NCBI GenBank assembly: GCA_045631245.1
Contig: JAZQUJ010000157.1
Span: 1,207 to 65,206 of the forward strand
Direction of reading: 5' to 3'
Source: Bianqueaceae bacterium
Lineage (GTDB): Bacteria; Bacillota; Clostridia; Lachnospirales; Bianqueaceae
DNA: 64,000 nucleotides
Part shown: piece after piece, positions 1 through 64,000 of the stretch
Layout of the letters: each line of letters starts with the position of its first letter
How positions within the stretch are numbered: position 1 is the stretch's first letter
Program-made: the position numbers and the translations under genes
The notes under the pieces: generated by a model
The model's input: only the letters and a program-made list of their open reading frames with translations
Database searches by the model: none
What the model was told of the DNA's origin: nothing

Positions 1-1
1 C

Positions 2-547
2 TATCATAACCATATTCAGACAATGAAGGCGCATTTGGCACTGGGGCATTTGCATGAGCTGGATGCTTATTTGAACGAACTGGACACGGACCTTACCAGG
101 GTGGATACGGTGCTGAAGACGGGCAACGTGATGATCGATGCAATTTTGAACAGTAAGATCTCATTGGCCCGTTCCCGATCGATCGCGGTGGATGCGAAAG
201 CTATTGTGCCGCCGCAATTGCCGGTGGCGGAGGTGGATCTGAGTCTGATCATTGGCAATATGATGGATAACGCGATGGAGGCCTGCTTGAAGATTGAGGA
301 TCCAGCTGAGCGGTTTATTCGAGTGTACATCGATATTTTGAAGGGACAGCTGTATATTTACGTGATGAACTCGGTGGGCGGACAGCTGCGCCGAAGCGGC
401 CTGCGGTATTTGACCACGAAGACAGGGGCCTATCATGGGTTTGGGCTGCAGCGGATCGACAAAGTGGTAAAAAAGTACAATGGATATTTGGAACGGCAGG
501 ATGAACCTGGAGTGTTTGCTACGGAGATACTGCTGCCGTTGGTGTGA
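2..547 (+). CDS. sensor histidine kinase, C-terminal part (GHKL ATPase domain); gene begins upstream of window
   Basis: The frame is open from the window edge. It has an N-box (IIGNMMDNAMEA) and a G-box (YHGFGLQRIDKVV). YHNHIQT at the edge resembles an AgrC/HPK10-type H-box. Confidence 0.75.
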   Translation, partial: YHNHIQTMKAHLALGHLHELDAYLNELDTDLTRVDTVLKTGNVMIDAILNSKISLARSRSIAVDAKAIVPPQLPVAEVDLSLIIGNMMDNAMEACLKIEDPAERFIRVYIDILKGQLYIYVMNSVGGQLRRSGLRYLTTKTGAYHGFGLQRIDKVVKKYNGYLERQDEPGVFATEILLPLV

Positions 548-560
548 AAAACTACCTTTG

Positions 561-592
561 GTGCACGTGGGCGACCGTTCGTGCACTTTTTT
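561..592 (+). terminator. rho-independent terminator after kinase gene
   Basis: Stem GTGCACG...CGTGCAC followed by TTTTTT. Confidence 0.6.
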
Positions 593-653
593 GTTTTGTG
601 AATATTCGTTGTGTTATAGTAGGGGTAGAACTAACATAGAGGAGGTGACCTGA

Positions 654-2477
654 GTGAGTCGAAAGAAGGAATCAGGCTTGAAAGTGAAACATTACTCGAT
701 ATGGGCTAATGTGAAATATTTTATAAAATACTATCGGAAAGATGAGCCGTTGCTGCTATGGCTTTGTTTACTGGAGATACTACTGGGGACCATGGTGCCA
801 GCGATCGGTATCTATCTGCCGAAGATTGTGGTGGATCTCTTGATGAAGGGAGTGACTGTGTCTCGGTTAATCTTTTTATTGGGTGGTCTGAGTATAGTGA
901 TGATGGCGATCTATGGAATGCAGGCGGGCATTGCAGAAGGAAAGTATTTTGTGTATAACAGTAAAAGACCCTATTGGATTGGCTTGTTGGCACAGAAAAG
1001 GCTAAAGGTCCATTATGCAGATACAGAATCAGGGGATGCTAGGAAAGCTTATTGGAATGCATATACTGCGACAGCTTGGGGAGATGGCTCTGCCATTAAT
1101 TTGACGGTATCCAGTACTGTAAATTTGGCAACGAATGTGCTGTGCTTTGCTTTATACTCCACGGTATTGGGGATTTTAGATATGTGGATGGTATTGCTGC
1201 TGATGGCTATTTCGTTGATAGATTATAAGATTAACTTAAAGAAAATTGAATATGTTGAAAGTTTGTATGAAGAGGATACGAGAGCCTATCGACATTTTAA
1301 TTGTGTGAGCGATGCAATGGGCCATAAACAGGCTGCTAAAGATATTCGTATTTTCAAAATGAATCATTGGCTGACACAGCTGAAGGAATTGACCATTAAT
1401 GAAATCAATGAGATAGACTGCAAAACTTGGCTGGGCGGGGCAAAATATGATCGTGTATCTTTTTTACTTACAGCGTTTAGAGATTGTGCTGCCTATGTAT
1501 ATTTGATCTACTTAACATCAACGGGAATGATTGACGTGGGTGAATTTGTGCTGTACATGGGAGCGGTAACCGGCTTTTCATCCTTTATTCAAGGAATAAT
1601 GGAGCATCTGGCAGATCTGCGCATTGCTTCCAACATGACCAATCATATGCGGACGTACATGGAACTGCCCGACGAGGAGCAGCTGGAGGGAAATCGACAT
1701 ATATCAGAATTAACTCAGCCGGTGGAGATCGAGTTTCGAAATGTATCGTTTCAGTATCCTGATGAAGATAAGCCACTATTTTCTGATTTTAACTTGAGGA
1801 TCAATGCAGGGGAGAAAATTGCCCTGGTGGGTATGAATGGTGCCGGTAAATCCACTTTGGTCAAGCTGCTGTGTGGTATGTATGACCCTGACAGTGGAGA
1901 AATTCTGATTAATGGAATCAACAGAAATGAATTCCCTAAAAAAGAATTGTACCAGTTGTTCTCCACTGTTTTTCAGGAGACAATGATGCTGCCCGTTACC
2001 ATAGGGGAGAATATAGCGGTTTCCATTCCGGAAAAGGTGGATAAAGCGAAAGCCTGGAAGGCCTTGGACCAGGCTGGATTGAAGCGAGTATTTGAGGATA
2101 AGCAGATTACACTGGATACCTTTATCGGTAGACGAATTGACGAACATGGAATTGAGCTATCGGGTGGTCAGCAGCAGCGTTTCTTTTTAGCGAGGGCTTT
2201 ATATAAAGATGCGCCCATCCTTGTGCTTGATGAGCCGACGGCGGCGCTGGATCCCATTGCTGAAAGTGAAATTTACGAAAAATACAATGAGTGCTGTCAA
2301 AATAAAACAGCCATCTTTATTTCCCATCGTTTAGCCAGTACCAGATTTTCAGATCGGATCATTTTGATCAGTCAGGGACAGGTTTTAGAAAGCGGTACTC
2401 ATGAGGAATTGATGCAGAAAAATGGCGAATATGCCGAAATGTATCGCATACAAAGTCAATATTATGAGGAGGAATGA
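654..2477 (+). CDS. ABC transporter, fused permease/ATP-binding protein (exporter half-transporter)
   Basis: N-terminal TM helices are followed by Walker A GMNGAGKST, signature LSGGQQQR and Walker B ILVLDEPT. GTG start with GGAGGTG RBS. Confidence 0.9.
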   Translation: MSRKKESGLKVKHYSIWANVKYFIKYYRKDEPLLLWLCLLEILLGTMVPAIGIYLPKIVVDLLMKGVTVSRLIFLLGGLSIVMMAIYGMQAGIAEGKYFVYNSKRPYWIGLLAQKRLKVHYADTESGDARKAYWNAYTATAWGDGSAINLTVSSTVNLATNVLCFALYSTVLGILDMWMVLLLMAISLIDYKINLKKIEYVESLYEEDTRAYRHFNCVSDAMGHKQAAKDIRIFKMNHWLTQLKELTINEINEIDCKTWLGGAKYDRVSFLLTAFRDCAAYVYLIYLTSTGMIDVGEFVLYMGAVTGFSSFIQGIMEHLADLRIASNMTNHMRTYMELPDEEQLEGNRHISELTQPVEIEFRNVSFQYPDEDKPLFSDFNLRINAGEKIALVGMNGAGKSTLVKLLCGMYDPDSGEILINGINRNEFPKKELYQLFSTVFQETMMLPVTIGENIAVSIPEKVDKAKAWKALDQAGLKRVFEDKQITLDTFIGRRIDEHGIELSGGQQQRFFLARALYKDAPILVLDEPTAALDPIAESEIYEKYNECCQNKTAIFISHRLASTRFSDRIILISQGQVLESGTHEELMQKNGEYAEMYRIQSQYYEEE

Positions 2478-4366
2478 ACATGGCTTCAGAGATGTTAAAA
2501 AGGCTTTCAGTAAAAGAAAACTATCGAAATATTAAGCAGTGTTTTCGTATTTTGAAGCAACTGGATCCTAAGTTTTTTGCTCTATCCGGGGTCATGCAGC
2601 TGCTTTCAGTATTGATTCCCTATATTACCTTGTGGTTATCTTCCTTTGTACTGGACGGATTTGAAAGGACAATGCCATATCATAAGATGATCATAGTCGT
2701 TTTGGCTTGTGTGGTTTTGGTTTTTTCGGTGCAGTGTGTTAAGAATTGGCTGGAGAATTTTTTGCGAGTACGTCAGTATAGGATTGCCAGACTGTATGAA
2801 TATATGAAACAGGAAAAACTGGTTCAGATGGATTACTCGAGAATTAACAGCCCTGAAGTAGAACAAATTTTACGGCGAATTGCATCAGATCAAAATTGGG
2901 GAGATCATTTCCATTCAATCATTCGTGGGCTGCATAACATTTGGGCAGCGATATTCAATGTGATTGGTGCCGTTGCACTAGGTCTTCCCATTTTAAAACA
3001 GATCATTCAATATGGGAGTTATGAAATTGCTGTCATAAGTTTAATATTGATAGTTGTTATAGCGATCGGGTTAAAATGCCGTTCTTATTTCTGGGCAAAG
3101 ATCATGCACTATATGTGGAGTACGCGGTCAAAAGAAGAGTTGACTTTGGACTGGTATTTCGCTGAGGATTTCCCCTATCAAAACGGAAAAGATATTCGTA
3201 TTTACGACGGCACAGAACTGGTGAAGGCATGGACTACTGATGTGTTCAAGCGAAAGGTCGTGAGAGACAATGCGCTGAAATATGGCTCTCTGGGCGAGGG
3301 TGGCTACGCCTTTTGCAGAAATATGCTGCGGGGAGCGGTGGAAGGTGCCGCCTATTTGATCGTGGGCATTCTGGCCATTGCCGGAGCCATGAGTATCGGC
3401 AGCGTGGTTCGCTTGGCCGGTTGCTTGAGAAACTTTATGTATGGCTTTGTGGAACTGATCTGTAGTCTGGATGATTTGGGCATGAGGGCGCATCAGCAGG
3501 TCAGCACCTTCGAATTCTTCGAACTGGAAGACGAAATGTACAAGGGCCGTCTGCCCATGGAAAAGCGCAGCGACAACCAGTACCAGATTGAATTTCGAAA
3601 TGTTTCTTTCAAATACCCCGGTTCTCAGGTGTACGCCCTGAAGAACTTTTCCATGAAGCTGAAGATCGGTGAAAAGCTGGCCATCGTGGGTATGAACGGA
3701 TCCGGCAAGACCACCATGATCAAATTGCTGTGCCGCCTCTATGATCCCGATGAGGGCGAGATCCTGCTGAACGGTGTGAACATCAAAAAGTTCAAACAGG
3801 AAGAATATAGCACCCTGTTTTCGGTGGTATTTCAGGATTATAACCTATTTCCCTTCAAACTGGGACAGAACGTGGCGCTGGATACACACTACGATGTGGA
3901 AAAAGTGGAAAAGTGCCTGCGGGATGCGGGTTTTGGTGATCGTCTGCAGGAGATGCCGGCGGGTCTTGATACCTATCTGTATACCGACTACGATGACAGT
4001 GGCGTCCAAATCTCCGGCGGCGAAGCTCAAAAGATCGCCCTGGCTCGGGCCATCTACAAAGATTCCCCCTTTATCCTGTTGGACGAGCCGACAGCTGCGC
4101 TGGATCCCCTATCGGAATATGAAATCTACACCCATTTCGATCAGATCGTAGGCGATAAGACGGCGATCTATATTTCACACCGCCTGTCTTCTTGCCGCTT
4201 CTGCGAAAAAATAGCCGTATTTCATGAGGGAAGCTTGATTCAATTGGGGAGCCACAAAGAATTATTGGCGGACACTGAAGGCAAGTATTATGAAATGTGG
4301 AATGCGCAGGCTCAGTATTATCGTGAACAGGGCAAGGGCTGGGAGAACCTGGTGGAAGAGGTGTAG
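2474..4366 (+). CDS. ABC transporter, fused permease/ATP-binding protein (partner of previous gene)
   Basis: ATGA start/stop overlap with the upstream gene. Walker A GMNGSGKTT, signature ISGGEAQK, Walker B ILLDEPTAALD. Confidence 0.9.
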   Translation: MNMASEMLKRLSVKENYRNIKQCFRILKQLDPKFFALSGVMQLLSVLIPYITLWLSSFVLDGFERTMPYHKMIIVVLACVVLVFSVQCVKNWLENFLRVRQYRIARLYEYMKQEKLVQMDYSRINSPEVEQILRRIASDQNWGDHFHSIIRGLHNIWAAIFNVIGAVALGLPILKQIIQYGSYEIAVISLILIVVIAIGLKCRSYFWAKIMHYMWSTRSKEELTLDWYFAEDFPYQNGKDIRIYDGTELVKAWTTDVFKRKVVRDNALKYGSLGEGGYAFCRNMLRGAVEGAAYLIVGILAIAGAMSIGSVVRLAGCLRNFMYGFVELICSLDDLGMRAHQQVSTFEFFELEDEMYKGRLPMEKRSDNQYQIEFRNVSFKYPGSQVYALKNFSMKLKIGEKLAIVGMNGSGKTTMIKLLCRLYDPDEGEILLNGVNIKKFKQEEYSTLFSVVFQDYNLFPFKLGQNVALDTHYDVEKVEKCLRDAGFGDRLQEMPAGLDTYLYTDYDDSGVQISGGEAQKIALARAIYKDSPFILLDEPTAALDPLSEYEIYTHFDQIVGDKTAIYISHRLSSCRFCEKIAVFHEGSLIQLGSHKELLADTEGKYYEMWNAQAQYYREQGKGWENLVEEV

Positions 4367-4443
4367 CCTTGACAATAGGGTAAGCATATGTTATACTTGA
4401 TGTACATTTCAATGATATAAGTAGTTGCATTCTATTTGCAAAC

Positions 4444-4474
4444 AAAAAACGGAGGCGGCCACCTCCGTTTTTTG
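4444..4474 (+). terminator. bidirectional rho-independent terminator
   Basis: AAAAAACGGAGG-loop-CCTCCGTTTTTT, with an A-run and a T-run on either side. It sits between the ABC operon and a convergent small ORF. Confidence 0.75.
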
Positions 4475-4497
4475 TTTGGATATTACTGCTTGTACTG

Positions 4498-4578
4498 TCA
4501 ATCTAGCCATTTGCATATGTAATATGCAATGATACTAGCCATAATCGACAGAAGAAATGATATAAGTAGATCTTCCAT
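4498..4578 (-). CDS. small hydrophobic peptide (26 aa, MEDLLISFLLSIMASIIAYYICKWLD)
   Basis: ATG at 4578 with AGGAGGTG 9 nt upstream. The peptide has a single TM-length hydrophobic core and ends next to the bidirectional terminator. It is below the ORF-track length cut-off. Confidence 0.45.
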   Translation of the reverse strand: MEDLLISFLLSIMASIIAYYICKWLD

Positions 4579-4861
4579 TTGCAAATTCACCTCCTTCCAA
4601 ATACGTTGGAAGAACAAGCAGTGGAAATAGTATATCAAATATTGTCGAAAAAGAAAAGACAGAAAAATGAAATTCTGGAAAAAAATGGGGACGGACCTCT
4701 GCGGAAATTACGTTCCTTTATATATTTGCTGCAGAAATTTTGAAAAAGTAAAATTACGGGATAGAGAAGAGGCTGTCTCATTAAAACAACGAACACAGAA
4801 CCGGCAATAACCTCACGTCTACAGTTTATAGATGATTGATTACCGCTGTAGACGAATTGTA

Positions 4862-5160
4862 GTACTAGTTGTCTATTACATCAAACGGGCATAGTAACAG
4901 GTATACACTAGCGGCATACCCGTTATAAATACTCTGCGTAGAAAGGGATAACGGGTAATTTTACCAGTTGAATGCCTACAAAAGTACAGACTTTAACGGG
5001 TATTACTAGTTAGCACTCTTAAAAATAAAGTCTATCAACAGGTATTTTTCCCTTAGATTACTGGTTAAAGCCCATAAAAATCACCATACACAACGGGTAT
5101 AACGTTCAAATATACCTGTTAAGTATGGTGATTTTTAGTTAGTACAACAAGTAATAAGAT
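4862..5160. repeat. cluster of hairpin-forming intergenic repeat modules (core AAC[G/A]GGTAT / ATACC[T/C]GTT, ACTAGT)
   Basis: 5036-5158 aligns by eye at about 80 percent with the reverse complement of 7851-7970. 4862-4925 is a further partial copy in the same orientation as the right-hand module. A long hairpin at 5077-5135 has flanking A/T runs. Confidence 0.8.
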
Positions 5161-5244
5161 GATCCTTTGCTTTTTACAAGATCTCAAAACAGAAATTCTG
5201 TCTGTTAAAAGTTTTTATCGTGTTAAGAAAGCACTTTTCGCGCA

Positions 5245-6783
5245 TCAATGGATACTTCCTATTTTTTCTTGGAACAAATACAAACTGATCCCCTGCTCCA
5301 TCTTTTGATACAGTTCATTAAACGTCATGGTGGGAGTTTGTAAGTAGGAGAGAAGTCGTTCATCTATATTACAACGCAATTGATTTTGAGGAAGATATAC
5401 AGTATGAACTTGTTCGATCATTTGCGTAAGGGAGGCTGCAGTTTCCTGACTCATGGGCTGCATAAAATAAGGCTCAGATCCGTAAATGGGTAGTTCAATG
5501 GTGGTCTCAGTCAAAAACTGCATCGTATCGGAGATGTTTTCGCGATTGATAGAAGCACCCAGATACCAGGGAACCGGTGTGTCCGCGAGATATTTCAGCA
5601 GCTGATAACTTTCATCGGGATGCTCGGATGCGGCGGGAATGAGTCCGCAGAGAGAGACCTGAGCGGCATAGGAAGCACCCTGTTGTTCGGGAATACCGAT
5701 ACACATAAAAGTTTCATCCAGATCCCGATAGCGGGATTCGTAGTAGGCAGCCTGGGCGATGAAAGAACTGTAGGTGTAGTCACTATAAGCTGGATCGATA
5801 TCGAGAAAACAGGCCACCTGATCAGTGATAGCAGAGAGGCTGCTATCATTGATATGATTTGAGGCGGCGGAATAGTAATACCATTTGCTTTGGTCGGAAG
5901 AAAGGTAGTCAAAAGAAAGATTATCGGATAGCTGAGATAAAGAGGAACGGTCACAGTCCCAATTATTATAGATGTAAGCTTCGTATAAAGAGAGGATTTT
6001 TTCAAAGTATTCGGGATCCAAGGTTACAGTTTCGGTTTCTGGATCCAGTAAGGATACACCGCCGGCAAAGAGGAAAAATTGAAAAACAGAAGAGAGCATG
6101 GGGAGATCCTCAAAGCCCATCAGTAGTACTTCATCGGTGGGACGGGAGAGGTTATTTAATTCAGAAGTCAAGGTGGATACGATTTCTCCAAAAGAAGCAT
6201 CAGAGGAAAGATCAAGTCGGTGACGAGCCAATGATTCTTCTGAGGTATACAGGGCATACATATTAAAAATAAGAGGAAAGGCTAATTGTTGCTCGTTCTG
6301 AATACCGGCGCGCAGTACGGGTTCCACATATTGTCCATTGCTGTAGATTTGATCCTGTTCGAAATAAGGGGCTAGATCCTTATAGTTTTCATCGGAAAGA
6401 TAATATTGAAGATCGGCACCGGGACCAAGGACGATCAGATCCGCCGGCCCAACTACGGAATCTTGGTGGAAAGCGTCGTGAATACGCAGGTCAATATAGT
6501 TCTTCTGCGCGTAGCTTTTGAGAGCTTTTTCAATGTAATTTTCGTCAATGGAAGGAACACCGGAAAATTCACCTAACTCTCCGTAGGCGGATTCAATGAT
6601 CCAAATATGAAGCTCGGTGGCAGCCTTGCTGGTTTCATCGGTCTCAATAGTAGTTTCGGAGGCCTCGTGGAGGACAGAGTCCGGAGTAGATTCTTCAGTT
6701 TGGTTTTGCGCTGTGCGCGAAGGGCTGCAGGCGCAAAGAACAAGGGCCAATACAAGAATGAGAGTAAGAAGCTGACGTTTCAT
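5245..6783 (-). CDS. lipoprotein of unknown function (possibly solute-binding-like)
   Basis: Start moved to the internal ATG at 6783, which has an AAGGAGG RBS. Signal peptide plus lipobox MKRQLLTLILVLALVLCAC. Confidence 0.75.
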   Translation of the reverse strand: MKRQLLTLILVLALVLCACSPSRTAQNQTEESTPDSVLHEASETTIETDETSKAATELHIWIIESAYGELGEFSGVPSIDENYIEKALKSYAQKNYIDLRIHDAFHQDSVVGPADLIVLGPGADLQYYLSDENYKDLAPYFEQDQIYSNGQYVEPVLRAGIQNEQQLAFPLIFNMYALYTSEESLARHRLDLSSDASFGEIVSTLTSELNNLSRPTDEVLLMGFEDLPMLSSVFQFFLFAGGVSLLDPETETVTLDPEYFEKILSLYEAYIYNNWDCDRSSLSQLSDNLSFDYLSSDQSKWYYYSAASNHINDSSLSAITDQVACFLDIDPAYSDYTYSSFIAQAAYYESRYRDLDETFMCIGIPEQQGASYAAQVSLCGLIPAASEHPDESYQLLKYLADTPVPWYLGASINRENISDTMQFLTETTIELPIYGSEPYFMQPMSQETAASLTQMIEQVHTVYLPQNQLRCNIDERLLSYLQTPTMTFNELYQKMEQGISLYLFQEKIGSIH

Positions 6784-6971
6784 AGGCGACCTCCTTGTTT
6801 TTTTCTTTAGTATAACATGGCTGGAGGGAAAGGGCAATGACGATTGCGGCCGGTAGGAGATTCTTAAGAATGATTCAAGGATGCTGCGAAGCATCTTGCG
6901 GTTTGAATCTTTTGTGCGTATAATGGAGATAGAATTTGTACGTGAACTTTTACATAGATCAGGAGGCTCTT

Positions 6972-7835
6972 ATGCGTTATCAATTTCTTCGCTTTCCGGG
7001 CGGAAAGCCCAAGGCACTTACTTTTAGCTACGATGATGGCTGCATTGAAGATATTCGCTTTTCACAGATTTTGACAAAACATAACCTGAAGGGTACCTTC
7101 AACCTGAACTGCGATGTGTTGCGCAAAGGAAGCGGCTTGTCGCAGGCAGATGTGGAAGAATATCTGTTGGACAAAGGGCACGAGATCGCCGTGCATGGGC
7201 AGCTGCACCGGGCCGAGGGCGGTATGCGACCCATCGAGGGTATCCGTGATGTGCTGGAATGTCGATTAGAACTGGAAGAGAAGTATGACCGCATCGTGCG
7301 GGGCATGGCCTTTCCGGATTTTGGTATTACCAAGATGTATAACGGTGCGTCCTATGAGGCGGTGCGTCAATATTTGAAAGAACTGGACATTGTGTATGCC
7401 CGTACCCTGAGCGGTGATAACAATCGGTTTGCCCTGCCGGAAGATTGGCTGGCCTGGATGCCGACGGCCCATCATAACAATCCACAGCTGATGGACTGGT
7501 TGGATGAGTTTTTGGATTTCGATTATGATCGAAAGGGAATCTACTGTGCGAACCGCGGACCCAGACTGTGTTACATTTGGGGGCACAGCTATGAATTTGA
7601 GCGGAATCAAAATTGGGAATTGGCGGAGCGGATTTGCGAAAAGGTAGCCGGTAAGGACGATGTTTGGTATGCCACCAACATTGAGATCTATGATTACGTA
7701 ACGGCTTACCAGTCGCTGGTGTACAGCGCCGATGGCCGCAGAATTTATAACCCGACTTTGAAGACGATTTGGATGGAGCGGGATGAAAAGCTGTACTGCA
7801 TTCAGCCCGGAGAAGAAGTGAAAATGGAAGATTAA
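6972..7835 (+). CDS. polysaccharide deacetylase (NodB-homology) family protein
   Basis: ATG at 6972 follows AGGAGG. Motifs LTFSYDDG and HGQLH are typical of carbohydrate esterase 4 deacetylases. Confidence 0.75.
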   Translation: MRYQFLRFPGGKPKALTFSYDDGCIEDIRFSQILTKHNLKGTFNLNCDVLRKGSGLSQADVEEYLLDKGHEIAVHGQLHRAEGGMRPIEGIRDVLECRLELEEKYDRIVRGMAFPDFGITKMYNGASYEAVRQYLKELDIVYARTLSGDNNRFALPEDWLAWMPTAHHNNPQLMDWLDEFLDFDYDRKGIYCANRGPRLCYIWGHSYEFERNQNWELAERICEKVAGKDDVWYATNIEIYDYVTAYQSLVYSADGRRIYNPTLKTIWMERDEKLYCIQPGEEVKMED

Positions 7836-7850
7836 GAGCAAGAATTCTCT

Positions 7851-8040
7851 GGTTACTAGTTGTACTAACTTAAAACACCATACTCAACAGGTATAGTTGA
7901 ACGTTGTACCCGTTGAGTATGGTGTTTTTTAATGGTTAGGACTAGTAATTTTATGAGAAAATACCTGTTGTGCACTATTGTTTTCGAGGATGACAACTAG
8001 TAAATCAGGGAAAATACCCTAAGTATTAGTGCAATTTCCT
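7851..8040. repeat. inverted copy of the 4862-5160 hairpin repeat module
   Basis: Hairpin at 7872-7930 (AAAACACCATACTCAAC...GTTGAGTATGGTGTTTTTT). It also serves as the terminator for the deacetylase gene. Confidence 0.8.
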
Positions 8041-8060
8041 GATTGTAATGAAATAGGCTT

Positions 8061-8831
8061 TTACAGGGGACGGACCTGTGGTCGGCCCACATAATTCAGC
8101 CCATACTTTTCCACCATGGACTGAGCCACTTTCAAGGATTCACCGTCATAAGCAGCGGCTACCTCATGGGCATCGAAACCAAAGGTAACGGGACAGCCCA
8201 CTTCACCGGCAACCTCCCAGAACAGCATGTTGGGGTAGGTGCGGCCCTCGCGGATGCCGAGGAAGTTGATCTCCAGCGGAATACCGCAGGACTTGGAGGC
8301 CTCGCACAGGCGGCGGGCTTCGGACTTGTAGATCGCTTCATCGCCTCTAAACATCAGCACGTCAGGATGAGCCACATAGGTGAAAACACCGGACTCGATT
8401 CCCTTAATAACGCTGTCAGTGTATTCCTTCAGATCCTCCACACTCTCGTTCTTACGGTAGGTGGCGCGGCCATTCGGATGCTCGCTGCCAAGAAAGTGCT
8501 GGCCTAAAATCAAATATTCAGCGCCCAGTTCCTTCACCATTTTCAGCATGGCATCGAAGTAGGCGGGGTAGTATTCCATTTCGTAGCCGATCTTGATGTC
8601 GATGCGGTCTTTATATTCCTCTCGCAGGGCAGAAATGGTTTCAAAATAATCAGCGGCCTGAGCATAGGGCACACGGTAGTGAGATTCGTAACCATCGGGG
8701 AAAACAAAGGTAGCATGATCAGAAAAGCCCATGTACTCTACCCCATTTGCAATGGCGCGTTCAATATATTCACGCTCGGTGCCGGAGGCATGGCCGCAGC
8801 GGGTGGTATGGGTGTGGTAATTGTAATTCAT
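8061..8831 (-). CDS. PHP-family histidinol-phosphatase-like protein
   Basis: MNYNYHTHTTRCGHASG is an N-terminal PHP metal-binding motif. Start placed at ATG 8831. Confidence 0.7.
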   Translation of the reverse strand: MNYNYHTHTTRCGHASGTEREYIERAIANGVEYMGFSDHATFVFPDGYESHYRVPYAQAADYFETISALREEYKDRIDIKIGYEMEYYPAYFDAMLKMVKELGAEYLILGQHFLGSEHPNGRATYRKNESVEDLKEYTDSVIKGIESGVFTYVAHPDVLMFRGDEAIYKSEARRLCEASKSCGIPLEINFLGIREGRTYPNMLFWEVAGEVGCPVTFGFDAHEVAAAYDGESLKVAQSMVEKYGLNYVGRPQVRPL

Positions 8832-8854
8832 AGTTGTATTCCTTAATTGAGTGA

Positions 8855-9169
8855 TCACCACCGCGGCAGAAGTGCAGCCAAATTGTACACATCTTCCTGG
8901 GCGGTTTGGTAGGTGTTAGCGCAGGCCCTTAGAGCACTGCTATAGTTTTTGAGAGATTCTTTGAAACGTTTTTCGGTGGAATCCGGAGCATCAACGGCTT
9001 CCCACTGACCGCCAAAGACCAAAGCATCCGGACCAATCCAGTCGGAGGTCAGCATGTTTTTAATGCTGGCGTTGGCATTGTTCATTTGGCGTTCCTGGAT
9101 TTCACAATAGTTATCAATGGCGTTGGCCATGTTACGCAGATCCTGATGGTTGACTTGTATAAGTGCCAT
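8855..9169 (-). CDS. WXG100-like small helical protein
   Basis: 104 aa, helical, with a central W-x-G (DWIGPDA). It is the last small gene of the T7SS effector cluster. Confidence 0.65.
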   Translation of the reverse strand: MALIQVNHQDLRNMANAIDNYCEIQERQMNNANASIKNMLTSDWIGPDALVFGGQWEAVDAPDSTEKRFKESLKNYSSALRACANTYQTAQEDVYNLAALLPRW

Positions 9170-9180
9170 GTCGATTTACC

Positions 9181-9480
9181 TCATAAGAATTGATCTGATA
9201 ATTTTGTATTAACGGTTTCGGCGTTTACATAGCCGGGAGTAACGGATTGCTGGAGCAGGTTTACATAGTTTTGCAGCACTGCAGACCGAGCCTCATTGCC
9301 GTTAAATAACTGATACATTAAACTGGCGGCAGCAGTGCCGGCGCGGCTGTTCCAGCTGTTTTCCATGGTATATCCGGCGGAGCGCAGAACATTAAAGGCA
9401 TCGTTCATGGCTGCATTGGAAGCGGAGAGCGTGTTGGCAGCTGCCAAAATGCCATCGGTGTTGACTTTTTGAATGGCCAT
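9181..9480 (-). CDS. WXG100-like small helical protein
   Basis: Start at ATG 9480 with a GGAGG RBS, giving 99 aa. Central SWNSRAG. The C-terminus (LSDQFL) resembles that of the EsxA-like gene (LGDQFK). Confidence 0.65.
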   Translation of the reverse strand: MAIQKVNTDGILAAANTLSASNAAMNDAFNVLRSAGYTMENSWNSRAGTAAASLMYQLFNGNEARSAVLQNYVNLLQQSVTPGYVNAETVNTKLSDQFL

Positions 9481-9484
9481 AGGA

Positions 9485-9700
9485 TCAGTCCTCCCCGTTG
9501 ATAAAGTCGGCAAGACGATTGGTGTCGACATTGTTCAGTCGTTTTAATACATACCGATACTTGTTGATAATGGTATCCAGAGAGTCGGCACAGAAATTTT
9601 GGCCGATGCCCTTAAAATCATAACGAACGCCATCTTCGATGGCAACCAGCTCGTTAATGATGGACTGGAGTTCGTTTCTGCAAGAATTAAGTGTAGCCAT
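9485..9700 (-). CDS. small helical protein (71 aa), possible effector chaperone/targeting partner
   Basis: Tightly packed between the hydrolase gene (2-nt gap) and the WXG-like gene. No motif recognised. Confidence 0.55.
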   Translation of the reverse strand: MATLNSCRNELQSIINELVAIEDGVRYDFKGIGQNFCADSLDTIINKYRYVLKRLNNVDTNRLADFINGED

Positions 9701-9702
9701 GG

Positions 9703-11544
9703 TTAACCTCCCATGTATTGCAAGGCTGTGTTATCAGCGGCTTCGAATTTGTCAGCGGCAGTGTTTAAAAAGCCTTGACAAAGGCGTACATTGACACTGT
9801 AGCTGGTTAAGATGTTGGCTTGGAGAATATCCCAAAGATCCAAAAATCCAACCTGCCAGTACAAATCGTTCAAATCACGATCCAAATCGCGGAGTCTGGA
9901 ATTGATACTGCCCAAACGGCGAGCATATTCGCGCAGCAAGGCGGGGTCAGCGGAAAAGTAAGGATTACTGCTGGCGTATTTTCCGCCGGGGCTGTTCTTG
10001 CGAAGGTATTCTTTGATTTTGCCGATTGCTTCTTTAATAGATTGCAAAGTCTGCAGAATAAATTCTTTGATGTCCTGAGCCAGATCGGAAATCTGTTCCA
10101 CAATAGCATAGAGGGCGTCGATGACAAATACAGCGAGTACTACAACCGATGTTACAGCAACTACAACACTGAGGAGGATCGGGTTGGTAACAATAGCGAT
10201 TGCAATGGCAAAGATATTCATAGCATTGTCTTTTATATAGTTTTGGATCATTTCAATAACGCCGAACTGATTCAAAACACTGTATACGGTCGCCGGATCG
10301 TTGGTGGCAGCCTCTATTAAGGCGGGAGCTGCCAGCACAAGAGCAGCAATGATTTTCTTTAAGTCGGCGTCAAAGCCGATAGACCCATCTTCGTTGATGA
10401 TCAGACAACCAAACAATGCTTCCAAAGCGTCTTTACGCCGATCTTCGGGAAGATCGTTGAAATTTTTGATGATAGATTCGATTAGTGCGGCTGTGTCAGG
10501 GTTGACTCCCAAATATTCAAGGGCAGGAGCCAGCATACCGGGGTTTTTGTTCAGGTAATCGACTAGAAGCGGAATCAAAAGCTCGGTGAAATCATCCAGA
10601 TCCTGTTGGGTCAGAACGGTTTGCTGATTACTGATTTTGCCATTACCAAGGTAGTATTCAGCAAATTTCATGGCCAGTTCAGCAGCTCGTGCCTGATCTT
10701 CCTGAGGCAGCGTGGTCACTTCAGCAGCGAAAGATTTAATAAACTCACGGAAAGGGGAGTCGTGATATTCGGTGCCTTCCGGGGGAAGGTTCAAGGAGCC
10801 GTTGGTGAGCATGCCGGTGACAACATGTGCATCATAGGGATTATGACTTGTTTCAAAAGAAGGAGTTGATACCACAGTGGTGTGTCCTTCGGGAATGATA
10901 TGAGTCTGTCCTAAAGGACTTACGAAATCAGATTCACCATTATAGGCGTAGATCTTATCACATTGACGATCGAAAAAAGCTTCGCCGTGCTGGTTGATGG
11001 CATCTTGGATCAGTTGCTCGGAAAAGCCAGGGCCATCTAGTGAGATACAGGTGTCGATGTAGTCACCATAGTGAGAGTTTATGGTAACATATTGGGCAGT
11101 ATTGCCCCCTTGAGAATGGCCAGATACATATACATTACCTGTGCCGGTATTTTCATAATGATTTTGGACAACTTCGTTGAAAAATGTTAATGCCTGCTCT
11201 TGAACCACCGAAGGTTGACCGTCATAGGCTTGGGTATTGTAACCCCATTTTCCATCACCGGTACCATTGAAGTGTACATAAAGGTTGCCGGCCTCATCTT
11301 TAAAGGCAATGGCTTTAGGACCAGTTACATTCACTGTTTGACCATTTTCGTAAAGGTAATCTGTGGTCTGCAGATTATGCACTGCAATAACTTCGAGATT
11401 ATGCTGCTGTATGCCTTCCATGCCGGGAACTTCAAATTTGATGGAAATCTTTGGGGATATGTTTGTAGTATACTCGGAGTCGGCATATTTACTAAAATCG
11501 GCTTCCAGATTAGCTGCTATATTTGCTAATACATCTTGATTCAT
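9703..11544 (-). CDS. alpha/beta-hydrolase (lipase-like) protein with hydrophobic segment and C-terminal helical domain; candidate T7SS effector
   Basis: Nucleophile elbow VYVSGHSQGGN at about aa 150. A roughly 45-aa hydrophobic stretch lies at about aa 440-490, followed by a helical C-terminal region of about 120 aa. The gene is in the same operon as essC/esx. Confidence 0.6.
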   Translation of the reverse strand: MNQDVLANIAANLEADFSKYADSEYTTNISPKISIKFEVPGMEGIQQHNLEVIAVHNLQTTDYLYENGQTVNVTGPKAIAFKDEAGNLYVHFNGTGDGKWGYNTQAYDGQPSVVQEQALTFFNEVVQNHYENTGTGNVYVSGHSQGGNTAQYVTINSHYGDYIDTCISLDGPGFSEQLIQDAINQHGEAFFDRQCDKIYAYNGESDFVSPLGQTHIIPEGHTTVVSTPSFETSHNPYDAHVVTGMLTNGSLNLPPEGTEYHDSPFREFIKSFAAEVTTLPQEDQARAAELAMKFAEYYLGNGKISNQQTVLTQQDLDDFTELLIPLLVDYLNKNPGMLAPALEYLGVNPDTAALIESIIKNFNDLPEDRRKDALEALFGCLIINEDGSIGFDADLKKIIAALVLAAPALIEAATNDPATVYSVLNQFGVIEMIQNYIKDNAMNIFAIAIAIVTNPILLSVVVAVTSVVVLAVFVIDALYAIVEQISDLAQDIKEFILQTLQSIKEAIGKIKEYLRKNSPGGKYASSNPYFSADPALLREYARRLGSINSRLRDLDRDLNDLYWQVGFLDLWDILQANILTSYSVNVRLCQGFLNTAADKFEAADNTALQYMGG

Positions 11545-11560
11545 CGGTTAGTCCTCTCTA

Positions 11561-12256
11561 TCATTCAACCTGTACAGTACCATTTAAAATGGTACCAAGG
11601 GCAGAGTAGACTTCTTGTTTCTTGACAATTAGATCGTGGAGTCCGTTGTGGTCTAATGTGCCAAAGATGTCATCTTGCACCACCACAAAGGAGACAGAAA
11701 TACGTCCTTTTACATCGGAAATAGTGTTTAAGTAGCTTTCAATGGCAGAGGCATCGGTAAAATTGGAATTGGAGATCTCCAGCATGACGGGAAGTACAGT
11801 GGAGGCATCTGCATAATAGTTCTCAAAGGAGGCATCTGCTGGAAGGTCAGCAGACAAACCCTGTTTGCTGGGAACATAGAAAGCATTGACTGTACCAAAT
11901 GTTTCGGCAGCAGTAGTTTGGAAAAAGTTGATGACTTCTTCCTGATATTTTACGGCATGATAATTATCCCGATAGATTGCTTCGTCAGATTTAAAGTTTT
12001 CTACCTGTACAAGAATTTGTTGTTCGGGTAGGCTTGCGCAGGTTACCAAAATCTCGCGATTACCCGACATGCTGTTGCCCCAGGGTGCAAAATAGGTGAA
12101 GGGTTCTCCGTATTTTTCTTCCATATAGGCCAGCGCGAGTTCGTTTGCATTGGGTTTGGGTTCGTTGGTAGTTGTTTGATTGATGCGCATACAGCCGGTT
12201 CCTCCTATAATAACAGCAGCTAATACGATAACTGCAAGAAATATCTTTTTAAACAT
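11561..12256 (-). CDS. lipoprotein (candidate immunity protein)
   Basis: Signal peptide plus lipobox MFKKIFLAVIVLAAVIIGGTGC. It lies immediately upstream of the hydrolase gene. Confidence 0.7.
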   Translation of the reverse strand: MFKKIFLAVIVLAAVIIGGTGCMRINQTTTNEPKPNANELALAYMEEKYGEPFTYFAPWGNSMSGNREILVTCASLPEQQILVQVENFKSDEAIYRDNYHAVKYQEEVINFFQTTAAETFGTVNAFYVPSKQGLSADLPADASFENYYADASTVLPVMLEISNSNFTDASAIESYLNTISDVKGRISVSFVVVQDDIFGTLDHNGLHDLIVKKQEVYSALGTILNGTVQVE

Positions 12257-12301
12257 AATCGTCTCCGTTCTGAGCGCTTAGGCGCAAGGAGTGTGTAGTC
12301 A

Positions 12302-12345
12302 CCCTGCAGCAGGAGATCCGGTAGGGGAAAACTCCTGCTGCAAGG
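12302..12345 (-). terminator. strong stem-loop after esxA-like gene (attenuator/partial terminator)
   Basis: 14-bp stem CCCTGCAGCAGGAG / CTCCTGCTGCAAGG with no clear T-run. Confidence 0.4.
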
Positions 12346-12370
12346 AAAATATAGTTTGCTAAATCGGTGA

Positions 12371-12676
12371 TTACTTGAACTGGTCACCCAACTGGGTGTT
12401 TCTGGTTTCGGTCTCGGTATACTGTTCAGCTACGTTGGTGCGCAGGAACTTAACGTACTGCTCCAAAACATCGAAATAAGTCTGGAAATATTTTCCGGCA
12501 AAGGAGTCATAAGAAGTACGGGTTTGATCGGCAGCAGCACCGGTCCAGGAAGTGGAAAGGCCGTCAATGGTTGCCTTACTGTCATTCAGCAGGTTCTGCA
12601 GTTCCTGATTGTCGGCTTCGATCTGAGAGGCAATGGCTAATACTTGATCACTGTTAAGTACGATACGAGTTGACAT
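12371..12676 (-). CDS. esxA: WXG100 family type VII secretion substrate (EsxA-like)
   Basis: 101 aa with a central STSWTGAAA (W-x-G) motif in a helix-turn-helix layout. Confidence 0.8.
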   Translation of the reverse strand: MSTRIVLNSDQVLAIASQIEADNQELQNLLNDSKATIDGLSTSWTGAAADQTRTSYDSFAGKYFQTYFDVLEQYVKFLRTNVAEQYTETETRNTQLGDQFK

Positions 12677-12689
12677 ATTTTTTACCTCC

Positions 12690-12986
12690 TTAATTCATCA
12701 GCTGTTTTACGCCGGTGGTGTTATTGTCACGTACAGTTTCATAATTGGTGGCCTGCTGGTTCAAAGTCTGAGAAGCCTGTTCCAAATGGTTTGCCATGGT
12801 TTTCAGCTCTTCGCAGAAGCCGTTCAGCTGTTCTACAAAAGCCAGGTTATCGGCGGAGTTCCAAGCATCGCCCATGGTCTGGGCCGCGTTTAGCAGACGA
12901 TTGTAAACAGTAGTATAATCCTGGGAAAGCTGACTGAATTTCTGAGCTGCAGAGTGCAGTACTGGGGGATCTACGGTAAAATTCAT
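12690..12986 (-). CDS. WXG100-like protein (EsxB-like partner)
   Basis: 98 aa, helical, with central GDAWNSAD. It lies adjacent to the esxA-like gene. Confidence 0.7.
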   Translation of the reverse strand: MNFTVDPPVLHSAAQKFSQLSQDYTTVYNRLLNAAQTMGDAWNSADNLAFVEQLNGFCEELKTMANHLEQASQTLNQQATNYETVRDNNTTGVKQLMN

Positions 12987-13054
12987 TTTGATTCTCCTTA
13001 TGAATTGAAGTTATATTACAATGCCAAGGCAAGGAAACTGCGGTGGTATTATAA

Positions 13055-13306
13055 TCAGATAAGAATGAGGCGAGAAGCGTTGCGAATACCGGCTTCTTCA
13101 ACGGTATCGGTCAGGGTATAGGGCAAACCGGTATCGGCACTGAGCAGCATGGAATCGGCAGTGCCTTTATAGACTCCCTCAGAAAGGGAGTCTGCCAGAT
13201 TTACCAACAGACGGGTCACCTCGCCGATCGGTTTGCTGTCAGGCAAAAATACATCCAAATGCTTGCCGGCAGCCGGAAGATAAACATCGACCAGATATTT
13301 TTTCAT
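13055..13306 (-). CDS. esaB: EsaB/YukD-like ubiquitin-fold T7SS protein
   Basis: 83 aa from ATG 13306 (GGAGGT RBS). The beta-grasp-like sequence is MKKYLVDVYLPAAGKHLDVFLP. It lies directly downstream of essC. Confidence 0.65.
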   Translation of the reverse strand: MKKYLVDVYLPAAGKHLDVFLPDSKPIGEVTRLLVNLADSLSEGVYKGTADSMLLSADTGLPYTLTDTVEEAGIRNASRLILI

Positions 13307-13324
13307 AGCGGGTACCTCCATCCA

Positions 13325-16300
13325 TTATTCTGCGAATTTCACAAGCGTTGCTGCTGCATTATCGATGCAGTAACCAAAGCTCTTTTCCACAGAAGCGTTA
13401 TAACCTTGCGGTTTTTGAGTAACATTCAAACGATACTGCGAGCTGATACCATTTCCGATCCACATACCATGATTCGGATTGATCTGAACCTTATACCAGT
13501 TTTCAGCGGTAAAAGGTGTAAGAGCCTGCAAAGATTCGGCTACAATAAAGTATACGCCATAGGCCTTGGCACATTTCTCCATTGCGATCTTAAGTCGATT
13601 CAAAGGTGTATCGTCGGAGGCCTCGGTGTTTTTCACCACATAGCCGTCCAACAAAGATTTCAGCTGAGCCATGGACTGGATCACCACGAACAAGGGTTCA
13701 AAGGTGGGCAGTTCTTTGCCGGCGGCAACAGCTTCTTTGTAGGTGTTATTACGGATCAATACCTGCTGGAAAATATCGTAGGCAGCCTGAACACAGGTAT
13801 CGCGGGACTCGCAAACCTGCAGGGCCGCTGTTTCTGGCAGGGTTTTACCACAGCCAGCGGGGGCCAGCAGCAGAGTCTTAACTCCGTAAGAATCGGCCAG
13901 CAAGGCGGCCAAAGATTCTGTGAAGGGCTTCCACTCCTGATTCTGAGAAAGGATCAGATGCACCGGCTGAGTCAGCGGATCGAAACGGGCAATTTCCAGC
14001 GTTTCCTTTTCTACGCCCACCGGGATCGTACTCAGATCGGCAGCGTTCACATAGGCAGCTAAATATTCGGCGGTCACCACCTCAGGCAGCACCGGAACAC
14101 CAACAGCTCTATGATGTTTGTAGCGATCAGCCAGTTCTTTACTGAAGCTGCGCAGGAACTGATACTGGGAGGCTTCTTTGGTAACACAGGCCGTCTGGAA
14201 TTCAACAACCTGATCTTTACCGAAGCGAATCATACCACGACCCACATGATCCTCGGGAAGCAAACCGCCGGTTTTGCCAACCACGTTGGCATAATCGCTG
14301 GTATTGTTCATTTGCAGGCAGTAGAGGCACTTGAAGTTTTGCATCATGCTAAAACGTACATTGTTTACACCGGTACAGGTCAGCACGAAGTAAATACCGT
14401 ATTTGGTACCCTCGCGGGTTAGGTAATTGATGTCGCCCAGGCGTTCTTCGAACAGCTCGGAAAAACCGGCGTAGTTGTTAATGAAAACAACAATATTGGG
14501 TTCGGGCTTGGCAGCGTGGGCATTGTACTCGGTCAGGGAACCGCCGTACTGGGACAGCAGCTTTTTGCGGGTATTCAGCTTGCCCTGCAGCAGCTTGAAC
14601 AGGTTTTCGACCTTCTCGGTCTCGTGCGCCAGGATCACATCGCCCACATGGGGAGCCTCGGCCAACGAGGTCAGCGTTTCGGCGCCCAGATCCATAATGT
14701 ACAGATTCACTTCCTCGGGGGTGTGCTCGGTCATGAGGGAGTAGCACATGGCTTCAACAAACATGCTCTTACCGCTTCCGGCAGAGCCGTAAACAATGAC
14801 GTTGCCATCGGCACTGAGCGGCACGCGCAGCAGACCCTGGGCCTGATGCTGCGGATCGTCATACTCGCCCACGACGGGGTTCAGTTCAAAACGGTTGGCA
14901 GGAGCAACACCGGAATACTTCTCTTTCAGCTGATCCACATAAACCTTGGCAGGAATGGGATCCAGCCACATTTTCCAGCGGCGGATATTCTCTTCTTCGC
15001 TGATCTTTTGAATGTAGTCGGTAATGGCATCCAGCTGTTTGCTGGCATCTTTCTGGTTCGGATAGCGGTCGGTGTTGACCTCAGCGATTACACGACCATT
15101 GGTGTTAATAACGGAAACTGCATCGTCCAGCTCTTTGATTACATTGGGTGCGGGATGATAGAAGGCGCCGGCCCAGGCGGACTGGCCCAGTTCGAACAAT
15201 TCATTGTTGCCTACCTGCAGGTAGAAGCGGCCGGTATCCACCAAAGAAGCGGCTTCCGGACGGCCCATCATTTCGGTGCTGTCGCCGCGATCCTGTACCT
15301 TCAGGCACAAGCGGAAGCGGCTATTGCTTCGAATTTGATCATCCACTACACCGCCGGGCTTCTGGGTAGCCAAAATCAGATGTACACCCAGGCTTCGGCC
15401 TACGCGGGCGGTACTGGTCAGAGCGGCCATGAAGTCGGGCTGATCTTTTTTCAATTCCGCAAACTCATCGGATATGATGATCAGATGGGGCAGGGGTTCG
15501 GAAACCTTGCCTTCGCGGTATAGCTTCTGATATTTATAAATGTCGATGTTACTGATGTTATATTGTTTGGAGACTTTCTGGAAAATGAGTTCGCGGCGAT
15601 GCAGTTCGCTCTGCATGGACACCAGCGAACGGTTGATGGCATTGCCGTCCAAGTTGGTAATAATACCGGCTGTATGGGGAATGTCTTCGAAAGCTTTCGC
15701 CATGCCGCCGCCTTTATAGTCGATCAAAATGAAGGCGACTTCGTTGGGGTGATACTGAATGGCCATGGAAAGAATATATGCGATAATGGTTTCACTCTTA
15801 CCGGAACCGGTCATACCGGCGATCAAACCATGGGGGCCGTGAGCCTTTTCATGCAGATCCAACATAAAGGGATCGCCATAGGGGTCGATACCAATGGGTG
15901 CGGCCAAAGATTTGGTGGGATCGTTGGCGGACCAGTTTTCCAGCAGATTGATGTGTTCAACCATGCCCACATCCATCATTTCCATGAAAGTGTATTTCTT
16001 AGGAAGCTGGAAAGAGGAATCGTTGATATCCAGGAAGGTATTGGCCAAAATCTGGGTAATACGTTTTAAGTCGATGTGCTTGGGATTGTCCACCTGGAAG
16101 GGCAGAGGAAGATCGCAAACATCGTTCAGCAAGGTTAAGGAGCCGCCGCCCTGTTTGTTCAGCTGTACAACAGCGGAACATTCCTTAGGCAGATCCTTTA
16201 AGCGCTCATACATTGACAGCACGGAGATGCCCAGATTATCTTTAGAATCCAGAATCGAACGAAGGAACTCAGCACGGGAGGCCAGTTTTTTGTCAAGGCA

Positions 16301-17971
16301 GATCACCACATAATAGGGAAGTTCATCTTCCAACTGTTCGGGGTTGAGCGATTTACGATACTCCACAATGGCATCCATGTCGGCGGAAAGGTTTTTCACT
16401 TCTTCCGGATTAGTGGCAATGTAGCGGATGCGGCGCTCGTTGTTCATAGTATGGGGCAGCCAACGAACGAAGGAGAGCTCGTCTTCATCTTTTTCGTTAT
16501 AGAGAAGCACCAATTTGACTTCATCGTAACTGTGCAGGGTGGTCAGCTGCAGCAGCAGACTTTTTACGTACTGCATCAGCTGATCACGGGTGGAATAGAT
16601 ACCACTGATGAAGCGCTCTCTCAAAGACAGACAGATAGGAACGTTATTCAGCCAGCGTTCCCGCTCACCGAATTGATACATGGCTTCAGTCAGATTATCA
16701 TGTTCCACAGCAAAGTGGCGCTCGGAATACTGAATATCGGCATTTAACGGAAGACGACCGACACCCAAACGCAGGCGCAAAAAGTCGGAGTGCTTGGGGG
16801 TGCGCTCCCAAATATGCAACGGAGTCGCATTGAAGCGATTCAGATAGTCGACAGTAATGGCATCATTTTCACGCAGGATCTGCTCCTGATTTGTGATCTC
16901 GTTGGCGACGCGCTGTTCCATTTGCTGCAGATAATTGGAATAAGCGGTTTGACGCGCCTGTTCCTTTTTCGCAGCATTCTTTTTCTGATAGTTTTTAGTC
17001 AGGGTCGGCCAAAGCAAAGTACCGGCCAACATACTGATACTCATCATGATGGAAGGAAGGGCGGAACCAAAATTACCGGTTCCGGCTGCATTGACCACAG
17101 AGAACAAGGCAGAAGTGGCAGAGGCCATACCCATGGTGATGGAGGGGCCCAGTGTCATAATGGCCGGAAGGGATTCACTGTTTTGCCCGGAAGGAGGGGC
17201 ATCCAGTTTCAGTTCAAAGGTGTCCACATCGTGTTTGAAGCGGGGAGCGCGATAGTAGAAGTCGATATCTTCTTCCGCTTCTGCTGTGGTATCGGGAGCG
17301 GTCAGATTCGGCTGATAGCCGGCACTATGATGTTCCCGCAGCCAACGGCTGTGGACTGTAACGGCTCCATCGGGATTGTTAATATACAAGAAGCGACCTG
17401 TTACCACAATCTGCAGGCCCATGATGTAGATTACATCGCCGGTATTCAAAGGCGCCTGGCTGACAGCAGTACCATTCACGAAGGTACGGTTCAAACTGTT
17501 ATGGTCGATCACGCCCATCTTTTTGGAAGCGACGTGAATGGTGGCATGATTTTTGCCGATATAGCCGCTGGCATATTGGATATCGCACTCAGGACCACGA
17601 CCGATCTCCAACTTCAAATCGCCCTGCATGAGCTCATAAACCCGGTATTGCTTGCGATCATTGCTAAGCGGTTCGGTGAACAAACGGTATTCGAAACGTC
17701 CGTCGCTGCTGCGGATCACATAGAGCGCACGGAGTCCGAGCACGAGTTTTTCGATGCGCTCCTGCCCTTGATTCATAATATAAAAATGTGAGTTGGACTT
17801 TAAGATCCAATGTCCGTTGGGTTCTTCAGCAGTAGGACGTACACCTTCCACGGCTACGATTTTGACCGGATTTCCATCAGGTCCTTTAGCAGTGAGCCAA
17901 TATTGACCGGCGCATTTGTCGGGTAATAAGACTGTATTGAAGGCGGAATGAGAAAAAACTGTAATTTTCAT
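13325..17971 (-). CDS. essC: type VII secretion FtsK/SpoIIIE-family ATPase EssC
   Basis: Start at ATG 17971 (AAGGGGA RBS). It has N-terminal FHA-like modules and a TM region. Three P-loops are present: GMTGSGKSE, GSAGSGKS and APAGCGKT. Confidence 0.9.
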   Translation of the reverse strand: MKITVFSHSAFNTVLLPDKCAGQYWLTAKGPDGNPVKIVAVEGVRPTAEEPNGHWILKSNSHFYIMNQGQERIEKLVLGLRALYVIRSSDGRFEYRLFTEPLSNDRKQYRVYELMQGDLKLEIGRGPECDIQYASGYIGKNHATIHVASKKMGVIDHNSLNRTFVNGTAVSQAPLNTGDVIYIMGLQIVVTGRFLYINNPDGAVTVHSRWLREHHSAGYQPNLTAPDTTAEAEEDIDFYYRAPRFKHDVDTFELKLDAPPSGQNSESLPAIMTLGPSITMGMASATSALFSVVNAAGTGNFGSALPSIMMSISMLAGTLLWPTLTKNYQKKNAAKKEQARQTAYSNYLQQMEQRVANEITNQEQILRENDAITVDYLNRFNATPLHIWERTPKHSDFLRLRLGVGRLPLNADIQYSERHFAVEHDNLTEAMYQFGERERWLNNVPICLSLRERFISGIYSTRDQLMQYVKSLLLQLTTLHSYDEVKLVLLYNEKDEDELSFVRWLPHTMNNERRIRYIATNPEEVKNLSADMDAIVEYRKSLNPEQLEDELPYYVVICLDKKLASRAEFLRSILDSKDNLGISVLSMYERLKDLPKECSAVVQLNKQGGGSLTLLNDVCDLPLPFQVDNPKHIDLKRITQILANTFLDINDSSFQLPKKYTFMEMMDVGMVEHINLLENWSANDPTKSLAAPIGIDPYGDPFMLDLHEKAHGPHGLIAGMTGSGKSETIIAYILSMAIQYHPNEVAFILIDYKGGGMAKAFEDIPHTAGIITNLDGNAINRSLVSMQSELHRRELIFQKVSKQYNISNIDIYKYQKLYREGKVSEPLPHLIIISDEFAELKKDQPDFMAALTSTARVGRSLGVHLILATQKPGGVVDDQIRSNSRFRLCLKVQDRGDSTEMMGRPEAASLVDTGRFYLQVGNNELFELGQSAWAGAFYHPAPNVIKELDDAVSVINTNGRVIAEVNTDRYPNQKDASKQLDAITDYIQKISEEENIRRWKMWLDPIPAKVYVDQLKEKYSGVAPANRFELNPVVGEYDDPQHQAQGLLRVPLSADGNVIVYGSAGSGKSMFVEAMCYSLMTEHTPEEVNLYIMDLGAETLTSLAEAPHVGDVILAHETEKVENLFKLLQGKLNTRKKLLSQYGGSLTEYNAHAAKPEPNIVVFINNYAGFSELFEERLGDINYLTREGTKYGIYFVLTCTGVNNVRFSMMQNFKCLYCLQMNNTSDYANVVGKTGGLLPEDHVGRGMIRFGKDQVVEFQTACVTKEASQYQFLRSFSKELADRYKHHRAVGVPVLPEVVTAEYLAAYVNAADLSTIPVGVEKETLEIARFDPLTQPVHLILSQNQEWKPFTESLAALLADSYGVKTLLLAPAGCGKTLPETAALQVCESRDTCVQAAYDIFQQVLIRNNTYKEAVAAGKELPTFEPLFVVIQSMAQLKSLLDGYVVKNTEASDDTPLNRLKIAMEKCAKAYGVYFIVAESLQALTPFTAENWYKVQINPNHGMWIGNGISSQYRLNVTQKPQGYNASVEKSFGYCIDNAAATLVKFAE

Positions 17972-18239
17972 AAAACTTCCCCTTGTGAAAAATGTCGAAA
18001 TTATTATTACTATTATAGTATTTTCTAGAAAAGGTGTCAATTAAAATAACTCCCCGATGAAGAAAGTAATGAGTTTAAAGCTAAATAAAATTTTTATCAG
18101 GGAGTCTGAAATTATAAAGAAAAAATCTTCTTTAATACCACAAAAGAAGGTGGCTTTACAACCGAAAATATGGTAAGATAAAAATAGCCTGTTGCTTTAT
18201 TGATGGGTTAGTAAATGAAAATAATGAGGATTCATATAT

Positions 18240-18848
18240 ATGTTCAAACGAATTTTAGCAGTGATCTGCACAGCCATGCTTGTGTTGACCGGCTGCGGCA
18301 GCGATTACAGCGATGCACAGGTGGAGGTGCCCGCCAACTGGGCGGAGTACACCGTGGGCAACATGGAGTTTCGCTTCGAAGCAGGCTGGAAGGGCGGCAA
18401 CTGGGACAGCGTGCTGGCTGAGGCGGATAAACAGGCCGAGACCATTGGAACCAACAATAATCTGGCACTGTTCGGCCGACTGGTGGCGCCCACTTCGGCT
18501 CAGGATACCACTAATTATGTAGATTTCGGCTATTGGGAAATGGGGCATCAGGTGGAGACCGTCGAACTGGAAGCTCTTATGGAACCCATCAACGACCTGT
18601 TGCTGGAAATCAAAAAAACCGGCATCGAGTCCAACGATCTGCAGGCCAGCCGTATCCGTTTTTATGGTGAAGTGGAAGCTCTGACCTGTAGTTATCTAAT
18701 GGAAAAGGAAAATGTTCATTGCGTCATGCAAATGGCGCTGATCCCCCATGGCAGTCAGGTGTACTTCATTTGTCTGTCCGATTTTACCTCCGGTGCCGAT
18801 AACAGCATGCTGGAACAACTGCTGTCCACCCTGAGTTTTGCCGGCTGA
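18240..18848 (+). CDS. lipoprotein of unknown function
   Basis: Lipobox MFKRILAVICTAMLVLTGC. Divergent from essC. Confidence 0.7.
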   Translation: MFKRILAVICTAMLVLTGCGSDYSDAQVEVPANWAEYTVGNMEFRFEAGWKGGNWDSVLAEADKQAETIGTNNNLALFGRLVAPTSAQDTTNYVDFGYWEMGHQVETVELEALMEPINDLLLEIKKTGIESNDLQASRIRFYGEVEALTCSYLMEKENVHCVMQMALIPHGSQVYFICLSDFTSGADNSMLEQLLSTLSFAG

Positions 18849-18952
18849 TCTTGACCGAGGTGGTCCCTGCAAAGGACGTAAATTTTTTGCGCCATGGGCG
18901 CAAACCGGACAGATGTCTGCGCGAGTCCGCGATGAAAAAACAGATGATTTGG

Positions 18953-18995
18953 AAGAGCTTCTCAAGCAAAAAAATGCTTGAAGAGGCTCTTTTTA
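18953..18995 (+). terminator. rho-independent terminator
   Basis: AAGAGCTTCTCAAGCA-loop-TGCTTGAAGAGGCTCTT followed by TTTT. Confidence 0.7.
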
Positions 18996-18998
18996 CTG

Positions 18999-19027
18999 TT
19001 GACATTTGGTGCTTCATCTGCTAATAT
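18999..19027 (+). promoter_or_regulatory. sigmaA-type promoter of nrdDG
   Basis: TTGACA, a 17-nt spacer, then TAATAT. Confidence 0.6.
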
Positions 19028-19038
19028 TTGAATCACGG

Positions 19039-19056
19039 ACCACTATATGTAGTGGT
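19039..19056 (+). promoter_or_regulatory. NrdR box
   Basis: Near-palindrome ACCACTATATGTAGTGGT just downstream of the -10 element, in front of nrdD. Confidence 0.6.
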
Positions 19057-19136
19057 GAAAATTAGAAAATTATAACAATATACGGGGTTAAGTGTAGCTA
19101 ACCGGCTATACAAAAGGATTTGAGAGGAGAAGGAAC

Positions 19137-21296
19137 ATGCGAATCATTAAAAGAAACGGTTCGGAAGTTGATTTTGATATTACCAAGATTATAACTGCGA
19201 TTCAAAAGGCCAACAGCAAAATTGAGGAAGCGGCCAGACTGACGGCCCTTCAGATCAGCCGCATCGCCGAGAGCGTGGTGCTGCGCTGCGAAAAGTTGGG
19301 ACGTTCCCCCAGCGTGGAAGAAGTTCAGGACATGGTAGAGCAGCAGATCATGGCTCACGGTGCTTTTGAAGTGGCAAAGGAATACATTACATATCGTTAT
19401 ACCCGCCAGTTGGTGCGTCAGTCTAACCCCACCGACGACAAGATCCTGAGCCTCATCGAGTGCAACAACGAGGAGGCCAAGCAGGAAAATTCTAACAAGA
19501 ACCCTGTGGTAAACTCCACCCAGCGTGACTACATGGCTGGTGAAGTGTCCCGCGACATTTCCAACCGAATCCTGTTGCCCAAGGAGATCGTGGATGCCCA
19601 CAACGAGGGTATCATCCATTTCCATGACACCGATTATTATGCCCAGCATATGCATAACTGCGATCTGGTCAATCTGGAGGATATGCTGCACCACCCTACC
19701 GTAATTACCGGTACGCTGATCGAGCGTCCTCACAGCTTTTCCACCGCTTGTAATATCGCCACCCAGATCATTGCTCAGGTGGCTTCCAACCAGTACGGTG
19801 GTCAGTCCATTTCTTTGGCGCATCTGGCTCCCTTTGTACAGGTAAGCCGTGAGAAGATCCATCGTGATCTGGAGCGTGAGACCAACAAGATCGGTCTGTC
19901 CCTGAGTCAGGAGGATCTGGAGAAGCTCACCGAGGTGCGTCTGCGTGAAGAAGTGCGCAAGGGCGTGCAGACCATTCAGTATCAGGTGGTAACTCTGTTG
20001 ACCACCAACGGTCAGGCTCCCTTCGTGACTGTATTCATGTACCTGAACGAGGCCAAGAGCCGACAGGAAAAGAAAGACCTGGCCATGATCATCGAGGAAG
20101 TGCTGCTGCAGCGTCATCAGGGCGTTAAAAATGAGCAGGGCGTATGGGTAACGCCCGCCTTCCCCAAGCTGATCTATGTGTTGGAAGAAGATAACATCCA
20201 TGAGGATTCGCCTTATTATTACTTGACCAAGCTGGCGGCTCAGTGTACCGCTAAGCGTCTGGTTCCCGACTATATTTCCGAAAAGAAGATGAAAGAACTG
20301 AAAGAGGGCAACTGCTTCCCGGTTATGGGCTGCCGCAGTGCGCTGTCACCTTGGAAGAACGAAAAGGGTGAGTATCAGTTCTACGGCCGTTTCAATCAGG
20401 GCGTTGTAACCATCAATCTGGTGGATGTGGCCCTTTCTTCCGGCGGAAACTTCGATAAATTCTGGAAGATCTTCGATGAGCGTTTGGCTCTGTGCTACCG
20501 CGCTTTGATGTGCCGTCATGAGCGTTTGAAGGGCACTTTGTCCGATGCCGCTCCCATCCTGTGGCAGTACGGTGCCTGCGCCCGTCTGGCCAAGGGTGAG
20601 CCCATCGATAAGCTGCTGTTTGGCGGCTATTCCACCATCTCCCTGGGTTATGCCGGCCTGTGCGAATGTGTACGCTACATGACCGGAAAGTCCCATACCG
20701 ATCCTTCGGCCACTCCCTTCGCTTTGGATGTAATGAAACACATGAACAAAGCCTGTGACCGCTGGAAAGCAGAAACCACCATCGGCTTCGGTATTTACGG
20801 AACTCCTCTGGAGTCTACCACCTATAAATTTGCCAAGACCCTGCAGCGCCGTTTCGGTATTATTGAGGGCGTGACCGATAAGGGTTACATCACCAACAGC
20901 TACCACGTACACGTGACCGAGCCCATCGACGCCTTTGAAAAGCTGGCCTTTGAATCCCAGTTCCAGGCTCTGTCCACCGGCGGTGCCATCAGCTATGTGG
21001 AAGTGCCCAACATGCAGAACAACATCGAGGCCGTGCTCTCCGTTATGAAGTTTATTTACGAGAACATCATGTACGCCGAGCTGAACACCAAGAGCGACTA
21101 CTGCCAGTGCTGCGGCTGGGACGGTGAGATCGTGATCGAAGAGAAGGACGGCAAGCTGGTGTGGACCTGCCCGCGCTGCGGAAATCAGGACCAGGACAAA
21201 ATGAATGTTGCCAGACGTACCTGCGGATACATCGGCACCCAGTACTGGAACCAGGGTCGAACACAAGAGATCAAAGAAAGAGTAATGCATCTATAA
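19137..21296 (+). CDS. nrdD: anaerobic ribonucleoside-triphosphate reductase
   Basis: N-terminal ATP-cone (MRIIKRNGSEVDFDITKI). C-terminal Zn ribbon (CQCCG...CPRCG) and glycyl-radical motif RRTCGYIG. Confidence 0.95.
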   Translation: MRIIKRNGSEVDFDITKIITAIQKANSKIEEAARLTALQISRIAESVVLRCEKLGRSPSVEEVQDMVEQQIMAHGAFEVAKEYITYRYTRQLVRQSNPTDDKILSLIECNNEEAKQENSNKNPVVNSTQRDYMAGEVSRDISNRILLPKEIVDAHNEGIIHFHDTDYYAQHMHNCDLVNLEDMLHHPTVITGTLIERPHSFSTACNIATQIIAQVASNQYGGQSISLAHLAPFVQVSREKIHRDLERETNKIGLSLSQEDLEKLTEVRLREEVRKGVQTIQYQVVTLLTTNGQAPFVTVFMYLNEAKSRQEKKDLAMIIEEVLLQRHQGVKNEQGVWVTPAFPKLIYVLEEDNIHEDSPYYYLTKLAAQCTAKRLVPDYISEKKMKELKEGNCFPVMGCRSALSPWKNEKGEYQFYGRFNQGVVTINLVDVALSSGGNFDKFWKIFDERLALCYRALMCRHERLKGTLSDAAPILWQYGACARLAKGEPIDKLLFGGYSTISLGYAGLCECVRYMTGKSHTDPSATPFALDVMKHMNKACDRWKAETTIGFGIYGTPLESTTYKFAKTLQRRFGIIEGVTDKGYITNSYHVHVTEPIDAFEKLAFESQFQALSTGGAISYVEVPNMQNNIEAVLSVMKFIYENIMYAELNTKSDYCQCCGWDGEIVIEEKDGKLVWTCPRCGNQDQDKMNVARRTCGYIGTQYWNQGRTQEIKERVMHL

Positions 21297-21384
21297 AAAG
21301 TACGCCAAAGGCGAACTTAAGCAGGAAGCGAAGCCGACAATGGCTTCGCTTCTGTATTCAGTTAACATATGGGGAGAATATGAA

Positions 21385-21906
21385 ATGTACTATGGAAATA
21401 TAAAAAACTGTGATATTGCCAACGGCATTGGTGTGCGGGTGACCCTGTTCGTGTCAGGCTGCACCAACCGCTGCCCTCACTGTTTCCAGCCGGAGACCTG
21501 GGATTTTTGCTATGGTCAGCCGTTTACAGCTGAGACGGAGGACAAGCTTTTGAAAATGCTGGAGCCGGCATATATCGATGGCTTGACCCTGCTTGGCGGC
21601 GAGCCCTTTGAGCCGGAAAACCAGCGAGCCCTGCTGCCGTTTGTGAAACGTGTACGGGAAAAGCTGCCTCGTAAAACCATTTGGGCCTATTCTGGCTTTA
21701 CGTTGGATGAGATGAAAACGCCTGGCACCCATGTACGCTGCGAGGTCACCGACGAATTGTTGGAGCAGCTGGATGTGTTGGTGGACGGCCGATTTGTGGA
21801 AGAACTAAAGGACATTTCTTTGTTGTTTCGCGGTTCGTCGAATCAGCGACTCATCGATATGAAAAAGACCTTGGCCGAAGGCCGGGTCGTGATTTGGAAA
21901 AACTAA
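21385..21906 (+). CDS. nrdG: anaerobic ribonucleotide reductase activating protein (radical SAM)
   Basis: CTNRCPHCF cluster motif. Start at ATG 21385 after GGGGAG. Confidence 0.9.
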   Translation: MYYGNIKNCDIANGIGVRVTLFVSGCTNRCPHCFQPETWDFCYGQPFTAETEDKLLKMLEPAYIDGLTLLGGEPFEPENQRALLPFVKRVREKLPRKTIWAYSGFTLDEMKTPGTHVRCEVTDELLEQLDVLVDGRFVEELKDISLLFRGSSNQRLIDMKKTLAEGRVVIWKN

Positions 21907-21960
21907 AAAGCTTCTGATTTCAATGCTACAGTGACATGCATTTGAAATCAGAAGCTTTTT
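21905..21960. terminator. bidirectional terminator between nrdG and the convergent transporter gene
   Basis: 19-bp stem AAAAAGCTTCTGATTTCAA / TTGAAATCAGAAGCTTTTT. Confidence 0.8.
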
Positions 21961-21965
21961 CTTGT

Positions 21966-23684
21966 TTACAGTGAATACTTAGCCGCAAACTCAGCGTGGG
22001 TCTGCTTGTAGTAGGAGCTTTCCTCGTAGTCATCAAGATAGTGGTGCAGATCTAGTGCGTCGTGACGCATTTCGATCATGGCGGAGGCGATGTTGGAACA
22101 GTGGTCGGCCACACGCTCCATGTTGGTGAGAATGTCCAGCAGCACAATACCGGCATCGATGGTGCACTTACCCTGTTTCAAGCGCTCAATGTGCTGATTC
22201 CGGATCGCCTCGGTCATCTCATCTACCACCTGCTCCAGGGGCTCGATGCGCTTGGCCAGAGACAGGTCATCGTTGTCGAGAGCAGCCACTGTCATGGACA
22301 GGATCTCCTCGGTGGCGGCGTACAACGTATCGAGCTGAGTACGGGCAATTTCGGAAAAAGCAGGCTGGCGCTCCAGCGGATATACAATGTTAGCAGCGTG
22401 GTCGCCAATACGCTCCAGATCGCTGATGGAGTGCAGCAGCTGTGAAACCTGACGGCTATCGGCCAAGGTCAGCTCGCGCTGGGACAGACGCACCAGATAG
22501 GTACCCAGCTTATCTTCATAGGTATCCAGCTGATCCTCCTGGGCGGCCACCTCCTGTACCACGGCAGGATCGTAATGAGTGGTCAAGGAAATGGCCTTCA
22601 TTAAAGTATCCTTTGCCAGGTGCGCCATCTGCTGAGTCAGCTCGTGACTACGGGCAACAGCCACACCGGGAGTGGTAAACAAACGCTCATCCAGCAGTTC
22701 CACCTTCTGTTCCTGATGGTCATCGCGGATGGTCAGGTACGCCAGCTTCTCCAGACCCTTGGTGAAGGGCAGCATCACAGCGGTGGCCAGCACGTTAAAG
22801 CAGGTGTGGATCACAGCAATGCCCATGGCATCGATCTGACTGCCTACAAAAGTGAAATCCAAAACTGCATTCAGCACGTAGAACAAGGTCAAAAATACCA
22901 GCACACCAATGATATTAAAATACAGATGCACCATAGCCGCACGGCGGGCATTCTTATTGGCGCCAATGGAAGACAGCATCGCCGTCACACAGGTACCAAT
23001 GTTCTGACCCATGATGATGGGCAGAGCATTGCCGTAGGTAATGGCACCGGTCACAGACAGAGCCTGCAAAATACCAACGGAAGCGGAAGAACTCTGAATG
23101 ATAGCCGTCAGCAGGGCGCCCATCAGCACACCCAGGATCGGGTTACTGAACACCGTCAGCATCTGGGTGAACTCAGGTACATTCGCCAAAGGCTTGACAG
23201 CGGCGGACATGGCATCCATACCAAACATCAGCACCGCAAAGCCCAGCAGGATGGTGCCGATGTCTTCTTTTTTCTTCGTCATGCGCATGATAATACCGAT
23301 CAGCGCCAAAATAGGAGTAAAGGAAGTGGGCTTCAGCAGCTGAACCAAAATGCTGCTCCCCTCAATACCGGTCAAACTCAGCAGCCAGGAAGTCACCGTG
23401 GTACCCACGTTGGCACCCATGATGATGCCGATCGCCTGTCTCAGCTGCATAATACCGGAGTTAACAAACCCAACCACCATAACCGTAGTGGCGGAAGAAC
23501 TCTGAATGATCGCCGTAACCGCCGCGCCCAATAAAAATCCCTTGAAAGGATTCGCGGTCAGCTTCGCCAAAATGCTCTGCAATTTACCACCGGCCTGCTT
23601 CTCCAGCGACTTACCCATAACATCCATACCGTACAGGAAAAGCGCAAGGCCGCCCACGAGCTTCAAAACCTCAAAAATCGTCAT
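21966..23684 (-). CDS. Na/Pi cotransporter family protein with C-terminal PhoU-like repeats
   Basis: MTIFEVLKLVGGLALFLYGMDVMG is a typical N-terminus for this family. The protein is polytopic and has two helical PhoU-like repeats at the C-terminus. Start at ATG 23684 after GAGGAG. Confidence 0.8.
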   Translation of the reverse strand: MTIFEVLKLVGGLALFLYGMDVMGKSLEKQAGGKLQSILAKLTANPFKGFLLGAAVTAIIQSSSATTVMVVGFVNSGIMQLRQAIGIIMGANVGTTVTSWLLSLTGIEGSSILVQLLKPTSFTPILALIGIIMRMTKKKEDIGTILLGFAVLMFGMDAMSAAVKPLANVPEFTQMLTVFSNPILGVLMGALLTAIIQSSSASVGILQALSVTGAITYGNALPIIMGQNIGTCVTAMLSSIGANKNARRAAMVHLYFNIIGVLVFLTLFYVLNAVLDFTFVGSQIDAMGIAVIHTCFNVLATAVMLPFTKGLEKLAYLTIRDDHQEQKVELLDERLFTTPGVAVARSHELTQQMAHLAKDTLMKAISLTTHYDPAVVQEVAAQEDQLDTYEDKLGTYLVRLSQRELTLADSRQVSQLLHSISDLERIGDHAANIVYPLERQPAFSEIARTQLDTLYAATEEILSMTVAALDNDDLSLAKRIEPLEQVVDEMTEAIRNQHIERLKQGKCTIDAGIVLLDILTNMERVADHCSNIASAMIEMRHDALDLHHYLDDYEESSYYKQTHAEFAAKYSL

Positions 23685-23740
23685 AACTGATCTCCTCATA
23701 AACTCTTTTTATGTCAAACAAAAACCATCATATACGATCC

Positions 23741-23783
23741 ACGTTAAATCCAAAACCGTGCAATGTTAAATCTACGTTAAGTC
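23741..23783. promoter_or_regulatory. direct repeats GTTAA(A/G)TC at 22- and 11-bp spacing (possible Pho-box-like response-regulator sites)
   Basis: acGTTAAATC, atGTTAAATC and acGTTAAGTC lie in the divergent region between the Na/Pi gene and the two-component operon. Confidence 0.35.
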
Positions 23784-23921
23784 TGCCCAGTTTACCCACA
23801 TTTAACTTGCGAAAAGAAGGATTCCTCCGTATACTTAAAAAGGAAGGACGCCGCAGGCGTCAAATCGGGCGAGGCTGAGTACCTTGCCAAAGCGATCGTG
23901 TATTCATAAAAGGAGTCAGGA

Positions 23922-24599
23922 ATGATCTATTATTTAGAAGATGACGACAGTATTCGCGAACTGGTCATATATACCCTTACCCATAGCAATTTAGAGGCCA
24001 AGGGCTTTGCCCACCCACGGGATTTCTGGCGGGCCATGGAAGAGCAGAAGCCTTCCTTATTATTACTGGATATCATGCTGCCCGGTGAAGACGGGCTGCA
24101 GATCTTACAGAAGCTGAGAGGGAGCAGCAGTACCAAGCGGCTGCCGGTGATCTTGATCACCGCCAAGGGCTCCGAATATGACAAGGTTCGGGGATTGGAT
24201 ATTGGTGCTGACGATTATATCGCCAAACCCTTTGGCATGATGGAACTGGTGGCCCGCATTAAAGCCATGCTGCGACGAACCGGTGAAGATGCCGACCAGT
24301 CCTCTTTTCATCTGGGCTGCCTCAGTGTATGTCCCGGCAGACATGAAGTTAAGGTGGAGGGTGAACCCGTCACTTTGACCTACAAAGAATTTGAACTCTT
24401 GTGTTTACTTTTCAAACATCAGGGCCTCGTCCTTACTCGCGATCAGATTCTGACAAGGATCTGGGGCTACGAGTTTGACGGCGAAAGCCGTACGGTGGAT
24501 GTGCATATTCGCACGCTGCGGCAGAAGCTGGGCGCGGCGGGGGATTACATCGAGACCGTGCGGGGCGTGGGTTATAAGATGGGTGCGCCGGTGGCGTAA
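23922..24599 (+). CDS. OmpR/PhoB-family response regulator
   Basis: Receiver domain (LLLLDIMLPGEDG) plus a winged-helix C-terminus (TVRGVGYK). Confidence 0.9.
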   Translation: MIYYLEDDDSIRELVIYTLTHSNLEAKGFAHPRDFWRAMEEQKPSLLLLDIMLPGEDGLQILQKLRGSSSTKRLPVILITAKGSEYDKVRGLDIGADDYIAKPFGMMELVARIKAMLRRTGEDADQSSFHLGCLSVCPGRHEVKVEGEPVTLTYKEFELLCLLFKHQGLVLTRDQILTRIWGYEFDGESRTVDVHIRTLRQKLGAAGDYIETVRGVGYKMGAPVA

Positions 24600-24614
24600 G
24601 GCAGGTAAGAGGCG

Positions 24615-25949
24615 ATGAGAAAACGTATTTTTCGTAATGTGCTGGCGGTGGCGCTGGCGGTGCTGGTGGTGAGCTCGGCGCTGATCGTGAAGATCATGTA
24701 TGATTTTATTACCGAACGTAGCCGCGATGAGCTGGTGACGGAGGCGCTGTTTATTACGGCGGGCGTGGAAGGCGGCGGTCTGGCGTATTTGGATGCGGTG
24801 GAGACCGATAAGACATCGCGTATTACCTGGATCGCGGCGGATGGTACGGTGCTGTTTGACAGTCAGAGCGATGCGGCGGCCATGGAGAATCACGTGGATC
24901 GTGAAGAGGTGGCGGAAGCTTTGGAGCTTGGCGAAGGTTTCAGCGAGCGATATTCCACCACGCTTTCCCAGACGACGTATTATTATGCGCGCATGCTGCC
25001 CGATGGAACGGTGCTGCGCGTATCCAGCACGGAAAGCTCGATCTTTTCTATGCTGTTCGAACTGATTTGGCCGCTGATCACGGTGATCGCGGGCTTGGTG
25101 GTGGGTACCTTTTTGCTAGCGAAGCACAGTGCCCGTAAGATCGTGAAGCCCATCAACGAGCTGGATCTGGAGCATCCGGAGCAGAATGAGACCTATAAGG
25201 AGGTCCGTCCCCTGCTGCATCGTTTGGAGAAACAGTATGAGCGGATCGCCGAGGAGGTGGAGGCGCGGGAGGCGTTGCGCCGGGAGTTTTCAGCCAACGT
25301 GTCCCACGAGCTGAAAACGCCGCTCACGTCGATTTCCGGCATTGCGGAGATCATGCAGAGCGGCATGGTGGGCGCGGAGGATGTGCCCCATTTTGCCGGT
25401 AATATTTATAAAGAAAGCCAGCGGCTGATCGCGCTGGTGGGTGATATTATGAAGATCTCCCAGCTGGATGAGAATCAGGTGCAGCTGGAGGAGGAACCGG
25501 TGGATCTGGCGCAGGTGGCGGCAGAGGAGCTGGAGCGGGCTCGGTATGCGGCGGAGCAGCGGGCGATTCAGCTGCGGCTGCAGGTGCCCAGAGAAGGCGG
25601 CAGACAGCCGGTGGTGACCGGTGTGCGGCAGATTTTACAGGAGATGGTGTTTAATCTGATCGACAATGCCATTAAGTATAACCGCGATGGCGGCACCGTG
25701 ATCGTGGAGGCTGGATATCAGGGCGGACGCATCGTGCTGAGCGTGGCGGATACGGGCATCGGGATTCCCGAAGAGGATCAGGACCGAGTGTTTGAACGCT
25801 TTTACCGGGTGGATAAAAGTCATTCTAAAGCCATCGGCGGTACGGGTCTGGGCCTTTCCATTGTGAAGCACGGCGCGTTGTATCATAAGGCGGCGGTGGA
25901 ACTGGAAAGCAAGGTCGGAAGCGGCACGAAGGTGACGATACGGTTTTAA
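24615..25949 (+). CDS. PhoR-like sensor histidine kinase
   Basis: Two TM segments, H-box FSANVSHELKTPLTSI, N-box LIDNAIKY and G-box GGTGLGLSIV. Confidence 0.9.
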   Translation: MRKRIFRNVLAVALAVLVVSSALIVKIMYDFITERSRDELVTEALFITAGVEGGGLAYLDAVETDKTSRITWIAADGTVLFDSQSDAAAMENHVDREEVAEALELGEGFSERYSTTLSQTTYYYARMLPDGTVLRVSSTESSIFSMLFELIWPLITVIAGLVVGTFLLAKHSARKIVKPINELDLEHPEQNETYKEVRPLLHRLEKQYERIAEEVEAREALRREFSANVSHELKTPLTSISGIAEIMQSGMVGAEDVPHFAGNIYKESQRLIALVGDIMKISQLDENQVQLEEEPVDLAQVAAEELERARYAAEQRAIQLRLQVPREGGRQPVVTGVRQILQEMVFNLIDNAIKYNRDGGTVIVEAGYQGGRIVLSVADTGIGIPEEDQDRVFERFYRVDKSHSKAIGGTGLGLSIVKHGALYHKAAVELESKVGSGTKVTIRF

Positions 25950-25992
25950 TTTAGATTTTAACTCAGGTTATAAGTTAGGTTTAATAATACAA

Positions 25993-26039
25993 AAAGCGCT
26001 TTTGCAATGCTGTGGTAGGCATTACAAAAGCGCTCTTTT
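25993..26039 (+). terminator. rho-independent terminator
   Basis: Long stem AAAGCGCTTTTGCAATGC / GCATTACAAAAGCGCTCTT followed by TTT. Confidence 0.7.
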
Positions 26040-26123
26040 ACTGGTAAAAGATTATCGTGAAAGTATCTTACTTGTTTTGAAGAACCGAAGGTTCTTTAAA
26101 AAGATTGGCGTAGCCAATCTTTT

Positions 26124-27236
26124 TTACTGCTGGCCGCCGTTCCAGGGCTGCTGATTCTGCTGGGGAGCCTGCGGCTGCTGATACTGCTGAGGCTGACCGT
26201 ACTGAGGAGCCTGGCCGTAGGGCTGACCCTGAGGCTGCTGATACTGCTGAGGCTGACCATACTGAGGAGCCTGGCCATAGGGCTGACCCTGAGGCTGCTG
26301 GTACTGCTGAGGCTGCTCATACTGGGGCTGTACGGGAGGTACGGAACCAGTGTTGTAGTTCTCGTAAGCACCGGTATTATAGTAAGCATCGGTTTGATTC
26401 ATGGAGTGATCCACAACGATCTGGTTCAATCTGCCGCGCATCTGGATCAGGATGATGGTGATGAGAATATTGAAAGTGATAGTCAGCAGATTCCCTAAGA
26501 AAGTAATGAAGTTGAAAAATACCAAACTACTAATCAGGCCGATCACGCTGAGACCAACAATGATGAAGTTGATCACAATGACAAACATGGAGATCTTCTT
26601 TCCGGCTACGATACCGTTGGCAGCTTTTTTGATCACACGGATGCTGCCGATCAGTTTCGCATAATAAATGATGGCCAGAACCATGAAAAGGATCAGGATT
26701 GCAAAAATCACAAGGAAAGCGGTTCCGGCAATGCCTAAAACAGCTTCTGCGCCGCTATAGCCGTAGAACGACCAGGCATTCGCTTCGCGCACAGCCAAAG
26801 CAGCAACAACCATTAGGACACATATAATTGCCAGACCAAGGGATGCCAGTACTAACATAATGATCTGGAATACATTGATCATGGTGAGACCGCCGGTGGA
26901 TACACGGGGCTTGTTGGATTTGCTGGCACCATAAATCAGCCAAAGACCTAACGCGGTCAAAATGGTAGGAATAGAAGCAATCAGGGCACCAAAGATGCTG
27001 CCGGCGTTCATAGCGGATATGGTTTCGTATACACTGTAATCGTAGGTAAGCTCATAAAGCATATCTGCGTAGGCATACATAGATGAAGGCATAAAAGCAG
27101 AGATCAGGCTCAGCAGAACCGTAACAGTATATGTAATAGTTGCGATCAGGAACAGGGCAGAACCGCCGGTTTTCTTTACAGCTGCCACTGCCGGATTGGC
27201 GGGAGCCATGTTCATATAGGTATTGTATTCGCTCAT
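26124..27236 (-). CDS. polytopic membrane protein with Q/P/Y-rich C-terminal repeats
   Basis: Start at ATG 27236 after GGAGGT. About six hydrophobic helices are followed by 20-aa repeats (QPQQYQQPQGQPYGQAPQYG). Confidence 0.75.
   Translation of the reverse strand: MSEYNTYMNMAPANPAVAAVKKTGGSALFLIATITYTVTVLLSLISAFMPSSMYAYADMLYELTYDYSVYETISAMNAGSIFGALIASIPTILTALGLWLIYGASKSNKPRVSTGGLTMINVFQIIMLVLASLGLAIICVLMVVAALAVREANAWSFYGYSGAEAVLGIAGTAFLVIFAILILFMVLAIIYYAKLIGSIRVIKKAANGIVAGKKISMFVIVINFIIVGLSVIGLISSLVFFNFITFLGNLLTITFNILITIILIQMRGRLNQIVVDHSMNQTDAYYNTGAYENYNTGSVPPVQPQYEQPQQYQQPQGQPYGQAPQYGQPQQYQQPQGQPYGQAPQYGQPQQYQQPQAPQQNQQPWNGGQQ
26175..26330. repeat. 60-bp in-frame tandem repeat (about 2.6 copies) inside the membrane-protein gene
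   Basis: 26175-26234 and 26235-26294 are near-identical. A third, partial copy follows. Confidence 0.85.
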
Positions 27237-27365
27237 AGGGAATACCTCCAAAGTATTAAGTTTTGCAAACGAGTCCGCAGCGAAGCAGCGCCCTCGCCTG
27301 TCAGTTGGTATCATTTTATCACGCAGCGGCAGGACTTGCAACTGCAAAATCGAGTTGAAATCAAG

Positions 27366-27400
27366 AAAAATAAAGGAGAGCGCCGAGCCCTCCTTTTTTG
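27366..27400 (-). terminator. terminator downstream of thrB
   Basis: AAAGGAGAG...CCCTCCTTT hairpin with flanking A/T runs. Confidence 0.55.
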
Positions 27401-27465
27401 TTTATGATATTACTCCGTGGCGATAACTCAGAGTTAGCGCCATCGTGGAACCGTGCATTACGATA

Positions 27466-28356
27466 TTATTCGGTGGCGATAACTCTTGCCCCCTGGAACT
27501 CCACATGCAGGGGAATGATCTCCCAGTTGGCCTGGGTGATGCCCGGCAGCTTTTCGATCAGCTTTGCTTCCAAGGTCTCATCCTGAGTGATACACAGCAA
27601 GGTGGGGCCGGCACCGCTGATGCAGAAACCCGCATCGGTGGTACGGATCAGTGTTTCAATGGCATCGTAATCGGGAATCAAATGTTTACGGTAATCCTGA
27701 TGCAGACGGTCCTTCATGGCGTTGCGCAGCAGCTTGGAATCGCCCAGCTCCAGCGCCTTCAGTACCATAGCACCGTGAGCGATGTTATAAATGGCATCGG
27801 CACGGGTCACCTCGGTGGGCAGGATCGCACGAGCTTTGGCGGTGGAAAGGGTAAAGTCAGGCACCAGCGCCAGGAACTCCCAATCGGGATGCAGCGGGAA
27901 GTTTACCGTTACCGGCAGACCGTTATCCACCATGGAAGCAGTCAAACCACCATGAAAAGCGGGTGCCAAGTTATCGGGATGGCCTTCCATCGCGTTGGTA
28001 ATGTTCAGCAGACCCTGAGTGGACAGCTTATTGCCCATGAGCACGTTGGCACCAATGGCACCGGCCACCAGCAGCGCTGCGGAAGAACCCAAACCACGGC
28101 AGATCGGAATGTGGGCGTCGATGTGGATCTTCACACCGGGCACTTCGCCGGAGAAGGAAGCCAGTACTGCGCAAAATGAGGTATAGGCCAAATTATCAGG
28201 GCCGGTAAACTCCTCGTCGCAGCCGGTGATCTCCAAACCGGAATCCGTCAGCTCAAAGGTTACATCGGTATACAGGCTCAGGGCGCAGCCGAAGGCATCG
28301 AAGCCCGGGCCCAGGTTAGCAGTGGTAGCAGGTACGCGAATGGTTACTTTTTTCAT
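27466..28356 (-). CDS. thrB: homoserine kinase
   Basis: GHMP kinase motif VPATTANLGPGFD and GLGSSAA. Confidence 0.9.
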   Translation of the reverse strand: MKKVTIRVPATTANLGPGFDAFGCALSLYTDVTFELTDSGLEITGCDEEFTGPDNLAYTSFCAVLASFSGEVPGVKIHIDAHIPICRGLGSSAALLVAGAIGANVLMGNKLSTQGLLNITNAMEGHPDNLAPAFHGGLTASMVDNGLPVTVNFPLHPDWEFLALVPDFTLSTAKARAILPTEVTRADAIYNIAHGAMVLKALELGDSKLLRNAMKDRLHQDYRKHLIPDYDAIETLIRTTDAGFCISGAGPTLLCITQDETLEAKLIEKLPGITQANWEIIPLHVEFQGARVIATE

Positions 28357-28373
28357 GATATATTTCCTCGATT

Positions 28374-29846
28374 CTATTGGATGTTCAAAACATAGTCTAA
28401 CATTCGATCTTTAGCGGTTACAGCAAGGTGACGCTCCGGCAGGCCGGAAAGTTCGGCCAGGGCCTGCGGGATCTCGGTGTCGGTCAGGCTCGACAACAGA
28501 TTCATCTGTTCAAATTCGTCATCAAGATTTGCGGCTTCTTCAGGTGCAATGGCGCTCAGCACTGATGCCGGGAACTTGTAAGGAGAGGCAGTGGACAGCA
28601 CCACCATGGGTCTGTCGTCACCGGTTTCTCTTTGATACTGCTCAGCCACTTCCCAGGCCACAGCGGTGTGGGTATCGCATACATAATGATGCTCTTCCCA
28701 AACGCGGCGGATGGTCTGCAGCGAGGTTTCATCGTCGCAGCAACCGGCCCAGAATTCATTCTGGAGCTTGGTCAGCATCTCATCGGAGATTTGATAAAAA
28801 CCTTCTTTAGAAAGCTGGTTCATAAGATCAGCGATGAGCTCGGTGTTATTGTCGGACAGCAGATACAGCATACGCTCCAAGTTGGAGGAAATCAGAATGT
28901 CCATGGAGGGTGACTGGGTCTTCAGCAGAGGTCTGCGGCGGTCATACAAACCGGTACGGATGAAATCGGTGAGCACGTTGTTGGCATTGGATGCACAGAT
29001 CAGCTTGCCCACGGGCAGGCCCATGCACTTGGCCAGGTAGCCCGCCAGAATGTCGCCGAAGTTGCCGGTGGGAACGGTGAAGTTGACTTCATCGCCCATT
29101 TGAATGCGTCCGGCATTTAGCAGATCCTGATAGGATTTGAAATAGTAGGTCACCTGGGGAGCCAGACGACCGATGTTGATGGAGTTGGCAGAGGATAAGG
29201 CCACGCCTTTTCCTTCAAATAAATTGTCTTTCGAATCAGCGGCGAAGATGTTCTTCACGCCGGTCTGGGCATCGTCGAAATTACCTTCCACAGCGCAGAC
29301 GGTTACGTTCTCACCCTTTTGGGTGACCATCTGTGCTCTTTGCACGGCGGATACGCCGCCGTGGGGGTAGAATACGCAGATCTTGATGCCGGGTACGTCT
29401 TGGAAGCCTGCCAGTGCTGCTTTACCGGTGTCGCCGGATGTGGCAGTCAGGATCAGGATGGTATCCTCCATCCCTTTTTGCTGCTTGGCAGCGGAAATGA
29501 GCTGGGGGAGCATGCACAGCGCCACGTCCTTGAAGGCGGAGGTGGGGCCGTGGAAGAGTTCGAGCACGCCGTAGGGGCCGACGGGCCGGGTGGGGGTGAG
29601 CTCGGGGGTGCGGAATTTATGGTCGTAGGCCTGGTGTACGAGCCGGCCCATGTTTTCGATGGAGGGGAGCAGGGCGGACAGGATGGTTTCAGCCATGCCG
29701 TATACGTCTTGCTGCATCATGGCGGCGAGGTCGAGGCTGGGTATACGGTCCATCATATAGAGGCCGCCGTCGGGGGCGAGACCGCTGAGGATGGCCTGTG
29801 ATGCATCGACTGCGCCGTTTTTGTTTCGGGTAGAATGATATAACAT
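28374..29846 (-). CDS. thrC: threonine synthase
   Basis: The N-terminus is MLYHSTRNKNGAVDASQAILSGLAPDGGLYM, and the PLP lysine context is FKD. A GTG at 29855 is an alternative start. Confidence 0.9.
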   Translation of the reverse strand: MLYHSTRNKNGAVDASQAILSGLAPDGGLYMMDRIPSLDLAAMMQQDVYGMAETILSALLPSIENMGRLVHQAYDHKFRTPELTPTRPVGPYGVLELFHGPTSAFKDVALCMLPQLISAAKQQKGMEDTILILTATSGDTGKAALAGFQDVPGIKICVFYPHGGVSAVQRAQMVTQKGENVTVCAVEGNFDDAQTGVKNIFAADSKDNLFEGKGVALSSANSINIGRLAPQVTYYFKSYQDLLNAGRIQMGDEVNFTVPTGNFGDILAGYLAKCMGLPVGKLICASNANNVLTDFIRTGLYDRRRPLLKTQSPSMDILISSNLERMLYLLSDNNTELIADLMNQLSKEGFYQISDEMLTKLQNEFWAGCCDDETSLQTIRRVWEEHHYVCDTHTAVAWEVAEQYQRETGDDRPMVVLSTASPYKFPASVLSAIAPEEAANLDDEFEQMNLLSSLTDTEIPQALAELSGLPERHLAVTAKDRMLDYVLNIQ

Positions 29847-29944
29847 ATGGTTCACTTTCTTTCTGAATTACTTCTATATTACTGGGCTGCCGGGCGGCTC
29901 CTTTCTGCGTCGCCGGGCGTATCCGCTTTTGCGGGTTGCGTTAT

Positions 29945-29973
29945 ATCATACTCTGTTTTCGCGCGAAAGACAA
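29945..29973 (-). promoter_or_regulatory. candidate thrC promoter
   Basis: On the minus strand: TTGTCT, a 17-nt spacer, then TATGAT, about 100 nt upstream of thrC. Confidence 0.35.
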
Positions 29974-30080
29974 GTGATTTTGGAAGAAAAATAATTTTCG
30001 GCGATTTTGCTAGCGTTCCACGAATGGCGGACAGGTGTTTGTACAAAATGACGAAGACATTCGAGGTGGGTGGTAGAGGA

Positions 30081-30365
30081 TACATGGTCATGGGGGCGTG
30101 AAGGGGTGACCATGTAGTCAAATTGCAATTGTGACCATGGTGAATAGCTGAGCAACAGTGGACCGTGTAGACGATTTTACGATTGTGACCATGGTGGCTT
30201 ATCAATAACAGGGAAACCATGGTGTACTGCTACATGGTTAGCTAGTTTAAAATGTGCAACCATGTAGAAATGACTTTAGGGTATCTCTTCGTAAGAGGGT
30301 CAACCATGTAGCAAATTACTAAACGACTACATGGTTGTGTCAATATCAAGGGGTCAACCATGTAG
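30081..30365. repeat. array of 11 copies of a 10-13-nt motif (G)(T/A)(C/G)AACCATG(T/G)(A/T)G at about 26-bp spacing
   Basis: Copies lie at 30081-30090(rc), 30107-30120, 30131-30142, 30158-30170, 30185-30196, 30213-30224, 30230-30241(rc), 30256-30267, 30299-30311, 30328-30338(rc) and 30353-30365. Confidence 0.85.
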
Positions 30366-30402
30366 TCGAAGGGGCAAACAACTATAGGGTATGTGTCATT
30401 AA

Positions 30403-30435
30403 GAAAAAAACTGCCGCCCCTTACGGGAGCGGCAG
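30403..30435 (-). terminator. rho-independent terminator of the isomerase gene
   Basis: On the minus strand: CTGCCGCTCCC-loop-GGGGCGGCAG followed by TTTTTTT. Confidence 0.8.
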
Positions 30436-30452
30436 TCATATTACCTAATCAA

Positions 30453-31265
30453 TCAGCCCTTCAAATATTCGATGCTCATCTGAACAGCTTCCATGGGAGT
30501 GCGGCCAACGGAACGGTCCTGCTCAACTACCAGCCATTTAGCACCGGAAGCCTCGGCGGCCTCGATGATGGCGGGAATGTTCTGCATGCCGTGACCAACG
30601 GGACGAAACTCGAAGGTGCCTTTGGCTTCTTCCTTCTTCTCGATACCGATCAGCTCATACATGCCGGCGGCGTGGCCTTCTTTATAGAAGTCTTTCAAAT
30701 GAACCACGGGGCAGCGGCCTGCATATTTGCGGATGTAGTCAGCAGGATTCTCGCCACCAACGTTTACCCAGCAGGTATCCAGCTCGGTCTGCAGCAGATC
30801 AGCGGGAATGGTGTCGTACATGTAATCCAAACCGTACTGGCCGTTCTCCATTTTGATGAATTCGAAATCGTGGTTGTGATACAGGAAGGGGATGCCCATT
30901 TCCTTGCCCACTTCGCAGATGTGGCGCATGTTCTTCAAAGTCTCCTCAAAAGCAGGAGCGCCGGGACGATCTTCCTCGCCCAAGTAAGGGAAGGCGATGT
31001 ACTGAACACCGATCTCCTTGTAAGCGGCGATGGTGCCCTCAGCATCAGCTACCAGCTCAGCGTAGGGAACGTGAGCGGAAATGGCGGGAATGCCCACTTC
31101 GTCCAGGGCAGCGCGCACTTCAGCAGCGGTCATGCCATACAGGCCAGCCAGCTCAACGCCATCGTAGCCCATATCTTTCAATTTCTGCAGGGTACCTTTA
31201 AAATCAGCAGCCGCGTCATCGCGAACAGAATATACTTGAACAGCAATCGGTAATTTGGAAAGCAT
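30453..31265 (-). CDS. sugar phosphate isomerase/epimerase (xylose-isomerase-like TIM barrel)
   Basis: MLSKLPIAVQVYSVRDD...GYDGVELAG is a typical N-terminus for this family. Confidence 0.75.
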   Translation of the reverse strand: MLSKLPIAVQVYSVRDDAAADFKGTLQKLKDMGYDGVELAGLYGMTAAEVRAALDEVGIPAISAHVPYAELVADAEGTIAAYKEIGVQYIAFPYLGEEDRPGAPAFEETLKNMRHICEVGKEMGIPFLYHNHDFEFIKMENGQYGLDYMYDTIPADLLQTELDTCWVNVGGENPADYIRKYAGRCPVVHLKDFYKEGHAAGMYELIGIEKKEEAKGTFEFRPVGHGMQNIPAIIEAAEASGAKWLVVEQDRSVGRTPMEAVQMSIEYLKG

Positions 31266-31350
31266 AGTTGTAGTCTCCTTTATAATTTGTCACGGTCGCC
31301 ATTTTGTGCCAGCCACAGCCCGGATCAAAATGGCGTATACTGATTCAATA

Positions 31351-32748
31351 CTACACTTTCCCACTTTTGTTGTCAACCGCTTTGCGGAAAAAATATACCA
31401 AAAACGGCGCGCTCAAAAGGAAGGTCGCCCCGTCCGCCAGCGCCTGAGAAAACTGCACGCCCGCCACACCCCACAGCCGCGGCAACCATAGAATCAGCGG
31501 GATGAAAAACAACCCCTGCCGCGCCGACGCCAAAAAGGAGGCGATCGTCGGTCGATGCACCGCCTGAAACCCCAGATTCGCCAGCGTACACGCCGGAATC
31601 AGCGGCAGTGTCAGCGCGCCCGCGCGCAAAGCGGCGACGGCTATGGCAGGTCCGTCCCCAGCGTTCAGAAACAGCTGCACCAACCATTCTGACTTCCAGT
31701 AGATCAGGCCGCCGATGGCGGCCAGGGCGATGGTGCCCGTCCATAAAGTGAAGTGACAAGCTTGGCGTATACGCTTTGTGTTATGGTTTGTAAAGTTAAA
31801 ACCGATGAGCGGCTGTAGCCCTTGGGCATACCCCAGCATTAAGGTGAAGGGAATCATGAAGATCTTGCCCGCCACGGACATGGCGGCCACAGCCTCATCC
31901 CCTTGCAGCCGCGCCGCCCGGCTGAGGAGAATGGCGGACACAGCCGCCAGCCCCTGACGCAGTAAGGACGGGGAGCCGGAAAAGAGGATGGAAGGGAGAT
32001 GTCGAGGTCCGTCCCTTCGACAAAGCGCTTTTGTACGGATAGGTCCGTCCCTTCGACAAAGCAGCTGTAGCTGGCTTTTTCCTGTGAGAAATGTGGACAA
32101 CAATACGGCAAATCCCAGGGCATGGCTGATCAGCGTTGCCAAGGAAATTCCCTGCACGCCAAGAACGTGCACCAGCAACGGATCCAGAATCATGTTCAGC
32201 AACCCGGCGGTGGCGATGCCCAAAAGTGCACGCCCGGTGTGGCCCTCGGAGCGAAGAAGGTGACTTAAACAAAGAAGGCCGGTGAGAAAAGGTGCCGCCA
32301 GAAAGATGTATACGCTATACCGAGAGGCGAGGGGAAGGATAGCGTCGCTGGCGCCAAAGAACCGCAAAATTGGTGTACGCCAAAAGATGCCGCAGGCGAT
32401 GAGCAGCCCACAAAGAATAGACGTCAAAAAGCTGGTACGGGCAAGGCGGCTGGCGGCGGCCACATCCTGACGGCCCAGCTCCAGCGAGATCAAACTGCCG
32501 CCGCCCATGCCTAAAGTAAAGCCCACCGCCTGGATGCACGCCATCAGAGAAAAGCAGATCCCGACTGCACCGGTGGCCTCGGTGCCCAGTGAGGAAACGG
32601 TGAGGCTGTCCACCAGACTGGCAGCGGAAGTGATCAGCATACTGGCCATGGCGGGGAGTGCCAGCGAGAGTAGGAGCCTGGGAATGGGAGCGTGCATCAT
32701 GCGATCATGTTCGGCAGATGATGACGGAGATGGTTTGAGAGTAGCCAT
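31351..32748 (-). CDS. MATE family efflux transporter
   Basis: Start at ATG 32748. About 12 TM helices. PIPRLLLSLALPAMASMLI is a typical MATE N-terminus. The gene contains an in-frame 36-bp duplication. Confidence 0.8.
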   Translation of the reverse strand: MATLKPSPSSSAEHDRMMHAPIPRLLLSLALPAMASMLITSAASLVDSLTVSSLGTEATGAVGICFSLMACIQAVGFTLGMGGGSLISLELGRQDVAAASRLARTSFLTSILCGLLIACGIFWRTPILRFFGASDAILPLASRYSVYIFLAAPFLTGLLCLSHLLRSEGHTGRALLGIATAGLLNMILDPLLVHVLGVQGISLATLISHALGFAVLLSTFLTGKSQLQLLCRRDGPIRTKALCRRDGPRHLPSILFSGSPSLLRQGLAAVSAILLSRAARLQGDEAVAAMSVAGKIFMIPFTLMLGYAQGLQPLIGFNFTNHNTKRIRQACHFTLWTGTIALAAIGGLIYWKSEWLVQLFLNAGDGPAIAVAALRAGALTLPLIPACTLANLGFQAVHRPTIASFLASARQGLFFIPLILWLPRLWGVAGVQFSQALADGATFLLSAPFLVYFFRKAVDNKSGKV

Positions 32749-32862
32749 GACGAATTCCTTCCTTATAAATTTAAACAGATCGGGTGATATTAGCCTTAGT
32801 ATGCACCGCGGGCGGCGGTTCATGCGGAAAATCTGCAATTGACAAGGAGCGATGAAAGGGCT

Positions 32863-33558
32863 ATGATGAACATAATAATGAAGAGATTTTTAGCAGCGGA
32901 AGGATTGTTATACGCTGTCTTTCTCATTGGCGATCTGCTGGCGTGGCCCACCGATGGAATCAAATTTTTGGCCATTGGCCTATGTGCCGGAATTGCCTGT
33001 GTATGGGCAAGGCGTACACGAGAATGGTTTGTGCCTGCGGCACTGTTGCTATCATGGATCGCGGATGCCTGTCTGCTGTTTGGCGGCCCCTATTTGTTTG
33101 GGGTGCTGTGTTTTTGCGGCGTACAGGCTCTGTTTGCAGCGCGGCTCATGTGGCTACGCAGTAAAGTGCGGCGGTTCAAATGGCGGGATCATGTGCAGAG
33201 CGTGGCTTGGCGCATTTCGTTGTACGGAGCGGCATTGGTGACATTGCGGCTGGCAGCGGGGACGGATCTGCTGACACCTCTTCATACAGCGGCGCTGAAA
33301 TCCTTTTCGCAGCTGAGCGTAAATGCGGCGGAGGCCTGGCATCTGCAGCGGTTCGAGCCGCGGGTACGGAGCTTTGCGGCAGGGCTGCTGCTGTTTTGGC
33401 TCTGTGATCTATGCGTGGGCCTGCGATATCTGTTGGCAGGATCAGTGTGGGAACTGCCCATCGCCTACGGAATTTGGCTTTTTTATCTGCCCGCGCAGGT
33501 GTGCATCGCGCTGGCACAGGCAGTAACGATCGACAACAATAGGAGGAATCACCCATGA
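32863..33558 (+). CDS. polytopic membrane protein of unknown function
   Basis: Six to seven hydrophobic helices. The start is uncertain (32839 TTG or 32863 ATG). Confidence 0.55.
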   Translation: MMNIIMKRFLAAEGLLYAVFLIGDLLAWPTDGIKFLAIGLCAGIACVWARRTREWFVPAALLLSWIADACLLFGGPYLFGVLCFCGVQALFAARLMWLRSKVRRFKWRDHVQSVAWRISLYGAALVTLRLAAGTDLLTPLHTAALKSFSQLSVNAAEAWHLQRFEPRVRSFAAGLLLFWLCDLCVGLRYLLAGSVWELPIAYGIWLFYLPAQVCIALAQAVTIDNNRRNHP

Positions 33559-34211
33559 AACAAAACAAACCTCTGGCCATTAGCCTCATCATATGCACGG
33601 CACTATTCATACTGACGGCGTCCATCGCCGCGCCCATCCTGATCCGCGGCTTTTACTACATCCAAATCAAACCGCTGGGCATTATGGAGGACACCGGCCT
33701 GTCCATGGGTCAGATCCGCCAGGCATACGACGAAATGATGGACTTTTGCATGAGCCGAACCCCCGTGTTCTCTACCGGTGAACTGGCATGGAGCGAGTGG
33801 GGCCGCAGCCACTTCGTGGACGTGCGCGGGCTCTTCAGCCTGAACATGTGGGTCCTGTTCATCAGCGGCGCACTGCTCACGGCATGGACCATTATTAAGC
33901 GCAAAGCGCAAATGGGACCACAGTATCTGGCAGGACGCAGCATCGGCTTCTGGGCCGGAAGCGGTCTGCTGAGCGTATTCGTACTGGTCGGTGCCTTGGG
34001 CTCCATCGATTTTAACACCACGTTTACCATTTTCCATAAAATCTTCTTCCCGGGCAAGGATAACTGGATCTTCGATCCTCGGGTGGATGAGATCATCAAC
34101 ATCCTGCCGGAAGCCTTCTTCCGAAACTGCGCCATTGCAATCGTGGCACTGATCATTGGCAGCTGCGTAGTGTTGATCGTGAAGGATGTAAAAAGAAGAA
34201 AAAAAGATTGA
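33555..34211 (+). CDS. TIGR01906/DUF1461-family integral membrane protein
   Basis: ATGA overlap with the upstream gene. C-terminal motif FHKIFFPGKDNWIFDP...LPEAFF. Confidence 0.65.
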   Translation: MKQNKPLAISLIICTALFILTASIAAPILIRGFYYIQIKPLGIMEDTGLSMGQIRQAYDEMMDFCMSRTPVFSTGELAWSEWGRSHFVDVRGLFSLNMWVLFISGALLTAWTIIKRKAQMGPQYLAGRSIGFWAGSGLLSVFVLVGALGSIDFNTTFTIFHKIFFPGKDNWIFDPRVDEIINILPEAFFRNCAIAIVALIIGSCVVLIVKDVKRRKKD

Positions 34212-34236
34212 TAATTATATTCAAATAACATATAAT

Positions 34237-34261
34237 AAAAGTAGGGAAAACCCTACTTTTC
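34237..34261 (+). terminator. rho-independent terminator
   Basis: AAAGTAGGG-loop-CCCTACTTTT. Confidence 0.65.
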
Positions 34262-34286
34262 CTATTTTAAGAATGGAGGTGAGGAT

Positions 34287-34562
34287 ATGGCAGCCAGAGC
34301 TTTTGTTGATAATGCAAAGGTTATGTCGAAAGGTCAGGTTACGATTCCAAAAGATGTGAGAGAAGTTTTGGGAGTATCCACAGGAGATCGAATCACATTT
34401 GTTGTGGAAGGAAATACTGTTCGTTTGGTGAATTCAGCGGTTTATGCGATGCAGATTTTGCAGTCTCAAATGAAAGGTGAGGCGGAAAAAGCAGGACTTG
34501 TATCGGAAGATGACATTATGGAAATGGTAAAGGAAGTCAGAGATGAAAGCGAGGATTCATGA
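34287..34562 (+). CDS. AbrB/MazE/SpoVT-family antitoxin
   Basis: Looped-hinge-helix motif GQVTIPKDVREVLGVSTGDRITF. Confidence 0.8.
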   Translation: MAARAFVDNAKVMSKGQVTIPKDVREVLGVSTGDRITFVVEGNTVRLVNSAVYAMQILQSQMKGEAEKAGLVSEDDIMEMVKEVRDESEDS

Positions 34563-34963
34563 GAGTACTGATTGATACAAATGTATTAATTTCTGCCGCA
34601 CTTAAGCCAAATGGGGCACCCTACCAGGCATTTATAAAAGCGGTTTCTTATCCAAATCAGGGAATCATTTTCGAACAAAATGTGGATGAACTGCGGAGGA
34701 TCTTCAATAGGAAGTTTCCAAAACAGTTACAAGCTTTGGAAGCTTTTTTATCGTTGGCAATTTTGACATTGGAGATTGTACCCACTCCTTTAGTGGAAAA
34801 TGAGCAAGAACAGAAAATTCGAGATATAAAAGATCGGCCTATTTTGCGAGCTGCAATGGATGCAAAGGCTGATTTTTTATTAACCGGTGATAAAGATTTT
34901 TTAGAATCAGGCACTCAACATCCTTCAGCAATCAGTGTTGCTGAGTTTTTAACATTAGAATAA
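34559..34963 (+). CDS. PIN-domain toxin (VapC-like)
   Basis: ATGA overlap with the antitoxin gene. MRVLIDTNVLISA and LLTGDKDF acidic motifs. Confidence 0.8.
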   Translation: MRVLIDTNVLISAALKPNGAPYQAFIKAVSYPNQGIIFEQNVDELRRIFNRKFPKQLQALEAFLSLAILTLEIVPTPLVENEQEQKIRDIKDRPILRAAMDAKADFLLTGDKDFLESGTQHPSAISVAEFLTLE

Positions 34964-34978
34964 GAGAGAGAATATGGG

Positions 34979-35013
34979 GAGTCTGATTGTGAAAGCAATC
35001 TGACTCTGTTTTT
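34979..35013 (+). terminator. rho-independent terminator
   Basis: GAGTCTGATTG-loop-CAATCTGACTC followed by TGTTTTT. Confidence 0.6.
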
Positions 35014-35056
35014 CTTTACAGAAAAGTATAAGATGAGTATAATTGAGATAAAATAA

Positions 35057-35743
35057 ATGATTTTCGAGGATACTAATATAATGAAGCAAAACATTTCCCT
35101 ACAGGATATATCGGATGGTAAACTGTATACGTCAAACGACATGGTGCGGGCGGATGCCGGCGACTGCGCGGGCTGTCACGCCTGCTGCTGCGGTACCGGA
35201 GCGGCCATCGTGCTGGATCCGATGGATGTGTACCGCCTGACCAAGGGTCTAAACAAACCCTTCACCGAGCTGATGCCCATCCACTTTGAAGCGGGATTGG
35301 TAGATGGCATTGTGCTGCCCAACCTGCGAAACGACGGCGACGAGCAGCGCTGCACCTTCCTGAACGAAGAGGGCCGCTGCAGCGTGCACGCCATACGACC
35401 GGGCATCTGCCGGTTGTTCCCGCTGGCCCGCTATTATGAAAACAATACCTTCTATTACATATTGCAGACCAAGCAATGCACCAACCACAATCTGGCCAAG
35501 GTGAAGATCAAAAACTGGATCGACACCCCCAACCTGCCGGCCTACGAGCGGTTCGTCACCGAATGGCATTATCTGCTGAAGGCCCTGCAGGCGCATCTTG
35601 CAGAGAATCCCGCCGATGCACAGGCCGTGAGCATGTTTGTGCTGCGCACATTTTATATGCAGCCCTATGATACCAGGGCCGACTTCTACGAGCAGTTCGC
35701 GGAGCGGCTAACCATGACAAAGGAAGCTTTTGGGGTGGAATGA
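35057..35743 (+). CDS. YkgJ-family cysteine-cluster protein
   Basis: CAGCHACCCG cluster. Confidence 0.65.
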   Translation: MIFEDTNIMKQNISLQDISDGKLYTSNDMVRADAGDCAGCHACCCGTGAAIVLDPMDVYRLTKGLNKPFTELMPIHFEAGLVDGIVLPNLRNDGDEQRCTFLNEEGRCSVHAIRPGICRLFPLARYYENNTFYYILQTKQCTNHNLAKVKIKNWIDTPNLPAYERFVTEWHYLLKALQAHLAENPADAQAVSMFVLRTFYMQPYDTRADFYEQFAERLTMTKEAFGVE

Positions 35744-37677
35744 TGAAACGATTATTGATTATGGTGCTGCTGGCAGCGATGCTGATCGGCGGCTGCGGTC
35801 GGATCCAACCGGAAGGGCCGTCCAAACAGGACAGTCAGCAGGAAGAAGTGTCCCAGGTGGTGGACGCCGAGGAGTCGCAGACGGAATCGGTGGTGGTGGA
35901 AGAGGCCGAGCCCAGCATTTTGGACGGGGCGGTGCCGATCAGCGAAGGATCGGCGGCCTACTACGTGCCCTGTGCGACAGTGGAAGACATGAAACGCTGC
36001 ACGCCCTATGTGATGGGAGGTTCGCTGCTGCTGTACCGCATGACCTACGATGACAACGGCAACAATCCACAGCTGCATCTGGCGGCGGTGGACCTGAAGA
36101 CCGGCGAGCAGGTGGGCGAGCAGACCTTCGAAACGCCCAACTATATTAGCCTGCAGACCGTGGGAGAGTATCTGTGTATGACGGACGCCGACAGCGGCTG
36201 GGTGGGCTTTTTCGATGAGCAGCTCACGCTGCAAAATGAATACGAGATTAGCCCGGACGGCGGCAGTTGGTACGTGAGTCCGGACATGCAAAAACTGTAT
36301 AGCCTCAGCTGGGACGGCGGTATCCGCCGCATCGATCTGGCCACCCAGGAAGAAGAGGTGCTGCTGGACAACGTGACCGACATGATTCCCACGCAGATCG
36401 ATGGAGAACGAGTTTTGGTGGGCTACACGGAACTGGAGAGCCAGGTCCATCGGTGTCAACTGTTTTCGCTGACCACGGGCGCGCTGGAGGAGCTGCCGCT
36501 GACCGGACAGTTTTATCAGGTGACGCAGGCAGGGGACGTGTGGTTTTATCATCATCCCTACGATTGGCAGACCTACATTGTGCAGAGCGGCGGGCAGACC
36601 CGCTCGGCGGTGGTGGAGCAGGGCTACATGATGCTGGAGGAAGGCGGGCATCTGATGGTGGCCAATGACGGCGCCACGGAGCTGAAGCTGTATGACGGCA
36701 ACGGCGGGTATCTGTCGGGTATTACGCTGCCCGCGGACGAGCACGGCGATGGGCGCATGGCCTGGAGCGAAGAGCACGGCGGCTATTTCACCGTGGCCAC
36801 GAATTATGAGACCGGCGAGGGTCAGCTATTGTTCTGGGATCTGACCCAGCAGCAGGTGGGTGCGCCGCTGGCGCTGAAGCCCTATGGCAGCGGACTGAGC
36901 GGTGAGACGGGCAGCGACGGACAGACGGGCGACATGGTGTCGGCAGATCTGTATGAGCGGGCTGCGCAGCTGTCGGAACAGTATGGCGTGGACATTCGCA
37001 TTGCGGAGCAGTGCGGCTTTGACTATGCGGATTTTACCGCCGATGTGCTTACCGAAGAAGGACAAATCAACCTAGCCCTGGATAATTTAGAGACGGCGCT
37101 GGCCGCCTATCCGGAGGGCTTTTTCGAACAGCTCAAGTGCGGCAGCATCACCAGCATCCGCATTGAGATCGTGCATAATTTAAAGGATAAACGCACCCAG
37201 GAGGGCGATGCCTTTGACAGCTTTAACGGTTTTGTGCGGGAACTGTACGATCACCGCCTGATGGTGCTGGATGCGGAAACCATGTACGTCGACACGATCT
37301 ACCATGAGTTTTCGCATATGATTGATGCACGCTTGGCCTTTGATGCCAACCTGCGCAGCGACGCCCTGTACAGCGAGCTGACCTGGCTGGAGATGCAGCC
37401 CGGGGATTATGAGTTCCCTTATAGCTATGCGGAGATTCCGGAGTATGTGTACGAGGCGAGCCGAAACGGCTACTTCGTCAGCGTGTATGGAGGCACCTAT
37501 CCCACTGAGGATCGGGCGACGGTGATGGAATCCGCCATGTCGGGCTACTACGGCATCTTTACGGCGCAGCCGGTGCTGATGGAAAAACTGTATTACTATA
37601 GCGAGTGCATCCGCGACTGCTTCGACACCACGGGCTGGCCGGAGGTGACCAAGTGGGAAGAGCCGCTGTATCAGTAA
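35740..37677 (+). CDS. lipoprotein with C-terminal HExxH (zinc-metalloprotease-like) motif
   Basis: Lipobox MMKRLLIMVLLAAMLIGGC. HEFSHMID lies near aa 520. Confidence 0.7.
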   Translation: MMKRLLIMVLLAAMLIGGCGRIQPEGPSKQDSQQEEVSQVVDAEESQTESVVVEEAEPSILDGAVPISEGSAAYYVPCATVEDMKRCTPYVMGGSLLLYRMTYDDNGNNPQLHLAAVDLKTGEQVGEQTFETPNYISLQTVGEYLCMTDADSGWVGFFDEQLTLQNEYEISPDGGSWYVSPDMQKLYSLSWDGGIRRIDLATQEEEVLLDNVTDMIPTQIDGERVLVGYTELESQVHRCQLFSLTTGALEELPLTGQFYQVTQAGDVWFYHHPYDWQTYIVQSGGQTRSAVVEQGYMMLEEGGHLMVANDGATELKLYDGNGGYLSGITLPADEHGDGRMAWSEEHGGYFTVATNYETGEGQLLFWDLTQQQVGAPLALKPYGSGLSGETGSDGQTGDMVSADLYERAAQLSEQYGVDIRIAEQCGFDYADFTADVLTEEGQINLALDNLETALAAYPEGFFEQLKCGSITSIRIEIVHNLKDKRTQEGDAFDSFNGFVRELYDHRLMVLDAETMYVDTIYHEFSHMIDARLAFDANLRSDALYSELTWLEMQPGDYEFPYSYAEIPEYVYEASRNGYFVSVYGGTYPTEDRATVMESAMSGYYGIFTAQPVLMEKLYYYSECIRDCFDTTGWPEVTKWEEPLYQ

Positions 37678-37804
37678 GAAATTTGCAGCCTTGGCAGAAT
37701 GAGAGATTCTGTCAGGGCTGTTGCCGTTTTGTTGGATATTATTTTGAAAATACTTGACTATTATACGCATTATTGCGTATAATAACTGTATCGAAGGAGG
37801 TGGT

Positions 37805-38281
37805 ATGATGGGTTTGCGTGAAATTAGAAAGAGCAGGAATATGTCGCAAAGTGAATTAGCGGCTATGTGTGGTATAAACTATCGATCTCTTCAAGATTAT
37901 GAGCAAGGACACAAAAAGCTCATGTCAGCAAACGGAGATATTCTGCTGCGGTTATCAACCGTTCTTGGCTGCAGTATGCAGGAACTATTATTAACCGATC
38001 AGGTAGCCGGTGCCTCTTTGCATAGAGGAAACAAAGTGGATATTGCGACGATTCAGAGTCAGCAATTCTTTTGCGAAAAATATAATGTAGCCGGCCGATG
38101 GATTTGTGGAAATGATTCGATTGCTACTATGTTTTACTTTAGAGGTAAGCAGTATTGTTTGCCTTTTAAAGCTGTGTTTACACCTGTTATGCTGCCTTGT
38201 TTAGCCGAGGCCGCTGCCTTGCAGATTGAAGAAAAAATAGATGATATTCTATTTCAGGAAGATGGGTTTGAGGAATGGTGA
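37805..38281 (+). CDS. XRE-family HTH protein (HipB-like antitoxin with C-terminal extension)
   Basis: Start at ATG 37805 after GGAGGTGG. HTH sequence RKSRNMSQSELAAMCGINYRSLQDYEQG. Confidence 0.75.
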   Translation: MMGLREIRKSRNMSQSELAAMCGINYRSLQDYEQGHKKLMSANGDILLRLSTVLGCSMQELLLTDQVAGASLHRGNKVDIATIQSQQFFCEKYNVAGRWICGNDSIATMFYFRGKQYCLPFKAVFTPVMLPCLAEAAALQIEEKIDDILFQEDGFEEW

Positions 38282-38285
38282 TTAT

Positions 38286-39446
38286 ATGGATGAGTTGAAA
38301 TTCAGTTTAATGCATAAAGATGATCCGGTATGTGCTGTGACGATGGATGCCGATTCCGGTGCAATGCTGCGTGTATCTAAACCGATCCATCCAGAACTGC
38401 TTCCGCCGGGTGGGAATATGGATGCATCTAAACTTCGCAAATGGTGGCAGCTCCGCGCGGTTCCTATGGACCAAGGAAAAATTATGCGAATTATTGAACA
38501 GGCGGGTTTTTCTACGACTCAAAAATACCTTGTTCGAAACTGGGGTTTGAGTTTGACGGATCATTATTGGATCAAGCCTCTTGACGTGGAGCTAAGCTGG
38601 GATGATGTGAATTTATTCACGAATGATTTTCGTGATCCGGTTGGTGACATGCAATTTGCGGATGTGATTGGAAAGTCATTAGAGCTTCCTCAAAATGCCT
38701 TCTCCCCCAGCTCTTCTCTTCAAGGAAATCTTAGGAAAAAATGGGTGATTACAAATGGAAAGCGTTGCCTTATAAAAGCAAATCATGGCAGTAATTCACA
38801 GGAAAGCCTTAATGAAGTGGCGGCAACATTGCTGCATTTCAAACAGGAAAAACAACCTTATGTATCGTACGCACCAATTCATGGGAATACAGACGATTCG
38901 ATCCATTGTATATGTGAAAGCTTTACTTCTGATTCGATTGAACTGTTAACTGCTTATGATATGATTGAGTCTGTTAATTGTCCAAGCTCGGTGTCTAGCT
39001 ATGAGAATTTCATTCGTGTTTGTGAAAGTCATGGACTGAGCGAAGAGGTAAGTCGACCTTTTCTGGAATATCAGATTGTAACAGATTTTGTGCTCACCAA
39101 TACAGATCGGCATTTGCGGAATATTGGTGTTCTGCGAAATACGGATACTCTGCAATTGATCGGCATGGCACCAATCTTCGACACCGGAAATTCAATGTTT
39201 TGGGATAATCCCCGGCTGCCACTCCATCAGGACTTAACGGATATCGAGGTAAATAGCTTCAGATCAAAGGAATCACAGCTTCTTAAGTATGTGCAAAGCC
39301 AAAATCGGGTGGATATATCCAAGTTGCCAAGTGAGGATGAGTTGCGGGCAATTTACGAGAAAGATCTGTTGTTTACACAGTTCAATTCCATCTTCTTAGG
39401 CTATCAGAAGAAAATTGATCTGTTGGCAAGACAAAATTTGATTTGA
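38286..39446 (+). CDS. HipA-like serine/threonine kinase toxin
   Basis: LTDHYWIKP, the catalytic loop TNTDRHLRNIGVL and PIFDTGNS. Confidence 0.75.
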   Translation: MDELKFSLMHKDDPVCAVTMDADSGAMLRVSKPIHPELLPPGGNMDASKLRKWWQLRAVPMDQGKIMRIIEQAGFSTTQKYLVRNWGLSLTDHYWIKPLDVELSWDDVNLFTNDFRDPVGDMQFADVIGKSLELPQNAFSPSSSLQGNLRKKWVITNGKRCLIKANHGSNSQESLNEVAATLLHFKQEKQPYVSYAPIHGNTDDSIHCICESFTSDSIELLTAYDMIESVNCPSSVSSYENFIRVCESHGLSEEVSRPFLEYQIVTDFVLTNTDRHLRNIGVLRNTDTLQLIGMAPIFDTGNSMFWDNPRLPLHQDLTDIEVNSFRSKESQLLKYVQSQNRVDISKLPSEDELRAIYEKDLLFTQFNSIFLGYQKKIDLLARQNLI

Positions 39447-39463
39447 GATTAAGGAGATCTATC

Positions 39464-40180
39464 ATGTTCAACTTCAACAATAAAATCGTCGTCATCACCG
39501 GCGGTGCCCGCGGCATCGGCCGCTGCATCCGGGAGCAGTTCGAGGCTGCCGGAGCTACCGTGTGCGTGATCGACGTATTAGATAACGATTATTTCGTGGG
39601 CGATCTGGCCGATAAGCAGGCCCTGGAGGCCTTTGCCGCCAAGGTGATCGCCGACCACGGCCACGTGGACTGTTTGATCAACAACGCCGCGCCCAAGATG
39701 TGCGGCCTTGCAGATGGCTCCTACGAGGATTTTGAGTATGCTCTGAAGGTGGGCGTGACCGCGCCCTTCTACTTGAGCAAGCTGTTTGCGCCCCATTTTG
39801 CCCCGGGCGCCAGCATTGTGAACATCTCCTCCTCGCGGGATCGCATGAGCCAGCCCCAGACCGAGAGCTATACGGCGGCCAAGGGCGGCATCAGCGCCCT
39901 GACCCACGCCCTGGCCATGAGCCTGGCGGGCAGCGTGCGGGTGAACTCCATATCGCCGGGCTGGATCGACAACGATTACACCGTGTACGAGGGCCCGGAT
40001 GCGGTGCAGCAGCCCTCGGGCCGGGTGGGCAATCCGCCGGATATCGCCCACATGGTGCTCTACCTGTGCTCCGACATGGCCGGCTTCATCAACGGCGAGA
40101 ACATCTGCATCGATGGCGGCATGACCCGCCAGATGATCTACCACGGCGACCACGGCTGGACGCTGGAGGACCATTCGTGA
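39464..40180 (+). CDS. SDR-family oxidoreductase
   Basis: TGGARGIGR and YTAAK motifs. Confidence 0.85.
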   Translation: MFNFNNKIVVITGGARGIGRCIREQFEAAGATVCVIDVLDNDYFVGDLADKQALEAFAAKVIADHGHVDCLINNAAPKMCGLADGSYEDFEYALKVGVTAPFYLSKLFAPHFAPGASIVNISSSRDRMSQPQTESYTAAKGGISALTHALAMSLAGSVRVNSISPGWIDNDYTVYEGPDAVQQPSGRVGNPPDIAHMVLYLCSDMAGFINGENICIDGGMTRQMIYHGDHGWTLEDHS

Positions 40181-40260
40181 TGCACTATAATATTAGCAAA
40201 ACAAAGTGATAATGGCAGGATAGCATATCGAACATAACACATAAATTGGAGGGAAATTCT

Positions 40261-40941
40261 ATGCATGCTTGTTCGAATTACACCATAAAATTAGTCGGAA
40301 CGGAAGAGGAAATTAAAAAGGCAACAGCCGTTGTGGCGACTGTATTTCATGATGAGTCTTTGCTTGGAAAAGATTGTATCGAAATTGAAGAAACCTATCA
40401 ATTTGTATGGGTTCAGGATGTTACCAAACTTGCTGAGTTAATGGTAAAAAATTCTCCCAATATTTCTTCGTTTATGATTGCGGGCACTGTTGATACAAGT
40501 GAGAGTGCTGGTGAATATATGGACTTTCTAATCAAATATGAGCAGGGCTCCTTATCTGTACAATCTTCTTGTTGGTATTTAATTTTAGATGCAGATGAAT
40601 TTGAGGATTATGAGGAATTCAGCGAGGTGTATGAGGGATACTCTGAAGAGGAATATGAAGAATTGTGTCAATGCCCTCATTATATTCTGGATAGCGGTGA
40701 TGGTGATATTGTAACAGAAGTTCCATTGGATGATTTCAAAGTGATTGATCTGGGCGCAACCAGTGTATACATTGAAGAAAGTGCTGTGGACTTTTCGCCT
40801 GTTCCTGTGTGCCGTTGTGCGTGTGGCAATGATGTTACTTTAGAAAATGATGATGATAAACTATTTCCTCTGTATGTAGGAGAGAGTTTACCAGTGTCTT
40901 GTGAAAAATGTGGAAAAAAATATAAAGTGTTCATGAAATAA
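40261..40941 (+). CDS. acidic hypothetical protein with C-terminal Cys4 ribbon
   Basis: ATG follows GGAGGG. CRCACG...CEKCGK motif. AT-richer than its neighbours. Confidence 0.6.
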   Translation: MHACSNYTIKLVGTEEEIKKATAVVATVFHDESLLGKDCIEIEETYQFVWVQDVTKLAELMVKNSPNISSFMIAGTVDTSESAGEYMDFLIKYEQGSLSVQSSCWYLILDADEFEDYEEFSEVYEGYSEEEYEELCQCPHYILDSGDGDIVTEVPLDDFKVIDLGATSVYIEESAVDFSPVPVCRCACGNDVTLENDDDKLFPLYVGESLPVSCEKCGKKYKVFMK

Positions 40942-41049
40942 AAATGCGGAAACCAAGCGACCCTACCTGGGCAGCCTTCGATCACAAGTTAGGAGGCGGC
41001 ACTATATAGCTGAAAAATCGGTGCAAAAGTGCTTTGAAACGAGGTTAGT

Positions 41050-41733
41050 ATGAATTTAATACAACAACATCTTTTTGCCCTGCAGGACCTTTCCTACAGG
41101 GCTTTTCAGTCCAAACTTATGCCCACCGTAGATCCCTCCCGAGTGATCGGCGTGCGCATGCCCGCTCTGCGCCAACTGGCCAAGGAGATCGCGGCAGAGC
41201 CGCAAACCATGGCGGATTTTCTTGCTTTGCCAGAGCATATTTATTACGAGGAAGATAATCTGGAAGGCCTGCTGATCAACGGGATAAAGGATTTTGAGGA
41301 GTGTATTGAGGCGCTGGAACGATTGCTGCCTAGGGTGGATAACTGGGCGACCTGTGATCTGCTGAAGCCGGTGAGCTTTAAGAAGGCCACGCAAGATCGG
41401 CTACTACCTCATGTGCGCCGGTGGCTGGCATCGGAACATGTATACACCTGTCGATTTGGTGTGGGTGTGCTGATGAATTATTACTTGGATGAGGCTTTTG
41501 AACCCAGGTTTCTGGAGTGGGTTGGCGCGATTCGTTCAGAAGAGTATTATGTAAATATGGGAATTGCATGGTATTTTGCCACGGCACTGGCGAAACAGTG
41601 GGAGGAAGCGGTGAAGTGGATGGAGGACGGACGGTTAATGCCTTGGGTGCATAATAAGACGGTGCAGAAGGCAAGAGAGAGTTATAGGGTGAGTGAGGAG
41701 AGGAAAGAGTATTTGGGAATGTTGAAGAAGTAA
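41050..41733 (+). CDS. DNA alkylation repair protein (AlkD-like HEAT-repeat family)
   Basis: The 227-aa sequence pattern FQSKLMPTVDPSRVIGVRMPALRQLAKE is typical of this family. Confidence 0.65.
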   Translation: MNLIQQHLFALQDLSYRAFQSKLMPTVDPSRVIGVRMPALRQLAKEIAAEPQTMADFLALPEHIYYEEDNLEGLLINGIKDFEECIEALERLLPRVDNWATCDLLKPVSFKKATQDRLLPHVRRWLASEHVYTCRFGVGVLMNYYLDEAFEPRFLEWVGAIRSEEYYVNMGIAWYFATALAKQWEEAVKWMEDGRLMPWVHNKTVQKARESYRVSEERKEYLGMLKK

Positions 41734-41844
41734 TAAAATCAGGTTTTGTAAATAAATATTTTCTATATTATTGAAAGAATTAGATTGATTTGATAATATA
41801 TAAGTGATTTATCAATATAATTTAATTATTTGGAGAGCGATAAA

Positions 41845-43113
41845 ATGGAAAATAGAATCAATAACCCATATGAGGAAGATAGAAGGTTCTCTCAATATCC
41901 GGAAGAAATGGATTTATATTTTTTGAATAATGAGATATACATTAAGATAATGCCACAAGAGTTTATGGAGGACATTGAATTACGAATATCGGATTTTCCT
42001 GTAACAAGTAGTAAACAATATCATGAATATTTGAAATCTGAGATTATGTTTTGGGAGAAAAATGATCCAGAGAAAAAATTAAATTCTATATCTCGTAAAA
42101 ATTTGTTAGATAGAGCAATGCGTAAGTTTGAAGAGGCAATGAAATCCTATGCTAGTGGTAGGTATCAAAATGGAAAAGCTGAACTGAGCGGAAGTGTTTC
42201 GATTATTTCGGTTGGATGTTTGCATTCAAAAACTATTTTGGCAAAAGTTCTTTTACAGCAAAAAGAGAAAGAAGAAAATTTTTTTCGTGGCCTGAGAGTA
42301 GGATTGTCAAAAGATAGAACAGTTGCGTTAGTGAATACTGCATCTGATCATGAAGGTTTCAATTTTGCATTGGGATTAATTAAGCATATAAAAGAAGAAA
42401 TACATGTTTATCCAAGCAGTATAGATGAGCTTGAAAAACGAGTTTCGGAGGCATGTCAAAACTATGCAGATTTGAACCGACAGTATATGAAGTCATTTTA
42501 CGACCATGAGAGGAGAATATTGGATATAAGCAATCATACTTCTGATCATCTCAAAGAGTTAGAGAGTAGAACCAATTCTTATTATGAGAAAAAAGAGAAA
42601 AGATGTGAAGAGTTAGAAAAATTATACGGAGAAAAACTTAAACTACAAGCGCCAGCAGAATATTGGAAAGAGCTTGATGATGAGTATTCCCAAAAAGGTA
42701 AAATGTGGCTAGCGTTTAGTATCATGACTGCTATTATAATGATCAGTGTATTAATAGTAATATTATTAAAAATTCCTGAGATATTTTCTAATGACCTTCA
42801 TTGGCTAGAGGTGATTAAGAATTCAGCTATTATCACAATCATAACAAGTATTGCGGCATATATGTTAAGACTCTTTGTACGAATGTCAATGAGTTCTTTG
42901 CATCTAGCCAGAGATGCTAAAGAAAGAAATAAACTTACATATTTTTATTTGGCTCTTATTGAAAAAGATGCAGTATCTGATAAAGAAAGGGCAATTATTT
43001 TGAATTCATTGTTTAGTAGGTCGGATACTGGTTTATTAAAAGGAGAATCATCGCCTACAATGTCTAATAATGTAATGGAATTAGTTGAAAGTTTTACCCA
43101 AAAAGGTAATTAA
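41845..43113 (+). CDS. hypothetical protein: soluble N-terminal region, coiled coil, two C-terminal TM helices
   Basis: ATG follows GGAGAG. TM segments MWLAFSIMTAIIMISVLIVILLKI and AIITIITSIAAYMLRLFV. Confidence 0.7.
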   Translation: MENRINNPYEEDRRFSQYPEEMDLYFLNNEIYIKIMPQEFMEDIELRISDFPVTSSKQYHEYLKSEIMFWEKNDPEKKLNSISRKNLLDRAMRKFEEAMKSYASGRYQNGKAELSGSVSIISVGCLHSKTILAKVLLQQKEKEENFFRGLRVGLSKDRTVALVNTASDHEGFNFALGLIKHIKEEIHVYPSSIDELEKRVSEACQNYADLNRQYMKSFYDHERRILDISNHTSDHLKELESRTNSYYEKKEKRCEELEKLYGEKLKLQAPAEYWKELDDEYSQKGKMWLAFSIMTAIIMISVLIVILLKIPEIFSNDLHWLEVIKNSAIITIITSIAAYMLRLFVRMSMSSLHLARDAKERNKLTYFYLALIEKDAVSDKERAIILNSLFSRSDTGLLKGESSPTMSNNVMELVESFTQKGN

Positions 43114-43342
43114 GTAGAGAATCAATATGAATATATGTATATAATGTAAAATATGATAATTTTAAATAGTGGAGAGAAGAAGAAATATTTGAGAAAGTTA
43201 CGGAAGTAATTTATAGATTAACTAACTTCAGTGGACTGGAAGTATTTACAATTATTTCATCTTCGGTTTACAGTTTATCTACCCTGAAAATTTGCTAATG
43301 ATGTATGATTAGATATATTAATATTGAAAGGCGACATATACA

Positions 43343-43735
43343 ATGCGCGAAATATTTAGACTATTTTTTGAGCAGTTTACAAATCAACTTACATTCTTGT
43401 TGGATCCAGTAGCTCAATGGATTGTTATTTTTGTTTTACATAAAATTATATTTAAACTTGCATTCAGAGTTATTGGTGATTTCTATCGTTCTAGGATTAT
43501 CAGTGGCCGTCTTGTTGGTTCATTTCTGCACTGGGTCTTTCGAAGCATTAGTTTTGCAATTGCTTGGATACTAGTTAATTTTTTTGTGATTGCACATAAT
43601 TTCGTCACAAAGCATTGGACGATGAGCATTGGTACAATCGGAGGTATCTTATTATTTTCGGTAGTTGTCATTGGAATACGTAAGATCCTATTGCAACGTC
43701 GAAGCAAAAATTCAGCTATGCGTTTATCAACATAA
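43343..43735 (+). CDS. small membrane protein (about 4 TM)
   Basis: 130 aa, hydrophobic throughout. Confidence 0.6.
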   Translation: MREIFRLFFEQFTNQLTFLLDPVAQWIVIFVLHKIIFKLAFRVIGDFYRSRIISGRLVGSFLHWVFRSISFAIAWILVNFFVIAHNFVTKHWTMSIGTIGGILLFSVVVIGIRKILLQRRSKNSAMRLST

Positions 43736-43766
43736 AAGATATTGTGATAGATAGAAAGGAGAAGCT

Positions 43767-44459
43767 ATGGAAACTTCTTTTACAACATCTCTAATTAAGT
43801 CTATTGGGACAGATATTGGAACAATAGCAGGTGAATTTTTTGAAGTAGGAATAGATTCATTGTGTGATGATGGTTTGTTGCGAGATATTCCATTTGTATC
43901 TACAGTAGCATCCGTTTTTCACATAGGAAAAACGATCCGTGATAGACACAGTATACTGAAATTGGCTGCATTTATTGAACAGATTAATCAATCCATTGTC
44001 GATGAAGAGGAATTGGAAAAGTATAAAATGCAATTTGAAGCCAATGAAAAACAACGAAATAATGAATTAAGTCATCTATTGATAGTAATCGACAGATATA
44101 TTGGAATGGATCGCCCACGAATGCTTGCTAAATTATATTTGGCATATTTAAGACAGGAGATCCAATGGCCAGAGTTGCTGAGTTATGCAGAGGTTGTAGA
44201 TCGCTTGCTTCCAAACGACTACGAATTACTGGCGAGCAATGGTATCCAAGGAATCCAATACAATGATGTCAATAGTGGATATCTCCGGTTAGCGGCTCTG
44301 GGTATTATGGTTGACTTTGGAAAGAATACTGCATTTAATATGGGTAGATTTTCGATTATCGGTGGAAGTCAGAAAAATTATGCATTGACAAAGTTTGGAG
44401 GCAAGCTAGCAGAAATATTAGGTGTTGTTAACACCGAGTCTTCTGATGAGAATAACTAA
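43767..44459 (+). CDS. hypothetical soluble protein
   Basis: AAGGAG RBS. 230 aa. No motif recognised. Confidence 0.65.
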   Translation: METSFTTSLIKSIGTDIGTIAGEFFEVGIDSLCDDGLLRDIPFVSTVASVFHIGKTIRDRHSILKLAAFIEQINQSIVDEEELEKYKMQFEANEKQRNNELSHLLIVIDRYIGMDRPRMLAKLYLAYLRQEIQWPELLSYAEVVDRLLPNDYELLASNGIQGIQYNDVNSGYLRLAALGIMVDFGKNTAFNMGRFSIIGGSQKNYALTKFGGKLAEILGVVNTESSDENN

Positions 44460-44521
44460 AATACAACATAAGGTGATATCTCTTATACGTTTAAAAAGCA
44501 TAAGAGATATCACCCTTTATT

Positions 44522-44737
44522 TTACTTATCGTTATCGGTGGAAAAGAAAAATATCTCTTCTACAGTGACGCCAAACACCTTAGCTATGTCCATAGCTAGT
44601 TTGAGGGAAGGATTGTATTTACCGTTTTCAAGTTTTCCAATTGTTTCACGGCGCACCCCTACCATTTCTGCAAGTTCAGCTTGTTGGATGTTCAAAGCCT
44701 TCCGAAATTCATGCATTTTAGTGGTTAGTTCAGGCAT
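44522..44737 (-). CDS. XRE-family HTH transcriptional regulator
   Basis: LNIQQAELAEMVGVRRETIGKLENGKYNPSL. Confidence 0.85.
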   Translation of the reverse strand: MPELTTKMHEFRKALNIQQAELAEMVGVRRETIGKLENGKYNPSLKLAMDIAKVFGVTVEEIFFFSTDNDK

Positions 44738-44794
44738 ATTATTCTGCTTCCAACTTACGGAAGAACAATCCAGTCAAAAGATTGTAAACACCGA

Positions 44795-45151
44795 TCAGTA
44801 TAAATAACAAATGCTGGGCCAGTTGATGGCTAAATCTTGTATCAAATCGAAGCCTACTGCAGAAATAATTGATGCCACACATAACAGCAAATATAAAGTA
44901 TTTCCTGCATTTGCATTAGCTTTAGTATAATTGTATTCAGCCATTTCATCGCCATCATTACCGATACGATCAATTTTAACTGCCATAGCAAGAGCAGCAA
45001 TACCAGCTAAAAGGAATAGGGTGGTTAGAATATTACACACTAGGTTCTCGAACATACCAAATAAACCGGCACCAAGCCAAAATATACCGGTTGCTGTTTG
45101 ATTCCAGAATATTGACGTTCCGATCGGGAATACTTTATTCTCTTTGTTCAT
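44795..45151 (-). CDS. small membrane protein co-transcribed with the HTH gene
   Basis: ATG at 45151 follows GGAGGC. Three to four TM helices. Confidence 0.65.
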   Translation of the reverse strand: MNKENKVFPIGTSIFWNQTATGIFWLGAGLFGMFENLVCNILTTLFLLAGIAALAMAVKIDRIGNDGDEMAEYNYTKANANAGNTLYLLLCVASIISAVGFDLIQDLAINWPSICYLY

Positions 45152-45371
45152 AAAATGCCTCCGTAATGTGAATGTCAAGAGGAATGTGATAAATATATCT
45201 CATAAAGTTTGTTGAGCAGATATAATGATTAGCAGGAAAATGATTCATATTGAATCATTTTGTAGATAATGTAATAGCTCTGGTGTGCAAAAGAAATTAG
45301 ATGTGATGATAGGATAATTGATGTGGTACAGTTGCATATAGGTAGGTGAAGGATTTCCGTAGCAATCGCCC

Positions 45372-45535
45372 ACATGGTATTTGGCTACTACACTGGCGAA
45401 GCAGTGGGAGGAAGCGGTGAAGTTGGTTGAGGACGGTAGGTTAACGGACTGGGTACGGAATAAGACAGCGCAGAAGGCAAGGGAGAGTTATAGAGTGAGG
45501 AGCGGAAGGGGTATTTGAAAAAATTGAAGAAGTAA
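45372..45535 (+). pseudogene. decayed duplicate of the 3' end of the alkylation-repair gene
   Basis: Aligns with 41562-41733 (ALAKQWEEAVK...QKARESYRV) and carries an indel causing a frameshift and stop. Confidence 0.8.
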
Positions 45536-45548
45536 TTTTGGTATAAGA

Positions 45549-45591
45549 AAAGCAGTTATTGAAGGCATAGAGATTCAATAACTGCTTTTTT
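45549..45591 (+). terminator. rho-independent terminator (probable original terminator of the repair gene)
   Basis: AGCAGTTATTGAA-loop-TTCAATAACTGCT followed by TTTTT. Repeated at 60112-60150 in weaker form. Confidence 0.7.
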
Positions 45592-45595
45592 GAGG

Positions 45596-45641
45596 TTAAC
45601 ATAAATGTTAAGTTTGGGACAAAATTTAACATTTATGTTAA
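45596..45641 (+). promoter_or_regulatory. two 16-bp palindromes TTAACAT(A/T)(A/T)ATGTTAA, 30 bp apart (candidate operators)
   Basis: 45596-45611 and 45626-45641, each followed by GTTTG(G/A)GG. They lie upstream of the XRE gene and a TGTATAAT extended -10 element. Confidence 0.5.
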
Positions 45642-45809
45642 GTTTGAGGGAAGTTTAGTTGCTTTAACATGATGAAGAATGTATAATATAAGAAAATAGT
45701 GAATAATAGAGGTCCGTCCCTTAACATATAAATGAAAATGTATAGTTTTTAAAGATTAGTAAAAAATTTTTGAGACAACGCTATTTTGTTTATTGGGAGG
45801 AGAACCTTT

Positions 45810-46025
45810 ATGGTAGTCAGTTATAAAAAACTCTGGAAGATGCTGATCGATAAGGATATGAAAAAGAAGGATCTCTGCGCATTAGCCGGTATCAGCTCTG
45901 CGTCCGTTACGAAGATGGGCAAGGGTGGCCATGTGACTACCGAAGTTCTTGCGAAGATTTGCGTGGCGTTGGGCTGCACAATAGATGACATTATGGAAAT
46001 TATTCCGGACGACTCCACAAATTAA
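45810..46025 (+). CDS. XRE-family HTH protein (possible controller of the R-M operon)
   Basis: ATG follows GGGAGGAG. KKKDLCALAGISSASVTKMGKG. Confidence 0.75.
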   Translation: MVVSYKKLWKMLIDKDMKKKDLCALAGISSASVTKMGKGGHVTTEVLAKICVALGCTIDDIMEIIPDDSTN

Positions 46026-46128
46026 TAACTCTTGAAATTGTCATGGTGGAAATTGTTCGCTTGAACGATAACTTTTTTCTACATTGGCTAATTATATACG
46101 ACAATAGACTTGGAAGGAGGGCTGGTAG

Positions 46129-49128
46129 GTGAAGCATAATGAGAATTCAAGAGTAAAAATACCAGCACTTATTCACTTAACTCGCTTGGGCTATGAATAT
46201 CTTTCTCTCAAAGATTATCAGGGAGAAATCCATGTAGATACCAATATTTTCGTTGAAATTTTTCGCAACAGTGTTAGCCGCATCAACGGCAAAACTTTGT
46301 CTGAACATGATACTGCTGTGCTGATCTCTGAGTTGTCTGTTAAGCTCTCAAATGAGGATCTTGGTAAAGCGTTCTATAACATTTTGCACAACGGAATCAA
46401 TGGCCTTCGTCTGATTGATTTTGAGGACAGCTCTCGCAACACTTATCATGTTGTAACAGAACTGACATATCGGAATGGTGATGACGAATTCAGACCGGAT
46501 ATCATTCTGTTAATCAACGGTATGCCCCTGTCCTTTATTGAGGTTAAAAAGCCCAATAACAAAGACGGTATCATTGCAGAGCACAATCGCATTAATTCAC
46601 GTTTCTCAAGGAAGGTTTTCCGCCGTTTCGTCAATATTACGCAACTGATGGTATTCTCCAACAACATGGAGTATGACGAAGCGGATGTGGAGCCGATTGA
46701 GGGTGCTTTCTATGCGTCCAGCAGCTATGAGAAGCTGTTCTTCAACCGCTTCCGCGAGGAAGAGCCGGCAATCCATACTGCCATTCCCGCAATTGACGAT
46801 GCTAAGGCTGATTTCATCTTGAAAGACAACAATCTTGTGTCCATCAAAGGCACAAATGAATATAGTACCAATCTGAGCGAACTATCGCCCACTAACAGAA
46901 TTCTTACATCTTTATTTTCACATAAGCGATTCCTCTTGCTTTTGCGCTATGGCTTTGCCTACGTCGAACGCTCCGATAAAAATGGTATTAAAACGCTCCA
47001 GAAGCATGTCATGCGCTATCCGCAGTTTTTTGCCACTCTCGCTATTGAAAAGAAACTGAACGAAGGCGCACAACACGGTATCATTTGGCACACACAGGGC
47101 AGTGGTAAAACTGCGCTTGCGTTCCATAATATTCGCTATCTGCGCGATTACTACCAGAAGCAGGGGAAGATCGCCAGGTTTTACTTTATCGTTGACAGAC
47201 TTGATCTGCTGACACAAGCATCCGAAGAATTTACTGCTCGCGGACTCCATGTGGAGAAGGTCAATTCAAAAGAGGATTTCATCAAAAATATCCGTACCAT
47301 TGGTGCGGCAAACAACAGCGGCGAAGATTCCATTACTGTTGTAAACATTCAGAAGTTTTCAATGGAATCCATCGCTCGTAAAGCTGACTATGATGTCAAT
47401 GTTCAACGCGTTTACTTCATGGATGAAGCCCACCGCAGCTATAATCCTAAGGGTTCCTTCCTTGCAAATTTAATGGCATCTGACCGTGAGGCCGTTATGA
47501 TCGCTTTGACCGGCACCCCGCTGATAGGTGATGGCTATAACTCCAAAGATGTTTTCGGTGATTACATCCACAAATATTACTACAACCGTTCCATTGCGGA
47601 CGGCTACACCCTTAAGCTGATCCGCGAGGGCATCAAGACCGAATATCGTGCAAAGCTGCAATCTGTTTTGGACGAGCTGGAAACCCAGAAGGGCTCTTTT
47701 AAGAAGAAGGATGTTTATGCTCATCCTAAATATGTTGCTGCCTTAGTGGAGTATGTCGTTGATGATTTCAAGCGCAGTCGCATTGCACTGAACGACCAGT
47801 CCATCGGCGCTATGATTGTTTGCGACTCCTCCGATCAGGCGCGTATGGTTGAGGATGAGCTGAGCAACTATACTGATTTCAGCCATGTCCTCATTCTGCA
47901 CGACGTGGATGATAAGGAAACCCGCCGTGGCTATCAGGATGATTTCAAGAAGGGTAAGATAGACATTCTTGTGGTTTACAATATGCTCCTGACCGGCTTC
48001 GATGCTCCGCGTCTGAAAAAGCAGTATCTTGGACGCGTGATTCGAGAACACAATCTGCTGCAGACCCTCACTCGCGTCAACCGCCCCTATAAGTCTTTCC
48101 GCTATGGTTATGTGGTGGACTTTGCCGATATCCGTGCCGAATTTGATAAGACCAACGAAGCCTACTTCAAAGAATTGCAGGCTGAGCTGGGTGATGAATT
48201 TGAACGTTATCGCGACATCTTCAAATCTCAGGAAGAGATTGAACAGGACTTACAGGCCATTCAGGATAAGCTCTTTGTGTACGCAACGGACAACGCTGAG
48301 CTGTTCTCTCAGCAGATCACGGCTCTGGACGACAAGAAAGAGCTTCTGGATCTGCGCAGACTGCTTGATACCTACAAGGAACTGTTCAATATCATCAAGC
48401 TGTTCGGTTATGACGAGCTTGCCCAGCGCTTCAGCATGGACACGCTCCATGCCCTCTACAACGAGGTCAATAACCGTATCAATTTGGTCAACCTCAAAGA
48501 AAATCTCCAGAACAGCGAGGATGTTTCCGGTCTGCTGAATATGGCTCTGGATCAAGTGGAGTTCCATTTCCGCAAGGTATCCGAGGATGAAATGGTCATC
48601 GCGGATAAATTTCAGGATATTTTGGAAAAGACCCGTCGGGAACTGGAACGCAGCCTTGATCCCAAGGATCCCGAATACATCACTTTGCTGGATGAACTCA
48701 AGCGCATCTTCAAAAAGAAGAATATTGAAGAACTGACTGCCGATGAAATGAAGGCCAACATCGATGAACTTGAACGCATCCGCAAGGCTGCTGCGCAGCA
48801 AAACCTGCGTGATCAGATGCTTTGTGCCAAATATGGCAACGACGCAAAGTATATGCGTACTCACAAGCGGTTGAAAGAAGTACCGCCGCCCATCGGAAGC
48901 GATCCCATCATCTTTGGTATCCTCGTAGGTGTGAAAACCGAAGTCGATCAAAAAGTGCTGAAAAATCAGCGTATGATGGACAACCACGCCTATTTTACAC
49001 AGGAAATCATGCCCACGATTATTCAGTCGTGCCGCACTCACGGAGTACAGCCTACACTGGATCAGGTGCGCTATATTGACACCTGCATTTCCGGCGAATA
49101 CTTCGCAGAAAGGACTTGGACAGCATAA
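46129..49128 (+). CDS. hsdR: type I restriction enzyme, R subunit
   Basis: N-terminal nuclease region (IEVKKP), SF2 motifs TQGSGKT and MDEAHRS, and a long helical C-terminus. Confidence 0.9.
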   Translation: MKHNENSRVKIPALIHLTRLGYEYLSLKDYQGEIHVDTNIFVEIFRNSVSRINGKTLSEHDTAVLISELSVKLSNEDLGKAFYNILHNGINGLRLIDFEDSSRNTYHVVTELTYRNGDDEFRPDIILLINGMPLSFIEVKKPNNKDGIIAEHNRINSRFSRKVFRRFVNITQLMVFSNNMEYDEADVEPIEGAFYASSSYEKLFFNRFREEEPAIHTAIPAIDDAKADFILKDNNLVSIKGTNEYSTNLSELSPTNRILTSLFSHKRFLLLLRYGFAYVERSDKNGIKTLQKHVMRYPQFFATLAIEKKLNEGAQHGIIWHTQGSGKTALAFHNIRYLRDYYQKQGKIARFYFIVDRLDLLTQASEEFTARGLHVEKVNSKEDFIKNIRTIGAANNSGEDSITVVNIQKFSMESIARKADYDVNVQRVYFMDEAHRSYNPKGSFLANLMASDREAVMIALTGTPLIGDGYNSKDVFGDYIHKYYYNRSIADGYTLKLIREGIKTEYRAKLQSVLDELETQKGSFKKKDVYAHPKYVAALVEYVVDDFKRSRIALNDQSIGAMIVCDSSDQARMVEDELSNYTDFSHVLILHDVDDKETRRGYQDDFKKGKIDILVVYNMLLTGFDAPRLKKQYLGRVIREHNLLQTLTRVNRPYKSFRYGYVVDFADIRAEFDKTNEAYFKELQAELGDEFERYRDIFKSQEEIEQDLQAIQDKLFVYATDNAELFSQQITALDDKKELLDLRRLLDTYKELFNIIKLFGYDELAQRFSMDTLHALYNEVNNRINLVNLKENLQNSEDVSGLLNMALDQVEFHFRKVSEDEMVIADKFQDILEKTRRELERSLDPKDPEYITLLDELKRIFKKKNIEELTADEMKANIDELERIRKAAAQQNLRDQMLCAKYGNDAKYMRTHKRLKEVPPPIGSDPIIFGILVGVKTEVDQKVLKNQRMMDNHAYFTQEIMPTIIQSCRTHGVQPTLDQVRYIDTCISGEYFAERTWTA

Positions 49129-50789
49129 TGCAAATTGAAAATATTACCCTCAGAACAAAGCGAATGATCGACGACCTTAAGACCATCTGCGCCAACTTCG
49201 GCTTGGGTGGCTCTCCCGGCGAGTATAAGATCATCACGCAGGTGTTCCTGTATAAATACCTCAGTGACAAATTTCTCTATGAAGCAAAGAAAGCAGAGCC
49301 TACGCTTGCCAATGCAGAAAACATCGAGGAAGCGCTGTCTGCCATGCCGGATGATCAGTACGAAATGCTCGGCTATATGCTTGGCGGCAGTACGGCCAAG
49401 TTGAAAAAAACACACTATATTTCCTATCTGTTCAACCATCAGAATGATGAAACCATGCGTAAAGCAGACGGCAACATTTATCTCTTCCATGAGCTATTTG
49501 ATGATACGCTGGTGGATATCGCCAACCACAACCTTGATATTTTCTCGGTACAGACCGGTGGCGAAGAGAAGATTCGTCTGTTCGATCCGATTTCTCAGTA
49601 TGTCATTGAGAGCGTTAAGAAGCCTCCGTTCTGCCGCGCCATCATCAATAAACTGGTGGAGTTCAGCTTTGCCGATGTGTTTGAACAGAAGTATGATTTC
49701 TTTGCACAGATTTTCGAGTATCTGATCAAGGACTACAACAAGGACTTCGGTAAGTACGCCGAATACTATACCCCACACGCCATCGCAAACATTATCGCCC
49801 GTATTATGGTACAGGGCGATGTTAGCAATGTGTCCGTCTATGACCCCGCAGCCGGTTCCGGCACACTGGTATTGGCTCTGGCACACCAGATCGGTGAGGA
49901 TAACTGTACCATTTTCACGCAAGATATCTCTGCCAAATCCAACGAGTTCCTGCGCCTGAATCTGATTCTCAATAACCTTGTCCACTCTCTGGGCAATGTG
50001 GTGCATGATGATACGCTGATTGCGCCCCGCCACCTGAATGCCAAGAAAAACAGACTGGCACAGTTTGACTATATTGTCAGCAATCCGCCCTTCAACATGG
50101 ATTTCAGCGATAATCAACCGGAGCTGGCAAGTGATAAGCACAAGGAGCGCTTCTTCGCCGGTGCGCCCAGCATTCCGAAAAAGGACAAGGATGGCATGGC
50201 AATTTACCAGCTGTTCATCCAGCACATTCTGTACTCCCTTGCACCCAAGGGCAAAGCCGCTATCGTTGTACCCACCGGTTTTTTGACTGCCGGATCGGGC
50301 ATCCCCAAAAAGATCCGCGAGTATTTGGTAAAAAACCGGATGCTGCGTGGTGTGGTTTCCATGCCCTCCAATATCTTTGCTACCACCGGCACCAATGTTT
50401 CCATCCTGTTCCTTGACCGCGAAAACACCGATGGCAATGTGATTTTGATGGATGCGTCTAAACTTGGCACAAAGGTAAAACTGGACGGCAAGAATCAGCG
50501 CACCGTATTAAGTCCAGAAGAAATCGCGAAAATCATCGATACTTTCAACGCTGGAAAAGCCGAGGATGATTTCTGTGTGGCGGTCAGTTATTTGGATATC
50601 GAGGCAAAGAAGCTTTCCTTCTCCGCCGGTCAGTATTTCGAGGTCAAGATTGAATATGTGGAGCTGACACCTAAAGAATTTGCTGATAAGATGAACGGTT
50701 TTGCTTCCCAATTAGATGAACTGTTCGCAGAAAGCCGTCGTTTGGAGGATGAGATTAAGGTACAGTTGGGGCGGGTGAAATATGAGTAG
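49128..50789 (+). CDS. hsdM: type I restriction-modification N6-adenine methyltransferase subunit
   Basis: TAATG overlap with hsdR. Motif I DPAAGSGT and motif IV SNPPFN. Confidence 0.9.
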   Translation: MQIENITLRTKRMIDDLKTICANFGLGGSPGEYKIITQVFLYKYLSDKFLYEAKKAEPTLANAENIEEALSAMPDDQYEMLGYMLGGSTAKLKKTHYISYLFNHQNDETMRKADGNIYLFHELFDDTLVDIANHNLDIFSVQTGGEEKIRLFDPISQYVIESVKKPPFCRAIINKLVEFSFADVFEQKYDFFAQIFEYLIKDYNKDFGKYAEYYTPHAIANIIARIMVQGDVSNVSVYDPAAGSGTLVLALAHQIGEDNCTIFTQDISAKSNEFLRLNLILNNLVHSLGNVVHDDTLIAPRHLNAKKNRLAQFDYIVSNPPFNMDFSDNQPELASDKHKERFFAGAPSIPKKDKDGMAIYQLFIQHILYSLAPKGKAAIVVPTGFLTAGSGIPKKIREYLVKNRMLRGVVSMPSNIFATTGTNVSILFLDRENTDGNVILMDASKLGTKVKLDGKNQRTVLSPEEIAKIIDTFNAGKAEDDFCVAVSYLDIEAKKLSFSAGQYFEVKIEYVELTPKEFADKMNGFASQLDELFAESRRLEDEIKVQLGRVKYE

Positions 50790-51969
50790 ATATACAGCAA
50801 CACCTATTCGTGAAATTGGAACTGTTGTAACTGGAAAAACTCCCTCGACGTCTGAAAAGCACTACTATAATGGCGAATATATGTTTATTACGCCAGTTGA
50901 ATTACATGATGGATATAATGTTGCTTGTTCAGAAAAGACTCTTACTGAAGCTGGTTTGAAGAGCATATCGTCAAATTCTATTTGTGGCACAAGCGTGCTT
51001 GTTGGTTGCATTGGATGGGATATGGGAAATGTTGCAATGTGCCATAAAAAGTGTGCAACAAATCAACAAATAAACGCCATTACTAAATTTAAACCGCAGT
51101 ATAATCCGTATTACGTATACTACTGGTTATCTCAGAAAAAAGAATATTTGTTTTCTATAGCATCAGTAACAAGAACACCGATACTAAGCAAAGGGACTTT
51201 CGAAGAGGTCATCATTCCGATACCATCAAAGGATATACAGGATTCAGTTGTAGATGTCTTGAAACCATTTGATGAGAGAATTGTAATTAACAAGCGTATC
51301 TGCGCCGAACTGGAAGCTATGGCAAAAACGCTATATGACTACTGGTTTACGCAGTTTGATTTCCCGAATGCGGATGGGAAACCCTATCGTTCTTCCGGAG
51401 GCGAAATGGTCTGGAATGACCAACTCAAGCGCGAAATCCCGAAGGGGTGGGAAGTAGATATCATTGGAAATATCCTGTCAAAAATTCCAAATACAACACG
51501 AATTCAAACAAGTGAATACTTGAGTGATGGTAATATTCCTGTCATTGATCAAAGCGCAGATTATATTGCCGGGTATACAAACGAAACAGATGCTTTGTTG
51601 TCATCGCCTACGGGTTATGTTGTCTTTGGAGATCATACCCGTATTGTAAAATATATTCGTTTCCCGTTTGCGCGTGGAGCAGATGGAACACAAATCCTGA
51701 AATCCAACACGCTACGCGTCCCTGATGAGCTCTTATATCAAATTGTCCAGAGCGTGGATTTATCCAATTATGGCTATGCAAGGCATTTCAAGTTCTTGAA
51801 GGATACGCTGACAGTAATCCCAGATGAAATGGTTGCAAAAAAGTATGTCGAAATAGTAACGCCAATATTCGATAAGCAAGTTCAATTGACATTTGAAAAT
51901 ATTGAACTCACAAAACTTCGTGATTGGCTGCTTCCCATGCTCATGAACGGACAAGCCACAGTAGAATGA
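50782..51969 (+). CDS. hsdS: type I restriction-modification specificity subunit
   Basis: Overlaps hsdM. Two target-recognition halves are separated by conserved helices (LEAMAKTLYDYWF, LRDWLLPMLMNGQ). Confidence 0.85.
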   Translation: MSRYTATPIREIGTVVTGKTPSTSEKHYYNGEYMFITPVELHDGYNVACSEKTLTEAGLKSISSNSICGTSVLVGCIGWDMGNVAMCHKKCATNQQINAITKFKPQYNPYYVYYWLSQKKEYLFSIASVTRTPILSKGTFEEVIIPIPSKDIQDSVVDVLKPFDERIVINKRICAELEAMAKTLYDYWFTQFDFPNADGKPYRSSGGEMVWNDQLKREIPKGWEVDIIGNILSKIPNTTRIQTSEYLSDGNIPVIDQSADYIAGYTNETDALLSSPTGYVVFGDHTRIVKYIRFPFARGADGTQILKSNTLRVPDELLYQIVQSVDLSNYGYARHFKFLKDTLTVIPDEMVAKKYVEIVTPIFDKQVQLTFENIELTKLRDWLLPMLMNGQATVE

Positions 51970-51980
51970 GGTGATTTAAT

Positions 51981-52718
51981 ATGCAATTACTGAAATTTAT
52001 GGAATCTGTAGATCTTGCAGCTAAGCAGGAAACAGAGCGTGCAAAGCTGCTCTGTTTCTACCATTACAAAGAGGACGGAGAAACTACTTTTACAATGGCG
52101 ACCATTTCTCTTTGGCTGGAAGAATGCAATTTCAGTAAGCCAAATGCATCTCGCCTAAAGGAGCATTTGATCAAAGGAAAAGCCAAATCTTTCCTGGCAT
52201 CAAAGACTGTCAAAGGAGCCATTGAGTTTGTTCCCGCTGTTCTTCAGGCGATGGAGCGTGACTACGGCGCTTTGTGGGCAGATACCGTGACCATTGAGTC
52301 TCATGATGAACTGATTGAGGAAGCAAAGTTCTGCGGAAAACGTGTGTTTCTGACGCGGCTGATTCAGCAAATCAATTTTACATATGGAAACAACTGCTTC
52401 GATGCCTGCGCTGTTCTAATGCGCAGACTTTTTGAAGTGCTTCTGGTCTTAGCGTATCAAAACAAAGGCATTGAAGCGGATATTACCAAACCAGATGGCA
52501 GTCACAAAATGTTGGAAGGTATTGTAAAAGATGCCGTGCAGAATAAGACGCTTGGAGTTCCTGCGAGAATTTCCAAAAACTTCGATGCATTCCGCGAAGT
52601 GGGCAACAATTCTGCGCACAGCATTACTTATACCGCGGGAAAGCTCGATATTGACAATATCGCCCGAGATTACCGCGTCATGCTGGAAGATTTATATAAC
52701 CGAGCCGGTTTGATGTAA
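51981..52718 (+). CDS. DUF4145-like protein
   Basis: C-terminal pattern AVLMRRLFEVLL...FREVGNNSAHS resembles the DUF4145 signature that is often embedded in type I R-M loci. Confidence 0.55.
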   Translation: MQLLKFMESVDLAAKQETERAKLLCFYHYKEDGETTFTMATISLWLEECNFSKPNASRLKEHLIKGKAKSFLASKTVKGAIEFVPAVLQAMERDYGALWADTVTIESHDELIEEAKFCGKRVFLTRLIQQINFTYGNNCFDACAVLMRRLFEVLLVLAYQNKGIEADITKPDGSHKMLEGIVKDAVQNKTLGVPARISKNFDAFREVGNNSAHSITYTAGKLDIDNIARDYRVMLEDLYNRAGLM

Positions 52719-52732
52719 GGAGGATTGAACAA

Positions 52733-53689
52733 GTGAGCGAAGTCTTAAAACTGAAATATAAAGTGGGCAAAATTGAATTTGAGGCAGAAGGACCTGCCGA
52801 TGCAGTTGAGCAGCAGCGCGTCAATTTCATGAACTCAGTGTTGCCCGCTGCTGTTGAAGCGATGGTAAGAACGCAGACCGTTGTCGAGCGGCAGCCGTAT
52901 ATCGAGTCTGCGGCACAACCGGCACTGCTTGAGGCGGGTGTATCTGATGTGCCTATGACGACTCCCCATCAAACAGAAAATGTTTTTTCTCGAACAAGTC
53001 TGTCTTCCTTTTTGAAGAAATACGGAGCGCTTAGTGAACAAGATTTCACTTTGTTTGCTGCATTTTTTGATGAACAGAAAAACGGGAAAAAGTCTTTTTC
53101 GATTGACGATGTGAAACGTTATTATGCGGAAGCACGACGAACGATGCCTAAAAATCCGAGCATGTCAACATTTCGGCTTGCAGAAAAGGGATACATTATG
53201 GATGCCCCTAAGCCTGAAGATGTGAAAAACGGGAATTACTATATGCTAACCACCGATGGCATTGCGTATATCGAATCTTATGTTCCAAAAGAGGATTTGG
53301 GTGAAAAGAAGCCTCGTGCTAAAGCGAAAAAATCTGTGCCGAAGATTTCCGAAGCTTATGCATCTATTAACGCTGACGATCTAAATACTAAGAATTATCC
53401 AGCAGTTAAGTCTCTATCAGGAGCCAAAGAACAGGTCATCATGGCAATGTATATTGTTGTCAATGAAGGAAAAGGAGAATGGTTTACTGTTGAGGATGTT
53501 ATCCATTTGCTTGTCAATGTTTTTGAAGTACCCGCAAATACAGATATGGTAAATGGGGTATTCAAGAGAAACAAGAGTATGTTTGCGACAGAAAAAGATC
53601 CTGCTAATCCTAAGGCGTTTCGCAAAAAACTTCTCTCTGGCGCCAAGGATTTTGCTGTGGGGATCATTGAAAATAGAAAGGCAGAATAA
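52733..53689 (+). CDS. hypothetical protein (318 aa)
   Basis: GTG start follows AGGAGG. No motif recognised. The central linker is K-rich. Confidence 0.6.
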   Translation: MSEVLKLKYKVGKIEFEAEGPADAVEQQRVNFMNSVLPAAVEAMVRTQTVVERQPYIESAAQPALLEAGVSDVPMTTPHQTENVFSRTSLSSFLKKYGALSEQDFTLFAAFFDEQKNGKKSFSIDDVKRYYAEARRTMPKNPSMSTFRLAEKGYIMDAPKPEDVKNGNYYMLTTDGIAYIESYVPKEDLGEKKPRAKAKKSVPKISEAYASINADDLNTKNYPAVKSLSGAKEQVIMAMYIVVNEGKGEWFTVEDVIHLLVNVFEVPANTDMVNGVFKRNKSMFATEKDPANPKAFRKKLLSGAKDFAVGIIENRKAE

Positions 53690-53753
53690 AACTGTAGCCT
53701 GCCAGCGCACTTGCTACAGGTATATTGACGCCGCACGAAAAGGAGTGCCTATT

Positions 53754-56700
53754 ATGTTACACCACGGTCTTTATGAACAAGTAATCAATAGTCAGCTGAG
53801 CAGCGAGCTTTCGGAGATTTCTGAAGCCCGCAAGGCTGTTGCGCCCATCGATAAGGCAGAAGCATCCAAGGTGCTGGCGCAGTATTTGGCTGACGTGGTT
53901 CAAAAGGGCCTGGATAACGTGGTTGATAATGGCGGGGATATCTCTGCCCAACTCGCTCTGACCAATCAGATTGTTGACCTTATTCAAAACACTACAAGAG
54001 AAGCTGACTTTGCCATGCTGGGTGTTGACCAGCGCGCAGCGCAGCTTCTTGCTCTTTTGAGAGAAACAGATCCTCGACTTGCGGTGGGTAAAACGGCGGC
54101 AGATTTGAGTCGTCCGGAAACCTCTATTGCACAAAGTTCTTTATTTACTGGCGCAATTCATGAACCCCAAATGTACACTGAGCTGAAAAAGGAAATCGTA
54201 TCCGCAGATCGTATTGACATGCTAGTTTCCTTTATCAAGTGGAGTGGTCTGCGTCTCCTGATGGACGAGCTTCGCGAGTTTACCATGAACGGTGGCGAGT
54301 TGCGTATCATCACCACTTCCTATATGGGTGCTACTGATGTGAAAGCAATTGAAGAGCTGCGACAGCTGCCCAATACCACCATCAAAGTAAGTTACGATAC
54401 TAAGCGCACCCGCCTTCACGCGAAGACCTATGTTTTCTGCCGTAACACTGGCTTCACTACTGCCTATGTTGGCTCTTCCAACCTTTCCAATGCCGCTATT
54501 TCCAGTGGATTGGAGTGGAACGTGAAGGTTACAAAGAAGGACCTTCCTGAGACCATCGATAAGATCGCGGCGACCTTCGAAAGTTACTGGAATTCCAATG
54601 AATTTGAGTATTACTCTGAGGATCAAAAGGAGCGCTTAGCACGCGCCTTGAAGGCGGAGAAATACATAGACGGCAACAATCCTGAAGTCTACACCATGGA
54701 TATCATGCCATATTCCTATCAGCAGGAGATTCTGGATAAGCTGGAAGCAGAACGCAAGGTGCGTGGCTATAACCGCAACCTGGTTGTTGCGGCAACCGGT
54801 ACCGGTAAAACGGTTATCTCTGCACTGGATTATAAACGCTTCCGTAAGCAAAATCCGGGAAAGCCCTGTCGTTTGCTGTTTGTGGCACATCGTGAAGAGA
54901 TTCTGAAACAAAGCTTATACACTTTCCGTGCGGTTTTGAAGGATGCAAACTTTGGTGAGATGTTTGTCGGCAACTACAAGCCAGACAGCATTGAAAATCT
55001 CTTTATTTCTATTCAGACCTTTAACTCCCAGGATTTTACCGCAAAGACGGCGCCTGATTTCTATGACTATATCATCGTGGACGAGTTCCATCATGCTGCG
55101 GCACCTACATACCAGAAGCTCTTGGCGTATTATCAGCCGCAGATTCTGCTCGGATTGACGGCCACCCCGGAACGTATGGACGGTAAGAGCATTCTGCCGT
55201 ACTTCAACAATCGTATTGCGGCGGAGATTCGTTTGCCTGAAGCTATTGATCGTAAGCTGTTGTGCCCGTTCCAGTATTTCGGCGTTACCGATACTGTTGA
55301 TCTGGATACGCTCAAATGGAGTGCTGGAGGTTACGACAAAGGTGAGCTGACTAAGGTTTACACATTCAGCGGCGCAATGGCCAACCGTCGTGCTGACCTT
55401 GTCGTGAGTTCTTTGTTGAAATATGTGACCGACATCAACGATGTTAAGGGTCTCGGCTTCTGTGTCTCCATTGAGCATGCGGAGTTTATGTGTCGCTATT
55501 TCAATGAGCACAATATTCCATCTATGTTCCTGACCGGACATTCTCCTGATGAGGAAAGAAAAAATGCCAAGCAGCGTTTGGTTGCGGGCGAAGTACGCTT
55601 TATCTTTGTTGTAGATATCTATAACGAGGGCGTTGATATTCCTGAGGTCAACACCGTTCTTTTCCTGCGTCCAACAGAGTCCCTGACCATATTCTTGCAG
55701 CAGTTAGGCCGTGGCTTGCGTTTGGCTGAAGATAAAGAATGCCTAACTGTTTTGGACTTTATCGGTCAGGCAAATAAAAAATATAACTTTGAAGATAAGT
55801 TTGCGGCGCTGCTGAGTAACACCACGCGCAGTGTAACCCGCGAAATTAAGGATGGTTTTGTTTCTGTGCCGAAGGGTTGCTATATTCAGCTGGAAAAGAA
55901 AGCTGCTAAATATATTCTTGATAACATCCGAGCTTCCTATGGTAATACGGCAGGCTTGGTATCCCGTGTTGCCACCTTTGAAGAGGATAGCGGATTAGAG
56001 CTTACTCTGAAGAATTTCCTGGATTATTATCATCTGGACACGAGAGCAATCTATAAGTTTACATCATTCTCTCGTCTTTGTGCCAGAGCAGATGTCATCA
56101 AGGATTTCGAGGAACCGCTAGAAGAAACGATCACCAAGGCCTTTGCACGTCTTGCTGTGATCGACTCCAGACGTTGGATATCCTTCTTACTAGATATTCT
56201 TCCTCGCCTGGATAATGTAAATTTTGCCGCTTTGAGCGATGTTGAAAAGCGCATGCTTCAGATGTTCTATATTACTGTATGGGGTAAGAGTGCGGGTTCC
56301 TGGGATAACGAAGAGGTACTGGACAACCTCTATGCGCTGTCCGATAGCACGACACTGATGGGTGAGCTAATAAGTCTGCTTCAATATCGGTATGAACAGA
56401 TTGATTTTATTGATGAACCTGTTGACTTGGGTTTTGATTGTCCGTTGGATCTACATTGCACATATACCCGTGATCAGTTGTTGGTAGCTATGGATTTTAT
56501 GAAGCCGGCTACTGTGCGTGAGGGCGTGAAGTGGTTACCGGATAAGCAAATTGATGTACTGTTTGTGACGCTGAATAAATCTGATAAGGACTACTCTCCG
56601 ACCACTATGTATCATGACTACTCAATCAATGAAAACTTGTTCCATTGGCAGAGTCAGAGTACAACCAATGATACCGGTTCTGTTGGACAGCGTTATATTC

Positions 56701-56909
56701 ATCATAAAGAACGTGGTAGCAAAGTTCTGTTTTTTGTCCGTGAGTATAAAGCGGATCGGATCACGAATGGTGCTGAAGCCTACACCTATCTGGGAACAGC
56801 AAACTACGTGCAGCATCAGGGATTTAGACCGATGAATATCACATGGCGCTTGGATCGACCGATTCCGGCGAAGTTTTTGAAAAAGACAAATAAGTTGGTG
56901 GTGGGATAA
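53754..56909 (+). CDS. PLD-nuclease / SF2 helicase / DUF3427 fusion protein
   Basis: ATG at 53754 follows AAAGGAG. HKD-like motif RLHAKTYVF...VGSSNLS. Helicase motifs AATGTGKT, VDEFHH, LTATPER and QQLGRGLR. DUF3427-like tail (FHWQSQSTT...NITWRLDRPIP). Confidence 0.85.
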   Translation: MLHHGLYEQVINSQLSSELSEISEARKAVAPIDKAEASKVLAQYLADVVQKGLDNVVDNGGDISAQLALTNQIVDLIQNTTREADFAMLGVDQRAAQLLALLRETDPRLAVGKTAADLSRPETSIAQSSLFTGAIHEPQMYTELKKEIVSADRIDMLVSFIKWSGLRLLMDELREFTMNGGELRIITTSYMGATDVKAIEELRQLPNTTIKVSYDTKRTRLHAKTYVFCRNTGFTTAYVGSSNLSNAAISSGLEWNVKVTKKDLPETIDKIAATFESYWNSNEFEYYSEDQKERLARALKAEKYIDGNNPEVYTMDIMPYSYQQEILDKLEAERKVRGYNRNLVVAATGTGKTVISALDYKRFRKQNPGKPCRLLFVAHREEILKQSLYTFRAVLKDANFGEMFVGNYKPDSIENLFISIQTFNSQDFTAKTAPDFYDYIIVDEFHHAAAPTYQKLLAYYQPQILLGLTATPERMDGKSILPYFNNRIAAEIRLPEAIDRKLLCPFQYFGVTDTVDLDTLKWSAGGYDKGELTKVYTFSGAMANRRADLVVSSLLKYVTDINDVKGLGFCVSIEHAEFMCRYFNEHNIPSMFLTGHSPDEERKNAKQRLVAGEVRFIFVVDIYNEGVDIPEVNTVLFLRPTESLTIFLQQLGRGLRLAEDKECLTVLDFIGQANKKYNFEDKFAALLSNTTRSVTREIKDGFVSVPKGCYIQLEKKAAKYILDNIRASYGNTAGLVSRVATFEEDSGLELTLKNFLDYYHLDTRAIYKFTSFSRLCARADVIKDFEEPLEETITKAFARLAVIDSRRWISFLLDILPRLDNVNFAALSDVEKRMLQMFYITVWGKSAGSWDNEEVLDNLYALSDSTTLMGELISLLQYRYEQIDFIDEPVDLGFDCPLDLHCTYTRDQLLVAMDFMKPATVREGVKWLPDKQIDVLFVTLNKSDKDYSPTTMYHDYSINENLFHWQSQSTTNDTGSVGQRYIHHKERGSKVLFFVREYKADRITNGAEAYTYLGTANYVQHQGFRPMNITWRLDRPIPAKFLKKTNKLVVG

Positions 56910-58168
56910 TGGAAAACAAAGTGATTAATGAATTCATTAAAGAATTTTACGACGAAGTAGATTTATACGAAAAAGTTAAAAGAAATGTACATAAGTTGCT
57001 CGAAACAAAATTAAATGATTCGGGTGTTATGGCATTAGTTACTTCAAGAGTAAAAGATCCTGGAAGGTTAAAAGAGAAACTCATTGATAGAAATAATGAG
57101 AAAAAATACAAAAACAAGGAAGATATATATTTTGACATTGTCGATCTTATTGGACTACGAGTGGCGCTATATTTCCCCAATGATGTTGGACGAGTAGAGT
57201 CTTTGATAAAGAATAGCTTTTCTGTAACAAAGATTAAAACTTTCCCCGAAGATAGAAAAGGCAATGATGTATATACCAATAGGTTTGAAGGGTACAGTGC
57301 AAGGCATTACCGTATTGAGTATGAGCATGAGGGGAGATTATACAAGGTAGAGATACAAGTGGCTTCTTTGCTTATGCATGCTTGGGCGGAGGTGGAGCAT
57401 GATTTAGCGTATAAACAAAAGAAAGGTAAAGTTTCTTTTGATGAATATGAGGCATTGGACGAAATTAATGGTTTGGTTATAGCTGGAGAAATATCTTTGC
57501 AACGCCTACAGCGTCTTTCTGAATTAAGAATGGCCTCTGAAAAAGAAACGTTTTTAAATCATTATCAACTCGCAGATTACATTTATAAATTTGCTGAGAA
57601 AACTGTGCCTGACAGCGAAATGGTTCTTGGTGATGTCGAGACACTGTTTAAAGTATTACAGAGGCAGAACAGATTAACAAAAAAGAAAGTCGATAATGAT
57701 TTGGGGAAGCTCCAACTTAGTTCATCAAGTGGCGCTATTGCTGATCAAATAATGGATCTATACTCTTTGGATAATCGCAAAGAAAGTATTGAAATTATAA
57801 AAATTAGAGCAAGTAAAGATCCGTTGAACGAAAATCATATCAATGAGGTTTGTATTGGAAAATTTCTTACAGAGTGGATTAAGTTGGAACGCATGTTGGA
57901 AGATTTTGCATGCCGTTTTGGTTTTTCAAATTTACCCAAAAACAGAGATGCAATGTCAAGACTGTTAAGATGTATAGATGTGCCCAACAGCACAAGGGAA
58001 GTGTATTGGCATTTGAAAAAAATAAGAAACCTGTTAGTGCATGGAGTGGAAATACCAGAAGATCGTGAGCTGTTACTATATGTGGAGGAAATAAAGGACG
58101 TGAAAAAGGAAATTGAATCTTTTTTTGATAGCATAACAGGAGATGAAAACAGTGGCCAAAAGTTTTAA
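56909..58168 (+). CDS. RelA/SpoT-homologue (small alarmone-synthetase/toxSAS-like) nucleotide pyrophosphokinase with C-terminal HEPN-like region
   Basis: TAATG overlap with the helicase gene. Synthetase-fold motifs SRVKDPGRLKEKL, DLIGLRVALYF, GYSARHY and VEIQVASLLMHAWAEVEHDLAYK. C-terminal KKIRNLLVHG carries an R-x4-H motif. Confidence 0.8.
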   Translation: MENKVINEFIKEFYDEVDLYEKVKRNVHKLLETKLNDSGVMALVTSRVKDPGRLKEKLIDRNNEKKYKNKEDIYFDIVDLIGLRVALYFPNDVGRVESLIKNSFSVTKIKTFPEDRKGNDVYTNRFEGYSARHYRIEYEHEGRLYKVEIQVASLLMHAWAEVEHDLAYKQKKGKVSFDEYEALDEINGLVIAGEISLQRLQRLSELRMASEKETFLNHYQLADYIYKFAEKTVPDSEMVLGDVETLFKVLQRQNRLTKKKVDNDLGKLQLSSSSGAIADQIMDLYSLDNRKESIEIIKIRASKDPLNENHINEVCIGKFLTEWIKLERMLEDFACRFGFSNLPKNRDAMSRLLRCIDVPNSTREVYWHLKKIRNLLVHGVEIPEDRELLLYVEEIKDVKKEIESFFDSITGDENSGQKF

Positions 58169-58991
58169 TATGTCCAGCTTTAAATCTCAACTTAGACAAG
58201 CTCAGCGAAAAGCTGAACGAGATATGAAAAGTGAGATTAACAAGGCAACAAGAAAATTTGAGAGTGAAATGAACCGCGAGCTACGGAAATATAATACGAA
58301 AGTGCAACATAATCGAAATACAATCGCACGTGAGCTAAGTAGATTGCAATCTCACACGACAGTAAAAAGTGCTTACGCCATTTCGCTTAGTACCATGCAT
58401 CGGTATTATACTGATATTGATAGTATATATGGGGATTGTGTCGTAACTCCGCAGCAAGAGCATATTTTTGATTTGGTAGAACAAGAGCAGGTTAATAGTC
58501 TAATTACTGCTAACGCTATTCAAAATGATCAGTTTTCAGACGAAAATATTGAGGATATTGAAATAGGAAATAAACTTTTGAATGTATCTGAGGACCTCAA
58601 TAATCGTTGGCGAGGGGCTGTTTTTGCGATGAGTCCGCAAAATCCTGATGCAGCACGACATTTCTGCACCAGTGCGCGAGAGATATTCACAGAATTTATT
58701 GAGTTAAAGGCACCAGATTCTAACGTGTTTGTCTTTAATCCGGACTGCGAAAAGACGGACAGAGGCAATGCTACAAGAAGAGAAAAAATCAAATATATGA
58801 TGAGGAATATAGATATTCATAGCAGCATTATTGATTTTGCTGAGGCTGATATCACCAATATTCTTGAATTGTTCCATGTTTTGAGTGATGGAACTCATGG
58901 AGCTGCAGGTCGATATGAGTTTCAGAAATTGGTTCAAGTGAAAAAGCGCGTTGAGCAAGGGATAAACTTTTTGTGTGAAATTTCTGCATGA
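58143..58991 (+). CDS. hypothetical protein (282 aa; basic coiled-coil N-terminus, helical C-terminal domain)
   Basis: Overlaps the RSH gene by 26 nt. An alternative ATG at 58170 lies 1 nt after the RSH stop. No motif recognised. Confidence 0.65.
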   Translation: MKTVAKSFNMSSFKSQLRQAQRKAERDMKSEINKATRKFESEMNRELRKYNTKVQHNRNTIARELSRLQSHTTVKSAYAISLSTMHRYYTDIDSIYGDCVVTPQQEHIFDLVEQEQVNSLITANAIQNDQFSDENIEDIEIGNKLLNVSEDLNNRWRGAVFAMSPQNPDAARHFCTSAREIFTEFIELKAPDSNVFVFNPDCEKTDRGNATRREKIKYMMRNIDIHSSIIDFAEADITNILELFHVLSDGTHGAAGRYEFQKLVQVKKRVEQGINFLCEISA

Positions 58992-59043
58992 TTATCAAAA
59001 ACTCTATTTGCAATTCAATAATAAGTACGAATATTGGATTAAC

Positions 59044-59082
59044 AAGAAGTGGTTATCTGGATTTACCCAATAACCGCTTCTT
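59044..59082 (+). terminator. hairpin ending the R-M/helicase/RSH transcription unit
   Basis: AAGAAGTGGTTAT-loop-ATAACCGCTTCTT with a weak T-run. Confidence 0.45.
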
Positions 59083-59098
59083 CCTATTTTATAGAATT

Positions 59099-59272
59099 CT
59101 ATTCCTCCTCAAATTCGGTGAAATCAGAAAAGTCTTCCCTATCAGCCAAATCACAAAATTTGTGGAAGATGTAATTATCATATTCGATCAATAAATAGAA
59201 TATTTCTTCAGCAAGGATAGCATACTCGTCAAGCACGTTTGCAAGGGATGATATGAGTATTCCGGCTCCCAT
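59099..59272 (-). CDS. possible small acidic protein
   Basis: The ORF ends ...DLADREDFSDFTEFEEE. No convincing RBS and the start is uncertain. Confidence 0.25.
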   Translation of the reverse strand: MGAGILISSLANVLDEYAILAEEIFYLLIEYDNYIFHKFCDLADREDFSDFTEFEEE

Positions 59273-59598
59273 TGAGCTAGTAGTCCAGACTTTGAGAGCC
59301 ACCATTCCGGTGTTTGGAGCCAGCATTCCGGTAACAGAAAATCGCTATTCCGGTCATGAGAAAACATGATTCTGTTCCGGTGGAAATCATTTCATAGATT
59401 CCTTTATAAGTTCGTATGCCATTCGGTGTAAATTGTAGTCCATATTCAATTCGATCACAGCAGTAGCCATCGTCTTCTTTGTGCCCACGGCGCATCCTGT
59501 ATCTTCCGTCTATATCGTGTATACGCCATCTTAAATATGCCTGACGAATTGACGTGAATCCGAAAAGTAAGTACAATAAGCACGGGGGGAGTGATATT

Positions 59599-60096
59599 AT
59601 GAGTAGCATTAAGACATATACTGGCGTGATGTTCGATCCGGTGCATCCGGAATTGGAACGGATCGATATTTTGGATATTGCGCACGCGCTGAGTATGCTG
59701 TGCCGGGCGAATGGGCATTTTAGGAGCTTTTATTCGGTGGGCCAGCACTGTATCAATTGCGCCCGGGAGGCGAAGGCGAGAGGATATTCGGAGCGGGTGC
59801 AGCTGGCGTGTTTGCTGCACGATGCCAGCGAGGCGTATCTGTCGGATGTGACCCGGCCGGTGAAACAGGAACTGCCGAAGTATCTGGAGATTGAGGAACC
59901 GCTGCAGGAGGCGATCTGGCGGAAGTATTTGGGGGCGGAATTGACGGAGGAAGAGAAGGTTCGGGTGTTTGAGATTGATGATGCGATGCTTTACTATGAG
60001 TTTAAGGCGTTGATGGGGATCCGATTGTCGGGGACTATGGAGAGTTATAGGGTGTGTGTGGATAGGAAGGAATATTTGAAAAAATTGAAGAAGTAA
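59599..60096 (+). CDS. HD-domain phosphohydrolase (chimeric 3' end)
   Basis: ATG follows GGGGGAG. HD motif LACLLHDASEAYLSD. The last 18 or so codons derive from the alkylation-repair gene 3' remnant (ESYRV...KKLKK). Confidence 0.7.
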   Translation: MSSIKTYTGVMFDPVHPELERIDILDIAHALSMLCRANGHFRSFYSVGQHCINCAREAKARGYSERVQLACLLHDASEAYLSDVTRPVKQELPKYLEIEEPLQEAIWRKYLGAELTEEEKVRVFEIDDAMLYYEFKALMGIRLSGTMESYRVCVDRKEYLKKLKK

Positions 60097-60250
60097 TTTT
60101 GGTATAAGAAATGCAGTTATTGGAGATTGTAGGTTTTCAATAACTGCAAATTTTTACGAAAATTTGACATTTATGTTAAGTTGGGGGGAATGTTTGGTTG
60201 AAGAAGGTGAGCGAAAGCAGTATAATAATTTATAAGAAAAGTCCGTCCCC
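60039..60250 (+). repeat. third copy of the alkylation-repair 3' remnant, terminator and downstream module (direct repeat of 45480-45720)
   Basis: Shared strings: GGAGAGTTATAG, TATTTGAAAAAATTGAAGAAGTAATTTTGGTATAAGAAA, ACATTTATGTTAAGTT and GTCCGTCCC. Confidence 0.8.
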
Positions 60251-60251
60251 T

Positions 60252-60886
60252 GCTGTATGAGGTAAGAGTGCAGATTCCTGAAATGATGAAGAGGTCTGGA
60301 CAACCTCTATGCGCTGTCGGATAGCACGATACTGATAGGTGAGTTAATTCATCTACTCCAATATCGTTATGAACAGATTGACTTTATTGATGAGCCTGGT
60401 GATTTGGGGTTTGATTGCCCGTTGGATCTGTATTGCACATATACCCGTGATCAGCTGCTGGTAGCTATGGACTTCATGAAGCCGGCTACTGTGCGTGAAG
60501 GCGTAAAATGGTTGCCGGACAAGCAGATTGATGTTCTGTTCGTGACGCTGAACAAATCTGATAAGGATTACTCTCCGACAACTATGTATCACGACTACTC
60601 GATCAATGAATGCTTATTTCACTGGCAGAGTCAGAGTACAACCAATGATACCGGTTCTGTTGGACAGCGCTATATTCATCATAAAGAACGTGGTAGTAAG
60701 GTTCTGTTCTTTGTCCGCGAGTTTAAGGCGGATCGTATCACAAATGGTGCTGGAGCCTATACCTACCTCGGAACAGCAAACTACGTTCAGCATCAGGGAT
60801 CTAGACCGATGAATCTCACATGGCGCTTGGATCGACCGATTCCGGCGCGGTTTTTGAAGAAGACAAATAAATTGGTTGTGGGGTGA
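60252..60886 (+). pseudogene. decayed duplicate of the 3' end (DUF3427 region) of the helicase gene
   Basis: Aligns with 56275-56909 at roughly 90 percent identity by eye. A 1-nt deletion lies near 60285. Only the last 160 codons remain open. Confidence 0.85.
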
Positions 60887-61030
60887 GGTTAAAAGTAATC
60901 GTTGTCTCGAGAGCTTATTTATTTGTTTATTGCAGGTTATAATAAAAACTTGACAAATATGTTATAATTATACTACACAAGAGAATATTATATATGAATG
61001 AGTTTGTGTGTAGATTGTGAGGAAAAGAAA

Positions 61031-61465
61031 ATGTATAGAGCATTAAGTGTTGCTCGTTATATCATCGAAAGATGTCATTCAAAGAATCGTAGTATTAGTA
61101 ACTTGAAATTACAAAAAATATTGTATTTTGTTCAGGCGGAATTTTTGGTGTCAAGAGGGCACCCCTGTTTTGCTGAGCAAATAGAAGCGTGGGATTTTGG
61201 GCCAGTAGTGCCAGAGGTATATCAAAAATATAAAATTTTTGGAAGTTCCAATATTCCTGTTTTTGGAAGACCTACTAATGCTGTGGTTATTCGTAATGAT
61301 GATCAAGAAATAATTAATGATATTGTTGATGAGTGTGCCAGATATTCTGCATCTGCACTAGTTGATATTACGCATCACCAATTGCCTTGGCTTGATGCAT
61401 ATGTTCCAGGATATAATAATGTGATTTCTCAAAGTAGTATAAAAAATTATTTTACCGAGGGATAA
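61031..61465 (+). CDS. Panacea/DUF4065 (SocA/GepA-like) domain protein, candidate antitoxin
   Basis: ATG follows GAGGAA. LSVARYIIERC...SNLKLQKILYFVQAEFL...EAWDFGPVVPEVY pattern. Confidence 0.65.
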   Translation: MYRALSVARYIIERCHSKNRSISNLKLQKILYFVQAEFLVSRGHPCFAEQIEAWDFGPVVPEVYQKYKIFGSSNIPVFGRPTNAVVIRNDDQEIINDIVDECARYSASALVDITHHQLPWLDAYVPGYNNVISQSSIKNYFTEG

Positions 61466-61468
61466 AGC

Positions 61469-62464
61469 ATGCCAAATCTGAAAATTAACATAAACAAGAC
61501 GACAGGAAATGTACAATTTAATTTTGATGATAAAGACCTTACAGAAGAAATGAATGAAAAAGTTCAGGCATTATGCAAGGCTCTTTTAACGGATAATAAT
61601 AATTTTAAAAAGGATGCGGTTTTTCAAGATATTTATAAATATATAAGCAACTATGACCGAATCTTATATGCTCCTATCAGTAATATGATTTATGCATGCT
61701 ATAATGATCATACGGCAGAAGAAGCAACTAATATTATGGGAACGATTAACTCCAATATCATTGCTGTAGTAAATTATTCTCAGGGTAAAGAAGTTAATGA
61801 GTTTATTACAAAAGCTCGGGGTGAAAATAAGAAACACTTGCAGGATACTAAAAAAGTAATTCTGAAAATTTGGGATCATATAAATTTGGCACATCAACAA
61901 TATAGCGCTTTGAAACAGAGTGATGCTGAATATGAAGAAAAGTTCAATAAAAAAATGCGTCCGATTAAGGATGAGCTTTCGAAAGACCTAAGTCAGCAGT
62001 TGCTTACTATGGTAAGTATTTTCACAGCACTTGCATTTTTGATTTTTGGTGGTATTAGTTCACTTGACAATATTTTTGCAAACCAGGGAATATCAGTATT
62101 AAAAATTATGATTGTGGGTTCTATATGGGGATTATGCATCTTGAATTTGATTTTTGTTTTTTTGTTCTGTGTTAGCAAGATGACGAAATTAAAAATTGTA
62201 TCTACAAGTGAGCCCAATGCTACAATATTTCAAAAATATCCTATCGTATGGTGGGGAAATCTTGTGATTGTTTCCATAATGCTATTGAGTATGTGGGGAT
62301 ATTACATAACAAAGAGAAATATTCATACATGGTTTGATCAGATCTGTTTTAAAAATCCGGTGTTGGCAACGATATTAGGTACAGGATTAATTCTAATAAT
62401 TATCATCGCCATCACTTGTAAACTAATTAAAGCAACAAAACGTACAAATGGGGCGGATGAATAG
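61469..62464 (+). CDS. hypothetical protein: soluble N-terminal half plus 4 C-terminal TM helices (candidate toxin partner)
   Basis: 3-nt gap after the Panacea-like gene and a GAGGGA RBS. TM segments lie from about aa 185 to 320. Confidence 0.65.
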   Translation: MPNLKININKTTGNVQFNFDDKDLTEEMNEKVQALCKALLTDNNNFKKDAVFQDIYKYISNYDRILYAPISNMIYACYNDHTAEEATNIMGTINSNIIAVVNYSQGKEVNEFITKARGENKKHLQDTKKVILKIWDHINLAHQQYSALKQSDAEYEEKFNKKMRPIKDELSKDLSQQLLTMVSIFTALAFLIFGGISSLDNIFANQGISVLKIMIVGSIWGLCILNLIFVFLFCVSKMTKLKIVSTSEPNATIFQKYPIVWWGNLVIVSIMLLSMWGYYITKRNIHTWFDQICFKNPVLATILGTGLILIIIIAITCKLIKATKRTNGADE

Positions 62465-62971
62465 AGGACTCGATAGGGTTCTCTTTTTATTTACGCAGGA
62501 AGAGTTTTGTGTTCTACCATTAATCAATATAGGTTTGGTAGCCTAAAATCATATTTGCGTTATTTTTCATGGTGAAGATCAAAAGCTTTATTAACTTCAT
62601 CTTCAAGCAAAAGGATAGTCATTTTTCTTGTTTTATTTTTTAATAAATTTTCTTCTTCTTTTTACCAGTTATTTGTACTAAATTATCAATGGTCAATTTT
62701 GATGGATGCCGTTGTGTATTACCAGAGATGCCAACATGACGCGAGGAACTGCAGAAGAGCGTTGAAGGGCCAGCGGCTTTCTTCTTACATTTCTGGAACA
62801 TTATTTTGGCTCCAACTCTAACCGAAATACTCGGTCAGGGCTGGAGCCATCGTCATCTTTGCGCCTACGGCGCGGGGGATCTTTGGCTGTGGAGTGGATC
62901 TGTGGTCTAAATATGGAGGATGAATTGACGGGAGCCGAAAAGGGCAGTACAATAGGTATGGGGGTGATAGT

Positions 62972-63502
62972 ATGAGTAGTATTAAGACTTTTACCGGCGT
63001 GATGTTCGATCCGGTGCATCCGGAAGCGGAACGGATCGATATTTTGGATATTGCGCATGCGCTGAGTATGCTGTGCCGGGCGAATGGGCATTTTAGAAGT
63101 TTTTATTCGGTGGGCCAGCACTGTATCAATTGCGCCCGGGAGGCGAAGGCGAGAGGATATTCGGAGCGGGTGCAGCTGGCGTGTTTGCTGCACGATGCCA
63201 GCGAGGCGTATCTGTCGGATGTGACGCGGCCGGTGAAACAGGAACTGCCAAAGTATCTGGAGATTGAGGAACCGCTGCAGGAGGCGATCTGGCGGAAGTA
63301 TTTGGGGGCGGAATTGACGGAGGAAGAGAAGGTTCGGGTGTTTGAGGTTGATGATGCGATGCTTTACTATGAGTTTAAGGTGTTGATGGATACCCGATTG
63401 GCAGAGGAGGAGCCGGAACTGAAGAGTGAGCCGGAGTTTGGGTTTCGGGGATTTGAGGAAGTAGAGGAAGGGTTTTTGAGGGTGTTTCATTCTTATATTT
63501 GA
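62972..63502 (+). CDS. HD-domain phosphohydrolase (intact paralogue)
   Basis: Near-identical to 59599-60020 and then keeps its own C-terminus. LLHDASEAYLSD motif. Confidence 0.75.
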   Translation: MSSIKTFTGVMFDPVHPEAERIDILDIAHALSMLCRANGHFRSFYSVGQHCINCAREAKARGYSERVQLACLLHDASEAYLSDVTRPVKQELPKYLEIEEPLQEAIWRKYLGAELTEEEKVRVFEVDDAMLYYEFKVLMDTRLAEEEPELKSEPEFGFRGFEEVEEGFLRVFHSYI

Positions 63503-63838
63503 GGGAAAGAAGATATTTATGTTAGAAGAAATTTTATTCGTTGAGGCATGCTGTTTTTTTCGAAGAAATAGTCGAGGAGAAAAGGTCGTATTAATGGTGT
63601 ATGGGAGATAGTAAAAGAAAGATTTATGGATGAGATGGGCTCGTGCTGAAAGGTACGGGCCTTTTTGTTGAGATGGTAAACTCTTGAACAAGAGAATATT
63701 AATTAGATTCCTTATATTGAATATTCTGATTAGTAGGTGCTGTTGATTACTTTGTATTTTTATGGTAAAATAAAGAGAAGTGATGGAAGTATTTGTTTAA
63801 GTTCGTTTATTTTTATTATTATAAAAAGGGGTATTTTT

Positions 63839-64000
63839 ATGGCTAAATGTAGTAACTGTGGAAAAAAAGGCCTTTTTTTAAAACTGCAAAATGGTCTTTG
63901 TAATGAGTGTGCGTCGTTAGCGCATCGTCGTGTTCAAATTGAACAGATAGAAGAACGTGAAAAAAGTACGGCAGCTCGCTTAGCTGAGTTGAATACTCAA
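63839..64000 (+). CDS. hypothetical protein, N-terminal fragment with CxxC...CxxC ribbon (runs off window)
   Basis: ATG follows AAGGGG. MAKCSNCGKKGLFLKLQNGLCNEC. The frame is open to the window end. Confidence 0.5.
   Translation, partial: MAKCSNCGKKGLFLKLQNGLCNECASLAHRRVQIEQIEEREKSTAARLAELNTQ

Follow-up and report, generated by a model that had tools for sequence, protein, structure and literature searches.

Five genes lie beside a T7SS ATPase gene in a window of 64 kb (the whole stretch of DNA analyzed). The question they raise is whether they encode a toxin with its immunity protein and partners, parts of the secretion machine, or an esterase placed there by chance. The five genes probably form one effector-immunity-partner module of a T7SSe-like system, and this is most likely an antibacterial toxin-immunity set. 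The observation made in the initial annotation was confirmed and its interpretation was supported with corrections.

Operon and core T7SS genes

The cluster had been described as five genes encoding proteins of 231, 613, 71, 99 and 104 aa directly downstream of essC-esaB-esx. All five open reading frames (ORFs) were found on the minus strand, with essC, yukD and two WXG100 genes directly upstream. The genes form one minus-strand operon in the order promoter, essC, yukD, two WXG100 genes, lipoprotein, 613-aa lipase, s71, s99 and s104. The likely operon promoter at 18012..18040 (minus strand) is a sigma-70 site, TTGACA-17-TATAAT, with 12/12 matches. The TTG at 18040, the mechanical start of essC, belongs to the -35 box and the essC ATG lies at 17971 with a Shine-Dalgarno sequence. 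No terminator-like sites were found between the genes of the operon, and there was a single strong promoter-like site upstream. An AGGAG-type ribosome-binding site precedes every gene of the five-gene cassette.

The essC/TsxC gene (13325..17971, minus strand) encodes a membrane ATPase of the FtsK/SpoIIIE type, with an FHA domain at its N-terminus (Pfam FtsK_SpoIIIE 5.7e-54; FHA 1.4e-13). Its orthologues are 51-62% identical and stand at the head of an identical gene block. A YukD/EsaB-like ubiquitin-fold protein is encoded at 13055..13321 (minus strand). The match to PF08817 was weak (E 5.6e-5, 24.3 bits vs a cut-off of 27), and position and conserved orthologues agree with the assignment. Translation probably begins at the ATG at 13306, which has a ribosome-binding site and gives 83 aa, matching the orthologue lengths. 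Core WXG100 protein A (WXG_A, 98 aa, 12690..12986, minus strand) matched PF06013 at 3.3e-11 and its relatives are 49-77% identical. Core WXG100 protein B (WXG_B, 101 aa, 12371..12676, minus strand) matched PF06013 at 8.6e-9 and has a Y-x-x-x-E motif near the C-terminus.

The FHA-bearing TsxC, the YukD-like TsxB and the two WXG100 genes are as in T7SSe. T7SSe loci further have the TseD kinase, the TseF PPM phosphatase, TseJ (DUF6382+FHA), TseH/TseK and the Ig-like TseI. Close relatives carry VWA+FHA, PP2C and TPR-kinase genes at their loci, and more distant ones DUF6382+FHA and Big_13. A direct search of the 64-kb window for homologues of the VWA-FHA, PP2C and kinase genes of the relatives found none. 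EssA, EssB and EsaA were not present at the locus, where EssC is the sole other membrane protein.

The 613-aa lipase protein

The 613-aa protein (9703-11544, minus strand) has four parts, namely a lipase domain, a helical middle domain, a hydrophobic hairpin and a C-terminal helical domain. Residues 1-300 (10645..11544, minus strand) are a Mbeg1-like/DUF2974 alpha/beta-hydrolase, which is class-3-lipase-like. PF11187 Mbeg1-like (DUF2974) was matched over residues 77-182 at 2.7e-12 (47.1 bits vs a gathering cut-off of 21.1), and most homologues carry the PF11187 domain too in precomputed annotation. AF2 predicted the lipase domain at high confidence and Foldseek returned a class-3-lipase fold, with feruloyl esterase A and Lip2 (3o0d) as matches. 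A class 3 lipase or DUF2974 domain had been suspected within residues 1-430, and both the Pfam and the fold matches agree with this. Structure 3o0d has been cited as the template of both TslA and TslM (PMC10730906; PMC13560087).

The N-terminal nucleophile elbow GHSQGG reported previously was located at residues 142-147, with the Ser144 codon at 11113-11115. S144, D170, D206 and H240 were invariant in an alignment of 31 homologues. S144, D206 and H240 aligned in register with S164, D224 and H251 of TslA, the residues mutated in the TslA study (PMC10730906). Ser144-Asp206-His240 is the putative catalytic set of a lipase, and the protein may be expected to have lipase activity.

Residues 301-439 (10228..10644, minus strand) are an all-helical middle domain with an AF2 pLDDT of about 60-88. 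No other part of the lipase protein evolves as fast (mean pairwise identity 0.29), and only the lipoprotein is comparably divergent. Residues 440-486 (10087..10227, minus strand) are a hydrophobic helix-Pro-helix hairpin of about 45 residues, a putative membrane-inserting element. The Kyte-Doolittle 19-residue maximum was 3.04, compared to 0.97 for TslA, and TslA has no hydrophobic segment, in agreement with the initial annotation. The character of the hairpin is conserved and its sequence is not. The hairpin has a Pro in the center, and its turn often holds a charged residue. Of the full-length family representatives, 87% have the hairpin, about 168 residues before the C-terminus. T7SS cargo made in the cytoplasm with so strongly hydrophobic a hairpin would need a shielding mechanism, a point against the module reading.

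The C-terminal domain

The conserved C-terminal helical domain comprises residues 487-613 (9703..10086 with the stop codon, minus strand) and has the consensus NPYFxADTxxLRxYAxRL...LYWQVGxLDLWDIL...GG. Helices were predicted by AF2 at 534-563, 567-580 and 584-610. The C-terminal hydrophobic segment and helical domain seen previously were both recovered, the former at about 440-486 and the latter as about 128 residues predicted to be helical. G-x-L is conserved at the predicted turn (G566, L568; VGxL), as in TslA. The TslA turn residue L312 is required for secretion (PMC10730906).

An LXG/WXG-like hairpin had been suggested for residues 490-613. The predicted helical hairpin and G-x-L turn fit this, but at the sequence level the C-terminal domain did not significantly match WXG100 or LXG, and there was no LXG Pfam match. 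The label "LXG-like" can refer only to the predicted hairpin and turn. The domain is proposed to serve in T7SS targeting and partner binding.

The C-terminal domain was counted in 615 library representatives and its position was assessed in the best 150 of the 615. Of these 150, all except one carry it at the C-terminal end. The exception, P0008, has a weak CHAP-like extension (cell-wall hydrolase type) after the domain. The module was joined solely to lipase-type domains and no fusion to other toxins was found. This restriction, like the lack of significant WXG100/LXG similarity, counts against the module reading.

Proposed small partner proteins

Protein s71 (71 aa, 9485..9700, minus strand) is helical, belongs to no known family and has two conserved Cys. 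Its orthologues were present in every locus. Protein s99 (99 aa, 9181..9480, minus strand) is WXG100-like. The mechanical ORF is 116 aa long and the ATG at 9480 is preceded by a GGGGAGGA Shine-Dalgarno sequence. It is a clear paralogue of WXG_B (hhalign 98.9%, E 1.6e-17) and matched NCBIfam ESAT6_2 (6.8e-6). The Y-x-x-x-E near its C-terminus is invariant (paired-alignment positions Y333 and E337), and s99 is proposed to carry the export signal.

Protein s104 (104 aa, 8855..9169, minus strand) is WXG100-like with a conserved LPKWLYW-type tail. It matched TIGR03930 (1.4e-5) and, under the cut-off, PF06013 (3.7e-5), and hhalign gave a probability of only 17-31%. The PF06013 scores of s99 and s104 were 19.3 and 24.3 bits, respectively, both below the cut-off of 27.3. 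W-x-G turns had been ascribed to two of the small proteins. The 104-aa protein has one (W-I-G), but the 99-aa protein has W-N-S here and W-x-G in some orthologues.

The lipoprotein

The upstream gene (11561..12256, minus strand) encodes a lipoprotein of 231 aa, as annotated initially. Its N-terminus, MFKKIFLAVIVLAAVIIGGTGC, contains a signal peptide and the lipobox GGTGC with Cys22. Most aligned orthologues have GG[TSY]GC, and where the N-terminus of the others was recovered, these retain the Cys. There was no match to a Pfam (E <= 1) or NCBIfam family, and the protein is not DUF576. The AF2 model had a pLDDT of 86 and its sole fold match was the DUF5037 lipoprotein 4gl6. The lipoprotein is proposed as a candidate extracytoplasmic immunity protein for the lipase. 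No orphan immunity-gene expansion of the lipoprotein family was detected at the sensitivity used (20 clusters).

Distribution, linkage and copy number

All five cassette genes have orthologues in the same order at more than 40 independent loci and are therefore real genes rather than chance ORFs. At least 12 loci retrieved via the lipase share the order essC-yukD-WXG-WXG-lipoprotein-lipase-s71-s99-s104, and dozens of T7SSe-like loci in Clostridia metagenomes keep the whole cassette collinear. The lipase family is widespread in gut Clostridia, and metagenomes from gut, rumen and other sources contain it in abundance. A further sample of 30 loci was picked by the WXG100 gene and not by the lipase. 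The cassette was present in 28 of these, always with three WXG-like or helical partners.

The number of lipase copies per locus was 0, 1, 2 or 3. The repeating unit in multi-copy loci (e.g., L073, L079, L080 and L083) is lipoprotein plus lipase. The module was lost from L038 and L045, and L090 retains only an s104 remnant. In L015, two tandem lipoproteins and a DUF2974 protein share a T7SS toxin island with a Gly-rich toxin, DUF4176 and a WXG100 gene, and EssC is absent within 10 kb. Rather than a free-standing island, the cassette is a near-constant component of one type of T7SS locus, with a variable number of copies. In nearly all loci the cassette occupies a fixed position, with the esx genes on one side and the kinase/phosphatase genes on the other. 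Such a fixed, near-universal position is unusual for a polymorphic toxin and would equally suit an accessory or core part, which speaks against the module reading.

Divergence of the cassette genes

Mean identity was 0.62 for EssC, 0.40 for the lipase N-terminal domain and 0.31 for the lipoprotein. The far faster evolution of the latter two compared to EssC favors the effector reading. Divergence of the C-terminal domain correlated with that of EssC, WXG_A/B and s71 (rho 0.72-0.84). Divergence of the lipase domain was decoupled from EssC and the small partners. With the EssC signal removed, s71 and the C-terminal domain were still correlated (r = 0.68; 0.78 for the WXG_A/WXG_B pair). It is proposed that s71 is a direct partner or chaperone of this domain. 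Divergence of the lipoprotein and the lipase domain was weakly correlated (partial r 0.37). This weak coupling, together with the missing orphan lipoprotein expansion, weighs against the module reading.

Proposed function and alternatives

An effector-immunity module fits better than a machine part because the copies vary from 0 to 3 and lipoprotein plus lipase is the repeating unit. The 613-aa protein would be made in the cytoplasm and would bear no Sec signal. Its C-terminal helical hairpin may form a helical pre-secretion bundle with s71 and the WXG100-like pair s99/s104, after the model of TslA-TlaA1/2 and LXG-Lap. The Y-x-x-x-E signal recognized by EssC-type ATPases would be provided by s99. 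The partners or the middle domain would probably shield the hydrophobic hairpin, which is speculative. After export the hairpin could insert in the outer leaflet of a membrane and tether the N-terminal Ser144-Asp206-His240 lipase, and the tethered lipase would hydrolyze phospholipids and damage the competitor. The upstream-encoded lipoprotein, located at the outer surface of the producer's membrane, would block the lipase and so give immunity.

It is unlikely that the lipase and lipoprotein are conserved structural or accessory T7SS parts and not a toxin-immunity pair. Examples would be a membrane-anchored hydrolase which stabilizes or gates the channel, loosely like MycP of mycobacterial ESX, or one which remodels the envelope for export. 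The fixed place of the cassette is consistent with this, as are the family-wide hairpin, the lack of C-terminal fusions to non-lipase toxins, and a locus where EssC is the only other membrane protein and the window holds no VWA-FHA, PP2C or kinase homologues. The weak CHAP-like domain of one member also recalls wall-remodeling helpers. However, L038 and L045 have the same T7SS type without the module, L090 has only its remnant, and copies range from 1 to 3, each commonly with its own lipoprotein. L015 places such lipoproteins and a DUF2974 protein in a toxin island away from EssC. The lipase and lipoprotein also outpace the machine in evolution, with the lipase domain decoupled from it.

An exported lipase with a target other than competitors is a quite improbable reading. 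Host or eukaryotic membranes, dietary or host lipids, or the producer's own envelope in cis (e.g., for vesicle release) would be the targets, and the lipoprotein would be a maturation or anchoring partner and not an immunity protein. Against this, the lipoprotein-lipase order is that of tilA-tslA, the pair duplicates as a unit, L015 is associated with antibacterial-type T7SS cassettes, and DUF2974 domains are listed among the effector domains of the bacteria-killing X-T4SS. The abundance of the family in gut, rumen and other metagenomes is in its favor, as are the weak lipoprotein-lipase coupling and the missing orphan lipoproteins. The founding Mbeg1 protein was also picked up as an NF-kB-inducing effector from a human-associated bacterium. 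A housekeeping membrane-anchored esterase next to the T7SS by chance is very improbable. L007 and L014 have lipase homologues without EssC in the available flank, but their contigs are short or incomplete. The 28 of 30 independently sampled loci with the cassette and its three partners, the parallel divergence of EssC and the C-terminal domain, and the shared operon with one strong promoter-like site all argue against this reading, and the T7SS linkage noted initially is strict.

Comparison with known systems

The cassette would share with canonical LXG toxins and their Lap partners of T7SSb a composite helical targeting signal, in which small partners, one bearing F/YxxxD/E, take part, and an immunity gene (a candidate here) which adjoins the toxin domain. 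In contrast, domain order and gene order are reversed here. The export domain, N-terminal in the usual toxins, is proposed to lie at the C-terminal end of the 613-aa protein.

The Tsl1 family consists of S. aureus TslA, the DUF576 lipoprotein immunity protein TilA, and TlaA1/TlaA2 (Garrett et al. 2023, PMC10730906). The likeness includes an N-terminal lipase with a Ser-Asp-His triad at almost equal spacing, an all-helical C-terminal domain with a G-x-L turn (the targeting domain in TslA), and an extracytoplasmic lipoprotein for immunity, a candidate here. Both are encoded at or next to T7SS loci in multiple paralogous copies. The order of immunity-like lipoprotein, lipase and small helical partners mirrors tilA-tslA-tlaA1-tlaA2, so the TslA-like gene logic noted initially stands. 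However, TslA has a weak Lipase_3 match only and no PF11187, and lacks both the helical middle domain of about 140 aa and the hairpin. Three conserved partners, two of them WXG100-like, are present here compared to two in Tsl1, the lipoprotein differs in family from TilA, and the host and system (Clostridia, T7SSe-like subtype) differ from those of TslA. Membership of the Tsl1 family was rejected, with hhalign to TslA at 10%, or 17% with relaxed settings, neither significant.

TslA had been taken as the only precedent for the reversed order, which does not hold, as Tsl2/TslM and the reverse lipases of T7SSe and T7SSg exist. The Tsl2 family consists of S. aureus TslM with TlaM and TilM (Higginson et al. 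2026, PMC13560087). Its partner is a 99-residue WXG100 protein, like s99. Immunity in Tsl2 comes from DUF1433 membrane proteins with divergent genes, and there is a single partner, whereas the cassette has three partners and a co-oriented lipoprotein, and no DUF1433 match was found among its genes. The TslM linker is predicted to be unstructured, while the middle region here is helical and followed by the hairpin. The features which define Tsl2, a single WXG100 partner and divergent DUF1433 genes, are absent, TslM being compared by description only.

Unnamed "reverse lipase toxins" at T7SSe (Neobacillus) and T7SSg (Paenibacillus) loci were mentioned in one sentence of a 2024 survey, and "DUF2974" appears 74 times in its essC neighborhood supplement (Garrett, Higginson and Palmer 2024, PMC11217815). 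These lipases and DUF2974 proteins probably belong to the same family as the 613-aa protein. The T7SSe hallmarks DUF6382+FHA, PP2C and kinase occur in L023, L024 and L090, and L023 also has an Ig-like giant. The L023 and L024 lipases bear the C-terminal domain type of the 613-aa protein. The survey gives no account of the hairpin, lipoprotein, three-partner set, near-constant position or copy-number variation. A Bacteroides T6SS effector also has DUF2974 proteins among its distant homologues. The cassette has the N-terminal lipase with intact triad and the linkage to a T7SS and WXG100-like partners of the reverse-architecture T7SS lipase class. The cassette lipase, set apart from Tsl2 by description only, is most likely a third, undescribed sequence family.

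Organization of the T7SS locus

The initial annotation had described a five-gene cluster directly after the essC, yukD and WXG100 genes. All of its ORFs were upheld by listing and translation, as was the minus-strand gene row to which it belongs. In the best-supported reading this cassette would be a T7SS effector-immunity-partner module working like TslA, TilA and TlaA of S. aureus (Tsl1; Garrett et al. 2023, PMC10730906), placed in a locus resembling T7SSe, a T7SS subtype.

The row starts with essC, listed at 13325-18040 (-), which encodes FHA and FtsK_SpoIIIE domains (Pfam, NCBIfam). A perfect sigma-70 consensus (TTGACA-17-TATAAT) sits at 18040-18012 (-), just upstream of essC, so what the ORF caller took for a TTG start at 18040 is in fact the -35 hexamer. 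Translation starts instead from the ATG at 17971, which follows a GGGGAAG ribosome-binding site. A yukD-like gene follows at 13055-13321 (-), with a weak match to PF08817 (24.3 bits against a cut-off of 27). WXG100 A (12690-12986, -, 98 aa) and WXG100 B (12371-12676, -, 101 aa) were both assigned to WXG100 by Pfam and NCBIfam. The cassette consists of the lipoprotein gene (11561-12256, -, 231 aa), the lipase gene (9703-11544, -, 613 aa) and the genes of three small proteins named s71 (9485-9700, -, 71 aa), s99 (9181-9480, -, 99 aa) and s104 (8855-9169, -, 104 aa). An AGGAG-type ribosome-binding site precedes the ATG of every gene in the row.

The T7SS locus of the window is minimal. Genes for VWA+FHA, PP2C phosphatase and TPR-Ser/Thr-kinase proteins flank the block in most relatives, and no homologue of them was found in the whole 64-kb window. 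The ORFs scanned near the cluster included no EssA, EssB or EsaA, and at the locus no membrane component was found besides EssC and the lipase and lipoprotein. An Rfam scan of the whole window gave no match.

A PHP/HisJ-type histidinol phosphatase gene (8061-8861, -) lies on the same strand directly after s104. In a Lachnospiraceae locus (L003, 16056-18749) hisZ-like, hisG and hisD genes come after the T7SS block. The T7SS island may adjoin histidine-biosynthesis genes in more than one lineage. On the upstream side of essC are nrdDG and a divergent ORF of 202 aa (18240-18848, +) with a hydrophobic N-terminus. This ORF had no family match and was not seen beside essC in any related locus that was inspected. 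Elsewhere, at 38241-39446 and 46129-58168 (+), lies a defence-type island with no relation to the lipase module. It includes a type I restriction-modification system with R, M and S genes (46129-51969, +), a PLD-nuclease/helicase/DUF3427 protein (53553-56909, +), a RelA/SpoT-domain protein (56909-58168, +) and a HipA-like kinase.

Domains of the 613-aa protein

The N-terminal lipase-like domain proposed at first reading was supported. Residues 77-182 match PF11187 (Mbeg1-like, formerly DUF2974) above the curated cut-off. An AF2 model built with a 31-homologue alignment (31-82% identity) had a mean pLDDT of 76 overall and predicted a confident alpha/beta-hydrolase domain at residues 1-300. Foldseek grouped this domain with class-3 lipases and feruloyl esterases (2ix9, 1uza, 3o0d, 5ap9); 3o0d is the comparison lipase in the papers on both TslA (PMC10730906) and the second S. 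aureus reverse lipase, TslM (Tsl2; Higginson et al. 2026, PMC13560087). Invariant in the alignment were H91, G94-T95-x-D97-G98-x-W100, G142-H-S144-Q-G146, D170-G171, D206 and H240, and S144, D206 and H240 are the putative catalytic triad. The PDB sequence search with the 613-aa protein returned only a designed helical protein over the hydrophobic and helical region and was uninformative.

Residues 300-440 were predicted by AF2 to form an all-helical domain, and residues 445-520 were of low confidence. Hydrophobicity is extreme over residues 440-486, where the Kyte-Doolittle scale peaks at 3.04. Family members conserve the character of this stretch and not its sequence: a Pro separates two short hydrophobic helices, and the turn often bears a charged residue. 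In 87% of full-length representatives the most hydrophobic point is about 168 residues before the C-terminus. In one lipase-family protein, P0008, the hairpin has a weak Oleosin match.

Three C-terminal helices were predicted by AF2 at 534-563, 567-580 and 584-610. The last 128 residues are conserved like the catalytic core (54% versus 52% mean identity to the window's protein), with the consensus NPYFxADTxxLRxYAxRL...LYWQVGxLDLWDIL...GG. A turn is predicted on Q564-V-G566, which puts the conserved G-x-L at the turn. TslA has G-x-L at the equivalent turn, where L312 is required for secretion (PMC10730906). The helical character claimed for this region agrees with the AF2 prediction. The WXG/LXG likeness raised as a question was not detected by sequence, as there was no significant Pfam, PDB-sequence or profile-profile match to a recognisable WXG100 or LXG domain.

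A search of 1.84 billion proteins with a profile of the C-terminal domain retrieved 615 representatives (50% identity clusters), and 477 of these fell below 1e-10. Among the best 150 of the 615 the match ended at the protein C-terminus in all except P0008 (799 aa; locus L001, 10001-12400). There a Gly/Ser-rich linker and a weak CHAP-like (cell-wall hydrolase) domain come after the C-terminal helical domain, so the putative targeting domain is mid-protein. The best-scoring representatives included 97 full-length proteins, and 79 of these had a clear DUF2974-like N-terminal domain and a G-H-S-x-G-G motif. Ten outliers were compared with Pfam: eight proved to be divergent Mbeg1-like proteins, some of which resembled Lipase_3 as well (GHSLGG or GHSKGG), and the other two were unmatched. 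The C-terminal domain was also considered as a promiscuous trafficking module, and no other toxin type was found fused to it among the 97 full-length representatives, including the ten outliers scanned.

Lipoprotein and putative small partners

The lipoprotein has a signal peptide and a GG[TSY]GC lipobox. The lipobox was kept in most aligned orthologues, and its Cys in the remaining orthologues with a recovered N-terminus. No Pfam or NCBIfam family was matched. The sole structural match of its AF2 model (pLDDT 86) was 4gl6 (E 1.8e-6), a DUF5037 lipoprotein of Ruminococcus gnavus. This modelled likeness suggests that DUF5037-like lipoproteins in general may be lipase-immunity proteins.

Protein s99, paralogous to WXG100 B (hhalign 98.9%), has an invariant Y-x-x-x-E near its C-terminus, a motif class read by T7SS ATPases in other systems (discussion of PMC10730906). 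Protein s104 contains a W-I-G turn, and its WXG100 scores in Pfam and NCBIfam were sub-threshold. Protein s71 had no relative in any library searched. Its orthologues share ECRxELRSII...IGQDLCxxC...NRLA, including two conserved Cys, one of which is Ser in the window's copy.

The hairpin and s71 were considered together. It is possible, though rather doubtful, that the 613-aa protein is a self-anchoring T7SS effector with an oleosin-like hairpin, s71-shielded export and a monotopic membrane plug. The protein would exit as a soluble bundle with its hairpin shielded by s71, in parallel with the Eag chaperones that shield T6SS effectors. In the target membrane the protein would then form a monotopic plug in the outer leaflet, keeping the lipase on its substrate. 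If so, it would be the first case of a T7SS effector that brings its own device for membrane insertion and has a partner dedicated to shielding, and this could account for the "reverse" build of T7SS lipases.

Distribution and copy number in related loci

Homologues of the lipase fell into 58 clusters, nearly all from Clostridia metagenomes, and none was found in the plasmid collection. A relative was present in 17 MAG loci of Oscillospiraceae, Lachnospiraceae, Ruminiclostridium, Fusibacter, Defluviitaleaceae and Clostridium. The locus type is common in uncultured gut, rumen and other Clostridia, human-gut contigs included. In these lipase-selected loci the nine-gene block was strictly collinear in at least 12 independent cases, VWA+FHA and PP2C genes usually came before essC, and the TPR-Ser/Thr kinase gene usually came right after s104.

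Such fixed positioning, and the minimal locus of the window, lend appeal to the alternative that the module is part of the core T7SS machine and not an effector. This alternative was first given weight because of the strict synteny, which is itself subject to ascertainment bias in loci selected by the lipase. A second sample was therefore drawn with the WXG100 A protein. It gave 80 metagenome loci, of which the 30 that extended 3.5 kb or more beyond WXG100 B were scored. Lipase was absent from two, single in 17 and present in two or three copies in 11. The absences and the 1-3 copies per carrying locus downgraded the machine-part explanation, against which a copy in a toxin island also counts. 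That copy lies in a Defluviitaleaceae MAG (L015, 4716-12217) with no EssC within 10 kb. The island contains two tandem lipoprotein paralogues, a 741-aa DUF2974 protein whose helical C-terminus differs and is longer, a WXG-type toxin with a long Gly-rich C-terminus, two small membrane proteins, DUF4176 genes and a WXG100 gene.

Loss and repetition of the module took several forms among loci of this T7SS type. In L038 and L045 the T7SS genes stop after WXG100 B and the module is lost. L090, which has less flank, retains only a 72-aa s104 remnant (4183-4401) between WXG100 B and a DUF6382+FHA gene. Pairs of lipoprotein and lipase genes are repeated ahead of a single partner set in four loci (L073, L079, L080, L083), which suggests that several lipases can share one partner set. 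Most of the module (lipase, s71, s99 and s104) is duplicated in L059 and L063, and the first lipase of L059 is a 95-aa fragment. A subgroup from human-gut and other contigs (L092-L098) has a short lipase of about 367-376 aa and an s71 gene upstream of it; no adjacent lipoprotein was found there by the heuristic used. The single, double and triple copies, the hairpin-less paralogues and the CHAP fusion form a natural variant set for ATPase recognition.

The distant loci L023, L024 and L090 carry DUF6382+FHA, PP2C and kinase genes, and in L023 there is in addition a gene for a giant protein with a faint Big_13 (Ig-like) match. DUF6382+FHA, PP2C, kinase and Ig-like proteins are hallmarks of T7SSe (Garrett et al. 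2024, PMC11217815). A single sentence of that paper mentions "reverse lipase toxins" for one T7SSe locus, and "DUF2974" appears 74 times in its neighbourhood supplement.

Divergence of the module

Mean pairwise identity over ten complete loci, a small set in which pairs are not independent, was 0.62 for EssC, 0.69 and 0.66 for WXG100 A and B, and 0.55, 0.45 and 0.52 for s71, s99 and s104. It was 0.46 for the C-terminal domain, 0.40 for the lipase domain, 0.29 for the middle domain and 0.31 for the lipoprotein. In the same ten loci divergence of the C-terminal domain followed EssC, the WXG100 pair and especially s71 (Spearman 0.72-0.84), and the lipase domain was largely uncoupled from the machine (0.3-0.4). 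With the EssC signal removed, r was 0.68 for the C-terminal domain against s71 and 0.78 for WXG100 A against WXG100 B. Even with the small n, these sequences are consistent with the pattern expected for a targeting domain that faces the machine and is linked to a toxin domain free to diversify. Co-divergence of the lipoprotein and the lipase domain was weak as immunity evidence (partial r 0.37).

Comparison with known reverse lipases

The substance of the initial interpretation was supported, and its novelty claim was overstated. TslA is not the sole precedent, since Tsl2/TslM and the T7SSe reverse lipases of 2024 exist. The best-supported view is that the module is a sequence family of its own, distinguished by an additional, putative membrane hairpin and a third partner. 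It would extend C-terminal targeting beyond T7SSb, and it points to lipase warfare as routine in gut Clostridia. For T7SS specialists the main interest lies in the hairpin, the family size and the quasi-core position in gut Clostridia.

TslA sequences were taken from the supplement of the 2023 paper (PMC10730906). Against Pfam, TslA had a weak Lipase_3 match only and did not match PF11187. Direct membership of Tsl1 was rejected, as the profile comparison with TslA was not significant (10-17% probability). In a relaxed alignment from this non-significant comparison, S144, D206 and H240 fell on S164, D224 and H251 of TslA, the residues mutated in the 2023 study (PMC10730906). Triad spacing is nearly alike, at 60 and 27 residues in TslA and 62 and 34 here. 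TslA has no hydrophobic segment, unlike the 613-aa protein, and the insert was correctly noted as absent from it (Kyte-Doolittle maximum 0.97 versus 3.04). TilA, the immunity protein of TslA, is a DUF576 protein, whereas the lipoprotein here is not. Tsl2 has a single partner and DUF1433 membrane immunity proteins (PMC13560087), whereas the present cassette has three partners and a lipoprotein. In August 2026 the TslM authors counted two reverse families only. The cassette would be a third family of reverse T7SS lipases, set apart from TslA by sequence and from TslM by description. This proposed third family is large and differs in its lipase subfamily, its putative immunity protein, its three partners and its built-in hydrophobic hairpin.

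Follow-up and report, generated by a model that had tools for sequence, protein, structure and literature searches.

A RelA/SpoT-HEPN-like fusion protein encoded between a SauUSI-type restriction enzyme and a predicted nuclease in a Bianqueaceae defense island

Three overlapping genes and their surroundings

The window analyzed here, a 64,000-nt stretch of a contig from a Bianqueaceae bacterium, contains a defense island (Table 1). Within it, three co-directional open reading frames overlap as the original prediction had described: the stop of gene 1 and the start of gene 2 share the TAATG at 56907-56911, and the end of gene 2 overlaps gene 3 by 17-26 nt. No terminator-like site was found between the three genes, and they are therefore probably co-transcribed. 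The AT-rich island that had been attributed to the whole block comprises genes 2 and 3 (34.8% and 38.1% GC), but not gene 1, whose 46.1% is backbone-like. The type I restriction-modification (R-M) operon that the block was said to follow does lie directly upstream, in a cargo that starts with an HTH gene homologous both to the gene directly upstream of a gene 1 relative (locus L179) and to the one at the start of the cargo in locus L081.

Table 1. Features of the window (window coordinates)
Feature	Coordinates	Strand	Basis or remark
Upstream cargo	45786-53689	+	NCBIfam hsdR, hsdM; Pfam DUF4145, HTH_26
HTH_26 gene	45786-46025	+	Pfam HTH_26
Type I R-M genes hsdR, hsdM, hsdS	46129-51969	+	NCBIfam hsdR and hsdM
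DUF4145 gene (HEPN clan)	51981-52718	+	Pfam DUF4145
318-aa unknown gene	52733-53689	+	
Gene 1 (1051 aa), SauUSI-family type IV, modification-dependent, ATP-dependent restriction enzyme	53754-56909	+	Pfam, PADLOC, PDB 7CLG
Direct repeat R1, copy A (gene 1 3' end)	56275-56905	+	60253-60882 matches at 89% identity over 631 bp
Gene 2 (419 aa), stand-alone RelA/SpoT-type pyrophosphokinase, then C-terminal helical/HEPN-like part	56909-58168	+	pyrophosphokinase at residues about 46-172
Rx4H codons (R373-N-L-L-V-H378) of gene 2 HEPN-like domain	58025-58042	+	alignment conservation, HEPN profile matches
Gene 3, predicted nuclease; 279 aa (GTG 58152) or 282 aa (ATG 58143)	58152-58991	+	Pfam PF18165
HD-domain dNMP phosphatase-like gene (copy 1), flanking cassette 1 on the right	59554-60096	+	phrog_318, E=1.9e-46
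Direct repeat R1, copy B (truncated second SauUSI-type gene remnant)	60253-60886	+	tblastn, blastn; Pfam DUF3427, E=1.5e-23
Cassette 2 in the paralogous slot: Panacea-domain antitoxin (155 aa) and 331-aa protein	60998-62464	+	Pfam SocA_Panacea, E=7e-19
HD-domain gene, copy 2 (right flank of cassette 2)	62972-63502	+	92% aa identity to copy 1; nucleotide repeat 62831-63400

Downstream of the block, the window repeats part of itself. In R1 copy B, the DUF3427 C-terminus shares 94% amino acid identity with residues 856-1051 of gene 1. The first HD gene, which is followed by a 17-pair terminator-like hairpin at 60112-60148, lies inside a second repeat, R2 (59451-60027), with 89% nucleotide identity to 62831-63400. 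The two repeats, both about 89% identical, bracket alternative cassettes: genes 2 and 3 in one case, and the PanA antitoxin with a 331-aa protein, strongly hydrophobic in its C-terminal half, in the other. The second copy of the gene 1 3' end in the window thus leads into a PanA toxin-antitoxin pair and not into genes 2 and 3. The GC content of this second cassette is 32-34%, versus 45-52% in its flanks. It had been claimed that no canonical antitoxin lies next to the RelA/SpoT gene; none adjoins it, but the Panacea-domain gene (60998-61465) is nearby, partnered with its own downstream gene.

The encoded proteins

By sequence, gene 1 is a full-length homolog of SauUSI, a type IV methylcytosine-dependent restriction enzyme, and a known enzyme. 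Its N-terminal PLD/HKD nuclease, SF2 helicase-like motor and C-terminal DUF3427 recognition domain, already read from motifs in the original prediction, were recovered by Pfam (PLDc_2, with HAK...GSSN; RE_NgoFVII; ResIII; Helicase_C; DUF3427). Residues 117-1041 match PADLOC mREase_IV PDLC03659 (E=1.7e-227; profile positions 13-935 of 945), and residues 147-1021 align to the SauUSI structure PDB 7CLG (E=4.3e-83). The PLD nuclease, SF2 ATPase and DUF3427 architecture is that of SauUSI over the full length, although gene 1 has ~100 extra N-terminal residues and a divergent sequence, and its relatives usually have a NUDIX gene next downstream. By homology to SauUSI, DUF3427 would recognize DNA with 5-methyl- or 5-hydroxymethylcytosine, the SF2 motor would drive ATP-dependent translocation, and the DNA would be cut by PLD domains within a dimer; gene 1 would function without a partner.

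The gene 2 protein has an N-terminal RelA/SpoT (RSH) domain (Pfam RelA_SpoT, E=8.7e-16, 58.6 bits for a cut-off of 27), matched in the PDB by RelQ/RelP-type small alarmone synthetases (E=7e-10 with the single sequence and 5e-12 with a profile). All RelA/SpoT motifs quoted previously are present, and in an alignment of 27 sequences R47, K49, D79, G82, R84, Y129, H133, E148, Q150, H157, E161, E163, H164, D165 and K169 are invariant. C-terminal to it lie a long helix, then a helical middle domain and, last, a HEPN-like domain. In the latter, R373 and H378 of the Rx4H motif are invariant in the same alignment and N374 is at least 90% conserved. The proposal of a HEPN-like tail agrees with this, and also with the C-terminal regions of 26 family members, in which the recurring Pfam matches are HEPN families only (RiboL-PSP in 6, HepT-like in 5 with a best E=5.4e-6, Cthe2314 in 3, HepT-like_2 and DUF4145 in 2 each). 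For the gene 2 of the window, the HEPN call rests on the motif, on weak profile matches and on the matches in homologs. In an AF2 model (pLDDT 86), Rx4H lies where helix 185-202 of the modeled fragment ends. The Foldseek search that had been recommended returned the HepT/HEPN toxins 7ae8, 6m6u and 1wwp weakly (target-relative TM-score 0.41-0.49, E above 2), and nothing significant.

We identified 2134 gene 2 homologs, nearly all of about 400-450 aa, and 461 species genomes have a relative. Across 1161 representative clusters the C-terminal module is essentially always fused to the RSH domain; all five short hits to the module whose sequences were read start inside the RSH domain and are therefore N-terminally truncated gene calls. 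One family member (P0369) is fused to an apparent GGDEF diguanylate cyclase domain, as we read its GGDEIG motif. In PADLOC v2, gene 2 has only weak domain-level matches, to CARF_HEPN (E=1.6e-4) and to the candidate PDC-S33 (E=3.5e-7), where the RelA/SpoT-like domain that both contain accounts for the match (profile positions 45-175 of 349). Since this match is domain-level and nine family members, among them Streptomyces ones, score low against PDC-S33 (17.8-26.2 bits), we place gene 2 outside that family.

In the toxSAS fusion CapRel(SJ46), a C-terminal pseudo-zinc-finger antitoxin domain is joined to an N-terminal small-alarmone-synthetase-like RSH domain. Gene 2 likewise combines such an RSH domain with a C-terminal domain in one polypeptide (for toxSAS background, see PMC7229694), has no conserved neighboring antitoxin and, in its clade, lies in mobile defense cargo; it differs in carrying, instead of the antitoxin domain, a helical region and a HEPN-like domain that keeps Rx4H. 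CapRel was not found among the PDB profile matches of gene 2 at E<=0.01, whose descriptions name only GTP pyrophosphokinases (YjbM/RelQ, YwaC/RelP and unnamed relatives). With MntA-HepT (MNT-HEPN), gene 2 shares a polymerase-beta-fold nucleotidyltransferase located 5' of an Rx4H HEPN RNase; some homologs match Pfam HepT-like, and the structures that Foldseek matched weakly are those of HepT. However, MntA-HepT consists of two genes rather than one chain, the transferase of gene 2 is a RelA/SpoT-type pyrophosphokinase and not an adenylyltransferase, and the sequence RNLLVHGVE of gene 2 has no Tyr at the position modified in the HepT Rx4HxY motif. Functional links between HEPN genes and R-M systems are frequent, with PrrC-EcoprrI as a precedent (Anantharaman et al. 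2013, PMC3710099). The close clade of gene 2, located directly after R-M-type genes, resembles such R-M-linked HEPN genes (PrrC-EcoprrI, DUF4145), and the window itself carries a DUF4145 gene at the end of its type I R-M operon. Unlike in such R-M-linked genes, the upstream partner varies (Dcm methylase, SauUSI, SF2 helicase), and linkage to R-M genes does not extend to the wider family. The words RelA, SpoT and ppGpp do not occur in the 2013 survey, and thus an RSH-HEPN fusion is not described there.

Gene 3 had been considered devoid of motifs, which proved incorrect: its residues 148-277 cover the whole Pfam model PF18165 pP_pnuc_1 (predicted pPIWI-associating nuclease; E=3e-35), preceded by an additional 60-residue N-terminal helix. 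There are 956 homologs, each about 280 aa long, and the motifs DAARHFCTSAREIFTEF and GTHG are conserved. The start is most likely GTG 58152, since AGGAG lies 9 nt upstream and homologs open with MAKSFNMS. An AF2 model is all-helical (pLDDT 82) and had no match in the PDB; PADLOC Aga_Nuclease is matched weakly. In contrast to a pPIWI-associated setting, the contexts examined yielded no Argonaute/PIWI gene call, and next to gene 3 lie R-M genes, a DUF234 ATPase gene or a gene for peptide deformylase. Gene 3 would be a separate coiled-coil protein with a predicted nuclease domain, whose relatives are carried in R-M operons and mobile-element cargo.

Neighbors in other genomes

We fetched 166 loci with homology to gene 2 and searched them by HMM for gene 3 and by phmmer for gene 1. 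These loci are mostly distant (33-47% identity), and many are on short contigs. Of them, 128 extend 1 kb or more downstream and none of these has a gene 3 homolog; 91 extend 3.3 kb or more upstream and none of these has a SauUSI-type gene. Around 80 genome loci, the only recurrent cluster of immediate neighbors consisted of housekeeping genes in a single clade; in a subset of them, the 120 nearest neighbor proteins hit 151 Pfam families, with at most five proteins per family. The relative with 84% identity (L176) keeps the TAATG junction with gene 1 and continues into a serine recombinase, without gene 3. Relatives with 76% identity or less have neither gene 1 nor gene 3; the closer ones are flanked by a Dcm methylase and a helicase (76%) or by a Dcm methylase and Hachiman (72%), followed by a KAP NTPase (66% and 65%), or preceded by an 858-aa helicase (60%). 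Within the clade of at least 60% identity, an R-M-type gene (Dcm methylase, SauUSI or SF2 helicase) directly precedes gene 2 in eight of nine contexts, a placement that could be more than co-location.

The other two genes, too, have other neighbors elsewhere. Relatives of gene 1 were found in 13 IMG/VR loci, 10 of them (60-85% amino acid identity) with at least 1 kb downstream; genes 2 and 3 follow in none of these 10, and a NUDIX gene follows in 8. Four of these 8 have the same TAATG junction, so the overlap is not specific to the RSH gene. Gene 3 occurs at 84% identity after a peptide deformylase gene, without gene 2 (L088), at 67-72% in the order TnpV-gene 3-DUF234 ATPase, and at 63% within an hsdM-hsdS-...-hsdR operon. 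The complete trio is present in just one other locus, from a close relative (L087), with 85% DNA identity over window positions 53753-59001, sharp ends and unrelated flanks. Together with the junction in L176, this indicates that the genes co-travel within one narrow clade, in which they could have acquired a functional link.

The homology breakpoints coincide with the gene ends (53753-56910, 56909-58141, 58135-58989). DNA homology of gene 1 with L177-L185 starts at 53738-53753 and stops at 56909-56913, that of gene 2 with L174, L094 and L176 covers only about 56909-58141, and that of gene 3 with L088 only 58135-58989. The original prediction of one coupled three-gene system is rejected on the ground it had itself named, since the three-gene neighborhood is not conserved elsewhere. 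We think it likely that the 5.2-kb block is instead a stack of separately mobile, autonomous single-gene modules, brought together by recombination in the variable defense-cargo slot of a phage-like or integrative element.

A probable stack of modules and a candidate effector

Gene 2 would be a self-contained two-enzyme protein, with a pyrophosphokinase site, a helical region and a HEPN RNase-like domain keeping the Rx4H pair. By its sequence, its RSH catalytic motifs are intact and no antitoxin adjoins it; given these features and the weakness of its PADLOC v2 matches, restraint by its own C-terminal domain, an alternative raised in the original prediction, is plausible. We infer that it is an auto-inhibited growth-arrest or abortive-infection effector; its toxicity, its trigger and any defense phenotype are putative, as are its substrates and those of gene 3. 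Once triggered, the RSH domain would pyrophosphorylate a purine nucleotide or the 3' end of a tRNA with ATP as the donor, and the HEPN domain would cleave RNA instead of or alongside this reaction.

Alternatively, gene 2 may be a regulated alarmone or second-messenger signaling enzyme rather than a toxin or defense effector, its HEPN-like domain being regulatory or RNA-binding. The RSH domain most resembles RelQ and RelP, which are housekeeping enzymes, distant family members lie amid housekeeping genes without an antitoxin, one member has the apparent GGDEF fusion, GGDEF genes account for 4 of the 120 neighbor proteins, and HEPN domains fused to nucleotidyltransferases are frequently non-catalytic (PMC3710099). 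However, the Rx4H pair is invariant family-wide, unlike in inactive fused HEPN domains, the clade of the window's gene lies in mobile-element defense cargo beside R-M systems, Hachiman and KAP NTPase, and the low GC points to horizontal acquisition. We therefore regard a signaling role as rather unlikely.

The block could also be read, along the lines of the original prediction, as a clade-restricted cooperative system, or a two-gene version of it: foreign DNA would be sensed or processed by the SauUSI-like enzyme, which would in turn control the RSH-HEPN effector, with gene 3 as a modulator. The overlaps, the lack of an internal terminator-like site, the entire block in L087, the junction retained in L176 and the functional ties of HEPN genes to R-M systems would fit such a system. 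Yet gene 2 is absent beside ten gene 1 relatives, its own relatives at or below 76% identity have a Dcm methylase or other genes upstream in place of gene 1, the identical junction ties gene 1 to a NUDIX gene, L176 dispenses with gene 3, GC and breakpoints indicate separate origins, and purified SauUSI, a single protein, cleaves modified DNA alone in vitro (PMC3141236). This makes cooperation very improbable. The same low standing applies to genes 2 and 3 as a two-gene toxin-antitoxin-like cassette, one neutralizing the other, that was inserted behind gene 1 as a single unit: both are low in GC, overlap, fill the slot held by PanA and its partner in the paralogous repeat unit and stay together in L087, but none of the 128 gene 2 loci searched has gene 3 downstream, L176 and L088 each carry one without the other, their breakpoints separate at about 58135-58141, and elsewhere gene 3 adjoins a DUF234 ATPase or type I R-M genes.

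With the block read as stacked single-gene modules, only the gene 2 fusion protein, of the three genes, deserves further work. What remains novel is its family, which has no conserved partner, is unclassified in PADLOC and is widespread.

Layout of the block and conservation of its neighbourhood

The original prediction took three adjacent genes, gene 1 (SauUSI-type), gene 2 (a putative RelA/SpoT-HEPN fusion) and gene 3 (pP_pnuc_1), to be one coupled, undescribed defence system. Its account of their layout is largely correct: three co-directional ORFs, the TAATG junction between genes 1 and 2 and an overlap of the gene 3 ORF with the stop of gene 2 are all present in the sequence (see the table of features). 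Most homologues of gene 3 begin with MAKSFNMS, and the GTG at 58152 is preceded 9 nt earlier by AGGAG; this GTG is therefore probably the true start, which would give a protein of 279 aa and an overlap of 17 nt with gene 2. We found no terminator-like site between the three genes, the first one lying beyond gene 3, and co-transcription is thus plausible. A megablast of the block against E. coli genomes gave no match. In defence islands, tight operon packing and start/stop overlaps do not by themselves prove that genes form one system.

Features of the window and of homologous loci (L numbers) discussed in the text; positions are those of the window unless a locus is named
Feature	Position	Strand	Description
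Gene 1	53754-56909	+	ORF, 1051 aa; AAGGAG upstream of ATG; GC 46.1%
Gene 2	56909-58168	+	ORF, 419 aa; GC 34.8%
Gene 3	58143-58991	+	ORF, 282 aa counted from first ATG; GC 38.1%
Junction of genes 1 and 2	56907-56911		TAATG common to gene 1 stop and gene 2 start
DNA homology, gene 1	~53753-56910		limits of similarity to other loci
DNA homology, gene 2	56909-58141		limits of similarity to other loci
DNA homology, gene 3	58135-58989		limits of similarity to other loci
First terminator-like hairpin	60112-60148		17 pairs, then T-run
Direct repeat, gene 1 3' end	56275-56905 / 60253-60882		~89% identical
Direct repeat, HD-domain phosphatase gene	59451-60027 / 62831-63400		~89% identical
Cassette 2	60998-62464		antitoxin gene (SocA_Panacea, E=7e-19), 4 nt later gene for 331-aa protein (phrog_5763)
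HTH_26 gene	45786-46025		precedes type I R-M operon
DUF4145 gene and 318-aa protein gene	51981-53689		after type I R-M operon
HTH_3 gene and 401-aa protein gene	37754-39446		overlapping genes; HipA_C kinase domain in the second
DUF6161 gene	41830-43113		427 aa; left edge of island, most AT-rich part of window (GC ~32%)
Type I R-M operon with gene 3 relative	L190 2364-9890; also L191		63% identity; hsdM, hsdS, 70-aa ORF, GNAT-like gene, gene 3, hsdR
Gene 2 relative and C5 cytosine DNA methylase gene before it	L081 4521-6777		
Gene 2 relative and C5 cytosine DNA methylase gene before it	L174 2-1811		

The neighbourhoods of the three genes elsewhere do not bear out a common system. Among the 166 loci fetched by homology to gene 2, a gene 3 homologue occurs in none of the 128 that have at least 1 kb of downstream sequence, and a SauUSI-type gene in none of the 91 that have at least 3.3 kb upstream. 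A scan of IMG/VR viral contigs with gene 1 gave 13 loci carrying a relative; genes 2 and 3 are absent downstream in all 10 of those with enough downstream sequence (60-85% amino acid identity to gene 1). The trio is repeated at a single locus, L087, which is 85% identical in DNA over exactly 53753-59001 of the window and has unrelated flanks. Every other context lacks the full set of partners, with one locus, L176, retaining the C-terminus of gene 1 and the junction. Beyond L087, then, the three genes are not conserved as neighbours across diverged genomes, and the interpretation as a three-gene system is incorrect.

The reading with the best support is instead that a hotspot for defence cargo has accumulated three autonomous modules. 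Similarity to other loci at the DNA level starts and ends at the gene limits, and the three genes differ in GC content. Two pairs of direct repeats flank two intervals: the first is a low-GC cassette of genes 2 and 3, and the second a low-GC cassette with a Panacea-domain antitoxin gene and the gene of a 331-aa protein. Since both are bracketed by flanks that are about 89% identical, the two cassettes are alternative cargo of one slot, in tandem arrangement. The 331-aa protein is strongly hydrophobic in its C-terminal half, and the second cassette is probably a PanA-type toxin-antitoxin pair. A relative of the small HTH_26 gene, which in the window precedes the type I R-M operon, opens the cargo of L081 and, in L179, lies directly upstream of the gene 1 relative, a sign of a common element backbone whose cargo varies. 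The slot between the SauUSI-type gene and the conserved HD-domain gene could be mined for further cargo.

The DUF4145 (HEPN-clan) gene and its neighbour, a 318-aa protein without family match, may be an R-M-linked accessory pair. The HTH_3 gene and the overlapping 401-aa gene are a candidate HipBA-like toxin-antitoxin, the HipA_C match falling slightly under the Pfam cut-off (29.8 versus 30.5 bits). The island has a DUF6161 gene at its left edge.

Family assignment of genes 1 and 3

The combination originally read in gene 1, of an HKD nuclease motif, an SF2 core and DUF3427, was confirmed by Pfam, PADLOC and alignment to the SauUSI structure 7CLG. The N-terminal PLD/HKD nuclease domain (PLDc_2, E=2e-12; RE_NgoFVII, E=4e-9) is followed by an SF2 helicase-like ATPase core (ResIII, E=6e-37; Helicase_C, E=2.5e-13), in which GTGKT, DEFHH, TATPER and QQLGRGLR are readable in the translation, and by a C-terminal DUF3427 (E=7e-24). 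Residues 147-1021 align to 7CLG with E=4e-83, including the nuclease motif, where HAK...GSSN is aligned with HAK...GSSN of SauUSI, and all helicase motifs. Moreover, gene 1 matches end to end the PADLOC model mREase_IV for type IV methyl-directed restriction enzymes (E=1.7e-227). Judged by these matches, gene 1 is of an already known type, a SauUSI-family type IV restriction enzyme. SauUSI comes from a single cloned gene, and the purified protein cuts 5mC and 5hmC DNA (PMC3141236, PMC7913695); the activity of gene 1 should be similar, namely ATP-dependent cleavage of 5mC/5hmC DNA.

A NUDIX gene directly follows the gene 1 relative in 8 of the 10 viral-contig loci (L178-L187), with the same TAATG overlap in 4 of these. 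Past it lie a peptide deformylase gene and then variable defence cargo: Schlafen with Dam and a HerA-like gene, HEPN_Swt1-SNF2, PRTase-CE with a reverse transcriptase, or helicases. The NUDIX gene, of which the window contains none, may be a real pairing with gene 1 relatives, a candidate idea being a 5-methyl-dCTP sanitiser that would keep the m5C-dependent nuclease from attacking its own host.

Gene 3 had been described as without recognisable motif. Its residues 148-277 in fact match Pfam pP_pnuc_1 (PF18165, predicted pPIWI-associating nuclease) with E=3e-35 and 121 bits versus a cut-off of 26.3, over profile positions 4-133 of 133. The match places gene 3 in a named but uncharacterised family. 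Its conserved residues include RH at 172-173 and THG at 251-253. Structural modelling, which had been proposed for the 282-aa protein, gave an all-helical model with a 60-residue N-terminal helix but no counterpart in the PDB, either by sequence search (nothing) or by Foldseek of the model (no significant match). No PIWI domain was called near gene 3 in the window, in L087-L093 or in L190-L193. We also considered gene 3 as a second HEPN protein and rejected this, hhalign against the HEPN region of gene 2 giving a probability of 1%. Its relatives have varied surroundings: one at 84% identity comes after a peptide deformylase gene, those at 67-72% lie between TnpV and a DUF234 ATPase gene, and one at 63% is found among type I R-M genes.

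Gene 2 as a fusion of RelA/SpoT with a putative HEPN domain

Gene 2 has the full (p)ppGpp-synthetase/toxSAS signature claimed for it. Its RelA_SpoT domain (PF04607) scores 58.6 bits versus a Pfam cut-off of 27, and the motifs RxK, DxxDxxGxR, GYxxxH, EIQ and HxW..E.EH..YK, whose catalytic role we take from the literature, are invariant in 27 diverse homologues. Every active-site motif aligns with RelQ/RelP-type small alarmone synthetase structures; D79 and E148 belong to this site.

The C-terminal 244 residues are confidently modelled by AF2 as all-helical (pLDDT 86). The R-x4-H motif noted in this extension proved to be invariant (R373 and H378, as RNLLVH), and the Rx4-6H motif is kept in distant members too. 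Pfam finds no match at E<=0.1 in the C-terminus of the window protein; in 26 homologous regions HEPN families are the sole recurring matches (best E=5.4e-6), and four full-length homologues carry precomputed HepT-like matches. PADLOC CARF_HEPN matches the window protein with E=1.6e-4 and the homologous protein P0023 with E=1.9e-6. In a Foldseek comparison of this model with the PDB, the best-fitting targets are HepT toxins, all below significance. These lines of evidence, each weak, converge on a HEPN-like C-terminus; active sites of HEPN proteins are composite.

The clustered protein database yields 2134 homologues of gene 2, and members of the family are present in 461 species-level genomes from many phyla, with Firmicutes, Actinobacteria, Proteobacteria, Acidobacteria and Planctomycetes among them. 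The C-terminal module forms 1161 representative clusters (50% identity) and is essentially always fused to the RelA/SpoT homologue (RSH) domain. A stand-alone form, as expected of a split toxin-antitoxin ancestor, was sought and discarded: the short matches that we read start inside the RSH domain and are truncated gene calls. Viral-contig scans with gene 2 and with gene 3 gave no relatives, and a plasmid tblastn with gene 2 gave one full-length match, the rest being generic RSH domains.

The lack of a canonical antitoxin next to the RSH gene holds across the loci sampled: neither a recurrent neighbour nor a conserved adjacent antitoxin gene, the toxSAS organisation, was found in the 166 gene 2 loci. 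Close relatives differ in context. At 84% identity (L176), the gene 1 C-terminus and TAATG are followed, after gene 2, by a serine recombinase; at 76% (L174) the order is Dcm methylase, gene 2, degenerate NUDIX, helicase; at 76% and 63% (L094, L095) gene 2 precedes a NUDIX gene; at 72% (L081) it lies between HpaII R-M/Dcm methylase genes and Hachiman; at 66% and 65% it precedes a KAP NTPase; and at 60% it follows an SF2 helicase. NUDIX was rejected as a partner: it follows gene 2 in L094, L095 and L174, but 8 loci have it behind gene 1 without gene 2, and the window has none. In L081, L174, L094 and L095, gene 2 relatives of 63-76% identity come directly behind a gene for a C5 cytosine DNA methylase; at the upstream ends of L094 and L095, the visible part of that gene is limited to its last few codons. 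This 5mC theme, a methylase before these relatives and a methylcytosine-dependent nuclease before gene 2 in the window clade, may be coincidental.

Among the neighbours of the gene 2 loci no cluster recurs save housekeeping genes in a single clade of bacteria. Two neighbours, of 662 aa and 388 aa, recur in about 12 distant loci; judged from their sequences, they resemble a beta-lactamase-like membrane protein and a malic enzyme, and they were rejected as partners, the synteny being chromosomal and conserved within one clade. Distant family members sit among housekeeping genes. Some RSH-HEPN proteins have extra C-terminal domains (P0369, 604 aa; P0247, 535 aa), one of which reads by eye, from a GGDEIG motif, as a fused GGDEF diguanylate cyclase, a hint that part of the family may serve in second-messenger signalling.

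The expectation that the block would be unclassified held for the gene 2 family, for which PADLOC v2 has no model and only weak domain-level matches to candidate PDC-S33, but not for gene 1, which matches mREase_IV. An exact-protein look-up of gene 2 gave no record, and no description of a RelA/SpoT-HEPN fusion or of gene 3 was found in the searchable literature, which is limited in coverage. From its domain make-up, gene 2 appears to be an undescribed variant in which a small alarmone synthetase or toxSAS is combined with a HEPN domain.

Possible roles of gene 2 and significance

From the intact state of the two catalytic sites and the lack of a partner, we infer that gene 2 would act as an auto-inhibited growth-arrest effector. 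In the close clade, its recurrent place directly after R-M-type genes resembles that of the R-M-linked HEPN genes discussed in PMC3710099; since the upstream R-M-type partner changes, this argues for operon piggy-backing rather than specific interaction. For the wider family a regulatory or signalling role is possible: distant members lie among housekeeping genes, and one member has what reads as a GGDEF fusion. It is rather unlikely, though conceivable, that the family is a new self-contained, single-polypeptide class of immune or toxin effectors with an active RSH pyrophosphokinase and an active HEPN RNase. The RSH domain could then, for example, modify tRNA or produce a nucleotide signal and in this way gate or complement the protein's own RNase, following within one protein the logic of OAS-RNase L or MntA-HepT.

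What is new in this block lies in gene 2, gene 1 being known and gene 3 in a named family. The analysis removes a false lead, the three-gene system, and redirects attention to one testable gene. As a partnerless and widespread RelA/SpoT-HEPN fusion with both sites intact, gene 2 could reveal a new way in which RNA cleavage is tied to chemistry of the alarmone type, or else be a new auto-inhibited, CapRel-like toxin.

Follow-up and report, generated by a model that had tools for sequence, protein, structure and literature searches.

Stacked gene-end relics in a chromosomal defence island probably record allele turnover next to a SauUSI-type restriction gene

The window, which is the whole stretch of 64,000 nucleotides analysed, contains an ordinary defence island, yet an instructive record of island turnover. 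The best explanation, which we hold to be likely, joins three elements: stacked hotspot alleles, independent modules downstream of the helicase gene, and a helicase which works autonomously. The segment would be part of a chromosomal defence hotspot of an uncultured gut Clostridia bacterium, bounded to the left by an AlkD-like gene and to the right by an HD-phosphohydrolase gene, where two or three hotspot "alleles" were stacked in tandem via recombination at conserved genes, and each stacking event would have given rise to one displaced gene-end relic. The original prediction, which started from a second copy of the helicase 3' end followed by different genes, is partly supported: the repeat and the genes around it were confirmed, and its functional interpretation was not. 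It lacked the probable helicase start at 53754, the other gene-end relics and the stretch of unrelated DNA between the relic and the Panacea cassette.

Organization of the defence island

The island shows the following features outside the helicase copies and the genes that follow them:

41050..41733, + strand: AlkD-like DNA-alkylation-repair gene, conserved left flank of the hotspot (Pfam DNA_alkylation, E 1e-15)
41830..45178, no strand assigned: island segment 1, an AbiZ-like/DUF6161 gene (41830-43113) and small ORFs (PADLOC AbiZ, E 5.5e-27; Pfam DUF6161)
45373..45720, + strand: A2, displaced AlkD-like 3'-end relic and native downstream intergenic region with terminator hairpin and TATAAT (repeats)
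45786..46025, + strand: 79-aa small helix-turn-helix (XRE/HTH_26-like) gene, which heads the Type I R-M/helicase array (ORF, sequence)
within 46129..53689, + strand: Type I R-M genes hsdR (46129-49128), hsdM (49116-50789) and hsdS (50782-51969) (Pfam HSDR_N/SWI2_SNF2, N6_Mtase and Methylase_S)
51981-52718, + strand: DUF4145 protein (Pfam DUF4145)
52733-53689, + strand: 318-aa protein without an assigned family (ORF)
59451..60027, + strand: B1, additional HD-phosphohydrolase gene copy, including the promoter region (89% identical to 62831-63400)
60039..60249, + strand: A3, second displaced AlkD-like tail and native intergenic region (repeats; terminator 60112-60148, promoter-like 60198-60226)
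62803..63502, + strand: B2, intact gene of an HD-superfamily phosphohydrolase (62972-63502) and the region upstream of it, conserved right anchor (homology)

The repeats, their divergence, their joints and a related locus are direct observations. The island contains at least four gene-end relics, namely an AlkD-like tail at 45.4 kb, another at 60.0 kb, a truncated HD-hydrolase gene and the helicase relic. The last 168 nt of the AlkD-like gene (41567-41734) constitute repeat copy A1, which is 82% identical to A2; A2 is also 78-80% identical to 60039-60186 and to positions 443-774 of the related locus L097. Island segment 1 is inserted directly after the AlkD-like stop codon, where A1 departs from A2, A3 and L097. 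The GC content of the island is lower than the core value, and that of segment 1 is 0.32-0.37 versus about 0.5 in the core. The motif GTCCGTCCC is over-represented and sits at two segment boundaries: A2 ends at it, at 45712, and A3 ends at its copy in 60241-60249. DNA of the 79-aa gene recurs upstream of the helicase in about 20 other loci, and its putative HTH was assigned by inspecting the sequence and by comparison with an HTH_26 gene at the equivalent place in locus L003.

B1 breaks off at codon ~143 and continues in frame into the AlkD-like tail, which gives a chimeric ORF (59599-60096) whose protein alignment switches to ...ESYRVCVDRKEYLKKLKK and the stop, with the joint at 60027/60039. 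Its identity to 62831-63400 reaches 96% within the coding part, and dS between B1 and B2 is just 0.096. B2 shows the GC of the core, over 7,000 relatives of its HD protein are annotated as phosphohydrolase or YfbR-like, and its homologues in L097-L099 are located among different defence genes.

Locus L097, from a related MAG in another assembly, contains the same AlkD-like gene (at its start) and HD gene, different defence cargo and several relics of the same elements. In L098, an HD-gene 3' relic is located 4 kb past the intact gene.

If the source is a metagenome assembly, as it may be, the assembly could in principle have joined alleles of different strains into a chimeric tandem stack. The joint between B1 and the AlkD-like tail lies outside any shared repeat, which counters this.

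The helicase gene

53754..56909, + strand: helicase gene, for a Type IV restriction enzyme of the SauUSI family that contains a PLD nuclease; repeat copy H1 consists of the final 635 nt of the gene (56275-56909)

The "DUF3427 helicase" is predicted to be a complete single-chain Type IV restriction enzyme of the SauUSI family with its own PLD nuclease, because the mREase_IV model of PADLOC matches it over its full length (E 1.8e-227) and the SauUSI structure (PDB 7clg) matches it at E 4e-83 and shares with it the HxK, Walker A, DExH and motif VI sequences as well as pocket residues. The ORF probably starts at 53754, giving 1051 aa, the length of all its relatives. SauUSI is an autonomous single polypeptide, and the intact helicase alone would be a modification-dependent restriction enzyme.

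The helicase relic

60253..60886, + strand: H2, 3' relic of the helicase that corresponds to codons ~841-1051 and derives from another SauUSI-type allele (self-BLAST; DUF3427, E 1.5e-23 on ORF 60404-60886)

The copy of the last 635 nt of the helicase gene, described by the original prediction as frameshifted, about 90 percent identical and ending with the stop codon, was recovered in all these respects. Self-BLAST aligns 56275-56905 with 60253-60882 (E = 0); the alignment has 631 columns and one gap, at an identity of 89.1%. The two copies are similar as far as their stop codons (TAA at 56907-56909 and TGA at 60884-60886), and the flanks beyond them are unalignable. H2 lacks the first ~840 codons, and its 5' edge is disabled by two TGG-to-TGA nonsense changes in the first ~33 nt and a 1-nt deletion near 60284; its final 200 codons are in frame and free of stops. 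Between H1 and H2, dS is 0.55 and dN/dS is 0.066; therefore, the copies diverged as functional genes and the relic derives from a different allele. Since dS is 0.55 for this pair and 0.096 for B1 and B2, the two repeat pairs differ in age.

The helicase relic of L097 belongs to the H2 lineage (93.8% nucleotide identity) and has the identical end at the stop codon, but it is located elsewhere, with a different gene next to it. An in-situ tandem duplication of the unit from helicase to HD gene, followed by divergence, decay of one helicase and replacement of cargo, is hardly credible as the origin of H2. It would account for the colinear order H1-cargo-B1/H2-cargo-B2 and for the B1/AlkD-tail joint, which resembles a duplication joint, but the divergence of the H and B pairs is unequal, that of the helicases is nearly all synonymous, which is unexpected in a redundant decaying copy, the H2 lineage is also present in another genome, and the cargo of the two units is unrelated.

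It is also extremely unlikely that H2 is a silent alternative target-recognition-domain cassette, whose gene conversion into the helicase changes specificity as in pilS or hsdS-type variation. H2 covers the DUF3427/TRD region with its pocket residues intact along the stop-free codons, the L097 relic is likewise an intact ORF, of 139 codons, and the identical runs, of up to 47 nt, would permit RecA pairing. However, L097 shows no intact helicase within 10 kb, the changes N941H, S948F and Y1010S in its relic hit residues invariant in 156 helicases, the 5' ends of the relics vary between genomes (codon 841, codon 913 and, elsewhere, codons 399-850), the repeats are in direct orientation, which favours deletion, and no recombinase is nearby.

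A site-specific or trans-mobilised element that targets gene 3' ends (AlkD-like, helicase), bringing a replacement end plus cargo and leaving an attL/attR-type duplication, is unlikely. Both the AlkD-like gene and the helicase of the window show the order of intact gene, cargo, own 3' relic and old downstream DNA, as does the HD gene of L098; the boundaries are exactly at stop codons, and the over-represented motif lies at two of the segment boundaries. Against it, domains of integrases, transposases or recombinases are absent from all ORFs tested between 41.7 and 63.7 kb. Instead of a short identical core, the duplications extend over 168 and 631 nt with an even identity of 82-89%, the relic 5' ends differ among genomes, and the L097 relic matches the H2 lineage from end to end, without a crossover.

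Genes downstream of the two helicase ends

56909..58168, + strand: RSH protein (Pfam RelA_SpoT, E 8.7e-16), whose ATG overlaps the helicase TAA (TAATG)
58143..58991, + strand: 282-aa protein with a C-terminal pP_pnuc_1 (predicted nuclease) domain (Pfam pP_pnuc_1, E 3e-35)
60933..62537, + strand: portable PanA-PanT cassette (DNA homology to L093-L096 covers exactly this block)
60960-60968, + strand: extended -10 element TGtTATAAT of the PanA cassette (promoter read from the sequence)
61031-61465, + strand: PanA (SocA_Panacea), 144 aa (Pfam/NCBIfam, E 7e-19)
61469-62464, + strand: 331-aa membrane protein, presumed toxin (hydropathy)
62463-62484, + strand: terminator of the PanA-PanT cassette (sequence)

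These are the genes named in the original prediction: an RSH gene and a 282-aa gene after the intact helicase and, 144 nt after the relic, a Panacea/DUF4065-like gene and a 331-aa protein with four transmembrane segments. The RSH protein contains a RelQ/RelP-like small alarmone synthetase domain (aa ~9-175) and a helical C-terminal domain of ~240 aa with a family-conserved RNxxxH (HEPN-like) motif, where R373, N374 and H378 are at least 90% conserved. Among PDB structures it matches RelQ/RelP at E ~1e-12 and CapRel at just E 0.39. Full-length alignment gathers 379 family clusters, so that this architecture can be regarded, by sequence, as a large family in its own right, which appears uncharacterised save for a weak match to the PADLOC candidate PDC-S33. 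The 282-aa gene overlaps the RSH 3' end by 26 nt, and full-length relatives of its protein are solitary, on plasmids and with no helicase. No conserved antitoxin partner of RSH was found. The contexts in which the RSH/282-aa pairing was sampled were all on plasmids (one RSH context and three pP_pnuc contexts). Both genes are probably co-transcribed with the helicase, given the overlapping TAATG, and they are not conserved partners of it.

The overlaps between the helicase stop and the RSH start, and between the RSH and 282-aa genes, are operon-like and would also suit a functional link.

Between the relic and the Panacea cassette there are ~45-55 nt of unrelated DNA. The Panacea gene most likely starts at 61031, exactly 144 nt past the relic stop, which gives 144 aa, like its relatives. 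In the 331-aa protein, the N-terminal half is soluble, and hydropathy shows about four hydrophobic segments at 174-325. Four unrelated contexts, without helicase, retain the pair together with its upstream element as one block, and the pair is, judging from these alignments, a portable two-gene toxin-antitoxin cassette in which the membrane protein would be the toxin. Experiments have validated the combination of PanA and membrane toxins as a toxin-antitoxin class (PMC8832971).

Neighbours of the helicase in related loci

The original prediction took the relic as a footprint of cassette swapping and suggested that DUF3427 helicases may be paired with interchangeable two-gene effectors. In this model, the helicases would be sensor/motor components, and the effectors would be swapped at the stop codon. 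A genuine scar of DNA turnover beside the helicase is indeed present, but the effector reading is very unlikely. Two helicase-end copies do carry different gene pairs behind them, RSH is start/stop-coupled to the helicase, and many different genes abut the helicase stop, with 54 of 118 same-strand first genes starting at most 15 nt away. However, the helicase already has a nuclease and matches an autonomous enzyme end to end, and homologues of RSH, pP_pnuc, PanA or the 4-TM protein were found within 10 kb of none of 172 related helicase 3' ends. The first downstream gene belongs to 58 families in 139 loci, and 88 distinct downstream pairs are found among 133 loci. The commonest neighbours are Wadjet JetA/JetB, NUDIX, M20 peptidase, HAD+TIR, SF1 helicase and SbcD, a mixture of other complete, unrelated systems and housekeeping genes. 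The genes upstream of the helicase vary equally, the PanA/PanT cassette occurs with its own upstream element and no helicase, and the dead helicase fragment in L097 precedes yet another gene. The expected clustering of breakpoints at the stop codon was observed, homology ending within 20 nt of it in 91% of 6,430 locus pairs, but the boundary at the start-codon edge is as sharp. The downstream genes are largely unrelated, and the relic largely corresponds to a decayed second island with independent toxin-antitoxin cargo. The exception is NUDIX, which follows the helicase in 34 of 139 loci; therefore, the helicase is not wholly free of preferred neighbours.

In the stacked-allele explanation, which we prefer, H2 would be the right-hand end that survives from a second SauUSI-type restriction gene, functional in the past, whose 5' part, with whatever lay upstream, was lost in a deletion or replacement with its left edge just past the native AlkD-downstream region. 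The RSH/282-aa pair and the pair of PanA and the membrane protein would be independent modules of abortive-infection or toxin-antitoxin type, both occupying the slot between helicase and HD gene, one in each of two alleles. We infer the order and mechanism of the stacking events; recombination may have proceeded by homologous insertion on one side, by Campbell-type integration of a DNA circle, or through an element mobilised in trans.

Comparison with known systems

Orphan toxin/immunity cassettes occur downstream of cdiA and rhs genes, and the island resembles them in showing a 5'-truncated end of a large gene, followed by other downstream genes, a few kb past the intact gene. CDI/Rhs systems exchange the C-terminal toxin domain of the large protein together with its immunity gene, whereas in this island homology runs up to the stop codon, the variable part lies outside the helicase C-terminus and the downstream cassettes are autonomous.

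The helicase shares with SauUSI the identical one-chain domain order (PLD nuclease, SF2 ATPase, coupler and DUF3427/SRA-like TRD), HxK...GSSN, Walker A, DExH, motif VI and four of the five named 5mC-pocket positions. It differs in that the sequence kinship is distant, with patchy identity, the N-terminus is ~100 aa longer, Met829 of SauUSI, which inserts into the duplex, is replaced by Glu, and the gene sits behind a Type I R-M operon.

As in PanA-PanT (Kurata et al., 2022, PMC8832971), the Panacea gene is directly upstream of a gene for a membrane-spanning protein, in a tight two-gene unit conserved across unrelated contexts. The validated membrane PanTs are described as small peptides, while the presumed toxin here is large (331 aa), with a soluble N-terminal domain of ~170 aa and no Pfam family.

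The RSH protein has a RelA_SpoT synthetase domain of SAS size, with RelQ/RelP as nearest structures (PMC11782079, PMC9712102), but its C-terminal domain with RNxxxH is absent from RelQ/RelP, and, among the toxSAS (CapRel, FaRel) of the same works, it is barely similar to CapRel.

The island is like the core-gene-flanked hotspots cDHS1/2 of Pseudomonas aeruginosa (PMC10250203) and those of E. coli (PMC10121019): variable defence systems are located between conserved host genes, GC is under that of the core genome, there is no obvious mobile-element machinery, and the content at the same site differs in a relative. One of these works lists the way hotspots are built as an open question and proposes flank-mediated homologous transfer, which would leave no scars. 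Here, in contrast, partial copies of flanking and internal conserved genes are stacked as physical scars of exchange.

Duplicated helicase end and helicase relics

The window shows two ends of the same helicase gene, each followed by different genes. The features of this region are:

41050-41733: AlkD-like gene
45373-45536: displaced copy of the AlkD-like gene end (AlkD tail)
53754-56909 (+): SauUSI-type helicase gene, with its repeated end at 56275-56909
56909-58168: RSH, with a RelA_SpoT domain
58143-58991: 282-aa protein with a pP_pnuc_1 domain, a predicted nuclease
59451-60027: truncated copy of an HD-phosphohydrolase gene (HD gene)
60040-60097: second, partial AlkD tail
60253-60886: 5'-truncated, disabled copy of the helicase 3' end (helicase relic)
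60960-60968: extended -10 element (TGtTATAAT) of the PanA cassette, read from the sequence
61031-61465: PanA
61469-62464: 331-aa 4-TM protein, presumed PanT
62463-62484: terminator after the PanA cassette
62803-63502: intact HD gene with its upstream region

In self-BLAST, 56275-56905 matches 60253-60882 (89.1% identity, 631 columns, one gap), and the two copies cease to be alignable at their stop codons (TAA 56907-56909 and TGA 60884-60886). In the relic the first ~840 codons are absent; two nonsense changes and a 1-nt deletion fall within its initial ~33 nt, and its other 200 codons are in frame and stop-free. The original prediction of a roughly 90 percent identical, frameshifted copy of the helicase end, with homology stopping at the stop codon in both copies, is thus confirmed far beyond chance, and the genes it listed downstream are all present: RSH and the 282-aa protein after the intact gene, and the Panacea gene, 144 nt past the relic, and the 331-aa 4-TM protein after the truncated copy.

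The intact and relic ends show a dS of 0.55 and a dN/dS of 0.066, and therefore they diverged as functional genes under purifying selection. The two copies of the HD gene have a dS of only 0.096. Since these dS values are unequal, the two repeat pairs have different histories, and a single-step in-situ tandem duplication was rejected for the same reason.

A related locus, L097, belongs to an independent assembly of a Bacillota MAG (GCA_017441145.1) and carries a 422-nt helicase 3' relic, 93.8% identical to that of the window and with the same stop codon. This relic lies past the HD gene, and an unrelated gene of 262 aa comes after it. Along its full length it has 29 derived sites in common with the window relic, versus 12 sites matching the intact helicase, and the window relic therefore represents a distinct helicase lineage. 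With the L097 relic as third sequence, no switch point of a crossover within the helicase repeat was seen. In L097 (10740-11159) the relic is an intact ORF of 139 codons, starting at an ATG equivalent to window position 60469 and with a purine-rich stretch upstream, and it shows replacements at three positions that are invariant in 156 helicases (N941H, S948F and Y1010S), which are consistent with decay.

Other loci contain 5'-truncated helicases with varied breakpoints, from codon 227 to codon 913. The apparent excess of 3' relics in L097, L111, L118-120, L130, L148, L150, L158 and L175 was obtained with the C-terminus as search query and is no measure of a 3' bias. In three metagenome contigs (L118-L120, ~520-2450), a gene for a large serine recombinase, on the opposite strand, interrupts the helicase at codon 399, which points to the insertion of a mobile element into the helicase gene.

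Organization and proposed origin of the hotspot

The last 168 nt of the AlkD-like gene recur at 45373-45536 (82%) and partly at 60040-60097. Both displaced tails precede the native downstream intergenic region of this gene, which is also conserved in the related MAG. The 578-nt block at 59451-60027, a repeat of the intact HD gene at 62831-63502, includes the promoter and reaches codon ~143; there the truncated copy is joined in frame to an AlkD tail, giving a chimeric ORF. This GC-rich repeat was also considered as a structured RNA and discarded, as the Rfam and tRNA scans were empty and the block is the HD gene. The order of the elements is:

Left part: AlkD-like gene, AbiZ-like segment, AlkD tail with native intergenic region
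Middle: HTH gene, Type I R-M system, DUF4145 gene, 318-aa ORF, helicase, RSH, 282-aa protein
Right part: truncated HD gene fused to AlkD tail with native intergenic region, helicase relic, PanA-PanT, intact HD gene

This order therefore corresponds to a stack of two or three alleles of one hotspot, whose limits are the AlkD-like and HD genes. Relatives of the HD gene number more than 7,000 and its GC content is core-like; the island is GC-poorer (0.32-0.47, versus 0.47-0.56 in the core). L097, the only relative spanning both hotspot flanks, shows the AlkD-like gene, then genes of a Type II R-M system, McrBC-like and DUF3800 genes, and then the HD gene; the same flanking genes thus enclose different defence content in this one relative. 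It also contains relics of the HD upstream region and of the AlkD-downstream region, and L098 has a relic of the HD-gene 3' end 4 kb past its intact HD gene. Scanning of the island ORFs, which took in only part of the very small ones, revealed no recombinase or transposase domain. The DNA of 56000-63600 gave only trivial short matches in phage and plasmid collections, and the small spacer ORFs at 58988-59609 and 62640-62801 gave nothing in Pfam or tblastx.

As the best reading of this stack, we infer turnover by recombination in a defence hotspot flanked by core genes. Foreign alleles would enter through conserved genes that provide homology, their other end being joined illegitimately or through a circular intermediate, and such entry would leave tandem partial duplicates. 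The helicase relic would be the right-hand remnant of an earlier resident helicase, left by a deletion or replacement whose left edge would lie at 60249/60253, directly after the native AlkD-downstream region. The direct repeats that remain share identical stretches as long as 47 nt (helicase) and 125 nt (HD gene), so the locus could still collapse to either single-cargo allele. A strain-chimeric assembly might possibly produce a tandem stack of this kind, but the key joint is outside any shared repeat, and independent assemblies show relics of the same kinds.

It is conceivable, and in our judgement unlikely, that the locus is a caught intermediate of hotspot allele exchange, in which gene ends (the AlkD-like tail, the SauUSI-type 3' end and the HD gene) would have served as homology arms for the insertion of whole or partial foreign alleles, giving a tandem 'merodiploid' resolvable to either cargo. 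Recombination between the helicase repeats would then yield the helicase with PanA/PanT, and recombination between the HD-gene repeats would yield the helicase with RSH and the 282-aa protein. If this is general, the way in which scar-free 'core defence hotspots' come about would be readable from gene-end relics. Core-gene-flanked hotspots, and the proposal that they move by flank homology, are known, and their construction is described as an open question (PMC10250203).

Over-represented 9-mer and other repeats

The 9-mer GTCCGTCCC is present in 8 copies in 64 kb, versus 0.23 expected (~35-fold), at 4688 and 8067 on the minus strand and at 25203, 31650, 32007, 32043, 45712 and 60241 on the plus strand; L097 contains it at 4214 and 10677. 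The extended consensus is (G)AG-GTCCGTCCC-(C/T)T. Copies are found in coding DNA, in different frames and antisense, and in intergenic DNA, with six of the eight on the leading (+) strand. Two native AlkD-downstream segments finish with a copy, and one copy is directly beside the 5' breakpoint of the helicase relic. In 2.5 Mb of other genomes the 9-mer is only about 2-fold enriched. It might be a Chi-like recombination signal of this lineage; an uptake sequence and an operator are the other candidates.

Other repeats are found in the window. A 22-nt unit, AGGTCCGTCCCTTCGACAAAGC, occurs twice, 36 nt apart, at 32007-32064, within the minus-strand ORF 31351-32838, and both copies contain the GTCCGTCCC 9-mer. 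A 99-nt inverted repeat (5036-5134 and 7872-7970, 82% complementary) brackets 2.7 kb with two ORFs, 5245-6894 (-) and 6936-7835 (+), a segment that could be mobile or invertible. Three tandem 60-nt repeats at 26165-26344, in the minus-strand ORF 26124-27347, give a repetitive protein segment.

The helicase as a SauUSI-type enzyme

The PADLOC model mREase_IV PDLC03659 matches the helicase end to end (model positions 13-935 of 945, E 1.8e-227), and the best solved relative is SauUSI of Staphylococcus aureus (PDB 7CLG). SauUSI is a single polypeptide containing a PLD nuclease, an SF2 ATPase, a coupler and an SRA-like target-recognition domain, and it cleaves 5mC/5hmC DNA alone (PMC7913695; PMC3141236). 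The helicase likewise shows all its domains in one polypeptide: an N-terminal PLD-family nuclease (Pfam PLDc_2 and RE_NgoFVII), an SF2 helicase-like ATPase (ResIII and Helicase_C) and a C-terminal DUF3427/SRA-like target-recognition domain (DUF3427 E 7.8e-24). The HxK nuclease motif LHAKTYVF...GSSNLS aligns with FHAKGYIFE...GSSNLT of SauUSI, and the Walker A (ATGTGKT), DExH (DEFHH) and VI (QQLGRGLR) motifs are aligned and conserved between both proteins. In a residue-level alignment, a test at the sequence level only, four of the five named positions of the 5mC pocket are conserved: Y831 of SauUSI is replaced by W, F841 is F, I842 is replaced by V and W868 is W, and at the fifth M829 is replaced by E. 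All close relatives are 1051 aa, so the gene probably starts at 53754 and not at the upstream ATG of a 1118-aa ORF. The helicase is thus a predicted stand-alone SauUSI-type Type IV restriction enzyme, and because it has its own nuclease effector, it would need no downstream partner.

Genomic context of the helicase

Related loci were collected by exact look-up of two relatives (12 loci), from named genomes (80) and from metagenomes (80). None of the 172 loci shows a homologue of RSH, the 282-aa protein, PanA or the 4-TM protein near the helicase 3' end (10-kb flanks). In the 139 loci with 2 kb or more of downstream sequence, the first gene after the helicase belongs to 58 sequence clusters, and 133 loci give 88 different combinations of the first two genes; upstream genes are equally varied (54 clusters in 81 loci). 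The commonest downstream neighbours in the 139 loci are the Wadjet genes JetA/JetB (26 loci), the NUDIX gene described below, an M20 peptidase, a HAD and TIR pair, an SF1 helicase-DUF2726 protein and SbcD. The proposed footprint of cassette swapping is real as a structural phenomenon, but these tabulated genes lend no support to a functional pairing of DUF3427 helicases with interchangeable two-gene effectors.

The DNA homology between the window and its relatives corresponds exactly to the helicase ORF (53739/53750-56912). Clustering of breakpoints at the helicase stop codon is seen, with homology ending 20 nt or less from it in 91% of 6,430 locus pairs, but it is not special to this edge: in 97% of 5,752 pairs, homology ends 20 nt or less from the start codon or inside the gene. 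The helicase is therefore a single-gene module. Its relatives, with 79-94% amino-acid identity, are found in Oscillospiraceae, Faecalibacterium, Lachnospiraceae, Erysipelotrichaceae and even Bacteroidota MAGs.

The Bacteroidota helicases are 79-89% identical at the protein level and come from Parabacteroides, Paludibacteraceae, Bacteroides uniformis and Alistipes MAGs (L019, L070, L073 and L085), which indicates recent inter-phylum transfer of a single gene, or possibly binning errors.

A gene encoding a NUDIX hydrolase (NUDIX_4; 129 aa, or ~130 aa) recurs after the SauUSI-type gene in L001 (13156-13545) and 33 other helicase loci. In 19 of the 139 loci it follows directly, and its ATG often overlaps the SauUSI-type TAA. 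Fifteen more of these loci show a variable gene wedged between both, encoding a BglII-like nuclease, an HD protein, a CoiA/Zn-ribbon protein or small unknown proteins. The NUDIX protein may be a real functional partner of the SauUSI-type gene, for example a sanitiser of modified dNTPs.

In seven loci, including L026 and L047, the helicase is followed by genes encoding a HAD-family hydrolase (~390 aa) and a TIR-domain protein (251 aa), which may be a two-gene defence module. The window also shows a 79-aa XRE/HTH_26-like gene upstream of hsdR (45786-46025), whose DNA recurs upstream of the helicase in ~20 other loci with 68-82% identity, directly before the helicase start in L083, L086 and L092. 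The encoded protein may be a common regulator of these defence arrays.

PanA and the 331-aa membrane protein

The Panacea protein most likely starts at 61031 (144 aa, like its relatives). It shows the Panacea domain PF13274 (DUF4065/SocA; E 7.1e-19) and matches NCBIfam SocA_antitoxin with E 1.9e-23, below the equivalog cut-off of the model. The 331-aa protein has a soluble N-terminal half, without significant match in the Pfam scan, and about four hydrophobic segments. In relatives the pair is always kept, at 67-89% identity, and its contexts in L093-L096 are after a FokI-like R-M system, among acetyltransferases and beside a serine recombinase. DNA homology to these loci extends from 60933/60942 to 62466/62537, begins 45-55 nt past the helicase relic and takes in the extended -10 element. 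A TTGACA-17-TATAAT promoter was discarded because its spacing is wrong and only the extended -10 element is present. The exact-sequence look-up of PanA gave no record. Panacea antitoxins with membrane-disrupting toxins are an experimentally validated class (PMC8832971), and PanA with the 331-aa membrane protein is a portable unit, a predicted PanA-PanT module.

RSH and the 282-aa protein

The synthetase domain of RSH is closest to the RelQ/RelP small alarmone synthetases (SAS; best PDB matches E 7.5e-13), and the CapRel structures 7ztb and 9erv match the RSH family profile only with E 0.3-0.4. The full architecture of RSH, including a helical C-terminal region of ~240 aa, is found in 379 clusters (50% identity, E <= 1e-30), mostly in end-to-end alignments, and R373, N374 and H378 (RNxxxH, a HEPN-type motif) are at least 90% conserved in the family. 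RSH shows only a weak match to the PADLOC candidate PDC-S33. This large, uncharacterised and apparently unnamed family joins a small alarmone synthetase and a HEPN-like domain.

The ATG of RSH overlaps the TAA of the helicase and the 282-aa gene overlaps RSH by 26 nt, so co-transcription with the helicase is likely. The helicase-RSH junction is seen in the window only. Plasmids alone, in a very small sample, were used to assess whether the RSH/282-aa pairing is conserved: full-length relatives of the 282-aa protein on three plasmids are solitary, beside a PaeR7I R-M system, a VapC TA pair or T4SS genes, with no RSH neighbour, and the record of the sole full-length plasmid homologue of RSH contains no 282-aa homologue. 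The exact-sequence look-up of RSH gave no record and the search of viral contigs no match, and Pfam scans of the C-terminal half of RSH, the N-terminal half of the 282-aa protein and the 318-aa ORF gave no significant match. AlphaFold2 single-sequence models (pLDDT 44 for RSH and 43 for the 282-aa protein) were set aside.

Comparison with known systems

These results dispose of an attractive but mistaken idea, the use of swappable effector pairs by DUF3427 helicases: the SauUSI-type helicase is a single-gene module that spreads through gut Bacillota and even Bacteroidota. The history of the hotspot can be read, with coordinates, from stacked gene-end relics, and the window locus and L097 are testable footprints of hotspot assembly, the question left open in PMC10250203. 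The SAS-HEPN-like family, the recurrent SauUSI-NUDIX pair and the over-represented 9-mer may each be worth their own study. By PDB matches, with direct comparison to CapRel, RSH would fall outside the recognised toxSAS subfamilies (FaRel, FaRel2, PhRel and CapRel). The components of the locus are of known kinds, a SauUSI-type Type IV enzyme, a PanA-PanT module and a defence hotspot, and beside them stand a putative, uncharacterised SAS-HEPN-like protein and a predicted nuclease.
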